This document shows positions 1 through 64,000 of a stretch of 64,000 bases of DNA, one piece after another; position 1 is the stretch's first letter; every line of letters starts with the position of its first letter. This stretch comes from Anaerolineae bacterium (GTDB lineage Bacteria; Chloroflexota; Anaerolineae; Anaerolineales; Anaerolineaceae), in contig JABUFD010000008.1 of NCBI GenBank assembly GCA_013314735.1, positions 1-64,000 of the forward strand, given 5' to 3'. The position numbers were made by a program, and so were the translations under genes. The notes beneath the pieces are model-generated. The model was not told the origin of the DNA, made no database searches, and was given only the letters and a program-made list of their open reading frames with translations.

Positions 1-666
1 ACCCCGCGCGACCACAACCTGCGTATTGACGGCCCCGGGCCGCTCTCCAAACTGGTGTCGCCGATCCTGTACGATGTCTACATCCGCACCGGCGCCGATG
101 GCACGGCCCTGGTGGAACTGATCGGCGAGGACGGGCGCCTGATCACCTCGGACAGCATTTACCGCGGCGCGGACCGCTACTTCCGCGCGCAGCAATACCT
201 CGAATTCACCATCCCCGGGGTGAGTGAGCTGGCGCGCCTGCAATTCACCGCGCGCGATGCCAACGGGCGCGTGACGGCAATGTCATCGGTGGATGTGGTG
301 CTGCTGGCAATGGGGGAGGATGTGCTCAACCCGGCCTATTTCCAGCTGGACCCTTACATTGTGTGGGAACCAAAGAAGGATGCCGTGATCAGCGGCGGCG
401 TGGCATGGGTCGATGGCCTGGCGTACCCGGTCAATGACCAGCCGGTGATCCTGGAATTGCTGGACGCCAATGGCGAGGTGATCGCTTCGCGCCTGATCGA
501 GCTGCCGGAGGTGAAGGAGGGGCACACCCACACCCGCTTCGATGTCGGCATTTCCTACACGGTCACCGGGCGCACCCCGGCCCTGCTGGTGATGCGCCAG
601 GAGAGCGCCAACCGCATTGCCGGCACGGTGTATTTATCCAGCGTCCCGGTGGTGCTGGAACCCTGA
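1..666 (+). CDS. hypothetical protein, 5' partial (reading frame open to window edge)
   Basis: Frame 1 has no stop from nt 1; the track ORF from M at 55 continues a frame already open at the window start. Uniform coding-like composition; no recognisable motifs. Confidence 0.45.
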   Translation, partial: TPRDHNLRIDGPGPLSKLVSPILYDVYIRTGADGTALVELIGEDGRLITSDSIYRGADRYFRAQQYLEFTIPGVSELARLQFTARDANGRVTAMSSVDVVLLAMGEDVLNPAYFQLDPYIVWEPKKDAVISGGVAWVDGLAYPVNDQPVILELLDANGEVIASRLIELPEVKEGHTHTRFDVGISYTVTGRTPALLVMRQESANRIAGTVYLSSVPVVLEP

Positions 667-702
667 CCCCGCTGCCATTGTTTTGGAATGGCTCCTGTCT
701 GT

Positions 703-951
703 GAAATCCGTGGTTTGTTTTTTCCCCACAGTTTTTTTATTTAACCGCGGTGCTTCGACCGGTCCCTGAGCCTGTCGAAGGGCAGCAACCGGCACCGATC
801 TCCACGGATTTTTTTCCTCTTTATCCGCGTCGATCCGTGTAATCCGTGGTTCCCTTTTTCCACACATTTTTTTTATTTAACCACGGATAGCGCAGATCTC
901 CACGGATTCTTTTCATTTCTTTATCCGCGCCGATCCGTGTAATCCGCGGTT
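703..951. repeat. intergenic imperfect tandem duplication (~135-bp unit, ~1.8 copies) with palindromic half-sites AATCCGTGG / CCACGGATT and T-rich tracts, upstream of the Crp/Fnr gene
   Basis: 703-749 approx equals 839-886 (aatccgtggtt..ttttttatttaacc[g/a]cgg). 796-838 approx equals 891-940 (gatctccacggatt..tttatccgcg[t/c]cgatccgtgt). A related copy lies at 49795-49860. Confidence 0.6.
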
Positions 952-1034
952 AATAAAATCTGTGCCGATTCGGGGGGCGGCTGGGTGGCGGGAGGCTTGC
1001 ATCGGCGGGGCGCCTCCACTACAATGGAAGGTGA

Positions 1035-1699
1035 TGGATACCGCAGCGGAATTGTTCCGATTGGCGCCGGAGTTCGCCGGCCTTTCTGACGCCACGCTGG
1101 CGCGCCTGGCGCAGGTGCTGCTGCCGTTGCACTGCAGCGCCGGGCAGATCGTGCAGCTGGAAGGCGAAGCCTGCCGCGGCATGTGCTGGGTGGCGCGGGG
1201 CGAGGTGACCGTGTTCCGCACTGCCGCTGACGGCCGCGAGCTGGTGATGGCGCGCCTGCACCGCGGCGGCGCCTTCAACATCGTACCGCCCTTCGAAGAC
1301 CCGCCCATGTGCCGCGCCTCGGTGCGCGCCGCTGCCGAAACCACCCTGTGGCGCCTGCCGCTGGAAGCGATCCCGCCCCTGCTGGCCGCTTGCCCTGATT
1401 TTTCCGCCGCCCTGCTGCGGCGCTTTGCCGCCCAGTTGGGTCACCTCAACCGCCTGGTGGAACAGATCGCCCTGCATTCGGTGCGCGGCCGCCTGGCGCG
1501 CTTCCTGCTCGACCTCGCCGACGGCGTCACACCCGCCCGTGAATACACCCAGGATGAGATCGCCGCCCACATCGGCACCGTGCGTGATATGGTGGGCCGC
1601 ATCCTGCGCAGCTTTGAAGATGCCGGCCTGATCCGCCGCGACCGCAGCCGCATTCTGCTGCGCAACCGCGCCGGGCTGGAGGCCGAAGCCCGTGAATGA
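1035..1699 (+). CDS. Crp/Fnr family transcriptional regulator (cNMP-binding domain + C-terminal HTH)
   Basis: N-terminal cNMP-binding-like region. C-terminal HTH RGRLARFLLDLA...YTQDEIAAHIGTVRDMVGRILRSFEDAGLI typical of the Crp/Fnr family. ATG at 1035 preceded by TACAAT and a GGAAGG RBS; the track ORF from 962 is probably too long. Confidence 0.8.
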
Positions 1700-1909
1700 C
1701 ACAGCAGCCGGGCGTGAATCAATGGAAAAGCACCCCTAAGTTACCCGGTGGGTGTACAATCAGCAGTATGAAGGCGCATCTGCGCTGATCACCTTGAGTG
1801 GTGGATTGGCTGCATCGTGGCAGCTGAATTAATTTGGTTTTCTTGCGACGTCACCAAATCTTCAAATCCAGCACAACTCCCGCAAATTCACAGACAAAGG
1901 AGACCTCAG

Positions 1910-4069
1910 ATGCAGGAATACGTCGGTAAAAGTATTGACCGTTATCGTATCATCGAACGCCAGGGAATGGGAGGGATGGCTGTGGTCTATCATGCCTATG
2001 ATACCCGCCTGGAACGGGATGTGGCTTTGAAGCTCATCCGGACCGAATCCATGGCGCCTGCATTAAAAGAGCAATTGCTCAAGCGGTTTGAACGCGAAGC
2101 CAAAGCCCAGGCGCGGTTTTCGCATCCCAACATCGTGCCGGTGTATGATTACGGCGAGATTGAGGATACGCCGTACCTGGTGATGGAGTATATCCCTGGC
2201 GGAACATTGAAGGAGCGGATTGGAACCCCAATGCCCTGGCGGGAGGCACTGGAGTGGGTCATCCCGGTGGCGGATGCACTTTGTTATGCCCACGAACGCG
2301 GCATCATTCACCGGGATATCAAACCCAGCAATGTGTTAATTGGAGAAAACAACAAACCTGTCCTGACCGATTTCGGGATTGCCAAGCTGCTGGAAACACA
2401 GGAAACAACCCAGTTGACCAGTACCGGGATGGGGGTGGGTACGCCGGAGTATATGGCGCCGGAACAATGGCATGGCAAATCGATGCCCCAAACCGATGTC
2501 TATGCACTGGCTGTGGTCCTGTACGAATTATTGACCGGCGTCAAACCGTATAAAGCGGATACACCGGCGGCTGTGGCGATTTTGCAAGCCACCGAACCAC
2601 TCCCACGCCCATCAAAATATGTTCCCGGCTTGCCGGAAGGCGTGGAGAAATTATTGTATAAAGGGCTGTCTCTCAATCCTGAGGATCGCTATCCCAGCAT
2701 GAAGGCTTTTTGGCAGGCACTGAAGGAACTGTTGTCGGCTGCGCCGACAGTGGCCCATCTGAATGCGTCAGAAGACAGGACAATATTGGCTTCAGCACAA
2801 ACCGGGATGGAATCGCCTACAGCACCGGCCATCTCCCCGGTTCCACTGGTGCCAGCAACCACCACCCAGTCGCTCGCCCCGGCTTCAATGCCGGCAGGGA
2901 AACGCAAAAGCAAGTTTCCTGCCTGGGTTGTCTTTGGCGGAGTGGGCCTGGTGATTGTGCTTGTAATGGTTGGATTGGCTGTCAGTTGGGTGGTTAAAGG
3001 AATGGATGGCAGCGGGCCATTGGCGATGCTGGCAACCAGCACCAGTGCGCCAACCACCAGGCCGACAAAGACAGCTTCACCGGAGGTTGCGGAGGACAAT
3101 GGGGAACCGGTGGTGGAGGAAGAAGAGCCGTCGTCGGCAGCAGAAGAGCCATTCAATATCGGGCTGGTGACGGATGTCGGTGTGGTGAATGATCAATCCT
3201 TCAACCAGAATGCATGGGATGGAGTGCGGATGATTGCGGCAGAACTTGATGCCCATGCTGAGTATCTCGAAACCCAGAATGCCAAAGATTATACCGCCAA
3301 CATCAGGTACTTTGCTGACAATGGGTATGATGTGATTGTTACGGTGGGTTTTAACATGGGGGAGGCCACCCTCGAAGCGGCACTTCAATACCCCGAAATT
3401 ATTTTCATCGGTGTGGACCAGTACCAGACCAACCCGGTGGGCAACCTTGCCGGATTGATGTTCTCGGAATGGGAAGCGGGTTTCCAGGCGGGAGCCCTGG
3501 CAGCGATGCTGACTGAGAGCCAGCTGCTTGCGGGAGTGTACGGCACCGACCTGGTTCCCCCCGTGGTGGCATTTGCCGAAGGCTACGAGGACGGCGCGCA
3601 TTATATTGATCCATCCATCAATGTGATCACCACCTTTCACCCCGGTGGATTTGACACCGGGTTTACCGACCCGGAATGGGGGGCTGCCACCGCCAGGCAG
3701 GCGATCGCACAGGGCGCTGATGTGGTTTTTGCCGCGGGCGGCAAAACCGGCAACGGCGCCTTGATCGAATCAGCCAATTACGAAGGCGTTTTCTGCATCG
3801 GGGTCGACGCGGACCAATGGGGAACCGTGCCCGAGGCGCGTCCGTGCCTGGTGTCTTCCGCATTAAAACGCATTGATCAAGGGGTGTACGACCTGATCAA
3901 AGCGGCCAGGTTTGGCACTTTCCCATCCGGAAACTTCTATGGCACGGTCGGCCTTGCACCGTTTCATAACTTTGAAGTCCGCATCTCGCAGGAAATCCGG
4001 GATACGCTCAGGCAGGTCGAATCCGACCTGCTGAATAATGCCATCCGCTATGAAGACTTCCACGAATGA
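1910..4069 (+). CDS. Ser/Thr protein kinase fused via one TM segment to a BMP/PnrA/Med-family (basic membrane protein, nucleoside-binding type) periplasmic binding domain
   Basis: Kinase motifs: VAVK-like lysine region, HRDIKPSNVL catalytic loop, DFGIAKL, GTPEYMAPE. Hydrophobic segment WVVFGGVGLVIVLVMVGLAVSWVV. C-terminal BMP-like motifs FNIGLVTDVG..NDQSFNQ..VGFNMGEA..IGVDQ..FAAGGKTGNG..IGVDADQ. ATG 1910 with AAAGGAGA RBS; the track ORF begins upstream at 1817. Confidence 0.8.
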   Translation: MQEYVGKSIDRYRIIERQGMGGMAVVYHAYDTRLERDVALKLIRTESMAPALKEQLLKRFEREAKAQARFSHPNIVPVYDYGEIEDTPYLVMEYIPGGTLKERIGTPMPWREALEWVIPVADALCYAHERGIIHRDIKPSNVLIGENNKPVLTDFGIAKLLETQETTQLTSTGMGVGTPEYMAPEQWHGKSMPQTDVYALAVVLYELLTGVKPYKADTPAAVAILQATEPLPRPSKYVPGLPEGVEKLLYKGLSLNPEDRYPSMKAFWQALKELLSAAPTVAHLNASEDRTILASAQTGMESPTAPAISPVPLVPATTTQSLAPASMPAGKRKSKFPAWVVFGGVGLVIVLVMVGLAVSWVVKGMDGSGPLAMLATSTSAPTTRPTKTASPEVAEDNGEPVVEEEEPSSAAEEPFNIGLVTDVGVVNDQSFNQNAWDGVRMIAAELDAHAEYLETQNAKDYTANIRYFADNGYDVIVTVGFNMGEATLEAALQYPEIIFIGVDQYQTNPVGNLAGLMFSEWEAGFQAGALAAMLTESQLLAGVYGTDLVPPVVAFAEGYEDGAHYIDPSINVITTFHPGGFDTGFTDPEWGAATARQAIAQGADVVFAAGGKTGNGALIESANYEGVFCIGVDADQWGTVPEARPCLVSSALKRIDQGVYDLIKAARFGTFPSGNFYGTVGLAPFHNFEVRISQEIRDTLRQVESDLLNNAIRYEDFHE

Positions 4070-4177
4070 TCCCTCCCAGGAGAAATCTTTTCCAGCACTG
4101 AGCGGACACAACTCGTCTGCCTGGTGTACCGCATGGCCCGGCAGCCGGGCGTGAACATGGAGGCCTCCGAACCATGA

Positions 4178-4183
4178 TATAAT
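4178..4183 (+). promoter_or_regulatory. candidate -10 hexamer TATAAT upstream of the NfeD-like gene
   Basis: TATAAT sits about 80 nt upstream of ATG 4266 in the intergenic region after the kinase-BMP gene. Confidence 0.3.
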
Positions 4184-4265
4184 TCCAGTGCAGAAGCCAC
4201 CGGTGAATTGGTTCACGAGGGGACAACGGCGCGGGCTGCTTTGCTATCCTGGAAGGAAGGCTTGT

Positions 4266-4925
4266 ATGACCACATTGGAGTATATCTACCTGGCATGCGC
4301 CATCGCGGGCGCCATTATTTTCATTGTGCGCATGGTGCTGATGTTCGCCGGCGGTTTCGGCGGCGATACTGACCTCGACCTGGATGCCGGCGCAGATGGC
4401 GCCGATCTGGGCGGGATGGAGATGGACCTCGACGGCGCGGATTTTGACGGCGCTGGTATCGAGGAACTGGACCTGGCGGAAGCCAACGGCGCTTCCGGCC
4501 TGGAAGATACCGACCTCAGCTTCCGCTTCCTCTCGGTGCAGGGCATCTCTTCCTTTATTATGATGTTCGGCATTGTCGGGCTGGCGATTGCCAAGGCCCC
4601 CATCCACCCGGTGTTCTCACTCTTTGCCGGAATCGGCGCGGGGCTGTTCACGGTGTGGGTCATCAGCCTGATCTTTGCTGCCGCCACCGGCCTGCAATCG
4701 GACGGGACGATGCACATGAAGTCCGCTGTGGGCGAGATCGGCAAGGTCTACCTGCGCATTCCGGCCGAAGATGCCGGCAAAGTGCAGGTGGTGGTGCAGG
4801 GCGCGCTGCGTGTGCTCGATGCCTTTTCAGCGGACGGCACCCCAATTCCCACCGGTGCCAATGTGAAAGTGGTTGATGTGCGCGACACCGCCCTGGTGGT
4901 GAAAGCGCTCCACCCGGAAGAATAA
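4266..4925 (+). CDS. NfeD-like (YuaF-type) membrane protein with acidic loop and C-terminal OB-fold
   Basis: N-terminal TM, D/E/G-rich low-complexity segment, further TMs, C-terminal beta-rich segment GKVYLRIPAEDAGKVQVVVQGALRVLDAF..ANVKVVDVRDTALVV typical of the short NfeD OB domain. Located upstream of a flotillin gene as in yuaF-floT operons. Start ATG 4266 with GGAAGG RBS. Confidence 0.7.
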   Translation: MTTLEYIYLACAIAGAIIFIVRMVLMFAGGFGGDTDLDLDAGADGADLGGMEMDLDGADFDGAGIEELDLAEANGASGLEDTDLSFRFLSVQGISSFIMMFGIVGLAIAKAPIHPVFSLFAGIGAGLFTVWVISLIFAAATGLQSDGTMHMKSAVGEIGKVYLRIPAEDAGKVQVVVQGALRVLDAFSADGTPIPTGANVKVVDVRDTALVVKALHPEE

Positions 4926-4969
4926 TCCGGCTCTCCGCTGCCGGGAATGAGAAACACATTGAGTTTGAG

Positions 4970-6559
4970 GTGCAAGTGAAACATTCATTACCGCTTCGTT
5001 CTGCCAACCTGTTGTACCTGGTTTCGCTGCTGTTGGTGGTCACCCTCGGTGCGTGGGTGCAGTCTGTCCATTTGTCCTGGGGGCTGATCGCCACCGAGGC
5101 GCTGTTGATCGCCCTGCCGGCGGTGTTGTTCCTGCGCGCGCGCGGCATCCCGCTGCGCGAGGGGCTGGGGCTGCGCCGCATTTCCCTCGCCACCGCCGTG
5201 CTGTGCCTGCTGCTGGGCGCGGCCATGTACCTGGTGGGAATCTTGATCGAAGGGGTGATGGCGCAGCTCAGTGGGCTGCCTTCCGTGCCGCTGGATGACA
5301 GCCTGCTGCCCAAAACTTCAGCGGAAATGGCGCTGTATTTCACCGCCCTGGCCATCAGCGCCCCGCTGGGCGAGGAAATCCTCTTCCGCGGCGCGCTGCA
5401 GGGCGCGTACCAAAGCCGCAAATCGGCGCGCTTTGCCATCACCCTCACCGCGCTGCTGTTCGCTTTCTATCACCTGCGCCTCACCGGCCTGCCGGCGCTG
5501 CTGCCGGTGGCGTTTGTGCTGTCCTTCGTCATGTTCCGCACGCGCTCGCTCTATGCCGGGATGCTGGTGCATTTTGCCAACAACGCCTTTGCCGCGGCGC
5601 AGACGATCACCTTTTTGTCCACTGGCAAGGGATTGCCGTTCCTCTCGCTGTGGTCCGCCCTGGCCGGGCTGGTGGTGGCGGCGGCGGCCCTGGTGCTGCT
5701 GGCGCGTATGCACCCCAAACCGGCGGCGGAACCGCAGGTTGAAGCCGCCTCCCCGGCCGAAACCCGGCCGCGGAAATCCTGGCTGGCCGTCTATTGGCCG
5801 CTGCTCGCGGCGGGGGTGGTGTACCTGGTATTCGCCGGGATGACCCTGGCGCAGGCGCTGATCCCCGGGCTGGTGCCGGTGACCGATGACAGCTACGGCA
5901 GTTCCTTCATCACCGCGCCGGTTGAAAACCGCTATCAGATCCGCAACCGCGGCGGCGAGGTGGTGGGTGAGATGACCTGCACCCTTTCGCCCAACGGGAT
6001 GTACACCCACCTGGCCTGCGACAGCGCCACGCGCGCCTACGAGGTGCGCGTGGACAACAGCACCTATATTGACGGTGGGCACAGCGATACCCTGCAGGTG
6101 AAATGGGAATCCAACGGGATGCAGCTGGTGCAATTTGAATTACAACGGACGCATGCCGATGGCGCCACGATGCGTTCCTACACCGAGGGTGACCGCCTGG
6201 TGACGGAGTTCACCGGCGAAACGCAATCGGTGGAAATTCCGCAATACGCCCTGTTGGAAATGGAATGGTTTTGGCGCGCCACGGTGCTCAAAGCCAACAC
6301 CGGGCAGGCGCTGAAACTGCCGTATGTGTCCTTGCTGGCCTGGGACCCCGAGCAGCAGCAAGCGATCCCCTCGGTGACCGATGAAGTGCTGCGCGTGGCC
6401 GCCGATGAAACCCTCCCCCTGGGCGGCACCGAGATGGTGGTGCGCAAACTGGTGCTGGGCGACCGAACCCTGTGGGTGGCGCGCGATGATGCCACCGCCG
6501 GCATCACCCGCCCGGCGCAGATGGATGACGGCATGATCACCTATACCCTGTTACCGTAA
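4970..6559 (+). CDS. CPBP family intramembrane glutamic endopeptidase (CAAX protease/Abi domain) with ~280-aa C-terminal soluble domain of unknown function
   Basis: Motifs EEILFRGALQ, FAFYHL, HFANN. Multiple TM helices in the first ~250 aa; C-terminal half has no recognisable motifs. GTG start at 4970 is uncertain. Confidence 0.7.
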   Translation: MQVKHSLPLRSANLLYLVSLLLVVTLGAWVQSVHLSWGLIATEALLIALPAVLFLRARGIPLREGLGLRRISLATAVLCLLLGAAMYLVGILIEGVMAQLSGLPSVPLDDSLLPKTSAEMALYFTALAISAPLGEEILFRGALQGAYQSRKSARFAITLTALLFAFYHLRLTGLPALLPVAFVLSFVMFRTRSLYAGMLVHFANNAFAAAQTITFLSTGKGLPFLSLWSALAGLVVAAAALVLLARMHPKPAAEPQVEAASPAETRPRKSWLAVYWPLLAAGVVYLVFAGMTLAQALIPGLVPVTDDSYGSSFITAPVENRYQIRNRGGEVVGEMTCTLSPNGMYTHLACDSATRAYEVRVDNSTYIDGGHSDTLQVKWESNGMQLVQFELQRTHADGATMRSYTEGDRLVTEFTGETQSVEIPQYALLEMEWFWRATVLKANTGQALKLPYVSLLAWDPEQQQAIPSVTDEVLRVAADETLPLGGTEMVVRKLVLGDRTLWVARDDATAGITRPAQMDDGMITYTLLP

Positions 6560-6643
6560 CCAACAGGATGCCGGGCAGCCTGCCCGCACCCTGACAAACC
6601 CGGCGGAACCCCGTTCCGCCCCATGTTGAGAAAGGAAATTTGA

Positions 6644-8050
6644 ATGGAAGGTTTATTGACAATCGCATTGGTCGCATTTATTGTGATCATCTTTTTCACC
6701 CTGCTGTTCCTGGCCAGCCGCTTCCGCCGCTGCCCCTCGGACAAGATCCTGGTGGTGTACGGCAAGGTGGAAAAAGGCCGTTCCAGCCGCTGTATGCACG
6801 GCGGCGGGGCTTTCATCTGGCCGCTGGTGCAGGATTACGCCTATATGAGCCTGACCCCGATGACGATCAGCATCCCGCTGGAAGGCGCGCTCTCGCTGCA
6901 GAACATCCGCATCAACGTGCCCAGCACCTTCACGGTCGGCATCAGCACCCAGCCGGAGATCATGATGAACGCCGCGGAACGGTTGCTGGGCATCAACCAG
7001 CAGGCGATCGAGGACATGGCCAAGGAGATCATCTTCGGCCAGCTGCGCCTCACCGTGGCTTCGCTGACGATCGAGCAGATCAACCAGGACCGCGAAAGCT
7101 TCCTGGATTCGATCCGCCAGAACGTGGAACCCGAACTGAACAAGATCGGCCTGTACCTGATCAACGTGAACATCACCGACATCACCGATTCCTCCAACTA
7201 CATCGACAGCATCGGCAAGAAAGCCGCCTCCGAAGCGGTCAACAAAGCCCGTGTGGATGTGGCTGAGCAGGAAAAACTGGGTGCGGTGGGTGAATCGCTG
7301 GCGGTGCGCGAAAAGGACATCAGCGTTGCCGAAAACGTGGCAGCTTCCGTCAACGGGCAGAAGAAAGCCGAAACCGAGCGGCGCGTGTACGTGCAGAACC
7401 GCGAAGCGGAAGCCGTGCAGGGCGAAAACCTGGCGAAAGCCAACATCGCCAAGGCCGAAGCCGAACTGGCAATCCAGCAGGCCGAAGCGCGCCAGCGCGC
7501 CGAGATCGCGCGGCGCAACGCCGAAGTGGAGATCCAGAAGGCGCAGTACCTGGCCGAACAGCAGCGCCTGCGCGCCGAGCAGATTGTGCAGCAGGAAATT
7601 GAGAAGCAGCAGGTGGAAATTTCCGCCGAAGCTGAAGCCGAACGTATCCGCCGCATCGCCAAGGGTGAAGCCGATGGCGTGCTGCTGAAGTACCAGGCCG
7701 AAGCCGAAGGCCTCAAGCGCCTGCTGGCGAGCAAGGCTGCCGGCTACAAGGAACTGGTGGCCGGCGCGGGCAATGATCCCCAGGCCGCCGCCACCCTGTT
7801 GCTGTTGGAAAAAATGGCCGACCTGGTCAAGTACCAGACCGAAGCGATCGGCAAATTGCAGATCGACAAGATCACGGTATGGGACAACGGCGGCAGCGGC
7901 GAAGGTTCCGCCACCTCGAACTTCATCGCCAACCTGTTCAAGAGCCTGCCGCCCCTGCACGAGATTTCGAAGATGGCCGGTGTGGAATTGCCCGCCTACC
8001 TCGGCAGCGTGGTGAGCGAAGGCGAAACCGAACCCGCCGAAGAAGCGTAG
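6644..8050 (+). CDS. flotillin-like protein (SPFH/Band 7 domain + EA-rich coiled-coil flotillin domain; FloT/YuaG-like)
   Basis: N-terminal TM, SPFH region, long E/A/Q/R-rich coiled coil (AEAELAIQQAEARQRAEIARRNAEVEIQKAQYLAEQQR). RBS GAAAGGAAA before ATG 6644. Confidence 0.85.
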   Translation: MEGLLTIALVAFIVIIFFTLLFLASRFRRCPSDKILVVYGKVEKGRSSRCMHGGGAFIWPLVQDYAYMSLTPMTISIPLEGALSLQNIRINVPSTFTVGISTQPEIMMNAAERLLGINQQAIEDMAKEIIFGQLRLTVASLTIEQINQDRESFLDSIRQNVEPELNKIGLYLINVNITDITDSSNYIDSIGKKAASEAVNKARVDVAEQEKLGAVGESLAVREKDISVAENVAASVNGQKKAETERRVYVQNREAEAVQGENLAKANIAKAEAELAIQQAEARQRAEIARRNAEVEIQKAQYLAEQQRLRAEQIVQQEIEKQQVEISAEAEAERIRRIAKGEADGVLLKYQAEAEGLKRLLASKAAGYKELVAGAGNDPQAAATLLLLEKMADLVKYQTEAIGKLQIDKITVWDNGGSGEGSATSNFIANLFKSLPPLHEISKMAGVELPAYLGSVVSEGETEPAEEA

Positions 8051-8085
8051 TTTTTAACGCTTGGCCCCTGTTACAGGGAACATTT

Positions 8086-8128
8086 CTGCCCGTGTTCGGC
8101 AATATCACGAACACGGGCAGTTTGTTTT
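8086..8128 (+). terminator. rho-independent terminator after the flotillin gene
   Basis: 13-bp stem ctgcccgtgttcg / cgaacacgggcag with a 9-nt loop, followed by TTTGTTTT. Confidence 0.6.
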
Positions 8129-8147
8129 CCCACCCCGGCCCTCCTTC

Positions 8148-8316
8148 CTCCGCCGCGGTGAAGGCACGGGAACCATTTTCACGCTGCCCCGCCTGCCCCA
8201 TCCCGGAGGTGGGTATGAAAGCAACATACACTGTTACTGCACTTCCCACCTCCGGGATGGAATGGATCGGCGAAACGCTGACCCGGTGAAGGGGAACGCC
8301 ACGCGGACAAACCGCC
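8148..8316 (+). repeat. R1 hairpin repeat, copy 1 (REPIN-like; inverted arms ccatcccggaggtggg / cccacctccgggatgg at 8198-8260)
   Basis: Near-identical to 11462-11628. The 5' module ggcacgggaacc[a/g]ttttcacgctgccccgcctgcccc is shared with 10636-10712 and 13275-13340. Confidence 0.75.
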
Positions 8317-8413
8317 ATTCCCCCCGCCCCCACAGCCCCCGGCATGGGCGGGTTCGGGTATAATCAAACCCAGGCGCACCCACCATTGTCCTGAACGGGG
8401 AGGAATACCCACC

Positions 8414-10072
8414 ATGAACCAGTTGTATTACGGCGACAATCTCACCATCCTGCGGGAGTACATCCCGGCGGAATCCGTCGACCTGATCTACCTCGACCCG
8501 CCCTTTAATTCCAACCGCAATTACAATATCCTGTTCAAGGAAGAAAGCGGGGAACAAAGCGCGGCGTAGTTGACCGCGTTTGAAGATACCTGGCACTGGG
8601 ACATCAACACCGAAGGCCTCTACCAGGAGATGGTCACCTCGGCCGACATGCCGCCGCAGGTGAGCAGCATGATCGCCGCGCTGCGCAATTTTATTGGCAC
8701 CAACCCGATGATGGCGTACCTGGTGAACATGAGCGTGCGCCTGGTGGAACTGCACCGCGTGCTCAAACCCAGCGGCTCGCTCTACCTGCACTGCGACCCC
8801 ACCGCCAGCCATTACTTGAAGGTGGTGCTGGATGCCATTTTTGGGTTTGAGAATTACCGGAACGAAATTGTGTGGAAACGCCAATCCGCGCACAGCGATG
8901 CACGATATAAATTCTCTGACGTGGCTGATATTATCTTCTTTTATGTTAAATCGGGCAAAGCGTTATTCACACCACAATATACAGAACATGACCCGGAGTA
9001 TATTAAGAAATTCTACCGTTATGATGACATGGATGGGCGAGGGCCATATCGCCTTGCTGACATGGCATCACCAAACCCACGCCCAAATATGATGTACGAG
9101 TGGAAGGGATACGGTTATCCGAGCAAAGGATGGCGGTACCAAAGGGATACCATGCAGAAGCTGGATGAGGATGGTCGCATATATTACCCCATAAAAACCG
9201 ATGGAAGCCCAGATTATACAAAGCGATTGGCATTGAAAAGGTACCTTTCAGAACAGGAAGGCTCAATAGTAACTAATATATGGGATGATATCCAGCCATT
9301 GCACGGTGCTACAGCCGAACGCCTTGGTTACCCGACGCAAAAACCGCAGGCGCTGCTGGAGCGCATCATCAGCGCCTCCTCCAACCCCGGCGATGTCGTG
9401 CTGGATCCGTTCTGCGGCTGCGGCACCGCCGTGGCCGCGGCGCAGGCCCTCGGGCGGCGCTGGATCGGGATCGACATCACCCACCTTTCGATTGCCCTGA
9501 TCAAATACCGCATCGAAGACGCCTTCCCCGAGGCCAAATTTGAGGTGCTCGGCGAACCGCAATCGGTGCAGGACGCGCGCTACCTGGCCGAAAACAGCCG
9601 CCACCAGTTTGAATGGTGGGCGCTTTCGCTGGTGCGGGCGCGCCCCGCCGGGGGCGACGGCGGCAAGACCGGCAAAAAAGGCGCCGACCGCGGCATTGAC
9701 GGCATCATCAACTTCATCGACGGCGCCAAAGGTGCGCCGAAACAGATCATCGTGCAGGTGAAATCCGGGCACGTCTCCTCTGCCCACATCCGCGACCTGG
9801 TGGGCACGCTCGAACGCACCAAGGCCGCCATCGGCGTGTACCTCACCCTCGAAGAACCGACCGCCCCCATGCGCAAAGAGGCCGCCGAAGCCGGCTTTTA
9901 CCATTCCGACCTGTGGAACCGCGACTACCCGCGCGTGCAAATCTACACCATCGAAGAACTGCTCTCCGGCGCCGCGGTGCAGATGCCGCCCACCAGCGCC
10001 AACGTCACCTTCCAGCGCGCCCAGCGCCAGAAAAGCGAAGACAGCACCCGCCAGCCGGATTTGTTCGGTTAA
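8414..10072 (+). pseudogene. beta-class N6-adenine/N4-cytosine DNA methyltransferase fused to a C-terminal Mrr-type (PD-(D/E)xK) restriction endonuclease-like domain; interrupted by an in-frame TAG at 8567-8569
   Basis: N-terminal DLIYLDPPFNSNRNYN (motif IV) lies in the same frame as downstream ..AFEDTWHW.., ending in DPFCGCGT (motif I). These are separated only by an amber codon at the position where homologues have Q. C-terminal DRGIDGI..IIVQVKSG matches the Mrr catalytic motif. TATAAT at 8358-8363 and a GGGGAGGAA RBS precede ATG 8414. Confidence 0.7.
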
Positions 10073-10110
10073 GGGGAAGGGGGTAATGTTGGATTTTCAC
10101 ACATTGCTTG

Positions 10111-10139
10111 TTGCATTTTCGCACATCAAGGGATATAAT
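10111..10139 (+). promoter_or_regulatory. sigma70-like promoter for the XRE gene (TTGCAT -17 bp- TATAAT)
   Basis: TTGCAT at 10111-10116, 17-bp spacer, TATAAT at 10134-10139. Confidence 0.5.
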
Positions 10140-10182
10140 CATAGCGTGAAGTAATTTGCGCCTATGTGAAAGAGAGAATCCC

Positions 10183-10515
10183 ATGAACAGCGAATTGTCG
10201 ATGCATTTGAAAGAAATGCGGACCAAATTGAATTTCAGCCAGGAATATGTTGCCAGGTTGATGAACGTCAACCGCAGTGTGATCACCGCGATTGAATCCG
10301 GCAAACGCAGCGTCAGCGCGGAAGAATTGGATCAATTCTCGGCCATTTACGGCGTCTCGATGGAAATGCTTCTGCACGGAGAAGATGACCTTAACCATGT
10401 GCGTGTCTTCAACCGCATGTTTGACGCGCTGAGCGAGACCGACCAGCAGGAGATCCACAACCTGATGCAATTCAAGATCAACCTCAAGCGATCACTGGCA
10501 TCGGATGAACCATAA
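10183..10515 (+). CDS. XRE-family helix-turn-helix transcriptional regulator
   Basis: LNFSQEYVARLMNVNRSVITAIESGKRSVSAEEL is a Cro/C1-type HTH. ATG 10183 after a consensus promoter. Confidence 0.8.
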   Translation: MNSELSMHLKEMRTKLNFSQEYVARLMNVNRSVITAIESGKRSVSAEELDQFSAIYGVSMEMLLHGEDDLNHVRVFNRMFDALSETDQQEIHNLMQFKINLKRSLASDEP

Positions 10516-10635
10516 ACCGCACGTTATATACCAGCATCAATCTCCCGAAGAACTTGCCGCAGATGTTCTTCGGGAGTACCATAGTTATGCGTTCAACCCA
10601 TCCAACACCCACAACATCCCACTCACCTTCCCCCT

Positions 10636-10712
10636 GCCGCGGAGAAGGCACGGGAATCATTTTCACGCTGCCCCGCCTGCCCCATCGCCTCCGGCATGGG
10701 CGGGTTCGGGTA
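10636..10712 (+). repeat. R1 repeat, copy 2 (5' module only; hairpin deleted)
   Basis: gaaggcacgggaatcattttcacgctgccccgcctgcccc followed by ccggcatgggcgggttcgggta, which also follows copy 1 at 8330-8352. Confidence 0.65.
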
Positions 10713-10749
10713 GGGGGAAAGAAGGGATGACTGCATATTCATCGACTGC

Positions 10750-10799
10750 TTGACAAATTTGCCGTCATCCTGTACAGTAATACTGTACAGACACGGAGT
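10750..10799 (+). promoter_or_regulatory. yefM-yoeB promoter with tandem palindromic operator (2x CTGTACAG)
   Basis: TTGACA 10750-10755, 17 bp, TACAGT 10773-10778. Self-complementary CTGTACAG at 10770-10777 and 10783-10790 overlaps the -10 box. GGAG RBS before ATG 10805. Confidence 0.55.
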
Positions 10800-10804
10800 G
10801 TAAA

Positions 10805-11083
10805 ATGACGATTCAGACAACCTATACCCAGGCCCGTGACGGCCTGGCAAAATTGATGGACCAGGTGACGCATAATCGTGAAGTGGTGATTATCCAGCGC
10901 CGCGGTGAAGAGGAAGTAGCGATGATTGCCGCAGCGGAATTGGAAAGCCTGATGGAGACCGCCTACCTGCTGCGTTCCCCTGCCAATGCCGAACGCCTGC
11001 TTTCCGCCCTGGGGCGCGCCCTGAAACACGAGGGCACCCCGCAAAGCCTCGATGATCTGCGGCAGGAGACCGGGCTTGTCTAA
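10805..11083 (+). CDS. yefM: Phd/YefM family type II antitoxin
   Basis: MTIQTTYTQARDGLAKLMDQVTHNREVVIIQRRG..ESLMETAYLLRSPANAERLL is a typical YefM sequence. Overlaps the downstream toxin gene. Confidence 0.85.
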   Translation: MTIQTTYTQARDGLAKLMDQVTHNREVVIIQRRGEEEVAMIAAAELESLMETAYLLRSPANAERLLSALGRALKHEGTPQSLDDLRQETGLV

Positions 11084-11345
11084 AAAAGCGCGCGTAGCGG
11101 TCTTTCAGCCCGAGTTCATCGAGGACCTGCGCCATTGGGTGGAAACCGACCGCAAGCTGGCGCTGCGTACCTTCGACCTGATCGAAGCCATCTTGCGGGA
11201 TCCGTTCAACGGCATCGGCAAGCCGGAACCACTTAAATACCTGGCGCCGGGTACATGGTCCCGCCGGCTGACGCAGGAGCATCGTATCGTGTACCTGGTG
11301 CGCGATGAACAGATCGACTTTCTCCAGGCACGCTACCATTACTGA
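11052..11345 (+). CDS. yoeB: YoeB/Txe family type II toxin (ribosome-dependent mRNA interferase)
   Basis: ..FQPEFIEDLRHWVETDRKLALRTFDLIEAILRDPFNGIGKPEPLKY..SRRLTQEHRIVYLV.. matches YoeB. The true start is probably TTG 11076, overlapping the yefM stop by 8 nt. Confidence 0.8.
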   Translation: MICGRRPGLSKKARVAVFQPEFIEDLRHWVETDRKLALRTFDLIEAILRDPFNGIGKPEPLKYLAPGTWSRRLTQEHRIVYLVRDEQIDFLQARYHY

Positions 11346-11461
11346 GCGGATATTTCCCTTGATCTTTGGGATTAACGTTGTACAAATCTGCAATTGGAAT
11401 GCAGATTTGTACAGGTTTGTTAACATTTTCATCCACCCGGCCCATATTGACCCCTGTGCCC

Positions 11462-11628
11462 CCCGCCGCGGTGAAGGCACGGGAACCGTTTTCACGCTGC
11501 CCCGCCTGCCCCATCCCGGAGGTGGGTATGGAAGCAACATACACCGTTACCGCACTTCCCACCTCCGGGATGGAATGGATCGGCGAAACGCTGACCCGGT
11601 GGAGGGGAACGCCACGCGTACAAACCGC
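11462..11628 (+). repeat. R1 hairpin repeat, copy 3 (full length, REPIN-like)
   Basis: Near-identical to copy 1, including hairpin arms ccatcccggaggtgggtatggaagcaacatacaccgttaccgcacttcccacctccgggatgg. Confidence 0.75.
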
Positions 11629-11707
11629 AAAGGATGCCGCAGCTTCCCTGCCGGATGCGCCTGCGTTGTGCGATGTTGCCAAACGACATCGGCTGCGCCG
11701 CGCAGCC

Positions 11708-13183
11708 CTAGGCCTCCGCACTGAACAAATACGCCGTACCGGGCTGATCCCAACCATCCAGAAAAACTTCCGCGGTCCAATACTTGTCCGGGTACGGAAT
11801 ATTGACCCCATCGCCAAGGATGATATTCCTTGTCACATCATACATGGCGTCGCTGTCATAGCCCTCGCGTTTGTGCATGGCCTCCACATCGCCGGAGAAA
11901 GTGGCGCAGGCAAACTGGGAACAGAACGGCGGCCCCGCTTTTCCATCGTTCACCGGTACGAAGTCGAAGAACAGGAATCCTTCCGGGACAGGGGTGGATG
12001 CTTTCATCAGGCGCCCCCAAAAACCGTGCCACGGCCCCACATCCACGCCCAACCCATAATGGTGCATGAACAATATATCATAGCCAAAATCTGATTCGTA
12101 CCCGCTCATCGCGTCCAGGGTGCGGAAGAGTTCTTTCCGCTGTTCCAGGTTGTCCAGGTCAGTCAGCTCCTGCCCAATGAAGCGCATGGCAGGCATTTTT
12201 TTGTATTCAAAGCTCTCCACCCGGAAGCCCTGCTGCTGTTTCTTCACCGTATCGGGCATAAACAACGCCCACTGCACCTGGGCATCGCAATTTTTCAGAT
12301 AATTGACATAGCCAAAGACCTCCACGCTGTCGGTGCCTGTCGGCCCGGTTTTGTTTCCCGCGATTTTCTCCCGAATGCCCCGCTCCCGCATGACTGAGAA
12401 GTCGGCAAACATGTTGGCCACCGTTTCCCGTAACCCCTCCTCGCAGGGCTGCCCGGACAGTTCGTCATCAAATCGATCCAGGGCTTTGAACACAGCCGCA
12501 TTGACCACGCCGGCGGGTTCGAGCTCTTTCAGGCATGCCCGCAGCTGGTCATTTTGTTGCTTGAAGCGCCCAAGCACCCCCTGCATCAAAATCTGCTCAT
12601 TTTCCGCCAGTTGATCCGCACCCCATTGGGAATCATCAAGGATCCATTCGGTCAATTCATCAAAGACCCCCGGATTTTGCCCCCTGGCTTTGCCTGCCCA
12701 GCTGACCAACCGCTTATACTTCTCGATGGCTGACAGTGGTTCGCCCTTGTCATCGTCGATCTCGTTCCAATCGACCAGGTAAAATTCGCCCATTTGTGGG
12801 TATGTCATATCAAAACCTCCTTGAATGTTGATAGTAATCGTCAGGGGGTGGAACATCCTGACCCTGCCCCGCCGGATTTTCGATGGCGGCACCCCGTGAA
12901 ACCGCGTGAACGCCCTGGAAAAGCTCTCCTGTGTATCGTACTGATAGCGGAACGCCACATCCATGATTTTGCTCGCTGGCTGCAGCAAATCCTGCGCGGC
13001 CAGGCTCATGCGCCGATTGCGGATATACTCACCGACGGTGATGCCCATGACCAGGTGAAACAACAGCTGAAAATGGGAGCTTGATGTATACGCCTGTCTT
13101 GCCAACTCGTCGATGTTGAGTTCGCTGGTCAGGTTATTTTCGATGAACGCTATGGTTTTTGACAGGCTCTGAATCCAGTTCAT
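11708..13183 (-). CDS. AraC-family transcriptional regulator with large (~380-aa) C-terminal domain of unknown function
   Basis: N-terminal AraC HTH: IENNLTSELNIDELARQAYTSSSHFQLLFHLVMGITVGEYIRNRRMSLAAQDL...DVAFRYQYDTQESFSRAFTRFHGVPPS. Start either at the MNWIQ.. Met (13183) or at 13234. Confidence 0.7.
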   Translation of the reverse strand: MNWIQSLSKTIAFIENNLTSELNIDELARQAYTSSSHFQLLFHLVMGITVGEYIRNRRMSLAAQDLLQPASKIMDVAFRYQYDTQESFSRAFTRFHGVPPSKIRRGRVRMFHPLTITINIQGGFDMTYPQMGEFYLVDWNEIDDDKGEPLSAIEKYKRLVSWAGKARGQNPGVFDELTEWILDDSQWGADQLAENEQILMQGVLGRFKQQNDQLRACLKELEPAGVVNAAVFKALDRFDDELSGQPCEEGLRETVANMFADFSVMRERGIREKIAGNKTGPTGTDSVEVFGYVNYLKNCDAQVQWALFMPDTVKKQQQGFRVESFEYKKMPAMRFIGQELTDLDNLEQRKELFRTLDAMSGYESDFGYDILFMHHYGLGVDVGPWHGFWGRLMKASTPVPEGFLFFDFVPVNDGKAGPPFCSQFACATFSGDVEAMHKREGYDSDAMYDVTRNIILGDGVNIPYPDKYWTAEVFLDGWDQPGTAYLFSAEA

Positions 13184-13274
13184 CCACTGCCCTCCTTCAT
13201 CCATATCATACAGTCGGATTGCGAAAAAAGCCATGTCAGAAAATACGATGTTTTGTCCGTTCCCTGCCTTCCCA

Positions 13275-13340
13275 CCGCCGCGGGGCAGGCACAGGAACCG
13301 TTTTCACGCTGCCCCGCCTGCCCCGCACACGAACCGTGCA
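13275..13340 (+). repeat. R1 repeat, copy 4 (5' module only)
   Basis: ggcaggcacaggaaccgttttcacgctgccccgcctgcccc, immediately upstream of tRNA-Phe. Confidence 0.65.
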
Positions 13341-13397
13341 AAGGCTTGACGCTTTGGGCAGTGTATTGTAAAATCAAAGCGCGGTGAAAACCCGTCA

Positions 13398-13470
13398 GCC
13401 GAGATAGCTCAGTTGGTAGAGCACACGACTGAAAATTGTGGTGTCGTCAGTTCGATTCTGTCTCTCGGCA
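13398..13470 (+). tRNA. tRNA-Phe (anticodon GAA)
   Basis: 73-nt cloverleaf: acceptor gccgaga/tctcggc, D-arm gctc-AGTTGGTA-gagc, anticodon stem cacga/ttgtg, loop CTGAAAA (U33, GAA, A37), T-loop TTCGATT. One T-T mismatch in the T stem. CCA not encoded. Confidence 0.8.
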
Positions 13471-13471
13471 T

Positions 13472-13508
13472 AGAGCGCCCCCCCTGCGGGGCGCTCTGCA
13501 TTTTCATT
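13472..13508 (+). terminator. rho-independent terminator after tRNA-Phe
   Basis: agagcgcccc / ggggcgctct stem followed by gcattttcattt. Confidence 0.65.
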
Positions 13509-13569
13509 TGCCGCTGCACAAATTCCCAATCGCGGGTACAATCAAACCATTCCATTCGGGACGGATACC

Positions 13570-14820
13570 ATGACCACCACCACTCACCTGTCACAGCGCC
13601 AACCGGCGCAGATCAAAGCCTCGCTCTATTACGGCATCATGTGGGGCATGATGGCGCTTTCCACCACCTTCATCTCGATCGACCTCAACCACCGCGGCGT
13701 GACCGAAACCCAGTGGGGCATCATCTCGGCCCTGCGCGCGCTGATGACCTTCCTCGCCGCGCCGATCATCACCCGCCAGGCCGACCTGCGCCGCACGCGC
13801 GTGCGCTGGCTGCGCTGGATCATGATCCTGCAGGCGGTTGTGATGCTGATGTTCATGATCCCGCGCCACTTCGGTGCCTTCCTGGTGCTGTCGCTGCTGT
13901 CCGCCGTCATCGGCTCGGCCGTGATGCCCCTCGGCGATGGGGTGATCGTGCGCATGGCGCAGAAACACAATTTAGAATTCGGGCGGCTGCGCCTGTGGGG
14001 CTCATTGGGGTTTGCCGTGTTCGGCACCTTCGGCGGCTGGCTGTGGAGCGAGGTCGGCTATTCGTTCATCTACATCGCCGGCTTCCTCGGCTACCTGGTG
14101 GTGGCATTCTTCGCCGGCAACCTCGAAGAACCGGCCGTGCACGAGGCGGAGATCGAAATTCCCGTGCCCGAAGAAGAGGGCCTGCCGCTGCCCAAACCGA
14201 AAACGATCATTCAACTGCTGTTGGGCGATACCGTGCTGCTGCTGTTCCTGGTGGCGGCCTTCCTGCGCTCCTCTTCTGAACTGATGTTCTTTTCCTTCTC
14301 CGGCATCTACATCGACGCCCTCACCGGCAACGCCTTTTATGCCGGGCTGATCAACGGCGGTTCGGCCATCCTGGAAATCCCGGTGATGATCAACGCCCAG
14401 CGCCTGATCCAGCGTTTCGGGCTGGCACCGCTGGTGGTGGTGGGGTTCTTTGTCCAGGCGGCAGGCCTGGCGGTTTTCGCGCTTTCCAGCAGCCCGTGGC
14501 TGATGTATGCCGGCTCAACGCTGCGCAACATGGGCTTCGCGCTGTATTTTGTCGCGGCGGTGCAGTTCATCGACCGGCGCGCCGGCAAGAACGATGCCAC
14601 CAGCTACCAGGGCCTGCTGAGCGGGATCAGCTGGGGGCTGGCGCCGCTGCTGGCCACCCCGCTGGCCGGGATTGTCTACCAGCAGTGGAGCGCGCAATGG
14701 GTCTTCCTCCTCGCCACCCTGATCTGCACCTTCAGCGCGGTGGTGATGATCCCGGTGGCCGTGCTCTTCCGCCGCGAAGAGAAACAGCGTGCCCACCAGG
14801 CGGAAACCTCCCGCTTGTAA
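13570..14820 (+). CDS. MFS-type transporter (12 predicted TM helices)
   Basis: Hydrophobic periodicity throughout, basic residues in short loops between TM helices (e.g. ..TRQADLRRTRVRW..), 416 aa. TACAAT at 13533 upstream of ATG 13570. Confidence 0.75.
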   Translation: MTTTTHLSQRQPAQIKASLYYGIMWGMMALSTTFISIDLNHRGVTETQWGIISALRALMTFLAAPIITRQADLRRTRVRWLRWIMILQAVVMLMFMIPRHFGAFLVLSLLSAVIGSAVMPLGDGVIVRMAQKHNLEFGRLRLWGSLGFAVFGTFGGWLWSEVGYSFIYIAGFLGYLVVAFFAGNLEEPAVHEAEIEIPVPEEEGLPLPKPKTIIQLLLGDTVLLLFLVAAFLRSSSELMFFSFSGIYIDALTGNAFYAGLINGGSAILEIPVMINAQRLIQRFGLAPLVVVGFFVQAAGLAVFALSSSPWLMYAGSTLRNMGFALYFVAAVQFIDRRAGKNDATSYQGLLSGISWGLAPLLATPLAGIVYQQWSAQWVFLLATLICTFSAVVMIPVAVLFRREEKQRAHQAETSRL

Positions 14821-14880
14821 AGCAACAGGAAAGCGGGAATATCCGGGCTGAATACCGGGTGCCGTTGCGTCCGGGTTCGC

Positions 14881-15723
14881 TCAACCTGCCGCCCGGCCGC
14901 GGTTCCCTTCCAGCCATCCCACGGCGAAATCGACCAGGGCACGCTGGCGCAGCAGGCGGGTTTCCGCCATGCCAACCTGCCCGATGATGACCTCCGCGGG
15001 GCAGGCCGCCTCAAACGCGGCGCCCAGGGCGGGGAAGTCATCGCTGCCGTAATCGAGGTCATCGTACCACACCCATTGGCGCGCGCCTTCCACCAGCAGC
15101 GGGGCGCCTTCGCGCACCATTGCCTTGCCGGGAAAATCGGCGCGGTTTTCCGCCAGGTGGAGCGAGGTGTTGTTGCCGTGGCCCACCCCCAGCAACAGCA
15201 CCCACCCATCCAGGTCATACAGCCGTGCCAGGGGGGAGCCTTCGCCCATGGCCGGGGTGAGGGCATGGTTGGCGGTGAGGAATTCCGCCTGCGGGCCGCG
15301 CGCGCAGAATGAAACCTGCGGGTGCAGGCTGCGCCGCGTGCCATCCTGCTTGCGGAAGCACTCCGCGGCGGCGCCCATCCCCCGCGTGGGGGTCAGGTCG
15401 GGGGAAAAGGGCGGCATGCTGGCACGGATCGTATCCCACCACGCCGGCGGGACGGGCGGGTGCTGCCAGTTGGCGGGGTTGGAAAGGTCGCCGCTGTGGG
15501 CGGGCATCATCAGGGTGCCGGCCGGGCCGAGGGCATCTTCCAGCGCCAGCACCAGGGCGGGGGCGCTGCCGCACACCCACCCCAGCCGGCTGAGGGCGCT
15601 GTGCACCAGCAGCACCATGCCGGGGCGCACGCCGAGTGCCGCCAGGTCGGCGGTGATCTGCTGTTGGGTCATCATCCGGCTGGAAAGCACGGCGCGTTCT
15701 TCGCCGCGGATATCATGGGTCAT
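14881..15723 (-). CDS. AAC(3)-family aminoglycoside N3-acetyltransferase-like protein
   Basis: ITADLAALGVRPGMVLLVHSALSRLG..GTLMMP..NWQHPP.. and the C-terminal conserved blocks match the AAC(3) antibiotic N-acetyltransferase family. Start at ATG 15723 or the internal MMTQQQ Met; the track ORF extension to 16272 crosses the repeat element and is rejected. Confidence 0.75.
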   Translation of the reverse strand: MTHDIRGEERAVLSSRMMTQQQITADLAALGVRPGMVLLVHSALSRLGWVCGSAPALVLALEDALGPAGTLMMPAHSGDLSNPANWQHPPVPPAWWDTIRASMPPFSPDLTPTRGMGAAAECFRKQDGTRRSLHPQVSFCARGPQAEFLTANHALTPAMGEGSPLARLYDLDGWVLLLGVGHGNNTSLHLAENRADFPGKAMVREGAPLLVEGARQWVWYDDLDYGSDDFPALGAAFEAACPAEVIIGQVGMAETRLLRQRALVDFAVGWLEGNRGRAAG

Positions 15724-15794
15724 GGCGGGTTCCTCCGGGGGGTCTGGTTTTCTATCCATTGTACCGCTGTTTGCGCGGCGGAACGCCTCGGTGG

Positions 15795-16030
15795 TGAAGT
15801 TTGGGAATGGCAAAACATACACACCCGAACCTCCATCCCGAAGGGAGGTCTCCATCCCGAAGGGAGGTCTCCATCCCGAAGGGAGGTCTCCATCCCGAAG
15901 GGAGGTCTCCATCCCGAAGGGAGGGACATGCGCCGCTTGCACTCGTGACCTGACTGCCTCCCTCCGGGATGGGATGGCGAAGGCATGTTGGAAACGGCAG
16001 CCCGGAACGTCAAAGTCACGCCGCGGTGCC
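15795..16030. repeat. solo copy of the composite hairpin repeat (H family) with 5 tandem 19-bp arm repeats (cctccatcccgaagggaggt) x5
   Basis: Five tandem copies at 15830-15928, then gggacatgcgccgcttgcactcgtgacctgactgcctccctccgggatgggatggcg and a tail ggcccggaacgtcaaagtcacgccgcggtg that match units of the arrays at 51.96 and 56.12 kb. Confidence 0.75.
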
Positions 16031-16105
16031 CACCCCGCCTGCAACCCGCAGGGCGGGTTTGCCGTATCATTAATAGAGCTTTGTCGCAATCGAAAGGAAA
16101 CCTGC

Positions 16106-18022
16106 ATGAACCACACAACCCGAACGCAAACCAGGGGAAGGCTGATGCTGGCGCTCTTGATCGCCGCCCTGTGCCTGGCCGCCCCGCTGCCGGTACGCGC
16201 CCAATCCGCCGCCGACCTCGACGACCCGCTGGCAATGGCCGCTTTCCTCGAAGGCGCGTTTGCCGCCGCCATGCTGGAACACCATGTACCCGGCGCGGTG
16301 GCGGTGGTGGTGAAGGACGGCGCGGTGCTGCACGCCGCCGGTTACGGCTATGCCGACCTGGAAACACCCACCCCGGTCGACCCGGCCACCACCCTCTTCC
16401 GCCCCGGTTCGGTCTCCAAGCTGTTCACCTGGACCGCCGTGATGCAGATGGTGGAAGCCGGCCAGCTTGATCTCGATGCCGACATCAACCGCTATCTCGA
16501 TTTTGAGATCCCCTCCACCTTCCCCCAGCCGATCACCCTGCGCCACCTGCTGACCCACACCCCCGGGTTCGAGGACCAGGGCCAGGGGCTGTTCAAGCTC
16601 GATCCCGCCGAAATGATCTCCCTGGGCGAGTACCTGAAACGTGCCATCCCGGCACGGGTGTACCCGCCGGGTGAGATCGCGGCCTATTCCAACTACGGCT
16701 CAATCCTGGCCGGCTACATCGTGGAGCGCGTGAGCGGGATGCCGTTCACGGCGTATGTGGAAACCCACATCCTTGCCCCGCTGGGGATGGAACACGCCAC
16801 CTTCCAGCAGCCCCTGCCGCCCAACCTCCAGGCCGATATGGCGGGCGGGTACAACTACCTGAACGGTGAATACCTGCGGGGGTCGTTTGAACTGGTGGTC
16901 GGCTCTCCCGCCGGCGGGTTGAGTGCTTCGGGGCTGGATATGGCGCGCTTCATGATCGCCCATCTGCAACACGGTGAATACAACGGCGCGCGTATTTTGC
17001 AGGAAGACACCGCGCAGCAGATGCACAGTCCGCTCTACAGCCCTGACCCGCGCATCGACTGCATGGCGCACGGCTTTTTCTACCAGCACATCAACGGGCA
17101 GTACACGCTCTCGCACGGCGGTGACACCATGCTGTTCCATTCCAGCCTGAGGCTGCTGCCGGAACACAACCTGGGGATTTTCATCTCCACCAATGGCACC
17201 AACGGTTCGATGGTGGTGGAAACCGTAACCAAAGCCTTCATGGACCGCTACTTCCCGGTGGCGGTAGCCGAACTGACCCCCACTGCCGATTTCGCCGAAC
17301 GCGCGGCGCTGTACCGCGGCAATTATATTTCCGCCCGCAGCAATGTGCATGGACTGGAAAAAATACTTAACCTGATGACCCCAACGTCGGTCAGCATTAC
17401 CCCGGACAACCGCGTGGTATTGAACTATGCCGGGCAGGCGACTTCCTTCATCGAGGTGGAACCGGGCCTGCTGGTCGATCCGCTCGATCCGGATAACCGG
17501 ATTGTGATGCATGCGTTGAACGGGCGCGTACGCCTCTCACCGCCCATGCCGTTTGAATTCCTCAAAATCCACTGGTACGAAACCAGCGCCTTCCAGGGCG
17601 TGCTCTTCGTTGGCGGGCTGCTGATGTTTCTCGGGGCCGGTGTGGGATTCATCAGCGCGTTCCTGCGCCGCCGCAAGGCACACGAACCGGTTCCCGCGGG
17701 GTCACGCCTGGCACGCTGGACGGCGGCGCTGTTCGGGATGGCCCTGCTGCTGTTCCTGGCGGGATTCCTGGTGGTGTTCTCCGATATCGACCCCGCGCTG
17801 GGTGTTCCCACCGTGTTCTTTGCCGACCCCGGCACCCTGCCCATGCTGCTGGTCATCCTGCCGCTGGTGCTGGTTGCGCTGGGCGCGCTGATGGTGGTGT
17901 TTGCTGCCGCGGCATGGCGCAAGCGCTGGTGGAGCGCCGGTGGGCGCGCCTGCTACAGCCTGCTGGCGCTGTGGGCGCTGGGGCTGGTGTGGGCACTGGC
18001 GTACTGGAACCTGCTCTTCTGA
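16106..18022 (+). CDS. serine hydrolase of the beta-lactamase/PBP (class C-like) family with signal peptide and C-terminal multi-TM region
   Basis: Signal peptide MLALLIAALCLAAPLPVRAQS. S-x-x-K motif at FRPGSVSKLF; YSNYG (Y-x-N-like) and HGG (KTG-like) elements. Four hydrophobic helices in the last ~130 aa. ATG 16106 with AAAGGAAA RBS. Confidence 0.75.
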   Translation: MNHTTRTQTRGRLMLALLIAALCLAAPLPVRAQSAADLDDPLAMAAFLEGAFAAAMLEHHVPGAVAVVVKDGAVLHAAGYGYADLETPTPVDPATTLFRPGSVSKLFTWTAVMQMVEAGQLDLDADINRYLDFEIPSTFPQPITLRHLLTHTPGFEDQGQGLFKLDPAEMISLGEYLKRAIPARVYPPGEIAAYSNYGSILAGYIVERVSGMPFTAYVETHILAPLGMEHATFQQPLPPNLQADMAGGYNYLNGEYLRGSFELVVGSPAGGLSASGLDMARFMIAHLQHGEYNGARILQEDTAQQMHSPLYSPDPRIDCMAHGFFYQHINGQYTLSHGGDTMLFHSSLRLLPEHNLGIFISTNGTNGSMVVETVTKAFMDRYFPVAVAELTPTADFAERAALYRGNYISARSNVHGLEKILNLMTPTSVSITPDNRVVLNYAGQATSFIEVEPGLLVDPLDPDNRIVMHALNGRVRLSPPMPFEFLKIHWYETSAFQGVLFVGGLLMFLGAGVGFISAFLRRRKAHEPVPAGSRLARWTAALFGMALLLFLAGFLVVFSDIDPALGVPTVFFADPGTLPMLLVILPLVLVALGALMVVFAAAAWRKRWWSAGGRACYSLLALWALGLVWALAYWNLLF

Positions 18023-18145
18023 TCCTCCGGATTGCAGCGCACAAACGCAAACGCCCGGGCTTGGCCTGGGCGTTTGAGCTGTGTGTTGTGTGTGTTGTTA
18101 TAGTCGATCAAGGGTCTAGGAGAACCTCGAAAACGTGCGTCTTGT

Positions 18146-18568
18146 TCAGCGGCTGAGCAGCCAATCAATGATCAGGGTCTTTTCTTCCTCGTTGATCTTG
18201 GCACCGTAGCCGATCATGCGGTCGAGGGTTTCTTCCCATTCTTCACGGGTTTTGTCAGAATTCAGCACGCGGTCGATATCGTGTTTGCCATCCAGTTTTT
18301 CCGTGATCAGGGCGATCATATCATCTTCAGAGGGCAGGGCGCTTTCGGCGGGGGCCTGTTCCTCGGTTTCGGCAGCGGGTTCAGCGGCTTCCGCTTCGGC
18401 AGCTTCCGGTTCTGCTTCTTCAGCTTCGGCCGGGGCTTCTTCCGCGGCGCTGTCTTCAGCGGCTGCCGGTTCTGCGGCGGGGGCGGGTTCTGCGGTTGTG
18501 CAGGCGGAAATCACCAGCAGGGCGGTGATCGCCAATATCAGTACAATCCAGAGCTTTTTGCGTTGCAT
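18146..18568 (-). CDS. small acidic lipoprotein (E/A/P-rich linker, C-terminal globular domain)
   Basis: Signal peptide with lipobox LVISAC, then an AEEAPAEAEEAEPEAAEAEAAEP low-complexity stretch. Confidence 0.55.
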   Translation of the reverse strand: MQRKKLWIVLILAITALLVISACTTAEPAPAAEPAAAEDSAAEEAPAEAEEAEPEAAEAEAAEPAAETEEQAPAESALPSEDDMIALITEKLDGKHDIDRVLNSDKTREEWEETLDRMIGYGAKINEEEKTLIIDWLLSR

Positions 18569-18979
18569 CGGTTCCTCCAGGGAATCGGAATTACTTAATA
18601 CTTATCAAATAAATCTAACAAAATAATACCTGTTCTGGAAATGGAAATCAAGCCCGCGGGGACGTTCTAACAAAACATTAATGCAGTCAGCCCGTCCACC
18701 CTGCCGCTTTTCCCTATTGACTCTCCCCCCGGGGGAGGCTGTATACTCTTCGATGGAAGACAGCGAACGAAAGGAAAGGAGAACGGATGGTCTGTGGATG
18801 GATGACAGCAGGGCGAACCTGCCAGGCGCTTGCCGCACCCTGCGCGGCGCGGCGCCAGCGGCCAACCTCACGCCGCACAGCGCGGCGCATGTGCCTCCAC
18901 CCCGAAGCGGGATCGGGCGGCTTGCTGCCCGGCCCGGCAGGGCGTACAATCAATCAAGATCAAGGAAAGGAATAACACC

Positions 18980-19831
18980 ATGGATGAACACTGGCTTCAA
19001 TACTACCGCCAACCGGGCGTGATGACCGACCTCACGCCCCTGGGCGATGCCCTGGGGGAACTCCCGCGCGACCTGCCGGCGCTGGTGCGCCTGGTGCAGG
19101 GGGTGATGCTGCACGTCTTCTGGGCGGAGCACGAAGGCTTTGCGCTGGACGATGCGCGCCGCGCCGAGGTGGGCCTGCGCCCCGCCGCCGACAGTCTGCG
19201 CCGCGCCCTGGCGCTGGACCCCGCCCCACTGGCGCAGCCGCGACCGTTGGCGCGCAAGGTGGTCGGCAACTGCCGCCACTTCTCCGTTCTGCTGTGTGCC
19301 CTGCTGCAGCGCCAGGGCATCCCGGCCCGGGCGCGCGCGGGCTTCGGAACGTACTTTCTGCCCGACCATTACGAGGACCACTGGGTGGCGGAGTACTGGC
19401 ATGCCGCCCGGCAGCGTTGGGTGATGGTCGATGCCCAGCTCAGCCCGTTCCAGCTGGAGGCGCTGCGGATAGCGTTTGACCCGCTGGATGTGCCCCCGGC
19501 GCAGTTCTGGACGGCCGAACGCGCCTGGCTGGCGGCGCGCGCCGGTGAGATCGACCCTGAGCAGTGCGGCATCTTTGACATGCACGGGATGGACTTCATC
19601 CGCGGCAGCCTCGGGCTGGACTTCGGCGCGCTCAACAAGTTCGAGGTGCTGCCGTGGGACGGCTGGGGCATTTTCCAGCGCGAACCGGACCAGATCGATG
19701 CCGACGGCTGGCGTTTCCTCGACCAGCTGGCAGCGATGATGGCGGATGCCGACCAGCACCTGCCGGAGCTGCAGCGCCTGTTCCAGCAAGATGAGCGCGT
19801 GCGCCCCCCGCAACTGGCGGAACTGCCGTAG
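18980..19831 (+). CDS. transglutaminase-like cysteine protease superfamily protein
   Basis: GNCRHFSVLLCALLQRQGIPARARAGF ... DHWVAEYW ... VMVDAQ matches the Cys-His-Asp core of the transglutaminase-like domain. AAGGAAAGG RBS before ATG 18980. Confidence 0.7.
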   Translation: MDEHWLQYYRQPGVMTDLTPLGDALGELPRDLPALVRLVQGVMLHVFWAEHEGFALDDARRAEVGLRPAADSLRRALALDPAPLAQPRPLARKVVGNCRHFSVLLCALLQRQGIPARARAGFGTYFLPDHYEDHWVAEYWHAARQRWVMVDAQLSPFQLEALRIAFDPLDVPPAQFWTAERAWLAARAGEIDPEQCGIFDMHGMDFIRGSLGLDFGALNKFEVLPWDGWGIFQREPDQIDADGWRFLDQLAAMMADADQHLPELQRLFQQDERVRPPQLAELP

Positions 19832-19833
19832 GC

Positions 19834-20361
19834 TTACTGCGCCTTGCGGCGCTCAAACCACTTCAGCACACCCACCACCACCGCGGCCACCGAGACCGCC
19901 AGCAAGGCCCACTTGGCGCTGGCGGCCAGCGCCGCCAACAGGGTCGGCAGGGGATCGAGCGCCTGCGGCTGCTGCAGCATGAAAATGTGGAAGATGTTCT
20001 CGACCCAATCCAGCACCCCTGCAGCCAGCGGGGCGAGGAACAGGGTATCACCGCCGGGTTCGTAGTGTTCGTGGGAGGTCAGGTTGGCGATCGCCCCGGA
20101 AAGGGCCACGGCATACGCCAGCGGGAAGAGGAAATCGACATACATCATGTTGAGGTAGGCGCGCACACCGTCTTCGCCCCATTCGGCCAGGATCGCCTGC
20201 ATGCTTTCCACGCTGTAGGCGGTCTGCATGGTGAACAACCCGGTTTTGCCGCGCAGGGCGTCGCCCTGGATGATGGCAAAAGCGGCCAGGCACAGCAACA
20301 CCACCAGTAATGCCAGCACGCGCACCGCTTTGCGCCGGATCAAGGAAAACAATCGAGCCAT
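19834..20361 (-). CDS. hypothetical membrane protein
   Basis: 175 aa with 4 predicted TM helices; no diagnostic motifs. Confidence 0.5.
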   Translation of the reverse strand: MARLFSLIRRKAVRVLALLVVLLCLAAFAIIQGDALRGKTGLFTMQTAYSVESMQAILAEWGEDGVRAYLNMMYVDFLFPLAYAVALSGAIANLTSHEHYEPGGDTLFLAPLAAGVLDWVENIFHIFMLQQPQALDPLPTLLAALAASAKWALLAVSVAAVVVGVLKWFERRKAQ

Positions 20362-20485
20362 GGATGGTTTCTCCTTCGAAATTGTTAGATGATGGGGTTA
20401 ATCTTAATCCAATTTCGCATTTCGTGCGGGGGATTTTCCCCGCAATGTGACTTAAGTCGTATCGCCCTGCGGAAAAATGCGCTAT

Positions 20486-20734
20486 CCTGTAAGTATGAAC
20501 CAACAACAACCCACCCCACACCGCGAACCCATATTGCCCCGGCTGGACCGGCAGCGCTGCACCCGCTGCGGCGAATGCGTTACCGCCTGCCCGGCGCATG
20601 TGATTGAAATGGCACAGGGCCAGCCCGTGTTCGCGCGCCCGCAGGATTGCACCTACTGCACCGCCTGTGAAGGCGCCTGCCCGGCCGGTGCCATCCGCTG
20701 CGCGTTCACGGTGGCCTGGGATGACCCACTTTAA
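20486..20734 (+). CDS. 2x[4Fe-4S] ferredoxin-like protein
   Basis: Two C-x2-C-x2-C-x3-CP clusters (CTRCGECVTACP, CTYCTACEGACP). Start 20477 or 20486; immediately precedes the DUF438 gene with overlapping reading frames. Confidence 0.7.
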   Translation, partial: PVSMNQQQPTPHREPILPRLDRQRCTRCGECVTACPAHVIEMAQGQPVFARPQDCTYCTACEGACPAGAIRCAFTVAWDDPL

Positions 20735-20748
20735 TGGAGGAATAACCG

Positions 20749-22011
20749 ATGAGTGAATATATTGATAACGTCAGCCAGCGCAAGAAGATGCTCAAAGAGG
20801 CCCTCGCCGGCCTGCACCAGGGCAAGAGCGTGGAGGAAGTACAGGCGATCTTCGCCGAACTGGTGAAGGTGGCCACCTACGATGATATTTCCGAAGCCGA
20901 ACAAATGCTGATCGCGGAGGGACTGCCCGCCGCGGAGATCCAGAAACTGTGCGACCTGCACGTGGCCGTGGTGCGCGACAGCCTGGATGCCCAGCCCGAC
21001 CCCGATTCCATTCCCGGCCACCCGATCCACACCCTGCGCGCCGAGAACGAGATCGCCGAGACCATGCTGCAGCAATTGGAAGGGCTGCTGGTGGTGCCCG
21101 GTGCCGAGGCGCTGGAACTGGTGCGCGACCGCCTGGCGCAGCTGGTGCAGTTCGAGCGCCACTACCAGCGCAAGGAAAACCTGCTGTTCCCCTACCTGGA
21201 GCGCTACGGCTTCACCGGCCCTTCGCAGGTGATGTGGGGCATCCATGATGAGATCCGCGCCGCCTGGAAACAACTCACCGCCCTGCTGGCAGACCTCGGC
21301 CAGCCGCAGGATTGGACCGCCAGACTCAAGCAGCTGCGCGCCGTGTTCGAGCCGATGCGCACCGCGATGCAGGAGATGTTCTACAAGGAAGAGAAGATCC
21401 TCTTTCCCACCGCGATGGAACGCCTGAGCGAAGCCGACTGGGGAGAAATTCGCCGCCAGGAGGCAGAGCTGGGCTATTTCGTGGTGCGCCCCGGCCTCAC
21501 CTGGCAGCCGCCCGCCCCCGCCGCCCCCAAAGCGGAACCCACGCCGCAGGCCGCGCCAGCCTTCAGCGCCCCCGGGATCGGGGTGATGCTCTCACTCGCC
21601 ACCGGCGTCCTCAGCCCGGAACAGCTCAACCTGATGCTGACCCACCTGCCGTTCGACATCACCTTCGTCGATGAAAATGACGAGGTGCGCTACTTCACCC
21701 AGGGCAAGGAGCGCATCTTCGAGCGCCAGCCCGCCATCATCGGGCGCAAGGTGCAGCTGTGCCACCCGCCGCAAAGCATGGACAAGGTGCAGCGCATCCT
21801 CGATGATTTCCGTGCCGGTACACGTGATGTGGCGGAATTCTGGATCAAACTCAACCTGCCACAGGGTGAGTCGATGATGGAAAAATTCGTCCACATCCGC
21901 TACTTCGCCCTGCGCGATGCCGCCGGCACCTACCGCGGCACGATCGAAGTCACCCAGGACGTGGCCCCCATCCACGCCCTGCAAGGCGAAAAACGCCTGC
22001 TGGATGATTGA
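20749..22011 (+). CDS. DUF438-family protein (hemerythrin-like N-terminal region + C-terminal PAS-like domain)
   Basis: Architecture and C-terminal block DITFVDENDEVRYFTQGKERIFER..HPPQSMDKVQRILDDFRAG..FWIKL resemble DUF438/PAS proteins that usually follow small redox proteins. Confidence 0.6.
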   Translation: MSEYIDNVSQRKKMLKEALAGLHQGKSVEEVQAIFAELVKVATYDDISEAEQMLIAEGLPAAEIQKLCDLHVAVVRDSLDAQPDPDSIPGHPIHTLRAENEIAETMLQQLEGLLVVPGAEALELVRDRLAQLVQFERHYQRKENLLFPYLERYGFTGPSQVMWGIHDEIRAAWKQLTALLADLGQPQDWTARLKQLRAVFEPMRTAMQEMFYKEEKILFPTAMERLSEADWGEIRRQEAELGYFVVRPGLTWQPPAPAAPKAEPTPQAAPAFSAPGIGVMLSLATGVLSPEQLNLMLTHLPFDITFVDENDEVRYFTQGKERIFERQPAIIGRKVQLCHPPQSMDKVQRILDDFRAGTRDVAEFWIKLNLPQGESMMEKFVHIRYFALRDAAGTYRGTIEVTQDVAPIHALQGEKRLLDD

Positions 22012-22026
22012 TAGACAAACAATCAT

Positions 22027-22062
22027 ACAACCCCGCCAGCTTTGGCGGGGTTGTATGTTACT
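22027..22062 (+). terminator. rho-independent terminator after the DUF438 gene
   Basis: acaaccccgcc / ggcggggttgt stem followed by atgttactttg. Confidence 0.55.
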
Positions 22063-22185
22063 TTGCCCTATCACAAAACTACAATTTTTTTTGCATATAT
22101 ACACAAATGGCCACTCGCCATTGCGGGTTAAGGCGTTACCGAACCACCTGGTTCAAATTAACTATGATCGATCTTCATGTTTTCC

Positions 22186-22893
22186 CTAAAAATTCTTAAA
22201 TCTATCCCTGATTTTTTTATAAACTTCTTGATTTTTCTGATGGTCTAAATGGCTACTTTTAGGTTTTCGAATAAGCTTAAATTGATCACAGTTACATCCA
22301 AATTTGTTGCAGAGCTTTGACACATTGCCACCATTAACTCCCCCCAAAACAATCAACACACTCGGCGCTAATGCGTTAATTGTAGGGTGAGTAAACTTTA
22401 TCCAAGAATTTTTGCGCGTTTCCGGTGTCTCCCTTTCATTATCAGTTGTACGATACGGTAGCAAATTGATAAACGCAAATTGAGAGAAGTCTTGATATGT
22501 TAATTCTTGGATTTTTTCAAATGCTTCCCAAATCTCCCAATACTTCACAACCTTTGCATAGACCTTATTGGTTATCTCAAATTGTGCCACAACATTGGTT
22601 CGATGTTCTTTTGAGAAGGTTAATTGTTTAAACTTTCGAAGTTCAGGATACAAAATTTCATTACCATTATCCTTCTTTGAACCACCTCCGCCCCCAGGAT
22701 TTCTTCCAATAATCAGTACTCCACCTGGTTGATAGTTGATGCCAATATATCCTGCATGCATAACCTTAGCATCTTCAACATCTACATCAGGCATCAATTC
22801 ATCGGCAAATCCAAAAATCTCCTCCCTTGGTATTTGGGTCATTCGCCACATATGCTCAGCAATTCGAGTTCGGAATTCATCTAAACTACTCAT
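22186..22893 (-). CDS. hypothetical protein encoded in an AT-rich (~35-40% GC) island; Gly-rich loop IGRNPGGGGGS
   Basis: Clean 235-aa ORF with K/N/I-rich codon usage unlike the rest of the window; no family assigned with confidence. Confidence 0.55.
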   Translation of the reverse strand: MSSLDEFRTRIAEHMWRMTQIPREEIFGFADELMPDVDVEDAKVMHAGYIGINYQPGGVLIIGRNPGGGGGSKKDNGNEILYPELRKFKQLTFSKEHRTNVVAQFEITNKVYAKVVKYWEIWEAFEKIQELTYQDFSQFAFINLLPYRTTDNERETPETRKNSWIKFTHPTINALAPSVLIVLGGVNGGNVSKLCNKFGCNCDQFKLIRKPKSSHLDHQKNQEVYKKIRDRFKNF

Positions 22894-23205
22894 CCTTCCT
22901 CCTCAATTACTCCTAAATAACTCAAATCAGGATTGTAAGATTTATTTCGTAGAAACTTGAATATACTTCTGTTAATTATTTTACACTCAACGCCACAAAC
23001 TTTGATAAAGAAACAATCATATCATCCGTTCATAGAAATACACTGCCATCCATAAAAAGGGGAGCACCCTCTATCTTAATGCTAGTCCTACTGGGGAATG
23101 CATTAAAACCAGTGGTGATGGTATACATGGTTTGGTAGCTCGAGATTACCAACAGTAGATACTTTGCGCAGGATTCTCATGCTATAATCGAAAAGAGGTG
23201 TATTA

Positions 23206-23514
23206 ATGAGTGTGCAAGTACGAATCCCGGATGAACAAATCGCTGATTTCTGTCATCGGTGGAAGATTGTCCGCCTGGAAATTTTCGGCTCCGCCATCCG
23301 TGATGACTTTTCACGCACCAGTGATACCGATCTGCTGGTCGAATACCAGCCGGGATTTCACCGAACCGTAACAGATATGGAACAGATACAGGTCGAAATT
23401 GAAGCCTTATTTTCGCGGCCTGTCGACCTGATTACCCGGAGCAGCATCGAACACAGTCCCAATCCATATAAACGTAAAAACATCCTTGGACAGGCGCAGG
23501 TGATTTATGGATAA
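23206..23514 (+). CDS. MntA-like minimal nucleotidyltransferase (antitoxin-type NTase), orphan (no HepT partner)
   Basis: FGSAIRDDFSRTSDTDLLV matches the GS-x9-DxD nucleotidyltransferase motif. 102 aa; no HEPN gene downstream. Confidence 0.7.
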   Translation: MSVQVRIPDEQIADFCHRWKIVRLEIFGSAIRDDFSRTSDTDLLVEYQPGFHRTVTDMEQIQVEIEALFSRPVDLITRSSIEHSPNPYKRKNILGQAQVIYG

Positions 23515-23546
23515 ATGCGACTCAGTCTTGCCCGGCTCCCATCCCC

Positions 23547-24356
23547 TTACGCAAACAGCAGCAGGCTGAGGGCCATCACCACCATCCCGCCGATCACACC
23601 GCCGATGGCGATGTGGTGCTTGCCGTATTCCTCGGCGGTCGGCAGCAGTTCATCGAGCGAAATATACACCATGATCCCCGCCACCGCGGCGAAGATCACC
23701 CCGAACAGGGTATCGTTGAAGATCGCGCGCAGGATGAAGTACCCCAGGATCGCGCCCACCGGTTCGGAAAAGCCCGACAGCACCGAGAGCCACAGCGCCT
23801 TGCGGCGGCTCTTGGTGGCATAATACACCGGCACCGAAACCGCGATCCCTTCCGGGATGTTGTGGATCGCGATCGCCACGGCGATACTCACCCCCAGCGC
23901 GGGGTCTTTCAGCGCGCCCATGAAGGTCGCCAGGCCTTCGGGGAAGTTGTGGATGGCAATCGCCAGCGCCGAGAACATCCCCATCCGCAGCAGTTTCTTG
24001 CGGTCGGTTTCATCGGTGTAGCCGGCCTCATCGATGTTCTTGATCTCGTGCGGGTTCTCAAAGGAAGGCACCAGGTTATCGATCAGCGCGATCAGCGCCA
24101 TACCGGCGAAGAACGAAACCACCGTCACCCAGTAGCCGCCCTTCTCGCCGAGGGTAACGGTGAGGGCATCTTTGGCCTTAAAGAAAATTTCAACCAGCGA
24201 GACATAGATCATCACCCCGGCCGAGAACCCCAGCGCGCCGGAGAGGAAATTGGGGTTGAATTTCTTCGAGAAGAAGGCCATCATGCTGCCAATCCCCGTG
24301 GAAAGGCCGGCAAACAGGGTGAGTCCCAGGGCAAAGAGAACATCCGGTGTGATCAT
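23547..24356 (-). CDS. zupT: ZIP family zinc/metal transporter
   Basis: Eight TM helices; signature HNFPEG and HNIPEG motifs. Confidence 0.85.
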
Positions 24357-24412
24357 GTGTACCTCTGTGAGCGTTTGAATCGAACACGTTCATTATACTC
24401 CCCTCATGCGGT

Positions 24413-26119
24413 TTGCGGTACAATTTCCCCATGCACCTCGATTCCCTCTCCCTGGCCTGCTGGAAGGAAGAAACCAGCCGCAGCCTGCTCCCCGCACGGG
24501 TGCAGAACATCCTGCATGTGGACCCGCTTTCGTTCGGGTTTGAGCTGTATGCCGGGCAGCGCTACAACCTGCTGCTGTCGGCGGATGCCGCCCGGCCGCG
24601 CGCGGTGGTGGTGCCCTACAAGCTGCGCCGCGGCGTCGATGCCCCCCACCCGCTGCTGCTGCAACTGCGCAAGCACCTCGAAGGCGCGCGCCTGGTGGGC
24701 ATCAGCCAGCCGCCGTGGGAGCGCATCCTCAACTTCCACTTTGAAACCCCCGGAGCGCGCTTCACCCTGGTGGCCGAGATGATGGGACGCTATTCCAACC
24801 TGGTGCTGCTGGATGAAACCGGCACGGTGCTGGAAGCCGCCAAGCGCATCAGCCTGCGCCTCAACCGCCAGCGCAGCATCCTGCCCGGGCACCCCTACCA
24901 GCTGCCGCCGCTCCCCGCCGGCCGCGAAGCCCCCACCGCAGTCGACTGCGCCGCCCTCCTTTCCCGACAAAATCCACGGCAAGACCTGGCCGCGCTCCTC
25001 AGCCAGCATGTGCTGGCGGTCAGCCCCACCCTGGGGCGCGAAATCCAGCACCGCCTGGAACAGCGCGGCGAGATCACCCCCCACGCCCTGCGCGCCTGCC
25101 TCGATGAATTTTTCAGCACATCCGCCGTTTTTGCCCCCGCGCTGGGGTATGACGCGCAGAACCACCTGACAGCGTTTGCCGCCTATCCCCTCACCCACTG
25201 CACCCGCACCGAACCCGCCGCAAGCCTGAATGACGCCCTGCTGGAGTACCTGAGCCACGGCCAGGCGGTGGACGCCTACGCGCGTGCCCGCGGCAGCGTG
25301 GAAGCGCACCTGGCAGCGGCGATCGGGAAAACCGAACACCGCGCGGCGCAGATGCGCGCCCAGCAGGCCGACCCGGCCGTCATCGACCGCCTGCGCGAGG
25401 ACGGCGAACTGCTGCTGGCCTACCAGCACCTGGTGCAGCGCGGGATGGATTCGGTGACCGTACCGGATTACGAGGGCAACCCGCGCGAGATCCGGGTCGA
25501 GCCGCGCGTCAAAGCCAGTGAGAACGCGGCGCACTATTTTCAGCGCTACGAAAAAGCCAAACGCGCCGCCGCCGAAATGCCGCGCCGCGTGGCAAAAGTG
25601 GAAGCCGAACTGGCCTGCCTGCGCCAGCTGGCAGCCGACCTGGCCATCGCCACCACCCGCCCGCAGATCGATGCCGTCTACAATGCGCTGGCAGAGGGCG
25701 GTTACATTCGCACCCGCGCCAAACGCCCGCGCGTGCAGGAGAGCGCCCCGCTGCGTTTCGCGGTGGCGGGCTTCACGGTGTGGGTGGGGCGCAGCGCGCG
25801 CCAGAACGAGCAGGTCAGTTTCAAGCTCGCCAGCCCCGAAGACACCTGGCTGCACGTGCACGATTCCCCCGGGGCGCACGTCATCATTCAAAGTGGCGGG
25901 CAGGCGCTGCCGGCCGAAGTGCTCCAGTTCGCAATGCAGGCGGCGGCCTATTATTCGCCCCTGCGCCTGCAGGGCGGCGGCGCCCAGGTGGACTGCACCC
26001 TGCGCAAATACGTGCGCCGGGTCCCCGGCGGCCACCCGGGTTTGGTGACCTATTCCGAAAGCACCAGCCTGTGGGTGGCGGATGCGGCAAAGGAACCGGT
26101 GATCGCGCCCCAGCCTTAA
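24413..26119 (+). CDS. NFACT-family RNA-binding protein (RqcH / fibronectin-binding protein A-like, DUF814)
   Basis: N-terminal NFACT-N block and C-terminal WVGRSARQNEQVSFKLASPEDTWLHVHDSPGAHVII (NFACT-R/DUF814) match RqcH. Confidence 0.75.
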   Translation: MRYNFPMHLDSLSLACWKEETSRSLLPARVQNILHVDPLSFGFELYAGQRYNLLLSADAARPRAVVVPYKLRRGVDAPHPLLLQLRKHLEGARLVGISQPPWERILNFHFETPGARFTLVAEMMGRYSNLVLLDETGTVLEAAKRISLRLNRQRSILPGHPYQLPPLPAGREAPTAVDCAALLSRQNPRQDLAALLSQHVLAVSPTLGREIQHRLEQRGEITPHALRACLDEFFSTSAVFAPALGYDAQNHLTAFAAYPLTHCTRTEPAASLNDALLEYLSHGQAVDAYARARGSVEAHLAAAIGKTEHRAAQMRAQQADPAVIDRLREDGELLLAYQHLVQRGMDSVTVPDYEGNPREIRVEPRVKASENAAHYFQRYEKAKRAAAEMPRRVAKVEAELACLRQLAADLAIATTRPQIDAVYNALAEGGYIRTRAKRPRVQESAPLRFAVAGFTVWVGRSARQNEQVSFKLASPEDTWLHVHDSPGAHVIIQSGGQALPAEVLQFAMQAAAYYSPLRLQGGGAQVDCTLRKYVRRVPGGHPGLVTYSESTSLWVADAAKEPVIAPQP

Positions 26120-26146
26120 AAAGGTATCCCGTTACCCCTCTTGTAT

Positions 26147-26269
26147 TGTCTATAAAAATGGCTACAATCATGGATAGTATTCTCTGCAGCCATCGGCGAT
26201 TGATCATGAATGTGATCAATTTTCCTGAACAGGCGGGGAATCATCGAAGAGGATCGAGGAGTGTACAGC
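26147..26269 (+). promoter_or_regulatory. promoter (TACAAT at 26163) plus ~100-nt leader, identical to the leader of the downstream paralog
   Basis: 26163-26272 is base-for-base identical to 29483-29592. Contains a uORF (MDSILCSHRRLIMNVINFPEQAGNHRRGS..) overlapping the kinase start out of frame. Confidence 0.5.
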
Positions 26270-29200
26270 ATGCCCTACATGGTAGATCATCGGTACCTGG
26301 TAGGTGAACAATTGGGTGTGGGAGGCATGGGCGCGGTGTACCGCGGCAAAGACACCCGCCTGCAGCGCGATGTCGCCATCAAGCGCCTGCAGATTTTTGG
26401 ATCCCAGGCGGATGTTGATCAGTTCATGAAGCGTTTCGAACGCGAAGCGATTGCCATGGCGCAGCTGCAGCATCCCAATATTGTTGGTGTCCTCGATTTT
26501 GGGCAGGATGATCAAGGCATTTTCCTCATCCTGCAATATATGCCCGGCGGATCGTTGAAGGACCGGATGACTGCCCCGTTCAATCCGCAATCAGCCGCTG
26601 CCCTGCTGGCGCCGATCGCTGACGCGCTGCATTACGTCCATGATCAGGGCATGATCCACCGCGATGTCAAACCCGGCAATATCCTGTTTGACGCGCGCGG
26701 CAACCCCATGTTGGCGGATTTCGGCATCGTCAAGCTGGTGGAGGATACTCCTGGTGCCACCCTGACCGGAACCGGTACGGCGATTGGCACACCCACCTAC
26801 ATGGCGCCTGAACTGATTGGCGGGGAATTTGACCACCGGGTGGACCAATATGCCCTGGGCATTATTTTTTATGAAATGGTCACCGGGAAGGCACCCTTCA
26901 CCGGGCGCACGCCGATGGAAGCGATGGTGGCACACAAGTATGAACCCCTGCCGGATCCGCGCCTTTTGTGCCCCGGCCTGCCGCAGGACGCCTGGGACCT
27001 GATCGTGCGCGTATTGGCGAAGGACCCTGAACAGCGTTACGAGGACAGCGGGCAATTTTCCGCCGCGCTGCGCCGGCTGGGACAGCCCCCCACCCCAACC
27101 CCGCAACCGCAGCCGAAACCCGGCGAAGAACCCACCAGCCTGGTGGAAGACGAACTGCCCTTCAACCTCCCCGCCAAAACGCCGCAACCGCCTGCGCCGG
27201 GGATGCAGGCGGTATCAGAGGAGGATGAAACCCAGGGCGTCATCACACCTGGCAAAGGTACACCCGTGCCCCCGCCGCCATTTGTTGGGAATGAAACCCC
27301 AGGAGGCGCTCCGCTTTCTGCGCCATCCCTGGTGCGTGATGAAGCCTTAAAGCCACCTGCCAAGAAGAAGCGCGCCTGGGTATGGGTTCTGGGGGGCCTG
27401 GGTGTACTTCTCTTTTTGGGTGTGGCCCTGGTGCTGTTGATCACCATGCTGACCAAAGGGATTATGGAACCTGCAGCAACCCAGGTGGCACAAACCCATC
27501 TGGAGACCAAAGTTCCGACCATTACATCCCGACCCCAGCCCACCGTTACGCCCACACTCCCCTCTCAGATCGATAACAACACAGCTTCTGCTTTGCAAGT
27601 AAAAACGAGGATCGGAAAGGGGAACGCCAATATTGCTCTCTATTCACCCGATGGCAGTCTGCTGGTGATTGGCAATTCCAGCGGGTTCTACCTGCTGGGT
27701 GCTGATACCGGCAAAGAACTGTCTTCTGTACAGGATATCTATGTAACTTCGCTGGCAATCGCCCCCAGCGGGAATGCCCTTGCGACTTTGGACCAGGATG
27801 GCTACCTGACCCTGTGGGACATTCAAAACAAATTTGCGCCCGCCATTCTGCAGCAATATCCTGCTGCTGCGCCTGGCGCTTCGTTGAGGGCAGCCACGTT
27901 TTCACCTGACGGTAACAGCCTGGCCTATGCGGATTACGATACCATTTTTTTCTATTCCTTTGAGTCAGGGACAGTTACTGGCCAGGTTGAGTGGACTGAC
28001 AGCAATATATCACAGCTACAATTCAATCCTGATGGACAGTCCATTTACGGCGCAGCAAATCAATTGGGTCTGATTGGCTTGTGGGATATGAACACTTTGA
28101 GTCTAACGACTACCTTCCCGGTAGGTTTTGTTTTCAATTTCGCACTTGCCCCCGATGGATCGCTGTTGGCAGTTTATGATAGCAATGAGGGCACCCTGAA
28201 ATTTTTCAAACCTGCCAATGCATCCCAATTTATGGAACCAATCCAAACAAATGGTTATGTCAGTGACCTTGCCTTTTCAGCTGACGGCGCCAGTTTGTAT
28301 GGAGCCATCAATGGTAACACGATCAGTCGTTGGATCTTAGTGGATGATCGCTCACAACTGACTTATCCATTAAATAATGACCAGGCTTATTTGTTTGATC
28401 TCGCGCCGGATGGCAGCAGCCTTGCCTGGACAGGATTCGGCGCTGTCGGTGTTTTTGATTTTGATACTGAACAAGCCAAATTTGATACCGATCAATTTGA
28501 TTATACCGGGGTTCTGGTGGAAGGATGGGTGAATGGAGAAGTTCTGTATGTCAACGATGATCACAACGGTTCTGTCATTCTGAGGAATACCAGCGGAATT
28601 GCGAAACAACACCTTGATTCTACCGCCATCACAACCTGGTTGGATTCCGTCACTGTCTCTTCCAATGGGCAATACCTGGCAGCCAGGTCCTATGTGAATG
28701 GCGCCATTGTTCTGCTGGTCTGGGATCTGAATACAAAACAGCTGTTAAAGCAAGTTCCGCTTGCTGATTGGGTCGGTGACTTTCGGTTTTCTGATGACAG
28801 TCAATTTTTAACAGTGGTGAATGGCATGACTGCCACTGTGTATCGAACTGATACCTGGGGAATCCATTACGGATATACTGTTACCGATGCTGCATTAACG
28901 ATCGCAAAATACTATCCCGAGTTTGATCTCCTGGTGCTTGCGGGGTATGGGCGACCGTTGTTGATCAATCCACTCAGCGGCTATACCGTTGAATTGCCAT
29001 TGAATGTCCCTGCCGAGGGTGTTTTCGATCTGGAACTATCCAGGGATGGCAGCCTGCTCTTCCTGGTCAGCGGGAAAAGCCTGTTGATCTGGAATATTCC
29101 CGACCAAACGTTTGTCCTCGAAGCCTATGACTTGCTGCCGAATAATGCGGTTGAGCTGGCGCTCAATACCAGTGAGACCCTGCTGGCGATCGGCGATAAC

Positions 29201-29359
29201 ATTGGCAATATCGTGTTTTTGGACCTGACAACCAATATAATACTGGGTGTGTTGCGGCAACATTTCGCCTCGATCCGGTGGTTGACGTTCAGTGTTGATG
29301 ACCACGAGTTGATCTCATTCGGTGATGACGGCATAACCAACATTTGGGGAATCCAATAA
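26270..29359 (+). CDS. Ser/Thr protein kinase - Pro-rich linker - TM - C-terminal beta-propeller (WD40/PQQ-like repeats)
   Basis: GVGGMGAVYRGKD, VAIKRL, HRDVKPGNILF, DFGIVKL, GTPTYMAPE. Hydrophobic helix WVWVLGGLGVLLFLGVALVLLI. Repeated ~40-aa blocks with SPDG/APDGS..L..G..DG.. motifs. GAGGAG RBS 9 nt before ATG 26270. Confidence 0.85.
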   Translation: MPYMVDHRYLVGEQLGVGGMGAVYRGKDTRLQRDVAIKRLQIFGSQADVDQFMKRFEREAIAMAQLQHPNIVGVLDFGQDDQGIFLILQYMPGGSLKDRMTAPFNPQSAAALLAPIADALHYVHDQGMIHRDVKPGNILFDARGNPMLADFGIVKLVEDTPGATLTGTGTAIGTPTYMAPELIGGEFDHRVDQYALGIIFYEMVTGKAPFTGRTPMEAMVAHKYEPLPDPRLLCPGLPQDAWDLIVRVLAKDPEQRYEDSGQFSAALRRLGQPPTPTPQPQPKPGEEPTSLVEDELPFNLPAKTPQPPAPGMQAVSEEDETQGVITPGKGTPVPPPPFVGNETPGGAPLSAPSLVRDEALKPPAKKKRAWVWVLGGLGVLLFLGVALVLLITMLTKGIMEPAATQVAQTHLETKVPTITSRPQPTVTPTLPSQIDNNTASALQVKTRIGKGNANIALYSPDGSLLVIGNSSGFYLLGADTGKELSSVQDIYVTSLAIAPSGNALATLDQDGYLTLWDIQNKFAPAILQQYPAAAPGASLRAATFSPDGNSLAYADYDTIFFYSFESGTVTGQVEWTDSNISQLQFNPDGQSIYGAANQLGLIGLWDMNTLSLTTTFPVGFVFNFALAPDGSLLAVYDSNEGTLKFFKPANASQFMEPIQTNGYVSDLAFSADGASLYGAINGNTISRWILVDDRSQLTYPLNNDQAYLFDLAPDGSSLAWTGFGAVGVFDFDTEQAKFDTDQFDYTGVLVEGWVNGEVLYVNDDHNGSVILRNTSGIAKQHLDSTAITTWLDSVTVSSNGQYLAARSYVNGAIVLLVWDLNTKQLLKQVPLADWVGDFRFSDDSQFLTVVNGMTATVYRTDTWGIHYGYTVTDAALTIAKYYPEFDLLVLAGYGRPLLINPLSGYTVELPLNVPAEGVFDLELSRDGSLLFLVSGKSLLIWNIPDQTFVLEAYDLLPNNAVELALNTSETLLAIGDNIGNIVFLDLTTNIILGVLRQHFASIRWLTFSVDDHELISFGDDGITNIWGIQ

Positions 29360-29367
29360 CTTTTGTA

Positions 29368-29400
29368 AGAAAAGGGCAGCCTTTGAGCTGCCTTTTTCTT
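29368..29400 (+). terminator. candidate rho-independent terminator between the kinase paralogs
   Basis: aaaagggcagc / gctgccttttt hairpin with T-tract. Confidence 0.45.
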
Positions 29401-29466
29401 ACTCAAATTACCTGGCAATCCGTTTTCCCATACGCCACATTCTTCGGTTGCTTTCCCCTCTTGCAT

Positions 29467-29589
29467 TGTCATCTGAAAGGGTTACAATCATGGATAGTAT
29501 TCTCTGCAGCCATCGGCGATTGATCATGAATGTGATCAATTTTCCTGAACAGGCGGGGAATCATCGAAGAGGATCGAGGAGTGTACAGC
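29467..29589 (+). promoter_or_regulatory. duplicate promoter/leader (identical to 26147-26269)
   Basis: Identical 110-bp stretch including TACAATCATGGATAG and the RBS. Confidence 0.5.
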
Positions 29590-32500
29590 ATGGCCTACAT
29601 GGTGGATAATCGTTATCTGGTCGGTGAACAACTCGGCGTTGGCGGCATGGGTGCGGTCTACCGCGGCAAAGACACCCGCCTGCAGCGCGATGTCGCCATC
29701 AAGCGCCTTAACATCCTGGGGGGAAAAGCCGAAGTCGATCAGTTCATGAAACGTTTCGAACGCGAAGCGATTGCCATGGCGCAGCTGCAGCACCCCAACA
29801 TCGTGCGCGTACTCGATTTTGGGCGGGATGATGAAGGCATCTTCCTCATCCTCGAATTCATGTCCGGCAGGTCGCTGAAAGAGCGCATGACAGCCCCCTT
29901 TGATCCGCGCGCGGCAGCAATCCTGCTGGCGCCGATCGCCGATGCGCTGCATTATGTGCACGAACGGGGCATGATCCACCGTGATGTGAAACCCGGCAAC
30001 ATCCTGTTTGACGCGCGCGGCAACCCCATGCTGGCGGATTTCGGCATTGTCAAGCTGGTGGAGGAATCCCCCGGTGCCACCCTGACGGCGACGGGCATGG
30101 CGGTGGGTACGCCCACTTACATGGCGCCGGAGTTGATCGGGGGTGAATTTGACCACCGCGCCGACCAGTACGCGCTGGGGATCATCTTTTATGAAATGGT
30201 GACCGGCAAACCGCCCTTTAAGGGCCGCACGCCGATGGAAGCGATGGTGGCACACAAGTATGAACCCCTGCCGGATCCGCGCCTTTTGTGCCCCGGCCTG
30301 CCGCAGGATGCCTGGGACCTGATCGTGCGCGTATTGGCGAAGGACCCTGAACAGCGTTACGAGGACAGCGGGCAATTTTCCGCCGCGCTGCGCCGGCTGG
30401 GACAGCCCCCCACCCCAACCCCGCAACCGCAGCCGAAACCCGGCGAAGAACCCACCAGCCTGGTGGAAGACGAACTGCCCTTCAACCTCCCCGCCAAAAC
30501 GCCGCAACCGCCTGCGCCGGGGATGCAGGCGGTATCAGAGGAGGATGAAACCCAGGGCGTCCGTACCCCCGCGCGGGGGCTGCCGCTGGCACAGCCGCAA
30601 TATCACTGGGAACCGCAGCCAGCCGCGTCGGTTCAACCTGCCCCGCCCACCCCTGCGGCGGTTGCGGCGAAGAAAACAATCCCTGCCTGGGCCTGGGTGC
30701 TGGGAGGGGTTGGCCTGTTCACGATGGCAACCCTGGTGGTGGTGGCGGTGCTCCTGATCCGCAACGGGCTGTTCTCACCGGCTGCCACAGAAGAACCCTA
30801 CGCGTTCGAAGCGGCCACCGAAGCGCCAATGGCCGCGGCGGAAGAAACCGCCACGCAAGGGCCAACCGAGGCCCCCACCGCAAGCATGGTGCTTTCCGGC
30901 GGGGTGATCACCGCCGCCAACGTTGACCAGCTGCAGCCTGCATCCATCTTCGGCAAAGGCGGCGACCATCTCCCGCTCTTCACCCCCGATGGACGTTTCC
31001 TCCTGCTGGGCAACACCGACGGGCTGTATGTGTTCGATGCCGTCAGCGGGGTGGAGATCAGCCACACGCCGGGCCGCTACATCACCGCCATGGCGCTTTC
31101 GCCGGACGGCAGCGCCCTGGCCACGTTGGATTACAGCGGTTACCTCAGCCTGTGGTCGATCGGCGACGGCAGCGCGCCTTACCTGTTCCAGGCCTACCAG
31201 TACCAAGGCGGCAACAACTGGGACCTGCGCGCGCTGGCCTGGTCGCCCGACGGCAGTGTGATCGCCTTCAGTGACGCCTACACGATCTACTATTATTCCG
31301 TTGAAAAAAATGATGTTTTCAACACGGCTTATTGGGAAAACAGCCTGATCCGCGACCTGGCGTTCAGCCCGGACGGCAACCTTGTGTATGCCGCCGCCAA
31401 CAACCTCGCCTTGGTGGGGGTGTGGATCGCTGAAACTTCCACCCTGTACACCACCATTCCGGTCAATTACCCCTACTATATCGACCTATCGCCGGATGGA
31501 ACGCGCCTGGCGGTGTTTGACGCCGAGGAATACAGCCTGAAGCTGTTCAGCCTCTCCTCCTACCTCCTGGAACGCGCCTACAGTGTTGACGGGTACATGA
31601 ATGAAATGCGCTTTTCCCCTGATGGCACCGCCCTGTATGCCGTCCTCAGCAACGGCCAGGTCAACCGCTGGGAGGTGGGCGGCAGTGACCAGCCCCTCAC
31701 GCGCCAGCTGCCGGAAGGCTATGGCACACGCTTCTCGCTGTCGCCCGGCGGCTGCCTGGCGGCCTGGAGCAACTGGCTCCGGGTTGGAACCTACGACCTG
31801 TGTCAGGGTACCCCGGGTTTCTCCCTGGATGCTTTCACCACCCGCGGTAACCCGGTGAGGGGCTGGGTGAACGATGAATTGCTGTTCTCCGATACAGAGA
31901 GCCAACCGGGGCGGGTGCTCATCCGCGATATCTTCGGCGATGTGCGCCATGGGCTGGACATCTCATCCTACAACACCTGGATGTACCCGGTCAGCATTTC
32001 CCCCGACGGCACCACCCTGGTTGGCGGGGTGTATTACCAGAACACCTACAATATCCTGCTGTTCGACCTGGCTTCGGAATCGCTGCTGGGGATGTTCGCG
32101 GTGGATGAATATCCAATCGACCTGCGCTTTGCGCCAGACAGCCAGTCTTTTGTCTACTGCGGCAGCAGCCTCACCCGCATTTACAATATTCACAACTGGT
32201 GGGAGGGACCGTTCTACAGCCTGGATGGGTTGGAATACATGCAGGTGGGCAAGTATTTCCCGGCCTATGACCTGCTTGTGCTGGGCCAGTTCGCGAAAGT
32301 GCAGCTGGTATCACCGGCCAGCGGGGAAAGGTTCGAGCTGCCTGTGCCGGGGGGATATGTGGAAGGGATCGCGCTTTCCGCTGACGGCAGCCGGGTATAC
32401 GTGGCCAGCGGCCGTTCCCTGTACGTGTACGACCGCCGGACGGGTGCCTTTGTGGCGCAAGCCCCGGACAGCCTCCCGACAGAAGGATATGCGCTTGCCC

Positions 32501-32697
32501 TGAATGGGTCGGAAACCCTGCTGGCAGTCGGCGATACGCAGGGCGCGATTCACCTGTTCGACGCGCAAAACCTGGGCTGGGTGCGCACCCTCTACCGCCA
32601 CACCTACGGCATGGCAGACCTGCAGTTTGCGCCCGATGACCGGGCATTAACCTCCACCGGTTGGGATGCCCTGAGCGTGGTGTGGGCCGTGCCGTAA
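29590..32697 (+). CDS. Ser/Thr protein kinase - linker - TM - beta-propeller, paralog of 26270-29359
   Basis: Kinase domain ~90% identical at protein level to the upstream paralog; the identical PTPTPQPQPKPGEEPTSLVEDELPFNLPAKTPQPPAPGMQAVSEEDETQGV linker is retained. The C-terminal repeat domain has diverged. Confidence 0.85.
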   Translation: MAYMVDNRYLVGEQLGVGGMGAVYRGKDTRLQRDVAIKRLNILGGKAEVDQFMKRFEREAIAMAQLQHPNIVRVLDFGRDDEGIFLILEFMSGRSLKERMTAPFDPRAAAILLAPIADALHYVHERGMIHRDVKPGNILFDARGNPMLADFGIVKLVEESPGATLTATGMAVGTPTYMAPELIGGEFDHRADQYALGIIFYEMVTGKPPFKGRTPMEAMVAHKYEPLPDPRLLCPGLPQDAWDLIVRVLAKDPEQRYEDSGQFSAALRRLGQPPTPTPQPQPKPGEEPTSLVEDELPFNLPAKTPQPPAPGMQAVSEEDETQGVRTPARGLPLAQPQYHWEPQPAASVQPAPPTPAAVAAKKTIPAWAWVLGGVGLFTMATLVVVAVLLIRNGLFSPAATEEPYAFEAATEAPMAAAEETATQGPTEAPTASMVLSGGVITAANVDQLQPASIFGKGGDHLPLFTPDGRFLLLGNTDGLYVFDAVSGVEISHTPGRYITAMALSPDGSALATLDYSGYLSLWSIGDGSAPYLFQAYQYQGGNNWDLRALAWSPDGSVIAFSDAYTIYYYSVEKNDVFNTAYWENSLIRDLAFSPDGNLVYAAANNLALVGVWIAETSTLYTTIPVNYPYYIDLSPDGTRLAVFDAEEYSLKLFSLSSYLLERAYSVDGYMNEMRFSPDGTALYAVLSNGQVNRWEVGGSDQPLTRQLPEGYGTRFSLSPGGCLAAWSNWLRVGTYDLCQGTPGFSLDAFTTRGNPVRGWVNDELLFSDTESQPGRVLIRDIFGDVRHGLDISSYNTWMYPVSISPDGTTLVGGVYYQNTYNILLFDLASESLLGMFAVDEYPIDLRFAPDSQSFVYCGSSLTRIYNIHNWWEGPFYSLDGLEYMQVGKYFPAYDLLVLGQFAKVQLVSPASGERFELPVPGGYVEGIALSADGSRVYVASGRSLYVYDRRTGAFVAQAPDSLPTEGYALALNGSETLLAVGDTQGAIHLFDAQNLGWVRTLYRHTYGMADLQFAPDDRALTSTGWDALSVVWAVP

Positions 32698-32764
32698 CAG
32701 CCGCACGGGCTGCAATGGCCCGGATATTGACTGCATGCGGATCACTGGCACAAAGAACAACAAA

Positions 32765-32808
32765 CCCCCCGGCTGAAAACGATTGGATCGTGAGCCGCCG
32801 GGGGGTTA
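32765..32808. terminator. bidirectional terminator hairpin between the kinase paralog (+) and metG (-)
   Basis: ccccccggc / gccgggggg stem with 22-nt loop, flanked by A/T on both sides. Confidence 0.5.
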
Positions 32809-32829
32809 ATGATGTGGATACGGGGCGGG

Positions 32830-34623
32830 TTATTTGCCCAGCCGCGCCAGTTCCGCCGCCACGATGCTTTCATCGAGCTTGACGAACAGCGGTTCGGGTT
32901 TATTAAAGGCGCGCCCGGCCTGCAATGCACTCGGCTGCCACTGCCCGGCGGCAGCAGCGGGGTCGTAGCGCAGCACGCTGTGGCTGCCGAGGGTGTCGGC
33001 GGCCTCCTGCGTGAAACCGCTGCCGAACAGGGGTTGTTCGTAATGGAGGAAGCCGTGCAGTTTTTCACTGCTGAAGGGCAGGAACGGTGCGAACAGCACC
33101 TTGAGCGAGTCGATCGCGCGCATGGCGGTGAAAATCGCCCGCGCCGCGGCGGTCTCATCGGTTTTGACCACCTTCCACGGCTCGGTCACATCGAGGTACT
33201 TGTTGACCTCACTCGCCAGGCGGATGCATTCTGCCAGCGCCGCGCGCAGCTTCACGCCTTCGATCAACTCGCCGACCGTGCCAAACCCGGCCTCGATCGC
33301 CGCCAGCAGTTCGCTATCGAGCGCAGTCAGCTCGCCCGGTTCGGGGATCACGCCGTTCCAGCGCTTGTGGGCAAAGCCCAGCACGCGGTTGGCCAGGTTG
33401 CCCCAGGTGGCAATCAGTTCGCCGTTGTTGCGGTTGTAAAAGTCCTCCCACGCCCAATCGGTGTCCTTGGTTTCGGGCATGGTCATCGTCAGGTAATAGC
33501 GCAGGGGGTCGGGGTCGTAGCGCTCGAGGTAATCGAGCACCCACACGCCCCAGTTGCGGCTGCCGGAAATTTTCTGCCCCTCCATGTTCATAAACTCATT
33601 GGCGGGTACATCATAAGGCAGCACCAGCGGCTGCGGGTCGGCGGCGCCCATCAGGGCGTCAAAATCGGTGCCGGCGCCCAGCAGTTCCGCCGGCCAGATG
33701 ATGGCATGGAAGGGGATGTTGTCCTTGCCGATGAAGTAATAGGTTTTGGAAGCGGGGTTGGTCCACCATTCGCGCCATGCGTCGGGCTGGCCGGTGAGTT
33801 TGGCGTACTCCACCGCCGCCGAAAGGTAGCCGATCACGGCCTCGAACCACACGTACAGGCGCTTGCCGTCCCAGCCTTCCAGCGGCACGGGGATGCCCCA
33901 CTCCAGGTCGCGCGTGATGGCGCGCCCGCGCAGGGGGTTGTTCTCGATCTGCCCCAGCGATTGGCGGATCACATTCGGGCGCCAATAGCTTTCGCGCTGG
34001 CGCAGGAAATCAGCCACCTCGCCTTCCAGCGCGCCCAGGTCGAGGAAGAAATGCTCGGTATCGCGCAACTCGGGGGTGGAGCCGTCCACCTTGGAGCGCG
34101 GGTCGATCAGTTTGTCGGCTTCCAGCAGGCTGCCGCACTTGTCGCACTGGTCGGAACGGGCGTTGTCGTAGCCGCAGATGTAGCAGGTGCCTTCCACGTA
34201 GCGGTCGGGCAGGAATTTGCCCTGGGCGGGCGAATACCACTGCTTCTGGGTATCGGTATAGAGGTAGCCGTTTTCCTTCAGGACTGTGAACAGCTTTTGC
34301 GCCACATCGAAATGGTTTTCGGTGTGGGTGCTGGTAAAGAGGTCATAGGTGATGCCGGTTTTCTGGAACAGGTCGAGAAAACGGTGGTGGAAGCGCTGGT
34401 AGATGTCCAGCGGGGTGGCGTTCTCGGCATCGGCGCGCACGGTGATGGGTGTGCCGTGGGCGTCGGTGCCGGACACCATCAGCACCTGGCGGCCGCGCAT
34501 GCGGTGGTAGCGCGCGACAATATCCGCCGGCAAATGCGAGCCGGTCATATTTCCCACATGAATATCGGCGTTGCCGTACGGCCACGCCACGCACACCAAT
34601 ACAGGTTCAGCCATAGCGATCAT
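32830..34623 (-). CDS. metG: methionine--tRNA ligase
   Basis: Class I aaRS with HVGN (HIGH-type) motif, zinc knuckle CYICGYD..CDKCG, and GQKISGSRNWGV (KMSKS-type) motif. 597 aa. Confidence 0.85.
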   Translation of the reverse strand: MIAMAEPVLVCVAWPYGNADIHVGNMTGSHLPADIVARYHRMRGRQVLMVSGTDAHGTPITVRADAENATPLDIYQRFHHRFLDLFQKTGITYDLFTSTHTENHFDVAQKLFTVLKENGYLYTDTQKQWYSPAQGKFLPDRYVEGTCYICGYDNARSDQCDKCGSLLEADKLIDPRSKVDGSTPELRDTEHFFLDLGALEGEVADFLRQRESYWRPNVIRQSLGQIENNPLRGRAITRDLEWGIPVPLEGWDGKRLYVWFEAVIGYLSAAVEYAKLTGQPDAWREWWTNPASKTYYFIGKDNIPFHAIIWPAELLGAGTDFDALMGAADPQPLVLPYDVPANEFMNMEGQKISGSRNWGVWVLDYLERYDPDPLRYYLTMTMPETKDTDWAWEDFYNRNNGELIATWGNLANRVLGFAHKRWNGVIPEPGELTALDSELLAAIEAGFGTVGELIEGVKLRAALAECIRLASEVNKYLDVTEPWKVVKTDETAAARAIFTAMRAIDSLKVLFAPFLPFSSEKLHGFLHYEQPLFGSGFTQEAADTLGSHSVLRYDPAAAAGQWQPSALQAGRAFNKPEPLFVKLDESIVAAELARLGK

Positions 34624-34714
34624 CCTCCAAATGGAACAATTTGTAGCGAAATTGTATCATGAAGGGCAATGCGCGGGGAAGTTAAGATCACCCTTCGACA
34701 GCACTTCGGCAGCA

Positions 34715-35075
34715 CTTCGGCAGGCTCAGTGTGAAGCTCAGTGCAGGAGCTCAGGGAGCGTATTATTTCAACGGTCGCCGAGCGGGTTCCTGAGCCTGTC
34801 GAAGGATCGAGGCGACATTCTGCGGGTAACTTACGTTCTCCCCTCGACACACTTCGACAGGCTCAGTGCAGGAGCTCGGGGAGCGTGTTAATGGGGTGCG
34901 TGTTAACGCAACGGTCGCCGAGCGGGTTCCTGAGCCTGTCGAAGGATCGAAGCGACATCCTCCGTCCAAGGCGACATTCTGCGGGTAACTTACGTTCTCC
35001 CCTCGACACACTTCGACAGGCTCAGTGCAGGAGCTCGGGGAGCGTTTTTAAAGGGTGCGTGTTAATGGGCCGGGT
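34715..35075. repeat. left flanking copy (2+ tandem units) of a hairpin repeat (T family: cctgagcctgtcgaagg ... cttcgacaggctcag)
   Basis: Units at 34771-34918 and 34911-35075 share acggtcgccgagcgggttcctgagcctgtcgaagg..gcgacattctgcgggtaacttacgttctcccctcgacacacttcgacaggctcagtgcaggagctcggggagcgtgttaatgg. Same family and orientation at 44170-44400. Confidence 0.75.
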
Positions 35076-35210
35076 ATTAACGGGGAGCGTGTTGTTTCCC
35101 CCCGCAAAAACTGCTTGCGCCCGGTTGCGCAGGGGCGGTTTTTGGCGTATCATTAATATTCGGGCATCAAGCCCGCCGCCAAGTCTATCCACGGGGAGGG
35201 TACCCAACCA

Positions 35211-37259
35211 ATGCACGCCGCCGATTTCACCGAGATTTCCAATTTCATCTGGAATACCGCCGACCTGATCCGCAATTACTTCAAGCGTGGGCAGTACCAG
35301 TCCGTCATCCTGCCCTTCACGGTCCTGCGCCGCATTGACAGTGTGCTGGTGCCCACCAAGCAGGCTGTCCTGGCAGAATACCACAAACGCAAAGGGGAGA
35401 TCGATGACCTTTACCCACGGCTCACCCGCGTTTCGGGCTATGCTTTCTACAACACCTCGCCCTACACCTTCGAGAGCCTGCTGGATGACGCCCCCAACCT
35501 GGCCGCCAACCTGATGGCCTACATCAACGCCTTTTCCCCCAACATGGTCGAGGTGCTGGAGAAGTTCAAGTTCCCCACCATCGTCAAAGAACTGGACGAT
35601 GCCAACCTGCTCTTCCTGGTGATGCAGCATTTTAAGAACATCGACCTGCACCCGGGGCATGTGCCCAACCTGGCGATGGGCTACATCTTCGAAGACCTGA
35701 TCCGCCGCTTCAACGAAGCCCTCAACGAGAACCCCGGCGAGCACTACACCCCGCGCGAGGTCATCCGCCTGATGGTGAACCTGCTCCTGACCGATCCCGA
35801 CCCCGCCTGGCTGCTGCCCAATATCGTCCACAAGGTGTATGACCCGTGCTGCGGCACTGGCGGCATGCTCACCATTGCCCGTGACCGCATCCTGGAACTC
35901 AACCCGCAGGCCGATGTGCGCCTGTTCGGGCAGGAGCTCAACCCCGAAACCTGGGCGGTGTGCAAGTCGGATATGTTCCTCAAAAGCGCTGACGGCCGCG
36001 ACGCCGACAACATCCGCAGTGAATCGTCGCTCTCCAAAGACAAGTTCAAAGAGGAAACCTTCAATCTGCTCCTCACCAATCCCCCGTATGGCATGGATTG
36101 GAAATCGGAAAAGGAATTCATCGACAAGGAAGCCGCCCTGGGTTCGCGTGGGCGCTTCAGTGCCGGTACACCGCGAGTTTCCGATGGCCAACTGCTGTTC
36201 CTGCAGCACCTGATCAGCAAGATGGCTGCCCCGGTGGAAGGTTCCGGCGGGGCGCGCATCGCGATCGTCCTCAACGGTTCGCCGCTCTTCACCGGCGACG
36301 CCGGCTCGGGTGAATCCGAGATTCGCCGCTGGATCCTGGAGCATGACTGGCTCGAAGCGATCATCGCCCTGCCGGAGCAGCTCTTTTACAACACCGGCAT
36401 TGCCACCTATATCTGGCTCCTCACCAACCACAAGCCCGCCGCGCGCCGCGGCAAGGTGCAATTGATCGACGCCACCGGTATGTGGACCCCGATGCGCAAA
36501 TCGCTGGGCGACAAGCGCCGTGAAATTGGCGAGGCGCAGATCACCGAGATCACCCGCATCTTCCACGCCTTCGCGGAAAGCGAGCGCTCGAAAATCTTCG
36601 ACACCACCGCCTTCGGCTTCCGCAAGATCACAGTCGAACGCCCGTTGCGCCTCAACTTCCAGGCCAGTGCGGAGCGCATCGCGCGCCTGCATGAGGAAAC
36701 CGCCTTCAAGAACCTGGCCGCCAGCAAGAAGAAGAACCCCGCCGACCGCCGGGAGGAAGAAGCCGCCGGGCGCGCCCTGCAGCAGGACCTGCTCACTACC
36801 CTGAACACCCTGCCCGGCGAGGTATTCACCGACCGCGCCCGCTTTGAGAAAGCCCTCGACAAAGCCCTGCGCCAGGCCGGGCTGAAGCCCCCCGCCGCGC
36901 TGCGCAAGGCCATCCTCAACGCGCTTTCCGAACGCGACGAAAACGCTGCCCCCTGCCGCGACAGCAAGGGCAATCCCGAACCCGACCCCGACCTGCGCGA
37001 CACGGAGAACGTCCCGCTGGGCGAGGCCATCGAAGACTACTTTGCGCGCGAGGTGCTGCCCTACGTGCCCGATGCCTGGATTGCGCCCGACAAGACCGAT
37101 GCCCTCGACGGCCGGGTGGGCGTGGTGGGTTACGAGATCAACTTCAACCGCTACTTTTACCAATACCAGCCCCCGCGCCCGTTGGCGGAGATCGAAGCCG
37201 AGATCAAGGCGCTGGAGCGGGAGATCATGAGTTTGTTAGGAGAGATGACAGATGAATGA
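35211..37259 (+). CDS. hsdM: type I restriction-modification system, N6-adenine methyltransferase subunit
   Basis: N-terminal HsdM-N block (FIWNTADLIRNYFKRGQY..VILPFTVLRR), SAM motif DPCCGTGGML, catalytic LLTNPPYG. Confidence 0.9.
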   Translation: MHAADFTEISNFIWNTADLIRNYFKRGQYQSVILPFTVLRRIDSVLVPTKQAVLAEYHKRKGEIDDLYPRLTRVSGYAFYNTSPYTFESLLDDAPNLAANLMAYINAFSPNMVEVLEKFKFPTIVKELDDANLLFLVMQHFKNIDLHPGHVPNLAMGYIFEDLIRRFNEALNENPGEHYTPREVIRLMVNLLLTDPDPAWLLPNIVHKVYDPCCGTGGMLTIARDRILELNPQADVRLFGQELNPETWAVCKSDMFLKSADGRDADNIRSESSLSKDKFKEETFNLLLTNPPYGMDWKSEKEFIDKEAALGSRGRFSAGTPRVSDGQLLFLQHLISKMAAPVEGSGGARIAIVLNGSPLFTGDAGSGESEIRRWILEHDWLEAIIALPEQLFYNTGIATYIWLLTNHKPAARRGKVQLIDATGMWTPMRKSLGDKRREIGEAQITEITRIFHAFAESERSKIFDTTAFGFRKITVERPLRLNFQASAERIARLHEETAFKNLAASKKKNPADRREEEAAGRALQQDLLTTLNTLPGEVFTDRARFEKALDKALRQAGLKPPAALRKAILNALSERDENAAPCRDSKGNPEPDPDLRDTENVPLGEAIEDYFAREVLPYVPDAWIAPDKTDALDGRVGVVGYEINFNRYFYQYQPPRPLAEIEAEIKALEREIMSLLGEMTDE

Positions 37260-39150
37260 AAATGAAGGGGTGATTACTCGCATTGATGCAAATGCAAAAA
37301 ATGTCAGCGAATTATTGAAAGATAAAAATTACGAAATTGACTTTTATCAACGAGAATATCGATGGGAAACCCGCCACATCGAAGAATTAATCACTGATCT
37401 TACGGATAGATTTTTTGAAAGTTATCAAGAAACCCACACGAGAAAGGACGATGGGCCTAAATATGTCCACTATTTTTTAGGGCCGATCATTCTCAGCAAG
37501 CGCAACGGCAAAACATTTATCGTAGATGGACAGCAACGGCTGACATCACTCACCCTGTTATTGATCTATTTGAAACACCTTCAAAAAGAACTAAAAATTC
37601 AAAATCCAGTCAAGCTTGACGATCATATATGTTCTGAGGTTAGAGGCACTTATTCCTTCAACCTTTATGTTGAAGATCGGCAGGATGCGATTGCAGCCTT
37701 GTATAATGATGGCACTTACGAACCCACCAATGGTGATGAGTCAACCAGGAATATTGTCAATCGGTACAGTGAGATTGATACCATCATGCCACCGGACATC
37801 AAACATGAGCATGCCATTTTATTATTCACCGATTGGCTGCTTCTGAACGTTGACCTGATTGAAATTGTAGCCTTCTCAGACGAAGAGGCTTACACTATTT
37901 TTGAAACAATGAATGATCGCGGATTGAATCTTACACAAACCGAGATGCTAAAAGGATACCTGATTGCCAATTTGGGGCAGGAGGTCAATAAAAATAAGGC
38001 CAATGACCTTTGGAAGAAACAACTCGCCAGGTTGGTGAAAATCCACAGAAATGAAGAAGGTGACTTCTTCAAACATTGGCTGCGTGCAAAATATGCACTG
38101 ACTGTCCGTTCAGGCGGTCGAGGAGAAACCAACCAGGATTTTGAGAAAATCGGAACGGAGTTCCACAAGTGGGTGAGAGATAAAAAGGATTTAATCGGGT
38201 TGATTACACCCTACGATTACGAGGTTTTTATCAACGAGAAATTCCAAAAGTTTTCCACCCTCTACCAACTGATTCGCAAATATAGCTTTGAATACACACC
38301 CGGTTTTGAAGCCATTTATTACAACGCGTACAACAACTTTACCTGGCAATACCCGATGCTTTTGTCACCCGTTCGCGACAACGATACAAAGGAAGCAGCA
38401 GAACAGAAAATCATGCTGGTTGCCCGGTATATTGACTATTACATCGCCCACCGGGCGGTGAATTATCTGACGTTGAGTTATGCCTCGCAGCGTACCGCTG
38501 TTGCCAACTTCATTTTCGAGGTCAGAGATTTATCCTATGATGATCTGAAGCAGCAAATCAAAGTGAAAGCAAAGGAGATCGAGCATTACTTCGATGGGGC
38601 TGATGAAAAAAATCGCCAGGGTGTGTTGCAATTTGGCCTGAACCAATGGAGCAAGCGATACATCCGCTATATCCTGGCAAGGCTGACAAGCTTTGTGGAA
38701 ACGCAGAGCAACCAATCAGATAAATTCGTTGAATATACATCCACCAAAATCAAACGTCCTTACGAAATTGAGCACATCTGGGCGGCCAAGTTTGACCGGC
38801 ACAAAGATGAATTTTCAAGTGAGTATGCGTTTTTTGAGAAACGGAACCAGATCGGGGGATTGATCCTGGTGCCCAGAGGCTTCAACCAGTCCTACAATGA
38901 CCTGCCATATGAAGAGAAGCTGCCCTTATACCTACAACAGAATCTCCTGGCACAATCACTCAATCAACAGGCCTATCACAACAATCCTGATTTTAAAGCC
39001 TTCCTGCGCAAAAGCGGCCTGCCTTTTCAACCCCATCGGCAATTCCGTAAAGAAGATATCGACAAACGGAACCTGTTATACAAACAATTGTGTGAACAGG
39101 TCTGGAGTTTGAAATCACTGCTGCAGGATGAAGATGATACCAATGCCTGA
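37252..39150 (+). CDS. DUF262 (ParB-like nuclease fold) + DUF1524 (HNH-like) protein, GmrSD-family type IV restriction enzyme-like, embedded in the type I R-M operon
   Basis: N-terminal ..EIDFYQREYRWE..FLGPIIL..DGQQRLTSL (DUF262). C-terminal ..YEIEHIWA..F..N.IGGL.L.PRGFNQS (DUF1524/HNH). Start overlaps the hsdM stop by 8 nt. Confidence 0.75.
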   Translation: MNENEGVITRIDANAKNVSELLKDKNYEIDFYQREYRWETRHIEELITDLTDRFFESYQETHTRKDDGPKYVHYFLGPIILSKRNGKTFIVDGQQRLTSLTLLLIYLKHLQKELKIQNPVKLDDHICSEVRGTYSFNLYVEDRQDAIAALYNDGTYEPTNGDESTRNIVNRYSEIDTIMPPDIKHEHAILLFTDWLLLNVDLIEIVAFSDEEAYTIFETMNDRGLNLTQTEMLKGYLIANLGQEVNKNKANDLWKKQLARLVKIHRNEEGDFFKHWLRAKYALTVRSGGRGETNQDFEKIGTEFHKWVRDKKDLIGLITPYDYEVFINEKFQKFSTLYQLIRKYSFEYTPGFEAIYYNAYNNFTWQYPMLLSPVRDNDTKEAAEQKIMLVARYIDYYIAHRAVNYLTLSYASQRTAVANFIFEVRDLSYDDLKQQIKVKAKEIEHYFDGADEKNRQGVLQFGLNQWSKRYIRYILARLTSFVETQSNQSDKFVEYTSTKIKRPYEIEHIWAAKFDRHKDEFSSEYAFFEKRNQIGGLILVPRGFNQSYNDLPYEEKLPLYLQQNLLAQSLNQQAYHNNPDFKAFLRKSGLPFQPHRQFRKEDIDKRNLLYKQLCEQVWSLKSLLQDEDDTNA

Positions 39151-39300
39151 GCCAATGGCCATGCGCACAACCAGCAACGCTCCTGCCAATTGCTTGCACG
39201 CGGCTGTGCTTTGCGCTATACTATTCACCAGTAAACCCGCCAAGCCTCTGCCCCATTGGGGCATGCGCCACTGTGGTGGGTGTTTCTTTTTGGGGGCAGC

Positions 39301-40629
39301 ATGAATTCCGTCCTCTCCGGCCAATACACCCCCTACCCCGCCTACCAACCCTCCGGCATCGAGTGGCAGGGGGAGATTCCTACGCATTGGGATGTGGTTA
39401 ACTTAAAACATTTGACCGAATGTTTAGATTCAAAACGAATTCCTCTAAATGCAGATCAACGAGGACAAATGCAAGGAGACTATCCTTACTGGGGTGCAAA
39501 TGGAATTGTTGATTTTGTTGGTGACTGGTTATTTGATGAAGAACTTGTGCTGTTAGGTGAAGATGGAGCACCTTTTTTTGATTCCTACAAAGATGTGGCT
39601 TTCTTAGTAAATGGACGAATTTGGGTCAATAATCACATACATATCTTACGGGCAAAAAAAGTGGTTTCAAACTTTCTAGTCTATGTTCTTAACATTGTTG
39701 ATTATAAAAATTTTATCGATGGGAGTACAAGAGATAAACTCACGCAAGGATTAATGGGAATGATACCCATCCCCCTCCCCCCCCTGCCCGAACAACAGAC
39801 CATCGCGGCATTCCTTGACCACCACACGGCGCGGATTGATGCGCTGATCGCGAAGCAGCAGCGCCTGATCGACCTGCTGCACGAGAAGCGCACCGCCCTC
39901 ATCTCGCACGCCGTCACCCAGGGCCTCGACCCCGCCGCCCCCATGCGGGATTCCGGCGTGGCCTGGCTCGGTGAGATTCCGAGTCATTGGGAGGTGCGGA
40001 AAATAAAATTTATCTTGCGGAATAAAAAGAATGCAATAAAGACAGGACCTTTTGGTAGTCAACTAAAAAATTCAGATATGGCATCAGATGAGGTGAAAGT
40101 ATATAACCAAAGGAATGTGATTGATAGTGACTTTTCTACGGGGGATTACTACATTTCGTCCGAAAAATTTTTAGAATTGAGAGAATTTGAAATTTTCCCT
40201 GATGATATTCTGATTACGACAAGAGGTACTATTGGTAGATGTGCAATATTCCCAGAAAACAGAGATAGAGGAATTTTACATCCATGTTTAATAAGGCTTG
40301 AGTTAGATCAGAACAAAGTTTTGAATCAATTTCTTATTTGGTATATTCAAGATGCCAATCAATTTAAAAGCAACATTTTTTTCGAAAGTAATGCAACAAC
40401 CATTGAAGTTATTTATAGCGGGACTCTAAAACAAGTTTCGGTTGCTGTTCCTCCCATTTCGGAGCAATTAGCCATTATGGATTACCTTGACCGCGAAACC
40501 ACGAAGATTGATACCCTGGTGGAGAAGCAACACCAGGTGATTGAAAGATTGCAGGAATACCGCACGGCGCTGATCAGTGCCGCCGTCACCGGCAAGATCG
40601 ATGTGAGGAGGTGGCAGGATGGATTATAA
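39301..40629 (+). CDS. hsdS: type I R-M specificity subunit (two target-recognition domains)
   Basis: Two AT-rich variable TRDs, each followed by a conserved LPPLPEQQTIAAFLD..ID.LI.KQ / VPPISEQLAIMDYLD..IDTLVEKQ coiled-coil spacer. Confidence 0.85.
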   Translation: MNSVLSGQYTPYPAYQPSGIEWQGEIPTHWDVVNLKHLTECLDSKRIPLNADQRGQMQGDYPYWGANGIVDFVGDWLFDEELVLLGEDGAPFFDSYKDVAFLVNGRIWVNNHIHILRAKKVVSNFLVYVLNIVDYKNFIDGSTRDKLTQGLMGMIPIPLPPLPEQQTIAAFLDHHTARIDALIAKQQRLIDLLHEKRTALISHAVTQGLDPAAPMRDSGVAWLGEIPSHWEVRKIKFILRNKKNAIKTGPFGSQLKNSDMASDEVKVYNQRNVIDSDFSTGDYYISSEKFLELREFEIFPDDILITTRGTIGRCAIFPENRDRGILHPCLIRLELDQNKVLNQFLIWYIQDANQFKSNIFFESNATTIEVIYSGTLKQVSVAVPPISEQLAIMDYLDRETTKIDTLVEKQHQVIERLQEYRTALISAAVTGKIDVRRWQDGL

Positions 40630-41128
40630 CAACCTGGTCAAAGACTTTGCCCAACGCACGCGCGAGAACCTGGCCTACATTGACGCCGCCCATGCCCGCG
40701 GCGAAAACGTGTACGAGGTCACCCAGCTGGTCAATTCCTTGCTGGGGCTGTTGATCTTCCCCCAGCAGCGCTGGGTTAACCGTGTTCCGCGCATCGGTCT
40801 CGAAGAACTGGTGCGGCGCGGCTGGCCGGAAATCCATCCCACCCCACGCATCCAGGCAGATGCACACTTTCAACAGGCCGATAACCTGCATGACCTGGTG
40901 CGCGTTCTGCGCAATTCCATTGCCCACTGCAATATCGAAATTTCGGATGTGGATGCCAACAACGAGATATGCGGCCTGCGCATCTGGAACATCAACCGTC
41001 AGGGAGATAAAACCTGGGAGGCGGAGCTATCCATCGCCGACCTGCGCGCATTGGCAGAAAATTTTGCTGTGCTAATGACGCAGGACCCGCGCAATTGGGG
41101 ATCAGCCGCAGGAGGGGAACACCCATGA
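40619..41128 (+). CDS. small HEPN-like protein (R-x4-H motif LRNSIAH) translationally coupled between hsdS and hsdR
   Basis: 169 aa. RBS GAGGAGG before ATG 40619, which overlaps the hsdS stop; its stop overlaps the hsdR ATG (ATGA). RNSIAHCN fits the HEPN R-x4-6-H motif; the family assignment is tentative. Confidence 0.5.
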   Translation: MDYNNLVKDFAQRTRENLAYIDAAHARGENVYEVTQLVNSLLGLLIFPQQRWVNRVPRIGLEELVRRGWPEIHPTPRIQADAHFQQADNLHDLVRVLRNSIAHCNIEISDVDANNEICGLRIWNINRQGDKTWEAELSIADLRALAENFAVLMTQDPRNWGSAAGGEHP

Positions 41129-44100
41129 GCATCTCGGAAAAATCCTTTGAAGAAACCATCGAAGCCGCGCTGTGCGCCGGTGCCCCCGGCCAGCCGCGCA
41201 GCGTGCGCGAAGCCCCGGCCGGGCTGTTTGAACCCGGCGGCTACCGCCAGCGCCCCCCCGCCGACTACGACCCCGCCCTGTGTCTCATCCCCGAGGACGT
41301 GATCGCCTTCCTCCAGGCCACCCAGCCCGAAGAATGGGCCAAACTCAAGCGCCTCAAACGCGAAGGCGCCCGTGACAGCCTGCTGCGCCGCCTCTCGGAG
41401 GAGATCGGCCGGCGCGGCGTGGTCGATGTCCTGCGCAAGGGCATCAAGGATTCCGGCGCGCGCTTCCAGCTCTATTACCACAAGCCCGCCAGCACCCTCA
41501 ACCCCGAAATCCAGCAGCATTACCGCGCCAACGGGTTCACGGTCATGCGCCAGGTGCATTATGCCACCCGCAGCGGTGATGCCGGCAAATCGCTCGATCT
41601 CGTCCTGTTCCTCAACGGCATCCCCCTCTTCACCGCCGAACTCAAGAACGAGCTCACCGGCCAGAACGTGACCCACGCCATCCGCCAGTACCAGCGCGAC
41701 CGCGACCCGCGCGAGCCGCTGTTTGCCGCCGGGCGCTGCCTGGCGCATTTCGCCGTCGACACCCACCTGGTGTATTTCACCACCCACCTGCGCGGGGAGA
41801 AAACCGCCTTTCTGCCCTTCAACCAGGGCTTCGAGCGCGGCGCCGGCAACCCGCCCTCCTTCTTCGGCTACGATACCGCCTACCTGTGGGAACAGGTCTG
41901 GGCGCGCGATTCCGTCCTCAACCTGGTGCAGAACTTCGTCTACCGCCTGGAAAGCGCCGGCAAGGAGCATACCGTCATCTTCCCGCGCTACCACCAGCTG
42001 GATGCCGTGCGGCGCCTGCTGGCAGATGCCCTGGCACACGGCGCCGGGCAGCGCTACCTGATCCAGCACAGCGCTGGCAGCGGTAAGAGCTACTCCATCG
42101 CCTGGCTGGCGCACCAGTTATCCACCCTGCACGATGCCGAAAATAAGCGCGTGTTTGATTCGATCATCGTCGTCACCGACCGGCGCGTACTCGACCAGGC
42201 CCTGCAGCGCCACGTGGAAAACTTTGAGCAAACCCGCGGGCTGGTGGCCAACATCGGCGAGAACCAGCATTCCGCCGATCTTCGTAAAGCACTGGAGGAA
42301 GGCAAGGACATCATCGTCACCACCATCCAGAAATTCCCCTACATCGTTGACACCATCGGCGCCATGAGCCAGGCGCGCTTTGCCGTCATCATCGACGAAG
42401 CGCATTCCTCGCAGGGCGGCGAAACCGCCCACAAAATGCAGCAGGTGCTCAACGTCAGCACCCTGGAAGAAGCCGAAGCGATCGACGCTGACAGCGGCGA
42501 GGACTGGGAAGACCAGGTGGTGGAAGCGGCGCGCTCGCGCGGCATGCTGCCCAACGTGAGCTACTTCGCCTTCACCGCCACCCCCAAAGCCAAAACCCTC
42601 GAACTCTTTGGCACGCGCCGCCCCGATGGGCAGTACGAAGCCTTCAGCCTGTACGCGATGAAACAGGCCATCGATGAAGGCTTCATCCTCGATGTGCTCC
42701 AGAACTACATCACCTACCAGACCTACTGGAACCTGCTCAAGAAGATCGAGGACGACCCGACCTATGACAAAAAGAAAGCCACCTACCTGCTGAAACACTT
42801 TGTCGACCTGCACCACATCACCATCGAGCGCAAGGCCGAGATCATGCTGGCGCATTTTGATGGCCAGGCGCGCCACCAGGTCAACGGCCAGGCCAAAGCC
42901 ATGATCGTCACCCGTTCGCGCCTGCATGCCGTGCGCTATAAACTGATTATCGACCGCCTGATCCGTGAACACGGCTACCCGTTCGAAGCGCTGGTGGCGT
43001 TTTCCGGCAAGGTGGACGACGGCGGCAAAAGTTACACCGAAAGCGGGATGAACAGCGAAAGCAGCGGTGAGCGCATCCCCGAAAGCGGTACCGCCGATGC
43101 CTTCAAAGGCGAGCGCTTCCGCATCATGATCGTGGCGGAGAAATTCCAGACCGGCTTCGATGAACCGCGCCTGCATACCATGTATGTGGACAAGCGCCTG
43201 CAGGGCCTGCACGCCGTGCAAACCCTCTCGCGCCTCAACCGCATCTACCCGCCCCACAAAAAAGAAGTGGTGGTGATCGACTTCGTCAACGAGGTGGAAG
43301 ACATCGAAGCCGCCTTCCTGCCGTATTATGACCGCACCCTGCTCTCACACGAAACCGACCCCAACCTGCTGTATGATTACGAAGGTGAGATTCGCGGCTA
43401 CAACCTGTTCACCGATGATGACCTGAATGCCTTCGCGCGGGAATACTTCAGCCCCAACCCCAACCAGGCGAAACTATACCGCATCTTCAGCCCGGCCCTG
43501 GCGCATTTTGAGCAGTTGGAGAACGCCGACAAAAAAGCCTGCAAGCAATTTTTGAAAAAATACGTGCGCCTGTATGCCTTCCTGGGGCAGGTGGCGCGCT
43601 TCCAGGACCCTGAACTGGAGAAACTGTACTACTACGCCTACTACCTCGACCGCCTGGCAAAGCTGGAAGCCGAAGAACTGCCGCTGGAGATCATCGACGC
43701 CATCGACCTGGAGTCCCTGCGCGTGCAGCACACCGGCACAAGCCGGATCGACCTGAAACAAACCGGCGCCACGCTGGAACCGGAAAGCGGCCTGCCGCAG
43801 GGGATGGAAGATGCGGAGAAGGAAGCCCTATCACGTATCATCGCGGAACTCAACCAGCGCTTCGGCACCGAATGGACCGAGGAAGACCAGCTGCGCGTGA
43901 TCGAGGAAATCGAGCGCGGGTTGGATACCTCACTCGCCCTGCGCAACAGCGTGGCGGTCAACACCCCGGAAAACGCCAAACTGACCTTTGATGACATCCT
44001 CGATGACCTCCTGCAGGAGATGATCGACACCCATTTTAAGTTCTACAAGCAGATCAACGGCAACCCCGACCTCGGCCAGCGCTTCCGCGAGATCATGTAC

Positions 44101-44139
44101 ACCCGCTACCGCGAACGCGTGGCGCCACCAGGCGCATGA
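41125..44139 (+). CDS. hsdR: type I restriction enzyme R subunit (helicase/nuclease)
   Basis: Walker A HSAGSGKS, DEAH box VIIDEAHSS, helicase motif VI QTLSRLNR. Length 1004 aa. Confidence 0.9.
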   Translation: MSISEKSFEETIEAALCAGAPGQPRSVREAPAGLFEPGGYRQRPPADYDPALCLIPEDVIAFLQATQPEEWAKLKRLKREGARDSLLRRLSEEIGRRGVVDVLRKGIKDSGARFQLYYHKPASTLNPEIQQHYRANGFTVMRQVHYATRSGDAGKSLDLVLFLNGIPLFTAELKNELTGQNVTHAIRQYQRDRDPREPLFAAGRCLAHFAVDTHLVYFTTHLRGEKTAFLPFNQGFERGAGNPPSFFGYDTAYLWEQVWARDSVLNLVQNFVYRLESAGKEHTVIFPRYHQLDAVRRLLADALAHGAGQRYLIQHSAGSGKSYSIAWLAHQLSTLHDAENKRVFDSIIVVTDRRVLDQALQRHVENFEQTRGLVANIGENQHSADLRKALEEGKDIIVTTIQKFPYIVDTIGAMSQARFAVIIDEAHSSQGGETAHKMQQVLNVSTLEEAEAIDADSGEDWEDQVVEAARSRGMLPNVSYFAFTATPKAKTLELFGTRRPDGQYEAFSLYAMKQAIDEGFILDVLQNYITYQTYWNLLKKIEDDPTYDKKKATYLLKHFVDLHHITIERKAEIMLAHFDGQARHQVNGQAKAMIVTRSRLHAVRYKLIIDRLIREHGYPFEALVAFSGKVDDGGKSYTESGMNSESSGERIPESGTADAFKGERFRIMIVAEKFQTGFDEPRLHTMYVDKRLQGLHAVQTLSRLNRIYPPHKKEVVVIDFVNEVEDIEAAFLPYYDRTLLSHETDPNLLYDYEGEIRGYNLFTDDDLNAFAREYFSPNPNQAKLYRIFSPALAHFEQLENADKKACKQFLKKYVRLYAFLGQVARFQDPELEKLYYYAYYLDRLAKLEAEELPLEIIDAIDLESLRVQHTGTSRIDLKQTGATLEPESGLPQGMEDAEKEALSRIIAELNQRFGTEWTEEDQLRVIEEIERGLDTSLALRNSVAVNTPENAKLTFDDILDDLLQEMIDTHFKFYKQINGNPDLGQRFREIMYTRYRERVAPPGA

Positions 44140-44169
44140 TCACGGTTGGTGAGCTTGTGGTTCAACGGG

Positions 44170-44400
44170 CTCACCAACCATCGAAGGGACATTCTGCGGG
44201 TAACTTGCGTTCTCCCCTCGACAGGCTCGGGGAGCGTATTATTTCAACGGTCGCCGAGCCTGTCGAGGCGACATCCTCCGTCCGAGGCGACATCTTAGTC
44301 CGAAGCGACGTCCCCCACCCGAAGCGACAATGTGCGGGTAACTTGCGTTCTCCCCTCGACAGGCTCGGGGAGCGTGTTAATGGGGTGCGTTAATCAGCCT
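44170..44400. repeat. right flanking copy of the T-family hairpin repeat (direct orientation relative to 34715-35075)
   Basis: gacattctgcgggtaacttgcgttctcccctcgacaggctcggggagcgt[a/g]tta repeated twice; contains internal 13-nt tandem cgaggcgacatc-like repeats. Confidence 0.75.
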
Positions 44401-44893
44401 CAAACCCATCCAGCAGGCGCAGGTGGTAGGAACGCAGGGTGCGGTTGTCGGGGTGGTAGAGGAATTCGGCGCGGAAGGGCTGGCCGCGCAGCGCCAGCGG
44501 CAGCCAGTAGGGGTTGTCGGCCCACATCTCCGCCAGCGGCAGGGCCTCCGGCCGGCACCAGTGCGGGGTCATCTCGTCGGTTTCCCGCGGTTCGCCCGGC
44601 AGGGGCACGGCGGCCAGGAACACGTGGCAGAAAAAGGTCTCCTCGCCGTTGTAGTCGATGGTGAAGGTGATCTCCCCCACCTTGCGGAAGGCTTCCGGCG
44701 GGAGCAGCAGCCCGGATTCCTCGGCGAACTCGCGCCGCACGCAGGCGGCGGCATCCTCGCCGGGGTCCACCTTGCCGCCGTAGCTGGTGATCCTGCCGGC
44801 GCCGAAGCCTTTGCGCTTGCGCCCCAGTAACACGCGTCCATCGGCGGGGTCGAGCACAACAACGAGCGTGGTTTGCAGCAGGTCGCTATCCAT
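44390..44893 (-). CDS. NUDIX hydrolase
   Basis: Nudix box GKVDPGEDAAACVRREFAEESGL (G-x5-E-x7-REUxEExGU). Confidence 0.8.
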   Translation of the reverse strand: MDSDLLQTTLVVVLDPADGRVLLGRKRKGFGAGRITSYGGKVDPGEDAAACVRREFAEESGLLLPPEAFRKVGEITFTIDYNGEETFFCHVFLAAVPLPGEPRETDEMTPHWCRPEALPLAEMWADNPYWLPLALRGQPFRAEFLYHPDNRTLRSYHLRLLDGFEAD

Positions 44894-44896
44894 CGC

Positions 44897-47800
44897 TCAC
44901 CGCCCGTCTGCTTCGCGCAGCGCCACATCACAGAAGCGGATCACGCGCAGCGCGTCCACGGTCAGTTCTTCGCCGTCCACCGGGTGGCGGTTGAGGAAAT
45001 CGGTCATCACCTGGCGCGCCTGGCGCAGCAGGGGTTGGCTGCGGTGGGCGGCGCAGATCTTCTCCAGCGCCTGGATGCCATCCCGCAGCAGGAGCGGATT
45101 GACGCGCGGCTCACCGATGATCGTGAACAGGGAGGGCGCGGCGGCAGCCGATTTGATCTCGCCCAGCGCCCAGGCGCTTTGCTGGCGCACGCTCAGCAAA
45201 CTGCCCTTGTGGTTCAGCAGGTCGATCAGGGCGGGTTCGGCGGGGCGGCCGATGTACTTGAGCACATGGGAAAGGTGCACGCGCACGTTCTCATCGGTGC
45301 GGGCGGAGGAGAAGTACGAAACCAGCACCGGCACCGCCTCGGCGCCGATCTGGTACAGCGCCACCTTGAGGGCGTTGCGGCGTTCGTTGAGGGCTTCGAG
45401 GTTGCCATGGCCGCGGGTGAGGGCCTCGACGGTTTCCCGCAGGGCTTCCACCAACGGGCTGACGGCCAGTTCGCCGCAGCGGGTGCATTTGTCATATTGC
45501 CCGCGGATGATCCAGTAATTGCAGCCGGTCTGGTCGGGTTTGGGCTGCCAGCCGAGGGCATCGAGCAGTTCGGCGGCCTTGCGGCGCGTGGTTTCGCGGT
45601 CGCTGTCGAGCAGGTTCACCAGTGGGGCGACGGCGTCCTGCCCGTAGGCGGGCACGCGCTCCCACTCCTGGCGCGCGATGGCGTAGGCCGCGGCGCCTTC
45701 CCCGCTCTGCGGCACCCACTGGAAGCGCGTCAGCCATTCGGCCGCCAGGAAACGCCGCGCGCGCAGCGGCGACACCAGTTCGCCGCGCAGGGTGTTGGGG
45801 GCGCCTTCGCCCATCCCCAGCAGCATCTTGGTAAACGACTCGCGCCAGGGCAGCTGTTCGGCAAGGGTGCGATCGAACAGCACCAGCAGGGCGGTGCGCT
45901 CCATCGCCGCCAGGGCGCGGATCACGGTCAGGCGCAGCTGCTCCAGGCGCGCCCATTGCAGCTGCACCACGGGATCGGGTGTGGCGGATTGCAGCTGGGC
46001 ATCGAGGCGCAGCAGCAGGTCCAACAGGAGCGAGGCGCAATCGGCATCGCCGATCACGGCCAGCGCGGCGGCGGCATCCTGCTGCAGCTTGCCTTCCTGG
46101 TCGGTGAGGATGTCGATCAGCAGGCGGATCACGTCGGGCTGGTTGGCCTGGGGACCCATTTCGCTCAGGGCATGAATACCGGCGATCTGCATATCGCGGT
46201 GGTCAGCGCCGATCACGGCGGTGAGGAGCGGGATCAGCTGCGGGTCGCGCGCGCTGCCGAGGGCGAGCACGGCGGCCTTGCGCACTGCCAGGTCCTCCTG
46301 GCGGTTCTCGACCAGGCGCGTGAGCGCCTTGACCGCGCGCTCATCGATCTGCTGGTGGAAAGCGTTCGCCGCCAGCAGGCGGATGCGCGTGGCGGGGTCG
46401 CGCAGTTTGTCGACGTAAAATTCCATCGGGGTCTGGTCGATCTGGTACAGGGCGCGGGCAGCCTCATAGCGCACATCGGCGCTGGCGTGCTCGCGCGCGC
46501 TTTGCATCAGCATCGCCACCGCCGGCTCGCCGATGCGCGCCAGGATGTCGGCGGCGTAAGGGCGCAGGTGCCCCTGGCGGCCTTCCAGCACCACGATCAA
46601 ATCCACCACCGCCGCCTGCCCGATGGACACCAGCGCCTCGCTGATGCCTTTCTGGGCGCGGATGCGCAGGATGTCATTCGGCAGGCGCTTTTCCAGTTCG
46701 AGGGTTTCCTGCAGGTTGCGGATCAGCGGCTTGACGGCCGCGCGCCCCATTTCGGTGCAGGAGGCAAAGGCGGTGTGCGCCACATAGTAGTACACCAGGT
46801 CCTCAGGGTCCTGCGGCGGGCCGCCGAGCTGGTCGAGGGTCTGGGCAGCGGAAAGGCGCAGGGCGTAATCCCAAAAACGCAGCGCGCGCAGCAGCGGCGG
46901 ACGGGCGGGCGGGCCGAGTTCGATGCACACCTGCCACTGGCGCTGGGCGATGGCGGCATAGGCGGCATCTTCGGGGGTTTCCGCTTCCCATCCCAGGCGG
47001 CGCAGCATCTCCATCGCGCGGGCGCGCGGCAGGGTATCCGGCGCGCGCAGCAGGGTGAGCATGGCGGGGTTGACGGCCGAACCGAGGCGCTGCAGGGTGT
47101 TCATGGTGCGTTCCACCAGCACCTCGTTTTCGCTCTCCAGCTGTTCGGCCAGGGCGGGGATCGCCTCGGCGCCGATCGCCCCCAGGGCGCGCTCGATGTA
47201 GCTCAACTGGCGGCGCGCCAGGGTACGGCCTTCACGCTCTGCCGCGGTGACAGCGGTATCCCACGGGGTGGTGTTGATGATGGCACGCTGCGCGGCGGTG
47301 AGGGCGCGCGCGCCGGGTTCACCGCCCATCTCCCCCAGCGCGTCCGAGATCGCTTTTTGCACATTGGCGGATTCGCCCAGCAGCTTGCGCAGCAGGGGCT
47401 GCACGCTGGCGGGGTCCCTGAACTGCCGCAGCAGGTCGATCAGCGGCAGCAGTAGGGCTTCGTCCTGGGTGCGTTCCAGCAGTTCCAGCAGGGCGGGCAC
47501 GGCCGGCGCGCCGATCTCCAGCAGCACCCGGGCGGCGTGGTCGCGCTTTTGGGGATTGCCGCTGGTAAAGAGGTGCATCAATGAGGAAACCGCGGCCTCC
47601 CCGTTGGCAGCGAGCACTTTGGAAATTTCACTGATGGCCTGGGTGTGGCGGGCGTCCCATTCCGCGGCAGGCGGGCCCAGGCGGGCATCGAGCGCGCGCG
47701 CCAGCGGGGGCACGGCGGCCGGCCCGCATTCCAGGCAGTTGAGCCAGTTCTCGCGCGTGCAGTGATAGAGCGCGCCGTGGCGGTCGGGCGTGGGCAGCCA

Positions 47801-48166
47801 TTGCAGCTGATCGAGCGAGCGCACCACCGCGCGCGACAGGTCGGGATCGAGGCTGAGGGTGAGGGCCTCCAGCAGGGCGGGGATCACGCGCGGGTCGTTC
47901 ATTTCGCCCAGGGCGCGCGCCGCGCGGCGCCGCAGCAGGTCATCGCCTTCTTTTAAGAAGCGCGTCATCTCGGCGGCGGGGGGCGGCGAATAATGCACCA
48001 GCGCCTGGTAAGCTGCCAGGTAGGTTTCTTCACTGCCGGTCTGGAAGGCGCGCAGCAGCCCCCGCAGGTTGCGGTCGGTTTTCATTTTTTCAACATCGTC
48101 CGGGGTGAGAACGCGTTTCAGGAACATCGGGCTGCCTCTCCTTGCCAACATCGGCTGTGCCTTCAT
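44897..48166 (-). CDS. large HEAT/PBS-lyase-type repeat protein (1089 aa)
   Basis: Dozens of ~30-aa helical repeats of the form ..R..AA.ALGEIGDP.A.P.L.. and recurring W/Y-x2-C-x-E-x-G-x2-AV-x-PL-x2-AL elements. Confidence 0.75.
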   Translation of the reverse strand: MKAQPMLARRGSPMFLKRVLTPDDVEKMKTDRNLRGLLRAFQTGSEETYLAAYQALVHYSPPPAAEMTRFLKEGDDLLRRRAARALGEMNDPRVIPALLEALTLSLDPDLSRAVVRSLDQLQWLPTPDRHGALYHCTRENWLNCLECGPAAVPPLARALDARLGPPAAEWDARHTQAISEISKVLAANGEAAVSSLMHLFTSGNPQKRDHAARVLLEIGAPAVPALLELLERTQDEALLLPLIDLLRQFRDPASVQPLLRKLLGESANVQKAISDALGEMGGEPGARALTAAQRAIINTTPWDTAVTAAEREGRTLARRQLSYIERALGAIGAEAIPALAEQLESENEVLVERTMNTLQRLGSAVNPAMLTLLRAPDTLPRARAMEMLRRLGWEAETPEDAAYAAIAQRQWQVCIELGPPARPPLLRALRFWDYALRLSAAQTLDQLGGPPQDPEDLVYYYVAHTAFASCTEMGRAAVKPLIRNLQETLELEKRLPNDILRIRAQKGISEALVSIGQAAVVDLIVVLEGRQGHLRPYAADILARIGEPAVAMLMQSAREHASADVRYEAARALYQIDQTPMEFYVDKLRDPATRIRLLAANAFHQQIDERAVKALTRLVENRQEDLAVRKAAVLALGSARDPQLIPLLTAVIGADHRDMQIAGIHALSEMGPQANQPDVIRLLIDILTDQEGKLQQDAAAALAVIGDADCASLLLDLLLRLDAQLQSATPDPVVQLQWARLEQLRLTVIRALAAMERTALLVLFDRTLAEQLPWRESFTKMLLGMGEGAPNTLRGELVSPLRARRFLAAEWLTRFQWVPQSGEGAAAYAIARQEWERVPAYGQDAVAPLVNLLDSDRETTRRKAAELLDALGWQPKPDQTGCNYWIIRGQYDKCTRCGELAVSPLVEALRETVEALTRGHGNLEALNERRNALKVALYQIGAEAVPVLVSYFSSARTDENVRVHLSHVLKYIGRPAEPALIDLLNHKGSLLSVRQQSAWALGEIKSAAAAPSLFTIIGEPRVNPLLLRDGIQALEKICAAHRSQPLLRQARQVMTDFLNRHPVDGEELTVDALRVIRFCDVALREADGR

Positions 48167-48270
48167 TTTACCCGAAAACCGGGCGGATGCTGTAGCCGGA
48201 CACTGTCAACAAATGAACCGCGGATATCCGCGAATCTTCGCGGATCAAAAGGATCGGTATCCTTAATGGA

Positions 48271-49362
48271 TTAAGCGCTGCCCTTTCCCACTTCCCGCAC
48301 CAGCCGGACGATGTGCTGGTAATCACTCAGGCTGACATTATCCGGCACGCTGTGATCGGAGGAGAACACATACCCGCCCGATTCCATCAGGAGCGGCAGT
48401 TTTGTGCGGATGTCTTCTTCCACGGCCTGCGGATTGTCCCATTTTTGCACATCAAACCCGCCCCGCAGGGCAATCTGGTGACCATAGGTCCGTTTCACCG
48501 CAACCGGATCAACCCCTGCTTTGACTTCCAGCGGGTTGAGCATGTCGATGCCAAGTTCCACCAATTCAGGGATTAACGCAGTCAGGTTGCCGCAGCAATG
48601 CAGCTGGACCTTTTTCCCATGGGCATGCGACCAATCGACCACCTTTTTTTGGTACGGCATCAAAATTTGCCGCCATAATTTCTTCGAAAACAACAACCCA
48701 CCCTTATACGCCATATCGTCGAACCACATCCACTCGTCGAAATCATACCCCGCGTCCAGGATCATTTCGAACAGCGCAATCGTCAGGTCACAGCCGGTAT
48801 TACACATATCGATCACCCAATCCGGGTCGTCCATCATCCCCATCAGGATCGTTTCCGTGCTGCACATGCGGGTACTGACGATGTCATAGCCAAACCAGGG
48901 CCCCGCCATGATCCAGGAGCCTTCCTTGCGCCAGCGCTCATAATTGGCTTCCAGGTAGGCCCAATCAATGCGGTCCCGCGCGGGTGCCATGCGCGGTTTC
49001 GCCCGCAGCCACGAGTCTTTGTCCTTGATCTCATGGTCCAGGTGCTGGAAGGTGGCGCTTTCGGGTTTGAAGTTCTTTTTGGTCATGCCAAATTTATCAT
49101 GGTCAATCCGGTAATGGTCGGTCTCTTCGATCACGTATTCCTCGAACCGGGGCGAGGTATCAATCACCTCCGTGCCCAGAAAGACGAAATGGTCCAATCC
49201 GAGGAAATCCCGGAAACCCCGCCAATCTGTAATGGCGGGTAAGCCCTCCGTTTGCCAGCGCCGGAGGGTGGATTCCCAGAAGCCATCGGAAATCGGAACC
49301 TGGTCTGGCACCTGGTGGTTGTAGATGCGCTGCATGCGCTCAAAAGTCGTCATCTCCTTCAT
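48271..49362 (-). CDS. uroporphyrinogen decarboxylase (URO-D) family protein (MtaA/CmuA-like methyltransferase type)
   Basis: N-terminal ..FERMQRIYNHQVPDQVPI.. and C-terminal ..GGYVFSSDHSVPDNVSLSDYQHIVRLVREVG resemble the URO-D fold family. 363 aa. Confidence 0.65.
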   Translation of the reverse strand: MKEMTTFERMQRIYNHQVPDQVPISDGFWESTLRRWQTEGLPAITDWRGFRDFLGLDHFVFLGTEVIDTSPRFEEYVIEETDHYRIDHDKFGMTKKNFKPESATFQHLDHEIKDKDSWLRAKPRMAPARDRIDWAYLEANYERWRKEGSWIMAGPWFGYDIVSTRMCSTETILMGMMDDPDWVIDMCNTGCDLTIALFEMILDAGYDFDEWMWFDDMAYKGGLLFSKKLWRQILMPYQKKVVDWSHAHGKKVQLHCCGNLTALIPELVELGIDMLNPLEVKAGVDPVAVKRTYGHQIALRGGFDVQKWDNPQAVEEDIRTKLPLLMESGGYVFSSDHSVPDNVSLSDYQHIVRLVREVGKGSA

Positions 49363-49794
49363 GGGGCACCTGTCCTTTCGGTAATTGGGGTTCGATCATC
49401 TATCGTGAATGGGTATTGGGGGGTGAAATGATTGTTGTCCGATCTGCTGCCAGTCATTCCGTTCCCTTCACCCCCGCCGGATGGCGCAACGGAGCGGTAT
49501 GAACTGCTATTAGCGGTTAAGCAAAAAGAGCAGAAGGTGTATTCACCCTTCCATGCTCAGTCAGCCTTATTCACCGGGTACTCGATCGTCTGTAATGATT
49601 CTATATCTGAATCAATCCAGAAGTCAATAGGAGGTACTGAGAAAAGAGAGAGTTCCAATCATGATGGAAAGAAATGAAAGCCTCTCCCAGAGGACTGAAA
49701 AGACAGCCAATATGAAACGATGGCGGGGTGACGTGAAAATCGGATGCATGCTGGAGCCGCCCATGGCCACAAAGAACCCACGGCCATTGAAAAA

Positions 49795-49860
49795 AGGATC
49801 AACCGCGGATTGACACGGATTTTTTTCTTCCTGATCCGCGAAAATCTGTGAGATCAGTGG
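49795..49860. repeat. second copy of the Crp-upstream element (aaccgcggatt..cacggatttttttcttcctgatccgcg..aaaatctgtga..ccgattc)
   Basis: Compare with 796-960 (ccacggatttttttcctctttatccgcg .. aaaatctgtgccgattc .. TACAAT). Sits next to a ~400-bp low-GC stretch at 49400-49800. Confidence 0.5.
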
Positions 49861-49934
49861 TTATTCCGATTCACTGCACCGATTTTTCCCCTTGCGTCAG
49901 GCTACAATCACGAGGAGTGAACAGCAACGGATGG

Positions 49935-50474
49935 CTACCCTCCCCACTCCCGCTCCAGCAATCCGTAGACGACCTCATCGGCCCACTGGTTTTGCCAGCG
50001 GCGGGTTTCACGCAGGGTGCCTTCGTGCTGCATCCCCAGGCGCTCCATCACGCGGATCGAGGCGGCGTTGGCGGCGTGGCTGAACGCCACCACGCGGTGC
50101 GCCCGGCACGGCCCAAAGGCCAGATCCAGCATCGCGCGCGCCGCTTCCAGCGCGTAACCCTGCCCCCAATACGCGGGCAGCAGCGCCCAGCCCACCTCCC
50201 ATTCGCCCACCGGGGCGTAATTCAGCACCAGCTTCACCAGCCCAAAGGCGGTTTGCGGGGCTTCCCGCGGGCACACCGCCAGGTGGTAATGGGTGCGCGG
50301 TTCGGCAGCCGCCTCATCGATCACGCGCTGCAGGAATTGCCCCACCTGGGCTTCGGTGAGGGTTTCGGTATCATAATAACGCGTCTGCGGGGCGGTTTGC
50401 AGCGTCAGCATCGCCGGCAGGTCGGCAGGGGTATAGTCCCGCAGGCACAGGCGGGCGGTTTCGATCCGAGTCAT
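49935..50474 (-). CDS. GNAT family N-acetyltransferase (RimJ/RimL-like)
   Basis: N-terminal ..TARLCLRDYTPADLPAMLTL.. and acetyl-CoA motif QGYALEAARAML. Confidence 0.75.
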   Translation of the reverse strand: MTRIETARLCLRDYTPADLPAMLTLQTAPQTRYYDTETLTEAQVGQFLQRVIDEAAAEPRTHYHLAVCPREAPQTAFGLVKLVLNYAPVGEWEVGWALLPAYWGQGYALEAARAMLDLAFGPCRAHRVVAFSHAANAASIRVMERLGMQHEGTLRETRRWQNQWADEVVYGLLEREWGG

Positions 50475-50492
50475 GGGGGGCCTCCGTGGGGT

Positions 50493-51002
50493 TTATTTCT
50501 TCGGGTTGGGGTTGATCTCCTGCAGGGCTTTGGTCAGCCCGGCGACATCCCTGGTGGAGGCCTGCAGGCCGCCCACGTCCGCCGTCAGCAGGCTCTGCTC
50601 CACCCCCGGCAGCACCTTCACCGCCAGCTCATTGGCCTTCATGATCTTGCCCGCCAGTTCGTGGGCGTCTTTGGCAAAATCGATGATCCTGTCGGGGATC
50701 AGCGGGATTTTGTCCATGATCGGGATCAGCACCTCGAGCACATTCTCCACCATGTCGACGTACTTCACCACCACCTCGCGCAGCAGGCTGATGGTACGGG
50801 TCAGCTGCAGGGCCATGTCCTGGATCGAATCGAGCGTCCCCTTGTTGTCCTCGATCACATCGCTGATGTTGTTGAGCGCGCCGACGATCTTGTCGGAAAA
50901 ATGCACGTAGTTCTCACCGCCGCGGGCGGGGGCGGTTTTGGGTTTGCGCGCGGCCGTGCTGGTAACGGTGCGGCGCGGCGGGGTTTTGGGTTGGGTTGCC
51001 AT
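50493..51002 (-). CDS. hypothetical protein (basic N-terminus, helical)
   Basis: 169-aa ORF with consistent codon usage; no motifs recognised. Confidence 0.5.
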   Translation of the reverse strand: MATQPKTPPRRTVTSTAARKPKTAPARGGENYVHFSDKIVGALNNISDVIEDNKGTLDSIQDMALQLTRTISLLREVVVKYVDMVENVLEVLIPIMDKIPLIPDRIIDFAKDAHELAGKIMKANELAVKVLPGVEQSLLTADVGGLQASTRDVAGLTKALQEINPNPKK

Positions 51003-51117
51003 GATTGCCTCCTGGGTGTGAATTAAAATGGTGTTCTCCCGTTGATTGTAGCATCGAACCGGGCTGATTCAAGTGTGAAATCCGGCGGCAATGCATACTT
51101 TCTGGCCCGTGGTGGGT

Positions 51118-51939
51118 TCAGGCGGATTCCGGGGATGTGGATTGCGCTTCCTGCTGGATCAGGTAGAGGTGCCTGCCGCCGGCGTGGTTGCTGTAGGCCC
51201 GTTCCATCCCCCGCGCTTCCGCCAGGTGGCTTTCATAAAGAAACTGGTTCCCCTCGGTGATGTATTGCTGTTCCAGGGTGGGAAGCACCGCCAGCCGGCG
51301 GCGCACATGCGCCAGCACTTCGGCGTTCAATTCCCGGCTCTGCCAGCGCAGGCCCAATTCGTCCAGCAGCAAACCCAGCGGGTTGTACTGCGGCAAATTG
51401 GCACGCCGATCATAGCTTTGCAGGTCGTCATGCGGCATGGCGCTGCAGTCATAGATCACCGCCAGGGTACCGCCGGGCTTCAGCAAGGCCAGGAGACCGG
51501 TGAGGGTGCTGCGCAGGTCTGTAAAATACAGGGTATCGATCGAGACGATGACATCAAAACTGGCAGGCGGGAACGTAAGGCTGCCCATATCCATCACCGC
51601 GAAGTCAAGCCGCCCGTGCCCGGCGCGGGTGCGGGACAAAGCCCGTTCGATGGCACAGGGAATGTTGTCAATGCCGGTGACATGCGCGCCGGTGGTATCG
51701 CTGAAATATTCCGCGATCATGCCGTTGCCACACCCCAGGTCGAGCACCTGTGTGGCAGGGGACATCCCCGTCCGCAGGATGATCTCATCCAGGTGCGCCA
51801 TATCGGCAAAGCCGTGCTGGCACAGGTTCCTGCCGTAGACGGCCTCGCAAAAAGCGGCATTGGCGCTGCTGGTTTCCACTGCCTGGTAAAAGCGCGTATA
51901 AAATTCATCCATCGATCCGCTCCTTTGACTCGCTCGCAA
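51118..51939 (-). CDS. class I SAM-dependent methyltransferase
   Basis: Motif I VLDLGCGNG; post-I acidic residue; motif II-like region. Confidence 0.8.
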   Translation of the reverse strand: MRASQRSGSMDEFYTRFYQAVETSSANAAFCEAVYGRNLCQHGFADMAHLDEIILRTGMSPATQVLDLGCGNGMIAEYFSDTTGAHVTGIDNIPCAIERALSRTRAGHGRLDFAVMDMGSLTFPPASFDVIVSIDTLYFTDLRSTLTGLLALLKPGGTLAVIYDCSAMPHDDLQSYDRRANLPQYNPLGLLLDELGLRWQSRELNAEVLAHVRRRLAVLPTLEQQYITEGNQFLYESHLAEARGMERAYSNHAGGRHLYLIQQEAQSTSPESA

Positions 51940-51961
51940 TACCCTTTGATTATAAATGATT

Positions 51962-52880
51962 TGAACCTCCCTCCGGGATGGGATGGCGAAGGTAAGTTGT
52001 CAATGAAGCGCTCGGAACGTCAAAGCCACGCCACGGTGGTGAAGGTTGGCTATAGTTATCGTTACAAACCCGAACCTCCATCCCGGAGGGAGGGACTTGC
52101 GCCGCTTGCGTTCGTGACCTGACTGCCTCCCTCCGGGATGGGATGGCGGAGGCAAGTTGGAAGTGATTGGCCGGAACGTCAAAGCCACGCCACGGTGGTG
52201 AAGGTTGGGCATGGCAAAAGTTGCACTTCTGAACCTCCATCCCGAAGGGAGGTCTCCATCCCGGAGGGAGGGACTGACGCCGCTTGCGTTCGTAACCTGA
52301 CTGCCTCCCTCCGGGATGGGATGGCGGAGGTAAGTTGGAAATGAATGCCCGGAACGCCAAAGCCACGCCGCGGTGGTGAAGGTTGGGCATGGCAAAAGTT
52401 GCACGCCTGAGCCTCCCTCCGGGATGGAGGGACTTGCACCGCTGGTATTCGTAACCTGACTGCCTCCCTCCGGGATGGGATGGCGAAGGTAAGTTGTCAA
52501 TGAAGCGCTCGGAACGTCAAAGCCACGCCGCGGTGGTGAAGGTTGGCTATAGTTATCGTTACAAACCCGAACCTCCATCCCGAAGGGAGGTCTCCATCCC
52601 GGAGGGAGGGACTGACGCCGCTGGTATTCGTAACCTGACTACCTCCCTCCGGGATGGGATGGCGGAAGCAGGTTTGGAATGAATGCCCGGAACACAAAAG
52701 TCATGCCGCGGTGATGAACGTTGGCTATAGTTATCGTTACAAACCCGAACCTCCATCCCGGAGGGAGGGACTGACGCCACTTGCGTTCGTGACCTGACTG
52801 CCTCCCTCCGGGATGGGATGGCGGAGGCAAGTTGGAAGTGATTGGCCGGAACGTCAAAGCCATGCCACGGTGGTGAACGT
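51962..52880. repeat. tandem array A of the composite H-family hairpin repeat (~5.5 units of 160-180 bp)
   Basis: Units start at 52072, 52231, 52411, 52571 and 52747. Each has inverted arms cctccatcccggagggagggac ... gcctccctccgggatgggatggcg separated by a ~45-nt loop, then a conserved ~95-nt tail (ggccggaacgtcaaagccacgccgcggtggtgaaggttgg..). Confidence 0.85.
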
Positions 52881-52968
52881 ATGTGTGATGTGGCATCAAA
52901 AATTGGCTATAATGGTAACAGGACGCAGCTTCCACACCCGTTCCAACATTCACAGGCAAGAGGGTTTT

Positions 52969-53574
52969 ATGAGTATGGGTACAAACATGGGTACGATCAT
53001 CGGCACAATCATCATCATCAACGGCACCAGTTCTTCCGGCAAAACGTCAATTGTCAAGGCACTGCAGCAGCAATCGGCGGTACCGTATATCGATGCCGGG
53101 CTGGACCGCTTCCTGTGGATGCTCCCCTCCCGCTACCTCGACCGCCCGTTGTGGGATGACGTACTCGGCCTGGCAACCGAAGCCGGGCAAACCGGGCATA
53201 CCCTGGCGCGCGGCATGCACCGCGCCATCGCGGCCCTGGCCCACAGCGGGAACTACGTGGTGGCCGACCATGTACTGGTGGAACCCGGCTGGGTAACGGA
53301 TTGCGCCGAATTATTCTGGCAGCTGCCGGCGTACCTGGTGGGGGTGCGCTGCCCGTTGGCAGTGCTGGAGGAGCGCGAGCGCGCCCGCCGCGACCGCACC
53401 CTGGGGCAGGCAAAGGCGCAGTACCCGCTGGTACACGCCCACGATATTTACGACCTCGAAGTGGACACCTCGGTGCTGTCCCCGCAGGAATGTGCCACGG
53501 CCATCCTCGAACGCGTCAGCAGCGGCGGGCCGCCCACGGCGTTTCATCAACTGAAGCACGGCGGCCTGTTTTGA
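52969..53574 (+). CDS. chloramphenicol phosphotransferase-like (CPT family) P-loop kinase
   Basis: P-loop IIINGTSSSGKTSIVKAL at the N-terminus, typical of CPT-like proteins. TATAAT at 52908-52913; GAGG RBS before ATG 52969. The track ORF N-terminal extension runs into the repeat array. Confidence 0.65.
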   Translation: MSMGTNMGTIIGTIIIINGTSSSGKTSIVKALQQQSAVPYIDAGLDRFLWMLPSRYLDRPLWDDVLGLATEAGQTGHTLARGMHRAIAALAHSGNYVVADHVLVEPGWVTDCAELFWQLPAYLVGVRCPLAVLEERERARRDRTLGQAKAQYPLVHAHDIYDLEVDTSVLSPQECATAILERVSSGGPPTAFHQLKHGGLF

Positions 53575-54038
53575 TGCCCTGCCGCGTTTCCGGCCCCATG
53601 CAGGGTACCGCCGACCGCTGTGCGCCGATCCTGCGTGCCCTGCCAGACTGGTTCGGGATCGAGGAAGCCACCCGCCAGTATATCGCCGAGATTGACGACC
53701 GCCCGACTTTTATCGCGGAAATCGCGGGGACAGTGGTGGGCTTTGTAACCCTCACGCGGCACACCCCCGCCGCCGCCGAGGTGCATGTGATGGGCGTCCT
53801 GCCGCAGCATCACCACCAGGGCATCGGGCGGGCGCTGCTGCAAGCCGCCGAGGCCTGGCTGATCGCCGAGGGGGTGGAATACCTGCAGGTAAAAACCCTC
53901 AGCGCGGCCCACCCGGACCCCGGCTACGCCGCCACGCGCGCCTTTTACGAGGGCATGGGCTTCCGCCCCCTGCAGGAATGGCCGGCACTGTGGGGTACTG
54001 ACAACCCCTGCCTGCAGTTGGTGAAAGCCCTCCGTTAA
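53574..54038 (+). CDS. GNAT family N-acetyltransferase
   Basis: HHHQGIGRALLQAAEAWLIAEGVEYLQVKT matches the acetyl-CoA-binding motif. Start overlaps the preceding stop (TGATG). Confidence 0.7.
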   Translation: MPCRVSGPMQGTADRCAPILRALPDWFGIEEATRQYIAEIDDRPTFIAEIAGTVVGFVTLTRHTPAAAEVHVMGVLPQHHHQGIGRALLQAAEAWLIAEGVEYLQVKTLSAAHPDPGYAATRAFYEGMGFRPLQEWPALWGTDNPCLQLVKALR

Positions 54039-54126
54039 AAAAATATTAGAACCTGCTCAATTCTATTGAAAAACGTGCAAATGGGCGTATAATATCGAGT
54101 AGAAGTGGAAAAGAAGGTGAACAAGT

Positions 54127-54435
54127 ATGCCAATCTATACCTACCATTGCGATAATTGCGGTGTGACATTCGACCAGCGCCAGAGCTTTACGGATGAAGC
54201 CCTCAAAACCTGCCCCGAGTGCGAGGTGGAAGCCCTGCACAAGGTGTATCAGCCGGTTGGTATTGTATTCAAAGGCAAGGGCTTTTACGCCACCGACCAC
54301 AAATCTGCCTCTGGCAGCAAGCGCAGCAGCGACAGCAAAAGCGAATCTTCCGACAGCGGCAGCGAGAGCAAGAGCGAATCCGCCGCTGGCGAAAGCAAGA
54401 AGGAAAGCAAATCCCCGGCGCCCATTGCCGATTAA
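54127..54435 (+). CDS. FmdB-family zinc-ribbon protein with Ser/Glu/Lys-rich tail
   Basis: MPIYTYHCDNCGVTFDQRQSFTDEALKTCPECEVEALHKVYQ matches the FmdB CxxC..CxxC signature. Confidence 0.75.
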   Translation: MPIYTYHCDNCGVTFDQRQSFTDEALKTCPECEVEALHKVYQPVGIVFKGKGFYATDHKSASGSKRSSDSKSESSDSGSESKSESAAGESKKESKSPAPIAD

Positions 54436-54564
54436 CCCAATCCCCAACCCATCTCCAACAGCACCCGCGCGGGTGCTGTTTTTTTGTCATCACTGAGGCT
54501 GCGTTCCCCCGCGTGCAATCCGGTTTGGGCCTAATCTTTGGTACAATCAAGCACGAAGGAGAAA

Positions 54565-55914
54565 ATGACCATGACCCAACCCCAACCCCCCATCGCATTG
54601 CCCGGCGGCCTGGTGCTGCGCTTCGCCCGCCCGGACGATATGGAACGCATCGCCGATTTCAACCGCGCCCTCCATCCTGATCCCGGCGAACCGGAGCGCA
54701 TCGGCGCGATGCTCTATGCCTGGACGATGGACCTCGGCAACGGAAAGCACCCCACCACGGCCGCGGAACATTTCACCCTGGTGGAAGACCCCGCCGCCGG
54801 CGGCAAACTGGTATCCACCATGTGCGTCATCCCGCAAACGTGGGTGTACGAAGGCATCCCCTACGGCATGGGGCGCATCGAACTGGTCGGCACCGACCCG
54901 GACTACCGCAACCGCGGCCTGATCCGCGCCCAGTTTGAACAACTGCACGCCTGGTGCGCCGCGCATGATGCCCCGGTGCAGGGCATCACCGGCATCCCCT
55001 ACTTTTACCGCCAGTTCGGTTACGAAATGACCCTCAACCTGGGCGGGGCACGCTCCGGCAGCGAATTGACCCTGCCCCTCAAGCACGAGGGCGACGAGCC
55101 GTACCGTTTCCGTGCCGCCACCTTGGAAGATATCCCCTTGCTGATGCAGCTGGAGCGCGAGGCCGCGCGCCGCGCCGTCACCACCGTCCAGCGCGATGCC
55201 GCCCAATGGCGCTACGAACTGCTGGAACGCTCACCGGACAACATCTACGCCCGTACCATCGCCATCATCGAGGATACCGCCGGGGAACGGATCGGGTTCC
55301 TGGTACACCCACCGGAATTATGGGGCAGCGCGATGGGTTTAAACCGGATGGAATTGCTGGCGGGCGTCAACTGGGGCGCGGTGCTTCCCACGGTGATCCG
55401 CCACCTGTGGCAGCTGGGCCAGGGGTTTGCGGCCCAGGCCGGCGGCGATGCCGCCTGCAAAAGCGTGCGATTCAGCTTCGGCGGCGCCCATCCCGCCTAC
55501 CCGCTGGTGGAACAATGGCTGCCCACCTTCAACGCGCCCTACTGCTGGTACCTGCGCGTGGCGGATGTGCCGGCCTTCCTGCGGCAGATTGCCCCCGCGC
55601 TGGAAGCACGCCTGGCGGCCTCGGTGCATGCCGGGTACAGCGGGGAGATCAAAGTTAACATGTACACAGGCGGCCTGCGCCTGCGCTTCGAAGGTGGTAC
55701 AATGGTGGAGTCAGCCCCCTGGCGGCCCACACGGGAAGACAACGGGCAGGCGCGCTTCCCCGCGCATACCTTCCTGCATCTCCTGTTCGGGCACCGCACC
55801 AGCGATGAGATCAACCACCTCTACGCCGATGCCGGGGTTGATACCGGTCACAAGGATTTGCTGACGACCCTGTTCCCGAAGAAGATCGGTGAAGACACCT
55901 GGGCGCTGGCATAA
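54565..55914 (+). CDS. GNAT-fold acetyltransferase, Eis-like multi-domain architecture (tentative)
   Basis: N-terminal GNAT (LRFARPDDMERIADF..; GIPYFYRQFGYE), ~450 aa total as in Eis-type enzymes. GAAGGAG RBS before ATG 54565. Confidence 0.55.
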   Translation: MTMTQPQPPIALPGGLVLRFARPDDMERIADFNRALHPDPGEPERIGAMLYAWTMDLGNGKHPTTAAEHFTLVEDPAAGGKLVSTMCVIPQTWVYEGIPYGMGRIELVGTDPDYRNRGLIRAQFEQLHAWCAAHDAPVQGITGIPYFYRQFGYEMTLNLGGARSGSELTLPLKHEGDEPYRFRAATLEDIPLLMQLEREAARRAVTTVQRDAAQWRYELLERSPDNIYARTIAIIEDTAGERIGFLVHPPELWGSAMGLNRMELLAGVNWGAVLPTVIRHLWQLGQGFAAQAGGDAACKSVRFSFGGAHPAYPLVEQWLPTFNAPYCWYLRVADVPAFLRQIAPALEARLAASVHAGYSGEIKVNMYTGGLRLRFEGGTMVESAPWRPTREDNGQARFPAHTFLHLLFGHRTSDEINHLYADAGVDTGHKDLLTTLFPKKIGEDTWALA

Positions 55915-55952
55915 CAGGCAGTTCCATCCCCATCAGAAAAGGTTTGTATTCC

Positions 55953-56120
55953 ATGGCAACCAAAGTAAAAGGCAAAATCAGCAAAACCAGCAAAACCAAT
56001 GCCGCTGCGCAGAACAAGAAAACCGCCGCCGACCACAAGCGGCGCAGCACGCAGATCATCTTTTTGGCGGTATCGGTCGTCATCATCCTGGCGATGGTGC
56101 TGTCGATGATCTCGTTCTAA
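55953..56120 (+). CDS. small (55-aa) basic single-TM protein
   Basis: MATKVKGKISKTSKTNAAAQNKKTAADHKRRSTQIIFLAVSVVIILAMVLSMISF; ends exactly where repeat array B begins. Below the ORF-track size cutoff. Confidence 0.4.
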   Translation: MATKVKGKISKTSKTNAAAQNKKTAADHKRRSTQIIFLAVSVVIILAMVLSMISF

Positions 56121-56880
56121 CCGGACCCGCTTCCCTCCCGCCGGGATGGTGAACGTTGGCAATCGTTGACGTTACACGCCTGAACCTCCATCCCGAAGGG
56201 AGGTCTCCATCCCGGAGGGAGGGACTTGCGCCGCTTGTGTTCGTAACCTCACCACCTCCCTCCGGGAGGGGATGGCGGGGGTATGTGGAAAAGGATGGTT
56301 CGGAACGTCAAAGGCACGCCGCGATGATGAACGTTGGGAATGGTGCATGGTACATTCCCGAACCTCCATCCCGGAGGGAGGGACTTGCGCCGCTTGTGTT
56401 CGTGACCTGACTGCCTCCCTCCGGGATGGGATGGCGGAAGTGAGTTTGATACGATTGGCCGGAACGTCAAAGGCACGTTTCGGTGGTGAACGTTAATCAT
56501 TGCCAAAGTTAACTACCCGAACCTCCATCCCGGAGGGAGGGACTTGCGCCACTTGTGTTCGTAACCTCACCACCTCCCTCCGGGATGGGATGGCGAAAGT
56601 ATGTTTTGAAATGCTTGGCCGGAACGTCAAAGATACGTTTCGGTAATGAACGTTAATCATTGCCAAAGTTAACTACCCGAACCTCCATCCCGGAGGGAGG
56701 TCTCCATCCCGGAGGGAGGGACTTGCGCCGCTTGTGTTCGTGACCTCACCACCTCCCTCCGGGATGGGATGGCGGAAGTGAGTTTGACACGGTTGGCCGG
56801 AACGCCAAAGGCACGCCGCGGTGGTTAACGGTGGCAATAGTTCATGTTACACTTCTGAACTTATGTCCAGCCGGAACGTC
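56121..56880. repeat. tandem array B of the H-family composite hairpin repeat (~4.5 units)
   Basis: Units start at 56183, 56360, 56519 and 56679. Arm variant ..gtaacctcaccacctccctccgggatgggatggcg; tail variant ggccggaacgtcaaaggcacg..gtgaacgttaatcattgccaaagttaactacccgaa. Confidence 0.85.
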
Positions 56881-56899
56881 AAAGGCGGCGGAACCGTCC

Positions 56900-57244
56900 T
56901 TACTCCGCCGAGAGGTGCACATCCGGTTCCCAGCGGAAGCGCGCCAGGTCGATCCGGCCGAAGGCATCAAATTCAACCCCTTCCGCCTCCAGCAGTTCAC
57001 GCTGGATGAACGAACCTTCCCCCCCGCCGTGCAGGCTGATCTCACCGCGCGCGTTGACCACGCGCTGCCACGGCACCGGCGCGGTATGCGGTTCACTGCG
57101 CAGGTGGTTGAGGGCATAGCCCACCTGGCGCGCGCCGCAGCCGCCGTGCATCTCGGCAATCTGCCCGTAATTGGCCACCTTCCCCGGCGGGATCAGGCGT
57201 ACCAGTTCATAAATTTCCTCGTACAACCCGGTTGCTTTTGCCAT
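56900..57244 (-). CDS. alkyltransferase-like (ATL) protein: MGMT-family DNA-binding domain lacking the active-site cysteine
   Basis: VYELVRLIPPGKVANYGQIA..GYAL.. HTH and PWQRVV in place of the PCHRV active site. Start overlaps the stop of the upstream nucleotidase gene. Confidence 0.7.
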   Translation of the reverse strand: MAKATGLYEEIYELVRLIPPGKVANYGQIAEMHGGCGARQVGYALNHLRSEPHTAPVPWQRVVNARGEISLHGGGEGSFIQRELLEAEGVEFDAFGRIDLARFRWEPDVHLSAE

Positions 57245-57789
57245 CAGGCACCTCCCAGCAGCACGTCCTCCCAGTTGGCCCACGTCAGGCGCCGCCATTG
57301 GCGCGCCTCGCGGTTGTAGGGCTGGTCATACAAAATATACTCCCAGGTGGGGGTGAATTTTCCCTTCAGTTCCGGGCGGTCATCCACCAGGAAATCGCCC
57401 CGCACCACGGTCTTGTCGGCGGTGATGATCACACGCCGCTGCCAGCCCTGCCCCAGGTGCTCGTGCACCCAGCGGTATTTGCAGCTGACGCACTGCGGGT
57501 AATTAAAGTAAGAGGAGGTGCACAGGAACACATCATGCCCCAACTCCACCATGCGGTGCAGCGCATCCACCGCGCCCGCGATCGGCGGCAACTGGCAGAA
57601 GAAATCGGGGTGGGCGATGACGGAGGTCACCTTTTTGGCATGCTCGGGGGGATAGTCACGCGTCTGGTAAAAATGGCGGCGCGCTTCACGCGGCACCGCC
57701 GGAATGTGCGGGTAACGTTCCTGCCAGATCTCGAGGAATCGCCCCTCGAAATCGGCAATGGTATTGTCCATGTCGACCAGAATAATCAT
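57244..57789 (-). CDS. HAD-superfamily 5'(3')-deoxyribonucleotidase
   Basis: MIILVDMDNTIADFEGRFLEIWQERYP with DxDxT motif I at the N-terminus; 181 aa. Confidence 0.7.
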   Translation of the reverse strand: MIILVDMDNTIADFEGRFLEIWQERYPHIPAVPREARRHFYQTRDYPPEHAKKVTSVIAHPDFFCQLPPIAGAVDALHRMVELGHDVFLCTSSYFNYPQCVSCKYRWVHEHLGQGWQRRVIITADKTVVRGDFLVDDRPELKGKFTPTWEYILYDQPYNREARQWRRLTWANWEDVLLGGA

Positions 57790-57923
57790 CGCTGCCGGAT
57801 GCCTCCACTTCGATTGCTTGATGAAATGGATTATACCGCATGAAACCGCCCCGGTGCTGCCAGGCGGCCGGGGCGGTATGTTTTGTGTCGAATGAAACGA
57901 TCTTGCCGGGTGACAGTTCGACC

Positions 57924-58026
57924 GTAATCGAAATTACAGCCAGTCTGTAATCGAAATTGCGGCTAGTCTGTAATCGAAATTGCGGCTAGTCCGCAATCGA
58001 AATTACAGCTAGTCTGTAATCGTGAT
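57924..58026. repeat. 4.5 tandem degenerate copies of the 23-bp 3' end (including stop codon) of the downstream lipoprotein gene
   Basis: gtaatcgaaattacagccagtct / gtaatcgaaattgcggctagtct / ..ctagtcc / gcaatcgaaattacagctagtct / gtaatcgtgat(gene end). Confidence 0.7.
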
Positions 58027-58929
58027 AACCGCCGAGGTTTTGCTGACCCCATCCGCCAGGTCGGTGGTCATCACCTTCACCACCCATTTCTGGCCCTTGA
58101 CGGCGCTGGCAGGGATCGTCATCGTCACCGAGGCAGCGCCGTTGCTGTCGGTAAGGCCATCGGCGGCCACACTGTAGGCTTTGCCCTCTTCACCCAGCAG
58201 GAAATCGATGTTGACGTTCTTGGGGAAGCCGGTAACGGTTACGATGAAGCTGTCGCCGGGCTTGAGGCTGGTGGAAGACAGGAGCACATTCACACCGGTG
58301 GGGGTGCTGGTGGCGGTGCGCACCACGATCGTGATCGCGGCGGATCGGGCGCTGACGTTGGGTGACAATTCCGTGGTGGTCACTTCCACTTCCCAGGTTT
58401 CATCCTTCACCGCCCCGGCCGGCATGACCAGCGAGGTGGAATAGGCGCCGTTGCTGTCGGTCTTGCCGTCCTTCACCACACTGGGCGAAGCACCGCTCTT
58501 GCGCAGGTAGACATCAATATCGGCGCTGGCCGGGAAGCCGGCAACCGTCACCGTGAAGCTCTCGCCGGCGGCCAGGCTGGTGGAAGATACACTCACGCCC
58601 ACAGTGGGGGTGGCGGTATAGTACACCAGGATCTGCTGGGTGGCGGTGGCAGTGGGGGTTTTGGTCGGCCCCTCGGTGGGGGTGACCGTCGGCTGGGTGG
58701 TGGCGGTGGGTTCAGGGGTTTCCGTGGCGGTAGGCTCCAGGGTGGCGGTGGGCTGTGCCAGCGCGGTGCTGGTCAGGGCCGCCACCACGGTCTGCGCGGC
58801 GGAAGTGGCAATCTGGTTGGCGTCCAGGGTGGGCACGGCATCGGCTGCCGGGCCGCAGCTGCTGATCAGCAGCGCAAGCAGCGTTACCATGGCAAATACA
58901 CGGAACGCGGTTGAGGGAGTGGTTTTCAT
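58009..58929 (-). CDS. secreted lipoprotein with T/P-rich linker and two ~100-aa repeated beta-domains (..VTVTGFP.NV.ID..LG.EGKAYSV..DG.TDSNG.AS.TM.IPASAVKG.KWVVKV.T.. )
   Basis: Signal peptide with lipobox LLISSCG; TATEPTATETPEPTATTQPTVTPTEGPTKTPT linker; internal duplication; C-terminal VITITD. Confidence 0.65.
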   Translation of the reverse strand: MKTTPSTAFRVFAMVTLLALLISSCGPAADAVPTLDANQIATSAAQTVVAALTSTALAQPTATLEPTATETPEPTATTQPTVTPTEGPTKTPTATATQQILVYYTATPTVGVSVSSTSLAAGESFTVTVAGFPASADIDVYLRKSGASPSVVKDGKTDSNGAYSTSLVMPAGAVKDETWEVEVTTTELSPNVSARSAAITIVVRTATSTPTGVNVLLSSTSLKPGDSFIVTVTGFPKNVNIDFLLGEEGKAYSVAADGLTDSNGAASVTMTIPASAVKGQKWVVKVMTTDLADGVSKTSAVITITD

Positions 58930-59089
58930 GTGCATACAATACCTTCTTTTCGGTTTCAAGATCATATCAGCCAACATAGGATGATACACCCATTTGGCAT
59001 CCTGTGCGAGACTGGCTGGAGAATTGTACCCCGGGTGTAGGCCGCGCGCAGCCGTTGCGGTGCAGGCTGCGCGCGGTTTTCATGCTGGT

Positions 59090-59185
59090 GTGACGATGTT
59101 CGTTCTTCAGTCGCCAATCATCGTCATCAGTCGATGATCGGCATCGTTACTCGATGATCGTCATCAGTCAATGATCGTGATCAAG
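59090..59185. repeat. degenerate tandem copies of the 3' terminal ~20 bp of the adjacent paralog gene
   Basis: tcagtcgccaatcatcg / tcatcagtcgatgatcg / ttactcgatgatcg / tcatcagtcaatgatcgtgatcaa (gene end LITIID*). Confidence 0.6.
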
Positions 59186-60426
59186 GGAGAGGTTTTGACA
59201 ACCCCGCTGATCAACTCCGTGGTGCGCACGGTAACGAGCCATTTCTCGCCTTTCACCGCGCTGACCGGGATCGTCATCGTGATCGCTGCCGCGCCGGTGC
59301 TGTCGGTCTTGCCGTCCATCACCACGCTGTAGGCCTGGCCCTGCTTGCCCAGTTCAAAATCGATCTCGGCATTGGCCGGGAAGCCGCTCACCATCACGGT
59401 GAAGGTCGCACCCGCCCGCAGGCTGGTACCGGAAACCGTCACCAACCCGCCCGAGGCGCTCCCGCTCTCGGTGATCGTGATCACCGGCGAGGTCTTGCTG
59501 ACCTGCTCCACCAGGTCCTGGGTGAGGACCTTGACCACCCATTTTTCACCCTTGACGGCACTGGCGGGAATCACCATGGTGGCGGTGGCAATCCCGTTCT
59601 TGTCGGTCTTGCCGTCCAGCACCACGCTGTAGGCCTGGCCTTCCTTGCCCAGCTGGAAGTCAATTTCCGCTTCCTTCGGGTAACCGGTCACGGTGACGGT
59701 GAAGCTGTCGCCGGCCTTGAGGCTGGTGGAAGATACCACCACTTTCGCGCTGGCGCCGGGGTCCTTGATCGTGATCACGGTTGATACAGCGGAAACTTTG
59801 CTGGAGAGGTTGGTGGTATAGACTTCCACCACCCATTTCTCGCCCTTGGCGGCATTGGCGGGAATCACCAGCGCGGCGGAGGCTTTCCCCTGGCTGTCGG
59901 TTTTGCCGTCGAGGATCACGCTGGCGGAGGCGCCCTGTTTTTTCAGCACGATGTCAATCTCGGCATTGGCCGGGAAGCCGTAGGCAGAGGCGGTGAAGCC
60001 GTCACCGATCCCCAGGCTGGTACCGGACAACAGCACACCGATGGTGGGGGTGGCGGTGGGCAGCGGGGTATTGGTGGCGCTGGGGGTGAAGGTCAGCGTG
60101 GGGGTAAAGGTCAGGGTCGCGGTGGCAGTCGCGGTGGGCAGCAGGGTGGCCGTCGGCAGTTCGGTGGCGGTGGCGGTGGGCGCCAGGGTGGCCGTATCCT
60201 CCGCCGCGGGTGCCTGCGTACCGGTCGGCAGGATCACCACCGGCTGATCGGTCTGCGCCAGGATCGCTTCAATCGTCTGCGCCGCTGCCGTGGCAATCTG
60301 GTTGGGGTCCAGCGTGGCCTGCGCGGTTTCCTGCGGCTGACCGCAGCCGGCGAGCAGGAATACCGCCAGCACCAGCAGGATCAGCCCGGTGAGAATCGTT
60401 TTGCGTTTGAAATTCCTTGGTTCCAT
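59164..60426 (-). CDS. paralogous secreted lipoprotein with four copies of the same ~100-aa repeated domain
   Basis: Lipobox LLAGCG; T/P/A-rich linker; four repeats of ..TV.GFPANAEID..LGK.GQAYSVV.DGKTD..G.A..TM.IP.SAVKGEKW.V.V.T.. Confidence 0.65.
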   Translation of the reverse strand: MEPRNFKRKTILTGLILLVLAVFLLAGCGQPQETAQATLDPNQIATAAAQTIEAILAQTDQPVVILPTGTQAPAAEDTATLAPTATATELPTATLLPTATATATLTFTPTLTFTPSATNTPLPTATPTIGVLLSGTSLGIGDGFTASAYGFPANAEIDIVLKKQGASASVILDGKTDSQGKASAALVIPANAAKGEKWVVEVYTTNLSSKVSAVSTVITIKDPGASAKVVVSSTSLKAGDSFTVTVTGYPKEAEIDFQLGKEGQAYSVVLDGKTDKNGIATATMVIPASAVKGEKWVVKVLTQDLVEQVSKTSPVITITESGSASGGLVTVSGTSLRAGATFTVMVSGFPANAEIDFELGKQGQAYSVVMDGKTDSTGAAAITMTIPVSAVKGEKWLVTVRTTELISGVVKTSPLITIID

Positions 60427-60730
60427 TGTTTTCTTCCTTTTCGTTCCATGCGTTTACTGATTTTTAAAATTTTTCTCTCTCATATCATCATATTGCGAAT
60501 CGGCAGGGTTTACATTAAACGATTTTAACAATATGCGGGGCGGAAACCAGGGCAAGCCGCTGGTGCCTCCCACCATTAATACGTACTTCCCGCTGAAAAG
60601 GTTCCCGGAAACAGCGGGGAATTTCCTGCCAATCCTTTGATGTGCCGGGGACAGCGGCTTGCCCGTCCCGCGCCATGCGCGCATTCGCAACGCGCGGGCA
60701 AAACTGGTATAATTTGCGCTGAGGTACAAC

Positions 60731-61375
60731 ATGGAAATTCTCTGGTACGGACACTCCTGCTTTCGGTTCAGCGAAGACGGCTGCGCCACGGTCATCACCG
60801 ACCCCTACAACCACGCGGTGGTGGGGCATGCGCCGCTCAACGCCAAAGCGAATATTGTCACCATCAGCCACAATTCGCCGGGCCACAATGCGGTGGAGGC
60901 GGTGGGCGGCAAACCGTTTGTGATTGACGGCGCCGGGGAATACGAGCTGGGCGGGGTGTTCATCACCGGGGTGCAAACCAGCCTGAAAGCGCCCGGCGAA
61001 CGCAACACCCTGTTCGTGTTCCAGTATAACGACCTCACGATTGCCCACATGGGCGGGATCGAAAAACTCCCCAGCCAGGGCGACATCGAACAGATCGGGA
61101 GCATCAACGTGGCCCTGATCCCGGTCGGCGGCAGCAGCGGCTGGACCGCCAGCAAAGCCTCGGAACTGGTGACGATGCTGGAACCCGATTACGTGATCCC
61201 GATGCATTATGCCACCGATGACAGCAAGATCAGCCTGGAGCCGCTCCAGAAATTCTTAAAAGAAATGGGCATGGAATCCGCGCCAACCCAGCCATCGCTG
61301 GTACTGCGCAGTGATTCGCCGCCGTTGATGGAAGAAACCACCGTGATTGTGCTGCAATGCCAGCAAAAAGGATAA
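60731..61375 (+). CDS. MBL-fold metallo-hydrolase
   Basis: MEILWYGHSCFRF..DPY.. with HxHxDH-type context (ISHNSPGHN), 214 aa. TATAAT at 60701. Confidence 0.75.
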   Translation: MEILWYGHSCFRFSEDGCATVITDPYNHAVVGHAPLNAKANIVTISHNSPGHNAVEAVGGKPFVIDGAGEYELGGVFITGVQTSLKAPGERNTLFVFQYNDLTIAHMGGIEKLPSQGDIEQIGSINVALIPVGGSSGWTASKASELVTMLEPDYVIPMHYATDDSKISLEPLQKFLKEMGMESAPTQPSLVLRSDSPPLMEETTVIVLQCQQKG

Positions 61376-61378
61376 GCC

Positions 61379-61681
61379 ATGACCGCCAAATTGATCATGA
61401 CCTGGGATATTGTCCCGGAACGCGAACGCGAATATTTTGAATTTGTCATCCGGGAATTCCTGCCCGGTGTGCAGAAACTGGGCCTCGAACTGACCGATGC
61501 CTGGGCTACCGTCTACGGCGAGCAGCCGCAGATCCAGGTCGGCGCGGTATCCGATACCCTGGGTGAGGTCAACAAGGTACTCACCTCTGCGGAGTGGGAC
61601 GAGTTGAAGGACAAGCTGATGGAGTACGTGATCAACTACCACCAGAAGGTTGTCAACCTGCGCAAAGGGTTCCAGTTCTAG
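61379..61681 (+). CDS. hypothetical protein (100 aa)
   Basis: Follows the MBL gene after a 3-nt gap; no motifs recognised. Confidence 0.45.
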   Translation: MTAKLIMTWDIVPEREREYFEFVIREFLPGVQKLGLELTDAWATVYGEQPQIQVGAVSDTLGEVNKVLTSAEWDELKDKLMEYVINYHQKVVNLRKGFQF

Positions 61682-61700
61682 CGCCTGGCGGCAAAACCGG

Positions 61701-63434
61701 TCAGCGCTGCGCGGCGTTTGCGCTGCGGCGCAGGATGCTCTCAATCACCACGATCGCCGCGGCGCAGATCAGCAGCAGCAATACGGACATCGCCATTGAT
61801 GCGCCGTAGTTCAGGCTGCCGGGCTGTGACAAAAAGCGGAAAATGGCGGTGGGCATGGTGGGTGATTCCGGGCGGCTGAGGAAACTGGTGGCGCCGAATT
61901 CCCCCAGCGAGATGGTAAAGGCGAACACCCCCGCCGCCGCGCCCGCCCGCGCCAGGATCGGCAGGTCCACTTCGAGCCAGCGCCGCAGCGGGGAAGCCCC
62001 CAGCACGGCGGCGGAATCGCGCAGGTGGGCGGGGATGGCGCGCAGGGCGGGCTGCAGCGTACGCACCACCATCGGCAGCGCCACCAGGCTGTGGGCAATC
62101 GGCACCAGCAGCGGGAAACTGCGCGCATCCAGCGGCGGGGCGTTAAACAGCAGGATGAACCCCAGCCCGAGTGTGACCGGCGACAGCCCCAGCGGGAGCA
62201 TCACGGCGGTTTCCAGCACCGCCCCCAGCCGGCCGGGGCGCTCCAGCGCGTAGGCGATCAGCGTGCCCAGCCCGAGCGAGAACAGCACCGTCAGCAGCCC
62301 GTACACCAGCGAATTGCGGATGGCGGCCACAGGCGGGATGTGGAACAGCGAATCGCGGCGGTTGATGAACAGCTCGCGGTAGAATTCGAGGGTGAAGGAG
62401 GCCGGGCCGCCGCCGCGCGGCACCAGCAGCACCGATTTCAACACCAATGCCAGCAGCGGCAGCAGGATCAGCAGCACCAGCACGGCCAGCACCCCCCACA
62501 GCAGCAGGCGTTCGGCACGTGTGCGGGGGGCATGCGCCAGTTCATCCGAGAAGCGCGGCAGCAGCGGCACACGCCGCGTGCCCTGCACGCGCTGGTACAG
62601 CACGGTCAGCACCAGGGTGCAGGCCAGCTGCAGGGCCGAAAGCAGCGCCGCCAGCGGCAGGTTGAGCATGTGCAGCGCCTGGGTGTACACCTCCACTTCC
62701 AGCGTGGCAAACTGCGGACCGCCGAGGATCAGCACCACGCCGAAGGAGGCAAAATCGAACAGGAACACCAGCAGGGCGGCGGAGAGGATCGCCGGGCGCA
62801 GCAGCGGCAGGGTTACTTCGCGCAGGGTGCGCGCAGGCGAAGCCCCCAGCGCGCGCGCGGCATGTTCCAGGCGCGGATCGAGCTGCGACCAGGCCGCCCC
62901 CACCACGCGGATGATGATGGCGACATTGTAGAAGACATGCGCCGCCAGGATGGCGCCGAGGGTGTTCATGAACTGGATCGGCGGCTGGCTGAGGCCGAAC
63001 AGCGCCATCAGCAGCTGGTTGGCCCAGCCCCCCGGCCCCAGCAGCGCGCTGAAGGCGGAAGCCGCCACCACCGTGGGCAAAATAAAGGGCAGGGTGATCA
63101 GGATGTGCAGGGCGTGCTTGCCGGGGAAGCGCAGCCGCGCGAAGATCCAGGCCGCCGGCAGCCCCAGCGCCAGGGTGAGCACGGTGGAGAGCAGCGCCTG
63201 CCACAGGGTGAACCCCAGCACGCGCAGCAGGTAGCCCGCCGCGTCTGTCCGCCCCAGCCCGGCAGCGGAAAAGCCCTGCGCCATGCGCCCGAACACCGCC
63301 GCCAGCGGGGCGTAGAAGAACAGCGCCATGAACACCAGCGGCAGCAGCCACAGCACAAGCGCCGGCTGCGGTTTTAACGCCGCCCACCGGAAGGGCCGCC
63401 TTGCGGCCGCGGGGGGATTGTGGGAGGGCGTCAT
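61701..63434 (-). CDS. ABC transporter permease with two fused transmembrane domains (thiamine/Fe3+ ThiP/FbpB type)
   Basis: Twelve TM helices in two homologous halves, each with an EAA-like loop (..ARALGASP.RTLREVTLPLL.. / ..DSAAVLGASPLRRWLEVDLPIL..). The N-terminal 38 aa of the track ORF are rejected. Confidence 0.8.
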   Translation of the reverse strand: MTPSHNPPAAARRPFRWAALKPQPALVLWLLPLVFMALFFYAPLAAVFGRMAQGFSAAGLGRTDAAGYLLRVLGFTLWQALLSTVLTLALGLPAAWIFARLRFPGKHALHILITLPFILPTVVAASAFSALLGPGGWANQLLMALFGLSQPPIQFMNTLGAILAAHVFYNVAIIIRVVGAAWSQLDPRLEHAARALGASPARTLREVTLPLLRPAILSAALLVFLFDFASFGVVLILGGPQFATLEVEVYTQALHMLNLPLAALLSALQLACTLVLTVLYQRVQGTRRVPLLPRFSDELAHAPRTRAERLLLWGVLAVLVLLILLPLLALVLKSVLLVPRGGGPASFTLEFYRELFINRRDSLFHIPPVAAIRNSLVYGLLTVLFSLGLGTLIAYALERPGRLGAVLETAVMLPLGLSPVTLGLGFILLFNAPPLDARSFPLLVPIAHSLVALPMVVRTLQPALRAIPAHLRDSAAVLGASPLRRWLEVDLPILARAGAAAGVFAFTISLGEFGATSFLSRPESPTMPTAIFRFLSQPGSLNYGASMAMSVLLLLICAAAIVVIESILRRSANAAQR

Positions 63435-63445
63435 TGGCGGCTGCC

Positions 63446-64000
63446 TCAGCGCAGCACCGCCTGGTCCCAGGCCTGGATCCAGCGCTCGCGGTTTTCGGCA
63501 ATCAGGGCGGGGTCGAGCAGGGCCGGGGCCGGGGCGCTCTCCGCCCATTGGGCAAAGGCTTCCGGCAAAACAGCCTGCGTATTGACCGGGTAGACGAACA
63601 TCTGCAGCGGCAGGTCCTGTTGGAATGCCACATCGAGCAGGAAATCGACGAATTGTTCTGCCAGCGCGCGCTGCTGTGTGCCGCGCAGGATGCCGACAAA
63701 CTCGACCTGGCGGAAGCAGGTGTTGGGGCCGATGATCGAGCCGGTGGGGGCTTCGTCCAGGGGTTCGGCGGCAAAGATCACTTCGGCGGCCGGGCTGGAG
63801 GCGTAGGATACCACCAGCGGCTGACCGCCGCCGTAGGGGGTGAAGTTGCCGTAGTAGGCGCTCTCCCAGTCGTTGCTCACCACCACGCCGTTGGCGCGCA
63901 GGCTCTCCCAGTAAGCCAGGTAGCCGTCCTCACCGTATTCGGCGATGGTGGCCAACAGGAACGCCAGCCCCGGGGAGGAGGTGGCGGGGTTTTGCACCGC
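63446..64000 (-). CDS. ABC transporter periplasmic substrate-binding protein (thiamine/iron-type), 3' portion; gene continues beyond the window end
   Basis: C-terminal region ..NPATSSPGLAFLLATIAEYGEDGYLAYWESLRANGVVV..W..AY.. typical of ThiB/FbpA-like SBPs. Reading frame open to nt 64000. Confidence 0.65.
   Translation of the reverse strand, partial: AVQNPATSSPGLAFLLATIAEYGEDGYLAYWESLRANGVVVSNDWESAYYGNFTPYGGGQPLVVSYASSPAAEVIFAAEPLDEAPTGSIIGPNTCFRQVEFVGILRGTQQRALAEQFVDFLLDVAFQQDLPLQMFVYPVNTQAVLPEAFAQWAESAPAPALLDPALIAENRERWIQAWDQAVLR

Follow-up and report, generated by a model that had tools for sequence, protein, structure and literature searches.

A chromosomal type I restriction-modification operon of the Chloroflexota carrying embedded GmrSD-family and HEPN-family genes

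GmrSD-family genes are found inside the type I restriction-modification (R-M) operon of Vibrio cholerae VPI-2 (TgvAB) and the type I loci of Campylobacter jejuni (RloF), where, as in the locus described here, they are co-directional with the surrounding hsdM/hsdS/hsdR genes (PMC11411939, PMC4619093). TgvAB targets hypermodified cytosines; it protects when cloned without its host system, and protection is lost in DGQQR and His mutants (PMC11411939). The same two properties, protection by the cloned gene and its loss in DGQQR and His mutants, were described for HEC-06, a GmrSD-like protein encoded within Hma systems (preprint of Payne et al. 2024, bioRxiv 10.1101/2024.01.29.577857). An HEPN-type RNase gene can occupy a comparable place: prrC of the EcoprrI locus is embedded in an hsdMSR neighbourhood, inside a type I hsd operon as is the HEPN gene here, and EcoprrI is the textbook model of a layered defence made of R-M plus an RNase (PMC3710099). 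For another HEPN family, pEK499_p136, Table 1 of Anantharaman et al. (2013) contains the entry 'some in operon with R-M genes' (PMC3710099).

We analysed a 64-kb stretch of DNA from an Anaerolineae bacterium, referred to as the window. In it lies a chromosomal type I R-M operon that is intact and belongs to a family common among Chloroflexota; this operon likely carries two predicted, autonomous anti-phage modules, a GmrSD-type nuclease and an HEPN RNase. The identities of the genes, their motifs and junctions, the mosaic composition and the recurrence of the architecture are shown here.

Organisation of the operon and its type I core

Five co-directional ORFs with matching profiles were found where the preliminary description had placed them, and the identities it had given them were right (Table 1). 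On a public contig with an identical locus, genes called independently had the same starts and lengths (682, 632, 442, 169 and 1004 aa).

Table 1 Features of the operon and its flanks (window coordinates)
Feature	Coordinates	Strand	Description
Upstream direct-repeat block	34713..35097	+	units of ~140-160 nt from shared 30-45 nt modules
hsdM	35211..37259	+	682 aa; type I N6-adenine DNA methyltransferase subunit
GmrSD-family gene (embedded)	37252..39150	+	632 aa, single-chain
Non-coding spacer gmrSD/hsdS	39151..39300	+	150 nt
hsdS, type I specificity subunit	39301..40629	+	442 aa, two TRDs
HEPN-family gene (embedded, stand-alone)	40619..41128	+	169 aa; predicted metal-independent RNase
hsdR, type I restriction/translocase subunit	41125..44139	+	1004 aa
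Downstream block, same direct repeats	44182..44390	+	

All three Hsd subunits have the features of type I enzymes. HsdM is a gamma-class N6-adenine methyltransferase that matched Pfam HsdM_N (PF12161, E 1.9e-22) and N6_Mtase (PF02384, E 3.9e-58) and, over its full length, the PADLOC model MTase_I (PDLC03029, E 1.8e-275); its translation contains an NPPY motif (LLTNPPYG) and a SAM-binding motif (DPCCGTGG). HsdS was recognised by Pfam Methylase_S in two stretches (E 4.1e-33) and by PADLOC Specificity_I (E 1.2e-114), and its two TRDs are split by conserved regions. HsdR joins an N-terminal PD-(D/E)xK nuclease to an SF2 translocase motor: Pfam HSDR_N, SWI2_SNF2, ResIII, DEAD and T1R_D3-like were all matched, together with TIGR00348 hsdR (E 1.9e-63), and the D...ELK nuclease motif, GSGKS and DEAH are present in the translation. 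From these sequences, the operon products are predicted to methylate a bipartite site and, using ATP, to restrict DNA that lacks this methylation.

Reading the junctions from the sequence, we found overlaps of 8 nt between hsdM and gmrSD (37252-37259), 11 nt between hsdS and the HEPN gene (40619-40629) and 4 nt (ATGA) between the HEPN gene and hsdR (41125-41128). Each overlapping start has a GGAGG-like Shine-Dalgarno sequence on its 5' side, within the preceding gene. Short overlaps of co-directional genes are very common in prokaryotes; those of 8, 11 and 4 nt show operon organisation and are in themselves ordinary. The junction between gmrSD and hsdS has no overlap, its spacer measuring 150 nt, or 105 nt if the TTG at 39256 is taken as the hsdS start. 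The earlier statement that every junction overlaps is thus correct for three of the four junctions and wrong for this one. For the same reason, the proposal that all five cistrons are translationally coupled can be kept at three junctions and fails for the full set, because coupling does not extend across the 150-nt spacer. The genes probably form two expression blocks, hsdM-gmrSD and hsdS-HEPN-hsdR, with coupling inside each.

The spacer could be aligned with the one that separates gmrSD from an AbiD gene in a sister locus (designated L081), and the last ~65 nt are almost identical. A -10-like box was spotted by eye in both (TATACT here, TATAAT in L081), and identical nested hairpins were predicted in the two spacers. 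Judged from its sequence, the spacer may contain an internal promoter and a structured leader. The hairpins were no more stable than those of shuffled sequence (z -0.4 and -1.1 for the two spacers), and an Rfam search of the spacer gave no credible match. The spacer site was absent from the list returned by a consensus promoter scan of the operon, and promoter and terminator scans of the operon found no more sites than in shuffled sequence.

The two embedded proteins

Profile HMM searches, which the preliminary description had proposed for both embedded proteins, matched GmrSD_N/GmrSD_C in one and PF18736 in the other. The 632-aa protein consists of an N-terminal DUF262 ParB-like NTPase/sensor domain (Pfam GmrSD_N, PF03235, residues 18-237, E 3.5e-32) and a C-terminal DUF1524 His-Me nuclease domain (Pfam GmrSD_C, PF07510, residues 451-571, E 1.7e-8, 34.9 bits against a cut-off of 23). 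Across 23 relatives, Q33-R34, D92-G-Q-Q-R96, F217xxxN221, E505, E507, N545 and N564 are invariant, and H508 is conserved in at least 90%. The protein therefore has a DUF262 domain with QR, DGQQR and FxxxN and a DUF1524 His-Me finger with (D/E)-H-N-N, in keeping with the motif list of the family (QR, DGQQR, FxxxN, His-Me; PMC11411939, PMC4619093). The DUF262 plus DUF1524 identity of GmrSD type suggested earlier was confirmed by these matches and by family motifs that are invariant or nearly so; the DGQQR and DUF1524 residues, whose absence would have spoken against it, are retained. By homology, the DUF262 domain would bind and hydrolyse NTP, sense DNA and control the DUF1524 His-Me nuclease. 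The protein is a predicted type IV-like restriction enzyme and would most likely cut phage DNA whose modifications let it escape the type I enzyme, which is methylation-sensitive.

The best PADLOC match of the 632-aa protein was HEC-06 (E 2e-34, almost full length), and the SspE and 'Orf5' models also matched (E 1e-17 to 1e-27). Its closest solved relatives are remote; in the comparison with solved structures SspE was weakly matched and BrxU was not found. The matches to SspE and 'Orf5' and the comparison with solved structures, together with the 8-nt overlap that couples gmrSD to hsdM (1-4 nt in sister loci), could be taken to mean that the protein is not a modification-dependent type IV enzyme and that it senses a host DNA modification or nicks DNA, in the manner of SspE or DndB, or reads the m6A set by HsdM. 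We consider this unlikely: HEC-06, the best full-length match, defends on its own, dnd/ssp phosphorothioation genes are absent from the operon by ORF and profile search, and TgvAB, the characterised relative embedded in a type I operon, acts on hypermodified cytosines.

The 169-aa protein matched PF18736 (HEPN pEK499_p136) over residues 3-153 (E 7.4e-27, 94.4 bits against a cut-off of 26.6). [quoted passage not shown] In agreement with this rule, the AlphaFold2 model of the protein (pLDDT 86, pTM 0.79) has a four-helix up-down core (helices 3-26, 33-46, 90-102 and 139-154) with an insert (47-89) between helices 2 and 3, and the Rx4H motif (98-103) falls where the third core helix ends. Helix 4 is preceded by an inserted three-stranded sheet (106-138), and E33, falling in predicted helix 33-46, provides the acidic residue of helix 2. 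Among 35 relatives, R98-N99-S-I-A-H103 (LRNSIAH, Rx4H) is at least 90% conserved and R13, T14, N17, E33, T35, Q36, N39 and S40 are invariant. The earlier guess that this is an HEPN protein was borne out by its membership of PF18736, the conserved RNxxxH and a predicted topology that fits HEPN; the structure prediction, which might have pointed away from HEPN, returned a four-helix topology compatible with HEPN.

Metal-independent endoribonuclease activity is predicted from the sequence. Most likely, the protein would be an RNase that stays latent until an infection, when it would stop translation and serve as a second line of defence. The literature searched contained no experimental work on a pEK499_p136 protein, PADLOC v2 has no model for this family, and phage genomes contained no relatives of the HEPN gene. 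Pfam detected the HEPN domain alone, with no regulatory domain, in the 169-aa protein, and the C-terminal extensions of longer family members contained no informative domains.

Genomic contexts, module exchange and cargo slots

No type I gene was detected within 8 kb for 62 of the 79 HEPN relatives sampled from genomes (~78%), whose annotated contexts were housekeeping, transposon or IncF plasmid. This distribution argues against an obligatory binding to Hsd proteins. The remaining 17 loci have type I genes, with the HEPN gene on the same strand in all 17 and at most 42 nt from a type I gene in 16; its position varies, being after hsdR, between two hsdM-like genes, or parted from hsdS/hsdR by cargo. 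There was no conserved partner or antitoxin beside the HEPN gene among 132 neighbouring ORFs of relatives. An upstream ORF of ~170-190 aa is present in many relatives, but these ORFs are mutually unrelated and were rejected as a partner. The immediate neighbours here are hsdS and hsdR, with no adjacent minimal nucleotidyltransferase antitoxin of the kind found in an HEPN-MNT type pair. The idea that the embedded proteins are stoichiometric components, possibly bound to HsdMS, found no support: one junction is a spacer, most HEPN relatives are encoded elsewhere than in type I operons, and those related embedded systems of GmrSD-like type that have been tested function without the host system. 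Both embedded genes would most likely encode autonomous defence modules, not subunits of the Hsd complex, that share the transcription of the operon and travel with it.

In the EcoprrI locus, prrC sits between hsdS and hsdR, and the HEPN gene takes the same place here. By the analogy that Anantharaman et al. proposed for R-M-linked HEPN families (PMC3710099), the protein could be silenced on the Hsd complex and, once a phage anti-restriction protein has disabled the type I enzyme, be freed to act as an RNase, the overlaps then reflecting a physical complex. L081 keeps both overlaps of the HEPN gene (11 nt with hsdS, 4 nt with hsdR), HEPN junctions nearly abut in L001, L028, L047 and L048, and a protein with neither a regulatory domain of its own nor an adjacent antitoxin would fit such an arrangement. 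We nevertheless hold it to be improbable, since no type I gene was detected within 8 kb for 62 of 79 relatives and no conserved neighbour whatsoever was seen, the position of the gene shifts among type I loci, and the bare 169-aa domain lacks the N-terminal ABC ATPase domain that regulates PrrC, a member of another HEPN family. Rather doubtful, too, is a version in which the protein would be a minimal PrrC-like guard, docked on HsdS/HsdR via its variable C-terminal half (beta-sheet insert and helix 4) and unleashed as an RNase when an anti-restriction protein inactivates the type I enzyme. The variable half of the HEPN protein is replaced between two operons that are otherwise 86-90% identical, as are the hsdS TRDs. 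If this version were true, the operon would have in that half a third specificity module open to exchange, and R-M failure would lead to abortive infection by a sensor-less path. The operon and its relatives provide a compact construct for asking whether a bare HEPN protein protects against phage and whether its silence needs the R-M complex.

The composition of the operon is a mosaic. The GC3 values of hsdM (0.83) and hsdR (0.82) are host-like, and values of ~0.8 in codons 1-54 of the HEPN gene resemble those of hsdM, hsdR and the conserved regions of hsdS (0.66-0.82 in the central and C-terminal regions). GC3 falls to 0.2-0.6 across gmrSD and both TRDs, with 0.49 for gmrSD as a whole, foreign to the host, and 0.20-0.34 in the two TRDs. 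These codon compositions mark gmrSD and the two TRDs of hsdS as imports in a scaffold that is host-like. Compared with L081, amino-acid identity is 86% for HsdM, 90% for the GmrSD-family protein, 88% for HsdR, 35% for HsdS, where the alignment is limited to the conserved regions, and 46% for the HEPN protein.

Sister loci share the order of the hsd genes and differ in what lies between them. L081 reads hsdM-GmrSD-AbiD-hsdS-HEPN-hsdR, and L076 hsdM-GmrSD-hsdS-HEPN-hsdR with a gene for a 762-aa protein ahead of hsdR. In L082 and L083, hsdM, GmrSD and hsdS are followed by two other genes and hsdR. L013 has no gene between hsdM and hsdS, and HEPN and a BrxU-like gene before hsdR; L028 carries DUF3800 between hsdM and hsdS, and HEPN between hsdS and hsdR; L001 and L006 are simply hsdM-hsdS-HEPN-hsdR. 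These loci show a shared Chloroflexota scaffold with two cargo slots, slot 1 from hsdM to hsdS and slot 2 from hsdS to hsdR, filled by GmrSD, AbiD, DUF3800, a BrxU-like gene, HEPN or unknown genes. In the operon described here, slot 1 holds the single-chain GmrSD-family enzyme and slot 2 the small stand-alone HEPN protein with an intact Rx4H. The hsdM/hsdR scaffold is conserved, TRDs and embedded genes are exchanged within it, and the contents of the two slots differ from one sister genome to another.

The operon is bracketed by direct repeats (Table 1). Their 30-nt core occurs in only four copies in the window, two on each side of the operon and all on the + strand; a dispersed genomic repeat was rejected as an explanation, the copies being confined to the two operon flanks. 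Among the fetched loci, the identical contig was the only other one with the repeat, none of the JGI metagenome contigs had it, and the public short-read contig L080 terminates within the downstream repeats. No empty site or sister copy showing the arrival of the island was found. The neighbours are housekeeping genes, and the neighbourhood was rejected as a defence island. It is very improbable that the embedded genes are selfish or passive cargo with no anti-phage role here, with the HEPN protein stabilising the island as an addiction toxin, or with the genes merely sitting in a recombination hotspot between the conserved hsdM and hsdR: the middle of the operon is clearly a region of recombination, in which gmrSD, the TRDs and the HEPN gene over its 3' two-thirds differ from the scaffold in composition or sequence, the repeats do enclose the whole operon amid housekeeping genes, and L081 does have the same operon in unrelated, lower-GC flanks, but the catalytic motifs of both embedded proteins are conserved over hundreds to thousands of relatives, which implies selection for activity, sister loci have recognised defence genes as their other cargo (AbiD, DUF3800, BrxU-like), and no antitoxin partner is visible.

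Comparison with described systems

As we infer the enzymatic activities, targets and defence roles of the operon products, they amount to the layered defence put forward in the preliminary description. That reading agrees with published experiments on related embedded GmrSD-like genes (PMC11411939; bioRxiv 10.1101/2024.01.29.577857) and with the published prediction for the pEK499_p136 HEPN family (PMC3710099).

The QR, DGQQR, FxxxN and His-Me motifs are common to TgvAB, RloF and the 632-aa protein; sequence similarity to characterised members is low. TgvA and TgvB are two proteins, whereas the gene here encodes a single chain; RloF lies between hsdR and hsdS, whereas the gene here lies between hsdM and hsdS. 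HEC-06 is single-chain and has DGQQR and E-H motifs, as here, but its scaffold is Hma, where the gene here has a type I R-M operon; what was matched is a family profile, which does not imply orthology. In contrast to PrrC, most relatives of the 169-aa protein are not linked to R-M genes; the namesake clade of pEK499_p136, on enterobacterial IncF plasmids, is ~28% identical to it and lies outside R-M operons. Both GmrSD-like genes and pEK499_p136 HEPN genes inside type I operons have already been published (2013, 2015, 2024), and layered, embedded defence is an established general principle. The locus is a further example and not a new kind of system, and it offers a clear natural case of type I R-M operons as carriers for other defence genes.

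Operon organisation and encoded proteins

Five ORFs, all on the same strand, were found in the region 35211-44139. Independent gene calling on L080, a public short-read contig carrying an identical locus, gave the same starts and lengths, and the exact 169-aa protein is on record from an Anaerolineae metagenome-assembled genome. The preliminary description had all five cistrons translationally coupled, with an overlap at every junction. In the sequence, hsdM and gmrSD overlap by 8 nt, gmrSD and hsdS are separated by a 150-nt spacer, hsdS and the HEPN gene overlap by 11 nt, and the HEPN gene and hsdR by 4 nt (ATGA); since only three of the four junctions overlap, coupling of all five cistrons was incorrect. 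This overstatement aside, the observation was real and its interpretation essentially right. GGAGG-like ribosome-binding sites lie inside upstream genes of the operon. Gene overlaps of such size are ordinary in prokaryotic operons.

Open reading frames of the operon
Gene	Position	Strand	Remark
hsdM	35211-37259	+	
gmrSD (632 aa)	37252-39150	+	
hsdS	39301-40629	+	alternative TTG start at 39256, upstream, less likely
HEPN gene (169 aa)	40619-41128	+	
hsdR	41125-44139	+	alternative TTG at 41095

All three Hsd proteins are of the standard kind and appear intact. HsdM_N and N6_Mtase domains, together with NPPY and SAM motifs, were found in HsdM; HsdS carries two Methylase_S repeats, and HsdR combines HSDR_N, an SF2 motor and T1R_D3-like domains and carries the motifs D..ELK, GSGKS and DEAH.

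The 632-aa protein matched GmrSD_N (residues 18-237, E 3.5e-32) and GmrSD_C (451-571, E 1.7e-8), and its top PADLOC match, nearly full length, was HEC-06. Alignment with 22 relatives (47-90% identity) indicated that the motifs defined by Machnicka et al. 2015 (PMC4619093) are invariant or nearly so: Q33 R34 (QR), DGQQR at 92-96, FxxxN at 217-221 and the His-Me set E505/E507-H508...N545...N564. Motifs of this family were mutated in TgvAB (PMC11411939) and HEC-06 (bioRxiv 10.1101/2024.01.29.577857). With both domains and the DGQQR and His-Me residues in place, the GmrSD-like DUF262/DUF1524 identity proposed earlier was borne out. Solved relatives are remote (9jfl, E 4e-10; SspE, E 0.015) and too distant for substrate inference.

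The 169-aa protein matched Pfam PF18736 'HEPN pEK499_p136' with 94 bits (cut-off 26.6). Among 35 relatives, eight positions do not vary (R13, T14, N17, E33, T35, Q36, N39 and S40), and conservation of R98-N99-x3-H103 is 90% or higher. The AlphaFold2 model built from the alignment of these relatives was confident (pLDDT 86, pTM 0.79). Its helices span residues 3-26, 33-46, 90-102 and 139-154. A poorly ordered insert separates the second and third of these, the RNSIAH motif closes helix 90-102, and a three-stranded sheet (106-138) precedes the last helix. The predicted topology fits the published HEPN rule (PMC3710099), which asks for a four-helix core with a helix 2-3 insert, helix 2 bearing an acidic residue and helix 3 ending in Rx4-6H. 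Profile match, conserved Rx4H and modelled topology thus agree with the earlier guess of a HEPN protein. A profile search placed 2173 clusters (50% identity) in this family, most of them stand-alone proteins 150-170 aa long.

Sister loci, mosaic structure and mobility

The three closest GmrSD relatives looked up (public loci L081, L082 and L083) all lie in the hsdM-hsdS interval of type I operons belonging to the same family. Because of where GmrSD and other cargo are placed in these loci and in L076, the type I scaffold is one with two cargo slots, hsdM to hsdS and hsdS to hsdR. Among the cargo identified in sister loci were AbiD, DUF3800 (for which PADLOC has a model), a DUF262 protein resembling BrxU/HEC-05 and a ~765-aa methyltransferase/specificity-like protein; several small cargo proteins of these loci gave no match. 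The ~765-aa protein recurs directly upstream of hsdR (L076 8462-10750; L082 7936-10239), and its N6-methyltransferase and specificity-subunit-like matches are weak (mad2/mad5-like in PADLOC). It may be the product of a second methyltransferase-specificity gene, a fused one, carried within the type I operon.

Gene order in public loci (M, S, R, hsdM, hsdS, hsdR; x or [n aa], other embedded gene)
Loci	Order
L081 (GmrSD 90% identical)	M-GmrSD-AbiD-S-HEPN-R
L082	M-GmrSD-S-[210 aa]-[767 aa]-R
L083	M-GmrSD-S-[204 aa]-[123 aa]-R
L076	M-GmrSD-S-HEPN-[762 aa]-R
L001, L006, L028	M-S-HEPN-R
L065, L066	M-S-x-HEPN-R
L013	M-S-HEPN-[DUF262]-R
L021, L033, L038, L039	M-HEPN-M'-...-R
L005, L019	R-HEPN
L047, L048	x-HEPN-R

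GC content at third codon positions (GC3) differs sharply among operon parts. It is ~0.8, the level of neighbouring housekeeping genes, in hsdM, hsdR, the central and C-terminal conserved regions of hsdS and HEPN codons 1-54, and lower in gmrSD (0.30-0.62), the hsdS target-recognition domains TRD1 (0.22-0.28) and TRD2 (0.20-0.34) and HEPN codons 55-169 (0.62). DNA of the window and L081 is collinear at 83-86% across hsdM, gmrSD, the spacer and hsdR; in hsdS the conserved regions alone align, and the AbiD gene is exactly the segment that L081 has extra. Amino-acid identity is 86% for HsdM, 90% for GmrSD, 88% for HsdR, 35% for HsdS and 46% for HEPN. The HEPN protein (L081 8581-9048) is ~80% identical in its first 57 residues and ~30% beyond, and its gene is alignable over the first ~160 nt only. 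From this comparison, the 3' two-thirds of the gene were exchanged between the two loci, much as TRDs are in hsdS.

The spacer (39151-39300) aligns with the gmrSD-AbiD spacer of L081 (6154-6327). A ~65-nt stretch is nearly identical in both (conserved core ~39236-39295) and can fold in each copy into the same pair of nested hairpins, which differ by a single G-U to G-C change; a -10-like box immediately precedes the start codon in each. These features suggest a putative internal transcription start and leader. Both spacers folded no better than shuffled sequence, a promoter scan of the operon did not list the -10-like site, and no Rfam match was found.

The flanks of the L081 operon are unrelated to those in the window and lower in GC, which indicates that it moves from one genome to another. 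Its neighbourhood in the window is a housekeeping one, with metG on one side and a NUDIX gene on the other. Direct repeats (34713-35097 and 44182-44390) made of shared 30-45 nt modules, 92-100% identical and in the same orientation, bracket the 9-kb operon. Their 30-nt core is confined to these two flanks within the 64-kb window and was found nowhere in JGI metagenome contigs; no integrase lies near the repeats. The repeats could represent a long duplication of the target, or serve as a recombination substrate when the island is gained or lost.

Elsewhere in the window, two tandem paralogous genes of ~1035 aa (26261-29359 and 29581-32697, +), directly upstream of metG, encode Ser/Thr protein kinases fused to WD40 beta-propellers. 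A 235-aa ORF (22186-22893, -) without a Pfam match falls within the kilobase of lowest GC (0.375 vs ~0.6 elsewhere) and may be another small foreign insertion.

Genomic contexts of the HEPN family

Using the window's own Hsd proteins as queries, we searched 79 fetched genome loci encoding HEPN relatives. Type I genes were found within 8 kb in 17, a lower bound given that the queries covered only relatives of these Hsd proteins, and in 11 of the 40 loci where the sequence extends 5 kb or more in both directions. Every one of the 17 has its type I genes on the HEPN strand, and in 16 the nearest lies within 42 nt. The same search detected no type I gene in the other 62 loci, where no conserved neighbour of the HEPN gene was found either. 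Annotated non-R-M contexts were metabolic, transposon-rich or IncF-plasmid; phage genomes gave no matches to HEPN relatives.

In the four M-HEPN-M' loci (~6500-10000 in each; Burkholderiales and Geomonas), HEPN is flanked by two paralogous hsdM-like methyltransferase genes, with overlaps or gaps of 0-13 nt; an hsdR-like gene follows after ~1.2 kb. Here the same HEPN family is carried by an R-M locus of different architecture.

Proposed layered defence and known systems

The most likely reading, which we hold with reasonable confidence, is a layered but modular defence, all enzymatic activities being predicted from homology. The type I enzyme would restrict unmethylated DNA, the GmrSD-like enzyme would attack DNA evading it, most plausibly modified DNA, and the HEPN protein would serve as a latent RNase backstop. 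The embedded genes would act independently, yet be expressed and moved together with the operon. They are probably autonomous, because the majority of HEPN relatives show no R-M linkage, the HEPN position within type I loci varies, and the tested embedded GmrSD-like systems HEC-06, BrxU and TgvAB function without their host systems (PMC11411939; bioRxiv 10.1101/2024.01.29.577857). The main rival makes HEPN a PrrC-like guard kept silent by the Hsd complex; it would explain both the tolerance of a bare HEPN RNase without antitoxin and the tight HEPN junctions with hsdS and hsdR, and we consider it improbable.

All elements of the locus are already published. The commonest neighbours of GmrSD homologues are type I R-M genes, and Campylobacter type I loci contain the DUF262 protein RloF (PMC4619093). 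TgvAB, likewise GmrSD-like and carried inside a type I operon, has been proven to act against phages whose DNA is hypermodified (PMC11411939). 'Guilt by embedding' surveys, which included type I R-M, found GmrSD-like genes to be frequent cargo and embedded genes 96.7% co-oriented (bioRxiv 10.1101/2024.01.29.577857). For the pEK499_p136 family, 'some in operon with R-M genes' was noted, R-M operons in which HEPN and ParB-HNH genes occur together are on record, and multi-pronged R-M and HEPN defence was proposed from the PrrC analogy (PMC3710099). Specific to this locus are a HEPN family absent among PADLOC v2 models and with no experiment found in the searched literature, the presence of both cargo types together in one compact operon, and the clear two-slot picture provided by the sister loci.

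What the first reader, a model, noticed from the sequence alone, without database searches (positions are those of the whole stretch)
51962..52880. Tandem arrays of a composite REPIN-like hairpin element (H family): ~175-bp units, 5.5 copies here, 4.5 at 56.12 kb, solo at 15.8 kb
Each unit carries two ~20-bp GC-rich inverted arms (cctccatcccggagggagggac / gcctccctccgggatgggatggcg) around a conserved ~45-nt loop, plus a conserved ~95-nt tail.

The whole unit, not just the hairpin, is serially amplified. This is unlike CRISPR, where spacers are unique. It is also unlike ordinary REP/BIME clusters, because the linker is itself conserved in two sub-variants.

The arms resemble REP doublets (REPINs) mobilised by RAYT transposases, yet no RAYT or IS200/IS605 gene lies within 64 kb.

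If transcribed, each unit would form a very stable ~20-bp stem-loop, so the arrays could be structured ncRNA arrays, protein-binding scaffolds or recombination hot spots.

The three loci sit next to small or defence-like genes: AAC(3), a CPT-like kinase and a 55-aa membrane protein.
Basis: seen in the sequence. Interest (0 to 1): 0.8.

Follow-up and report, generated by a model that had tools for sequence, protein, structure and literature searches.

The report
REPIN-like tandem repeat clusters, Anaerolineae
These are real non-coding intergenic arrays of a hairpin-forming repeat in an uncultured Anaerolineae bacterium, and they look like a new family of an already known kind of selfish bacterial repeat (REP/REPIN/BIME-type clusters), not a new type of system.

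Summary
There are two tandem arrays (51962-52880 and about 56137-56891) and one solo copy (15779-16028). Each unit has a 17-bp GC-rich inverted repeat around a 32-nt spacer, a conserved tail and a semi-variable 38-nt linker. Some units carry 1-4 extra copies of a 19-nt arm repeat. A fourth, inverted copy lies about 1.5 kb beyond the window.

Short-read contigs from the same metagenome (deep Siberian aquifer, Anaerolineae MAG) match the window exactly and break at every array edge. The units cannot be coding, match no Rfam family, and carry no predicted promoter or terminator.

Variants are shuffled among units. One arm is flipped in place and one hairpin is reduced to a single arm. These are signs of slippage, unequal crossover and gene conversion.

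Its claim that whole-unit amplification with conserved linkers is unlike REP/BIME clusters is wrong: tandem REPIN clusters that include flanking sequence are described in Pseudomonas fluorescens SBW25 and other genomes.

Membership in the REP family proper is not shown. There is no GTAG or CGTC tag, the single arms fold weakly, and no RAYT transposase could be searched for outside the window. The exact arms are absent from 185,579 reference genomes.

Verdict: a new member of a known kind, of low to moderate interest.

The parts
51962..52880 (+). Array A: a lone arm (51966-51986) followed by 5 hairpin units. It lies between two divergent genes, the methyltransferase (51118-51912, -) and the CPT-like kinase (52969-53574, +).
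   Evidence: edges confirmed by Logan contigs L038 and L037
52076..52146 (+). Typical long hairpin (unit A1): left arm 52076-52096, 32-nt spacer, right arm 52126-52146. The other hairpins are at 52254-52324, 52592-52662, 52751-52821, 56205-56275, 56364-56434, 56523-56593, 56702-56772 and 15907-15977.
   Evidence: 17-bp helix with 96.6% of cells paired; DNA fold z = -4.2 on + and -3.6 on -; RNA fold
52413..52433 (+). Left arm of unit A3, inverted in place (CTCCCTCCGGGATGGAGGGAC). It is now a direct repeat of its own right arm (52463-52483), so no long hairpin can form.
52235..52253 (+). Extra 19-nt copy of the arm (CTCCATCCCGAAGGGAGGT) that makes a unit 178/179 bp instead of 159/160. Others are at 52573-52591, 56186-56204 and 56683-56701, with four at 15831-15906.
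52171..52203 (+). Tail core T (CCGGAACGTCAAAGSCACGCCRCGGTGGTGAAS), which contains a small CAC.../...GTG stem. Others are at 52012, 52349, 52509, 52688, 52846, 56300, 56459, 56619, 56797 and 16002, with partial copies at 15779-15800 and 56871-56891.
   Evidence: 92.7% of cells paired but covariation not significant
52204..52234 (+). The variable part of the 38-nt linker that joins T to the next left arm (full linker, including the end of T: GGTGAAsGTTGG..AT.......GTTAC....C.GAAC). At least 6 sequence variants are shared in mosaic fashion among the units.
56137..56891 (+). Array B: degenerate T plus linker, 4 hairpin units, a terminal T-linker, then 10 unrelated nt and a partial T. It lies between two convergent genes, the 55-aa ORF (55955-56120, +) and the MGMT-like gene (56900-57298, -).
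   Evidence: edges confirmed by L037 and L050
15779..16028 (+). Solo copy: shortened T, linker, 4 extra 19-mers, hairpin, post-arm segment, T. It lies between two divergent genes, AAC(3) (14881-15723, -) and a beta-lactamase-family gene (16106-18022, +).
   Evidence: left edge confirmed by L039
8147..8315 (+). Sister family F2 with the same layout (CCGCGGTGAAGG..., arm CCCCATCCCGGAGGTGGG, spacer, arm CCCACCTCCGGGATGG, ...GGAACGCCACGCG). A second full copy lies at 11460-11628 (96% identical). Partial copies lie at 10630-10686 and 13271-13327.
   Evidence: weak HMM hits E about 4e-4; two compensatory pairs relative to H

Best explanation
This is a lineage-specific family of non-coding intergenic mosaic repeats of the REP/REPIN/BIME kind, found in an uncultured Anaerolineae bacterium.

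**Anatomy.** The core is a doublet of inverted 17-21-nt arms that can extrude as a 17-bp hairpin in single-stranded DNA or RNA. The core sits in a conserved frame: a tail core T on each side, a 38-nt linker and a post-arm segment.

**How it spreads (inferred).** Copies reach new intergenic sites as non-autonomous DNA, most plausibly through a hairpin-recognising single-strand (HUH/Y1, RAYT-like) transposase encoded elsewhere in the genome.

**How the arrays form (read from the sequence).** Once a copy is in place, the whole unit including its flanks multiplies locally by replication slippage and unequal crossover. Gene conversion then shuffles variants among units. The same processes multiply the 19-nt arm, flip an arm, and delete between arms.

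**Effect on the host (inferred).** Any effect is probably incidental. The hairpins could act as barriers at the 3' end of the CPT operon in array B. The arrays could also be recombination or insertion hot spots at breaks in gene order.
For: **Shown**
- The repeats are highly non-random, and their edges are confirmed independently.
- The arms form a 17-bp helix. Its stability is well beyond shuffled controls.
- Two adjacent base pairs change on both sides between family H and sister family F2 (G-C to U-A and A-U to G-C), so arm complementarity is maintained.
- All copies are intergenic.
- The units are non-coding. Periods of 159/160/178/179 break the reading frame, and the longest ORF across the array has no homologue among 5.8 billion proteins.
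- There is no Rfam family, promoter or terminator.
- Variants form a mosaic. Identical post-arm segments recur at A0 and A3, and at A1 and A5. All four combinations of two loop polymorphisms occur. TRF also finds a 338-bp higher-order period.
- There is an in-place arm inversion at 52413, and a single-arm remnant at the left end of array A.
- Copies occur in both orientations. A fourth copy on the minus strand lies about 1.5 kb past the window.
- Four loci within about 50 kb, together with short-read contigs breaking at each one, suggest many copies per genome.
- Relatives whose CPT gene is 87% and 83% identical lack the array and have a different upstream neighbour.
- The exact arm is not multicopy in any of 185,579 species-representative genomes. 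No H-family copy turned up in JGI metagenomes, IMG/VR or plasmids.

**From the literature**
- Tandem REPIN clusters that include flanking sequence are a described arrangement, as are REP dimers reiterated with flanking DNA (PMC3116915; PMC3733652).
Against: - No transposase of any kind lies in the window. The rest of the genome could not be searched, so mobilisation by a RAYT is inference only.
- The arms lack the GTAG or CGTC tag that marks most catalogued REPs (sequence inspection; criteria from PMC3733652).
- A single arm folds only weakly as DNA (-3 to -4 kcal/mol, z = -0.6 to -1.25), so 'two inverted REP hairpins' may be better described as one long inverted repeat.
- The genome-wide copy number is unknown.
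- No empty site was recovered, so the exact ends and any target duplication are undefined. The T-like sequence at both ends of the solo copy is unexplained.
Confidence: 0.6

Rival explanations
1. It is a classical MITE, a deletion derivative of a DDE-type insertion sequence moved by cut-and-paste. The T-like sequences at both ends would be terminal or target repeats.
For: - The solo copy carries T-like sequence at both ends: GGAACGCC-TCGGTGGTGAAG on the left and GGAACGTCAAAGTCACGCCGCGGTG on the right.
- F2 has short imperfect inverted ends, CCGCGGTG...CACGCGG.
- The copies are intergenic and lineage-specific.
Against: - The strong inverted repeat is internal, not terminal.
- No clean terminal inverted repeats or short fixed target duplication can be seen at any of the array or solo edges.
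- No matching IS or transposase is in the window or in plasmids.
- Head-to-tail arrays of 5-6 units are not typical of MITEs.
Confidence: 0.12
2. It is an array of structured non-coding RNA genes, or a cis-acting RNA element. Each unit would be transcribed and fold into a functional RNA.
For: - The hairpin is very stable as RNA; a whole unit folds at -75 kcal/mol.
- A U.G pair closes the helix in all 10 H units on the + strand and would be an A.C mismatch on the other strand.
- The T stem shows two compensatory changes.
- Array B could be co-transcribed with the CPT operon, because no terminator is predicted between them.
Against: - There is no Rfam match. The best hit has E = 0.19 and scores well below the gathering threshold.
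- No promoter-like site is predicted inside the arrays.
- Whole-unit fold z-scores are only -2.1 on both strands.
- Covariation in T is not significant; 91 of 500 shuffles reach it.
- The long helix is invariant within H.
- One unit has lost the hairpin through arm inversion.
- A copy also exists in the opposite orientation.
- The family is absent from relatives.
Confidence: 0.07
3. The arrays are recombination modules that bracket accessory-gene cassettes. The repeat blocks would act as attachment or crossover sites for moving or swapping the genes between them.
For: Three different repeat families each bracket a block of accessory genes in direct orientation.
- H arrays A and B flank CPT, GNAT, Zn-ribbon, GNAT and the 55-aa ORF (3.2 kb).
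- F2 copies flank a methylase-restriction fusion, an HTH gene and YefM/YoeB.
- F3 copies flank type I R-M, GmrSD and HEPN genes in a low-GC block.
- Relatives have a different gene upstream of CPT exactly where array A sits.
Against: - No integrase or recombinase is in the window.
- The hairpin lacks the attC core sites (RYYYAAC / GTTRRRY), and the flanks of the arms are asymmetric (sequence inspection).
- The solo copy and the fourth copy bracket nothing.
- Bracketing is expected by chance when abundant repeats spread locally, or when islands insert into existing repeat clusters.
- The H-bracketed block has normal GC content.
Confidence: 0.08
4. The arrays are reiterated protein-binding sites. 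The T core or the arms would be operators or nucleoid-protein sites that regulate or insulate the adjacent promoters.
For: - In three of four loci the T end lies about 28-30 nt upstream of a -10-like hexamer of a gene in the same orientation: TATAAT before CPT, TATCAT before the beta-lactamase-family gene, and TATACT before the TPP riboswitch/TPK operon. These hexamers were chosen after the fact.
- T contains a near-palindrome, CCAC-N6-GTGG.
- Arrays A and S sit between divergent genes.
Against: - Array B lies between convergent 3' ends, where no promoter is expected.
- Half-sites that change together (CAC/GTG to TAC/GTA) fit base pairing better than protein recognition.
- No regulator gene is linked.
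- The spacing coincidence rests on three hand-picked hexamers.
Confidence: 0.08
5. The tandem arrays are an artefact of assembly.
For: - The window comes from a MAG of a metagenome whose MAGs were improved with Nanopore reads (PMC7509429).
- Short-read contigs do not span the arrays.
Against: - All eight array or solo edges covered by short-read contigs match with 0 mismatches.
- The units differ from one another in a structured mosaic way, which polishing errors or collapsed repeats would not produce.
Confidence: 0.03

Closest known systems
Tandem REPIN clusters of Pseudomonas fluorescens SBW25 (Bertels and Rainey 2011, PMC3116915)
   Same: - Two inverted short repeats separated by a spacer form a hairpin.
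[quoted passage not shown] The largest has 4 REPINs plus one extra REP and exceeds 700 bp; here there are 5 hairpins plus one extra arm in 919 bp.
- SBW25 also has arrays with a 184-bp period.
- The elements are intergenic and specific to a lineage.
   Different: - There is no GTAG tag here.
- The arms are shorter and are only weak palindromes on their own.
- No linked RAYT has been found.
- The host phylum is different (Chloroflexota, class Anaerolineae).
- A 19-nt arm repeat is multiplied head to tail, directly abutting.
E. coli BIMEs (REP/PU clusters with defined linker motifs; PMC3333891, PMC2817692)
   Same: - Repeats alternate in orientation and are regularly spaced (PMC2817692 abstract).
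- From my own knowledge, not checked here: the linker motifs are conserved and BIME-2 arrays are reiterated many times.
   Different: - The unit is about twice as long.
- There is no sequence similarity.
- None of the proteins reported to bind BIMEs in E. coli (IHF per PMC3479197 abstract; gyrase and Pol I from my own knowledge) could be tested.
GTAG/CGTC-tagged REP superfamilies and their clusters (Di Nocera et al. 2013, PMC3733652)
   Same: - Head-to-head dimers have conserved 20-100-bp spacers.
- Large clusters are dimers reiterated in tandem together with flanking DNA.
- REP dimers can be nested inside other repeated palindromes.
- REPs do occur in Chloroflexi (Thermomicrobium roseum).
   Different: - Neither tag lies next to the arms.
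- The only CGTC is inside T, 4 nt from a 5-6-bp bulged stem that does not fit the 8-9-bp CGTC stems beginning with A-T pairs.
Neisserial intergenic mosaic elements (dRS3/NIME arrays) and pneumococcal BOX elements (comparison from my own knowledge, apart from the dRS3 = CGTC-1 equivalence stated in PMC3733652)
   Same: - They are modular intergenic mosaics.
- They contain short inverted repeats plus longer conserved modules.
- An internal module varies in tandem copy number, like boxB.
- They are often found next to variable accessory genes.
   Different: - There is no sequence relationship.
- The module order and sizes differ.
- The phage-integrase targeting known for dRS3 was not seen here.

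Membership tests
REPIN (REP doublet forming a hairpin) | [quoted passage not shown] | tested here: met
   The helix is 17 bp, the spacer 32 nt, and 96.6% of cells are paired. DNA fold z = -4.2.
REPIN (REP doublet forming a hairpin) | A cognate single-copy RAYT (Y1/HUH transposase) in the same genome, typically flanked by the same REPs | not testable with these tools
   None is present among about 50 window ORFs. The rest of the 131-kb contig and of the MAG could not be retrieved.
REPIN (REP doublet forming a hairpin) | High copy number dispersed through extragenic space | tested here: inconclusive
   There are four loci and about 13 units in about 65 kb, all intergenic, in both orientations, and short-read contigs break at each. 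No genome-wide count is available.
REP proper (GTAG superfamily) | Each unit is an imperfect palindrome with an unpaired GTAG tag at one end | tested here: not met
   No GTAG/CTAC lies next to the arms. CTAC appears only in the B2/B3 linker variant. Single arms fold at -3 to -4 kcal/mol, no better than shuffles.
REP proper (CGTC superfamily) | A CGTC tag next to an 8-9-bp stem that begins with A-T pairs, with a 4-5-nt loop | tested here: not met
   CGTC occurs only within T (GGAACGTCAAAG), 4 nt from a 5-6-bp bulged stem of G-C pairs. The criteria are from PMC3733652.
BIME / ordered REPIN cluster | Regularly spaced repeats in alternating orientation with recurring linker motifs, reiterated in tandem | tested here: met
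   Spacings are 159/160/178/179 bp. The linkers and post-arm segments recur.
MITE (DDE-type) | Terminal inverted repeats and a fixed short target-site duplication | tested here: inconclusive
   Neither is visible at the solo or array ends, where long T-like direct repeats are seen instead. No empty site was recovered to fix the exact ends.
CRISPR array | Short identical direct repeats separated by unique spacers, usually with cas genes | tested here: not met
   The sequence between the arms is itself repeated. The arms alternate in orientation. No cas domain was found in any scanned ORF.
Integron attC / cassette array | R''-L''...L'-R' sites with RYYYAAC / GTTRRRY cores, ORF-bearing cassettes, and a nearby intI | tested here: not met
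   The flanks of the arms (CCCGAAC... / ...GTTGGAA) do not fit the cores and are asymmetric. The units carry no ORF. No integrase is in the window.
Known structured RNA family (Rfam 15) | A match at or above a family's gathering score | tested here: not met
   At gathering threshold only tRNA-Phe is found in the window. The best hit in the array is DUF1874 RNA, 21.6 bits against a threshold of 42, E = 0.19.

The most novel reading that the evidence does not exclude
The repeat families in this genome (H, F2, F3) may not be merely selfish. They could act as family-specific recombination modules that bracket defence and resistance gene cassettes and mediate their gain, loss or exchange. That would be an integron-like or 'minimal mobile element'-like cassette system that uses long structured repeats, with a recombinase encoded elsewhere.
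Probability: 0.07. Interest if true: 0.65.

Novelty: new member of a known kind. Interest (0 to 1): 0.27.

Why it matters
**Value if confirmed.** This would document a REPIN/BIME-type repeat family, with ordered tandem clusters, in Anaerolineae. Such elements are little described in that class. It would also supply a sister-family pair (H and F2) whose arms changed on both sides of the helix, which is useful for studying how these repeats evolve and what recognises them.

**Practical point.** These repeats are what fragment short-read assemblies of this organism. They also mark breaks in gene order next to resistance-like and defence genes.

**Limits.** The finding does not open a new class of system. 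Its wider interest would rise only if the mobilising enzyme proved unusual, or if the bracketing of cassettes proved functional.

Tried and rejected
1. **Reference genomes.** A scan of 185,579 species-representative genomes with the 18-mer arm gave only 36 scattered single hits in unrelated taxa, which are chance matches.
2. **JGI metagenomes.** The 21-mer right arm gave 0 hits. The core hairpin pattern shared by H and F2 gave 7 loci, none of family H. Four of them (L040, L042, L043, L044) share a different nested-palindrome element that happens to contain the CCATCCCGGAGGGA core.
3. **IMG/VR and PLSDB.** Nothing relevant was found.
4. **Translated repeat.** The 192-aa ORF across array A was used to fish for spuriously called ORFs in other genomes. 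It gave no hits.
5. **Rfam.** Nothing was found at gathering threshold or at E-value up to 1.
6. **Promoter and terminator scan.** No site lies inside the arrays.
7. **Linker as a copy of the CPT promoter.** Linker variant 1 resembles GCTATAATGGAATTGTTACAATTTCCGAAC upstream of CPT in a relative, but 26 of 300 shuffles score as well. The idea was dropped.
8. **Covariation in the tail.** The T stem and a TGGCG/CGTCA stem are 92.7% paired, but their covariation is not above the shuffle control. They are treated as suggestive only.
9. **Each arm as a REP hairpin.** The fold energies are no better than shuffles.
10. **attC, CRISPR and coding readings.** All were rejected on anatomy.
11. **Walking beyond the window.** Two look-ups failed because my start codons differed from the called genes. 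The NCBI copy of the AAC(3) protein could not be located. One look-up succeeded and revealed the fourth locus.
12. **Empty site for the solo copy.** The nearest AAC(3) homologues outside this MAG are 70% identical or less, too distant to be useful, so this was not pursued.
Full report
**1. Is it there?**

Yes. TRF reports periods of 159, 178/179 and 338 at both arrays, and a 19-nt period at 15831-15924.

The arm 18-mer CTCCATCCCGRAGGGAGG (up to 2 mismatches) occurs 29 times, against 0.01 expected from shuffles. The tail core occurs 8 times, against 0 expected. An HMM built from eight units recovers 12 full or partial copies, all on the + strand and only at the three loci.

Array A has five hairpins plus a lone arm. 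Array B has four hairpins with partial tail/linker pieces at both ends. The third locus is one solo copy.

**2. Anatomy**

Each unit reads, in order:
- Tail core T: CCGGAACGTCAAAGsCACGCCrCGGTGGTGAAs.
- A 38-nt linker, conserved at its ends and variable in the middle.
- Zero to four extra 19-nt copies of the arm (CTCCATCCCGAAGGGAGGT).
- Left arm: CTCCATCCCGGAGGGAGGGAC.
- A 32-nt spacer.
- Right arm: CCTCCCTCCGGGATGGGATGG.
- A post-arm segment of about 25 nt, then the next T.

Units measure 159/160 bp, or 178/179 bp when an extra 19-mer is present.

The arms form a 17-bp helix with 96.6% of cells paired. As single-stranded DNA it folds at -23.2 kcal/mol on the + strand (z = -4.2) and -21.9 on the - strand (z = -3.6). 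A single arm folds only weakly, at -3 to -4 kcal/mol, no better than shuffles.

The unit at 52413 has its left arm exactly inverted, so its two arms are direct repeats. The left end of array A is a single arm in that same flipped orientation, joined directly to the post-arm segment. This is what a deletion between two direct arms would leave.

**3. What it is not**

- **Not coding.** The unit periods break any reading frame, and the 192-aa ORF that crosses array A has no homologue in 5.8 billion proteins.
- **Not a known RNA.** At gathering threshold only tRNA-Phe is found in the window, and the best array hit has E = 0.19.
- **No promoter-like or terminator-like site** inside the arrays.
- **Not CRISPR.** The sequence between the arms is itself repeated and the arms alternate in orientation.
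- **Not attC.** The core sites, ORF cassettes and integrase are all missing.
- **No mobile-element enzyme.** About 50 window ORFs scanned against Pfam show no transposase, integrase or Y1/HUH domain.

**4. Source and independent support**

The flanking proteins occur, as exact sequences, only in Logan contigs of SRR6186653. That run is the metagenome of a 2.8-km-deep aquifer in Western Siberia (PMC5701477 and PMC7509429).

These short-read contigs match the window with no mismatch and stop inside the repeats at every array edge. The AAC(3) protein is 100% identical to one from 'MAG: Anaerolineae bacterium' on a 131-kb NCBI contig. The CPT homologues are named Anaerolineaceae, Anaerolineales or Chloroflexota.

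The boundaries are therefore solid. The copy number inside the arrays depends on the long-read or hybrid assembly.

**5. Distribution**

Contig L050 runs 1.5 kb past the window. It ends in the reverse complement of GGAACGCCAAAGGCACGCCGCGGTGGTGAAGG. This is a fourth copy, on the minus strand, just upstream of the promoter of a TPP-riboswitch/thiamine pyrophosphokinase operon. The family therefore occurs in both orientations, at four intergenic sites in about 50 kb.

The exact arm is not multicopy in any of 185,579 species-representative genomes. No H-family copy turned up in JGI metagenomes, IMG/VR or plasmids.

Relatives whose CPT gene is 87% and 83% identical have no such repeat upstream, and a different neighbouring gene. 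The family is young and restricted to this lineage.

**6. A sister family**

Copies at 8147-8315 and 11460-11628 (96% identical), and partial copies at 10630 and 13271, share the layout of H. They open with CCGCGGTGAAGG, then have arms CCCCATCCCGGAGGTGGG and CCCACCTCCGGGATGG around a spacer of about 31 nt, and close with GGAACGCCACGCG.

Compared with H, two adjacent helix pairs have changed on both sides: G-C to U-A and A-U to G-C. Arm complementarity is therefore maintained across families. This fits selection for a hairpin, or replication of the doublet as one unit. It does not say whether the hairpin forms in DNA or in RNA.

**7. Dynamics**

- Identical post-arm segments recur at A0 and A3, and at A1 and A5.
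- Linker types recur in a different order from the post-arm types.
- Two loop polymorphisms occur in all four combinations.
- TRF sees a 338-bp higher-order period.

Together with the multiplied 19-mer, the flipped arm and the single-arm remnant, this is the signature of slippage, unequal crossover and gene conversion within and between arrays.

**8. Weak leads**

- **Tail stems.** A small stem in T (CAC.../...GTG) and a TGGCG/CGTCA stem are 92.7% paired and show two compensatory changes. Shuffled controls reach this often (91 of 500), so it is suggestive only.
- **Strand preference.** A U.G pair closes the long helix on the + strand in all H units. That slightly favours the + strand, but a minus-strand copy also exists.
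- **Promoter spacing.** In three of four loci the T end lies about 28-30 nt upstream of a -10-like hexamer of a co-oriented gene. I chose those hexamers by eye, so this is a lead and not a result.
- **Linker origin.** The resemblance of linker variant 1 to the CPT promoter of a relative is not significant.

**9. Comparison with what is known**

The architecture is that of a REPIN: two inverted short repeats with a spacer, forming a hairpin (PMC3337134 abstract).

[quoted passage not shown] The largest has four REPINs plus an extra REP and exceeds 700 bp. REP arrays with a 184-bp period and up to 12 REPs also occur there (PMC3116915).

[quoted passage not shown] They also describe dimers with conserved spacers, dimers nested in other palindromes, and REPs in Chloroflexi (PMC3733652).

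Membership in REP proper is not established. There is no GTAG or CGTC tag next to the arms, the single arms are weak palindromes, and the RAYT and the genome-wide copy number could not be tested.

**10. Mechanism I commit to**

A non-autonomous hairpin element spreads in trans, most plausibly through a single-strand HUH/Y1-type transposase encoded elsewhere. This step is inferred. Whole units are then amplified and reshuffled locally by slippage, unequal crossover and gene conversion. This step is read from the sequence. Any effect on the host is incidental.

Overall confidence is 0.6. It is higher for the classification as a REPIN/BIME-like cluster and lower for the enzyme.

The rivals are a DDE-type MITE, an ncRNA array, recombination modules that bracket cassettes, reiterated protein-binding sites, and an assembly artefact. 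Each is given with its test in the Rival explanations section.

**11. Verdict**

This is a new family of a known kind of repeat in a little-studied lineage, of low to moderate interest.

Noticed in passing
window 8147-8315, 11460-11628 (full); 10630-10686, 13271-13327 (partial): Sister repeat family F2 has the same layout as H but different arms. The two full copies are 96% identical. They bracket a 3.1-kb block holding a DNA methylase-restriction endonuclease fusion, an HTH gene and a YefM/YoeB toxin-antitoxin pair. One partial copy lies just upstream of tRNA-Phe.
   Followed up: partly
window 34808-35065 and 44182-44397: A third repeat family (two copies on each side, containing ...GACATTCTGCGGGTAACTTRCGTTCTCCCCTCGACA...) brackets a low-GC block. 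The block holds type I R-M genes (hsdM, hsdS, hsdR), a GmrSD-like gene and a HEPN gene, and sits between metG and a NUDIX gene. A short-read contig also breaks here.
   Followed up: partly
L050 8692-8730 (equivalent to about 65449-65487, just outside the window): A fourth H-family copy lies in the opposite orientation. Its T end is about 30 nt upstream of a TTGCAA-17-TATACT promoter-like site, which is followed by a TPP riboswitch (L050 8514-8646, Rfam 59.5 bits) and a thiamine pyrophosphokinase/ABC transporter operon.
   Followed up: yes
window 52413-52433 and 51962-51986: One arm is inverted exactly in place, and at the array edge a single flipped arm is joined directly to the post-arm segment. 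Together they look like two steps of one pathway: flip, then deletion between the resulting direct repeats.
   Followed up: partly
window 52880-52915, 16028-16071; L050 8655-8691: In three of four loci the element's T end sits about 28-30 nt upstream of a -10-like hexamer of a co-oriented gene. I picked the hexamers by eye, so this may be coincidence.
   Followed up: no
window 803-851, 903-951, 49814-49862: Another short intergenic repeat (CACGGATTTTTTTCYTC..ATCCGCG..GATCYGTGTAATCCGTGGTT) occurs in three copies.
   Followed up: no
window 57901-58038: A 23-nt tandem repeat (GTAATCGAAATTACAGCTAGTCT, about 4-5 copies) lies at the 3' side of two genes (58009-58989 and 59164-60426) that share internally repeated 300-bp segments and have no or only weak Pfam hits.
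   Followed up: no
window 26132-29359 and 29452-32697: Two adjacent paralogous Ser/Thr kinase-WD40 genes of about 1030 aa lie in tandem. Their upstream regions are 87% identical, and the first gene has much lower GC at third codon positions (0.58 against 0.77).
   Followed up: no
L042 471-528, L043 10986-11269, L040 1964-2017, L044 1572-1648: Unrelated metagenome contigs carry a large nested-palindrome element. Its innermost hairpin (CCCCATCCCGGAGGGATGACAGC / GCTGTCATCCCTCCGGGATGGGG) shares the CCATCCCGGAGGGA core with the H arms, and it has outer AGCCGGTGGT / ACCACCGGCT arms. Whether this reflects common ancestry or only the search pattern I used is unknown.
   Followed up: partly
L048 735-760 and L049 790-890: In relatives that lack the array, the divergent region between CPT and an RHH_8 gene contains short CCATCC...GGATGG palindromes. 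They may be operators for the ribbon-helix-helix protein, and they faintly resemble the arm core.
   Followed up: no
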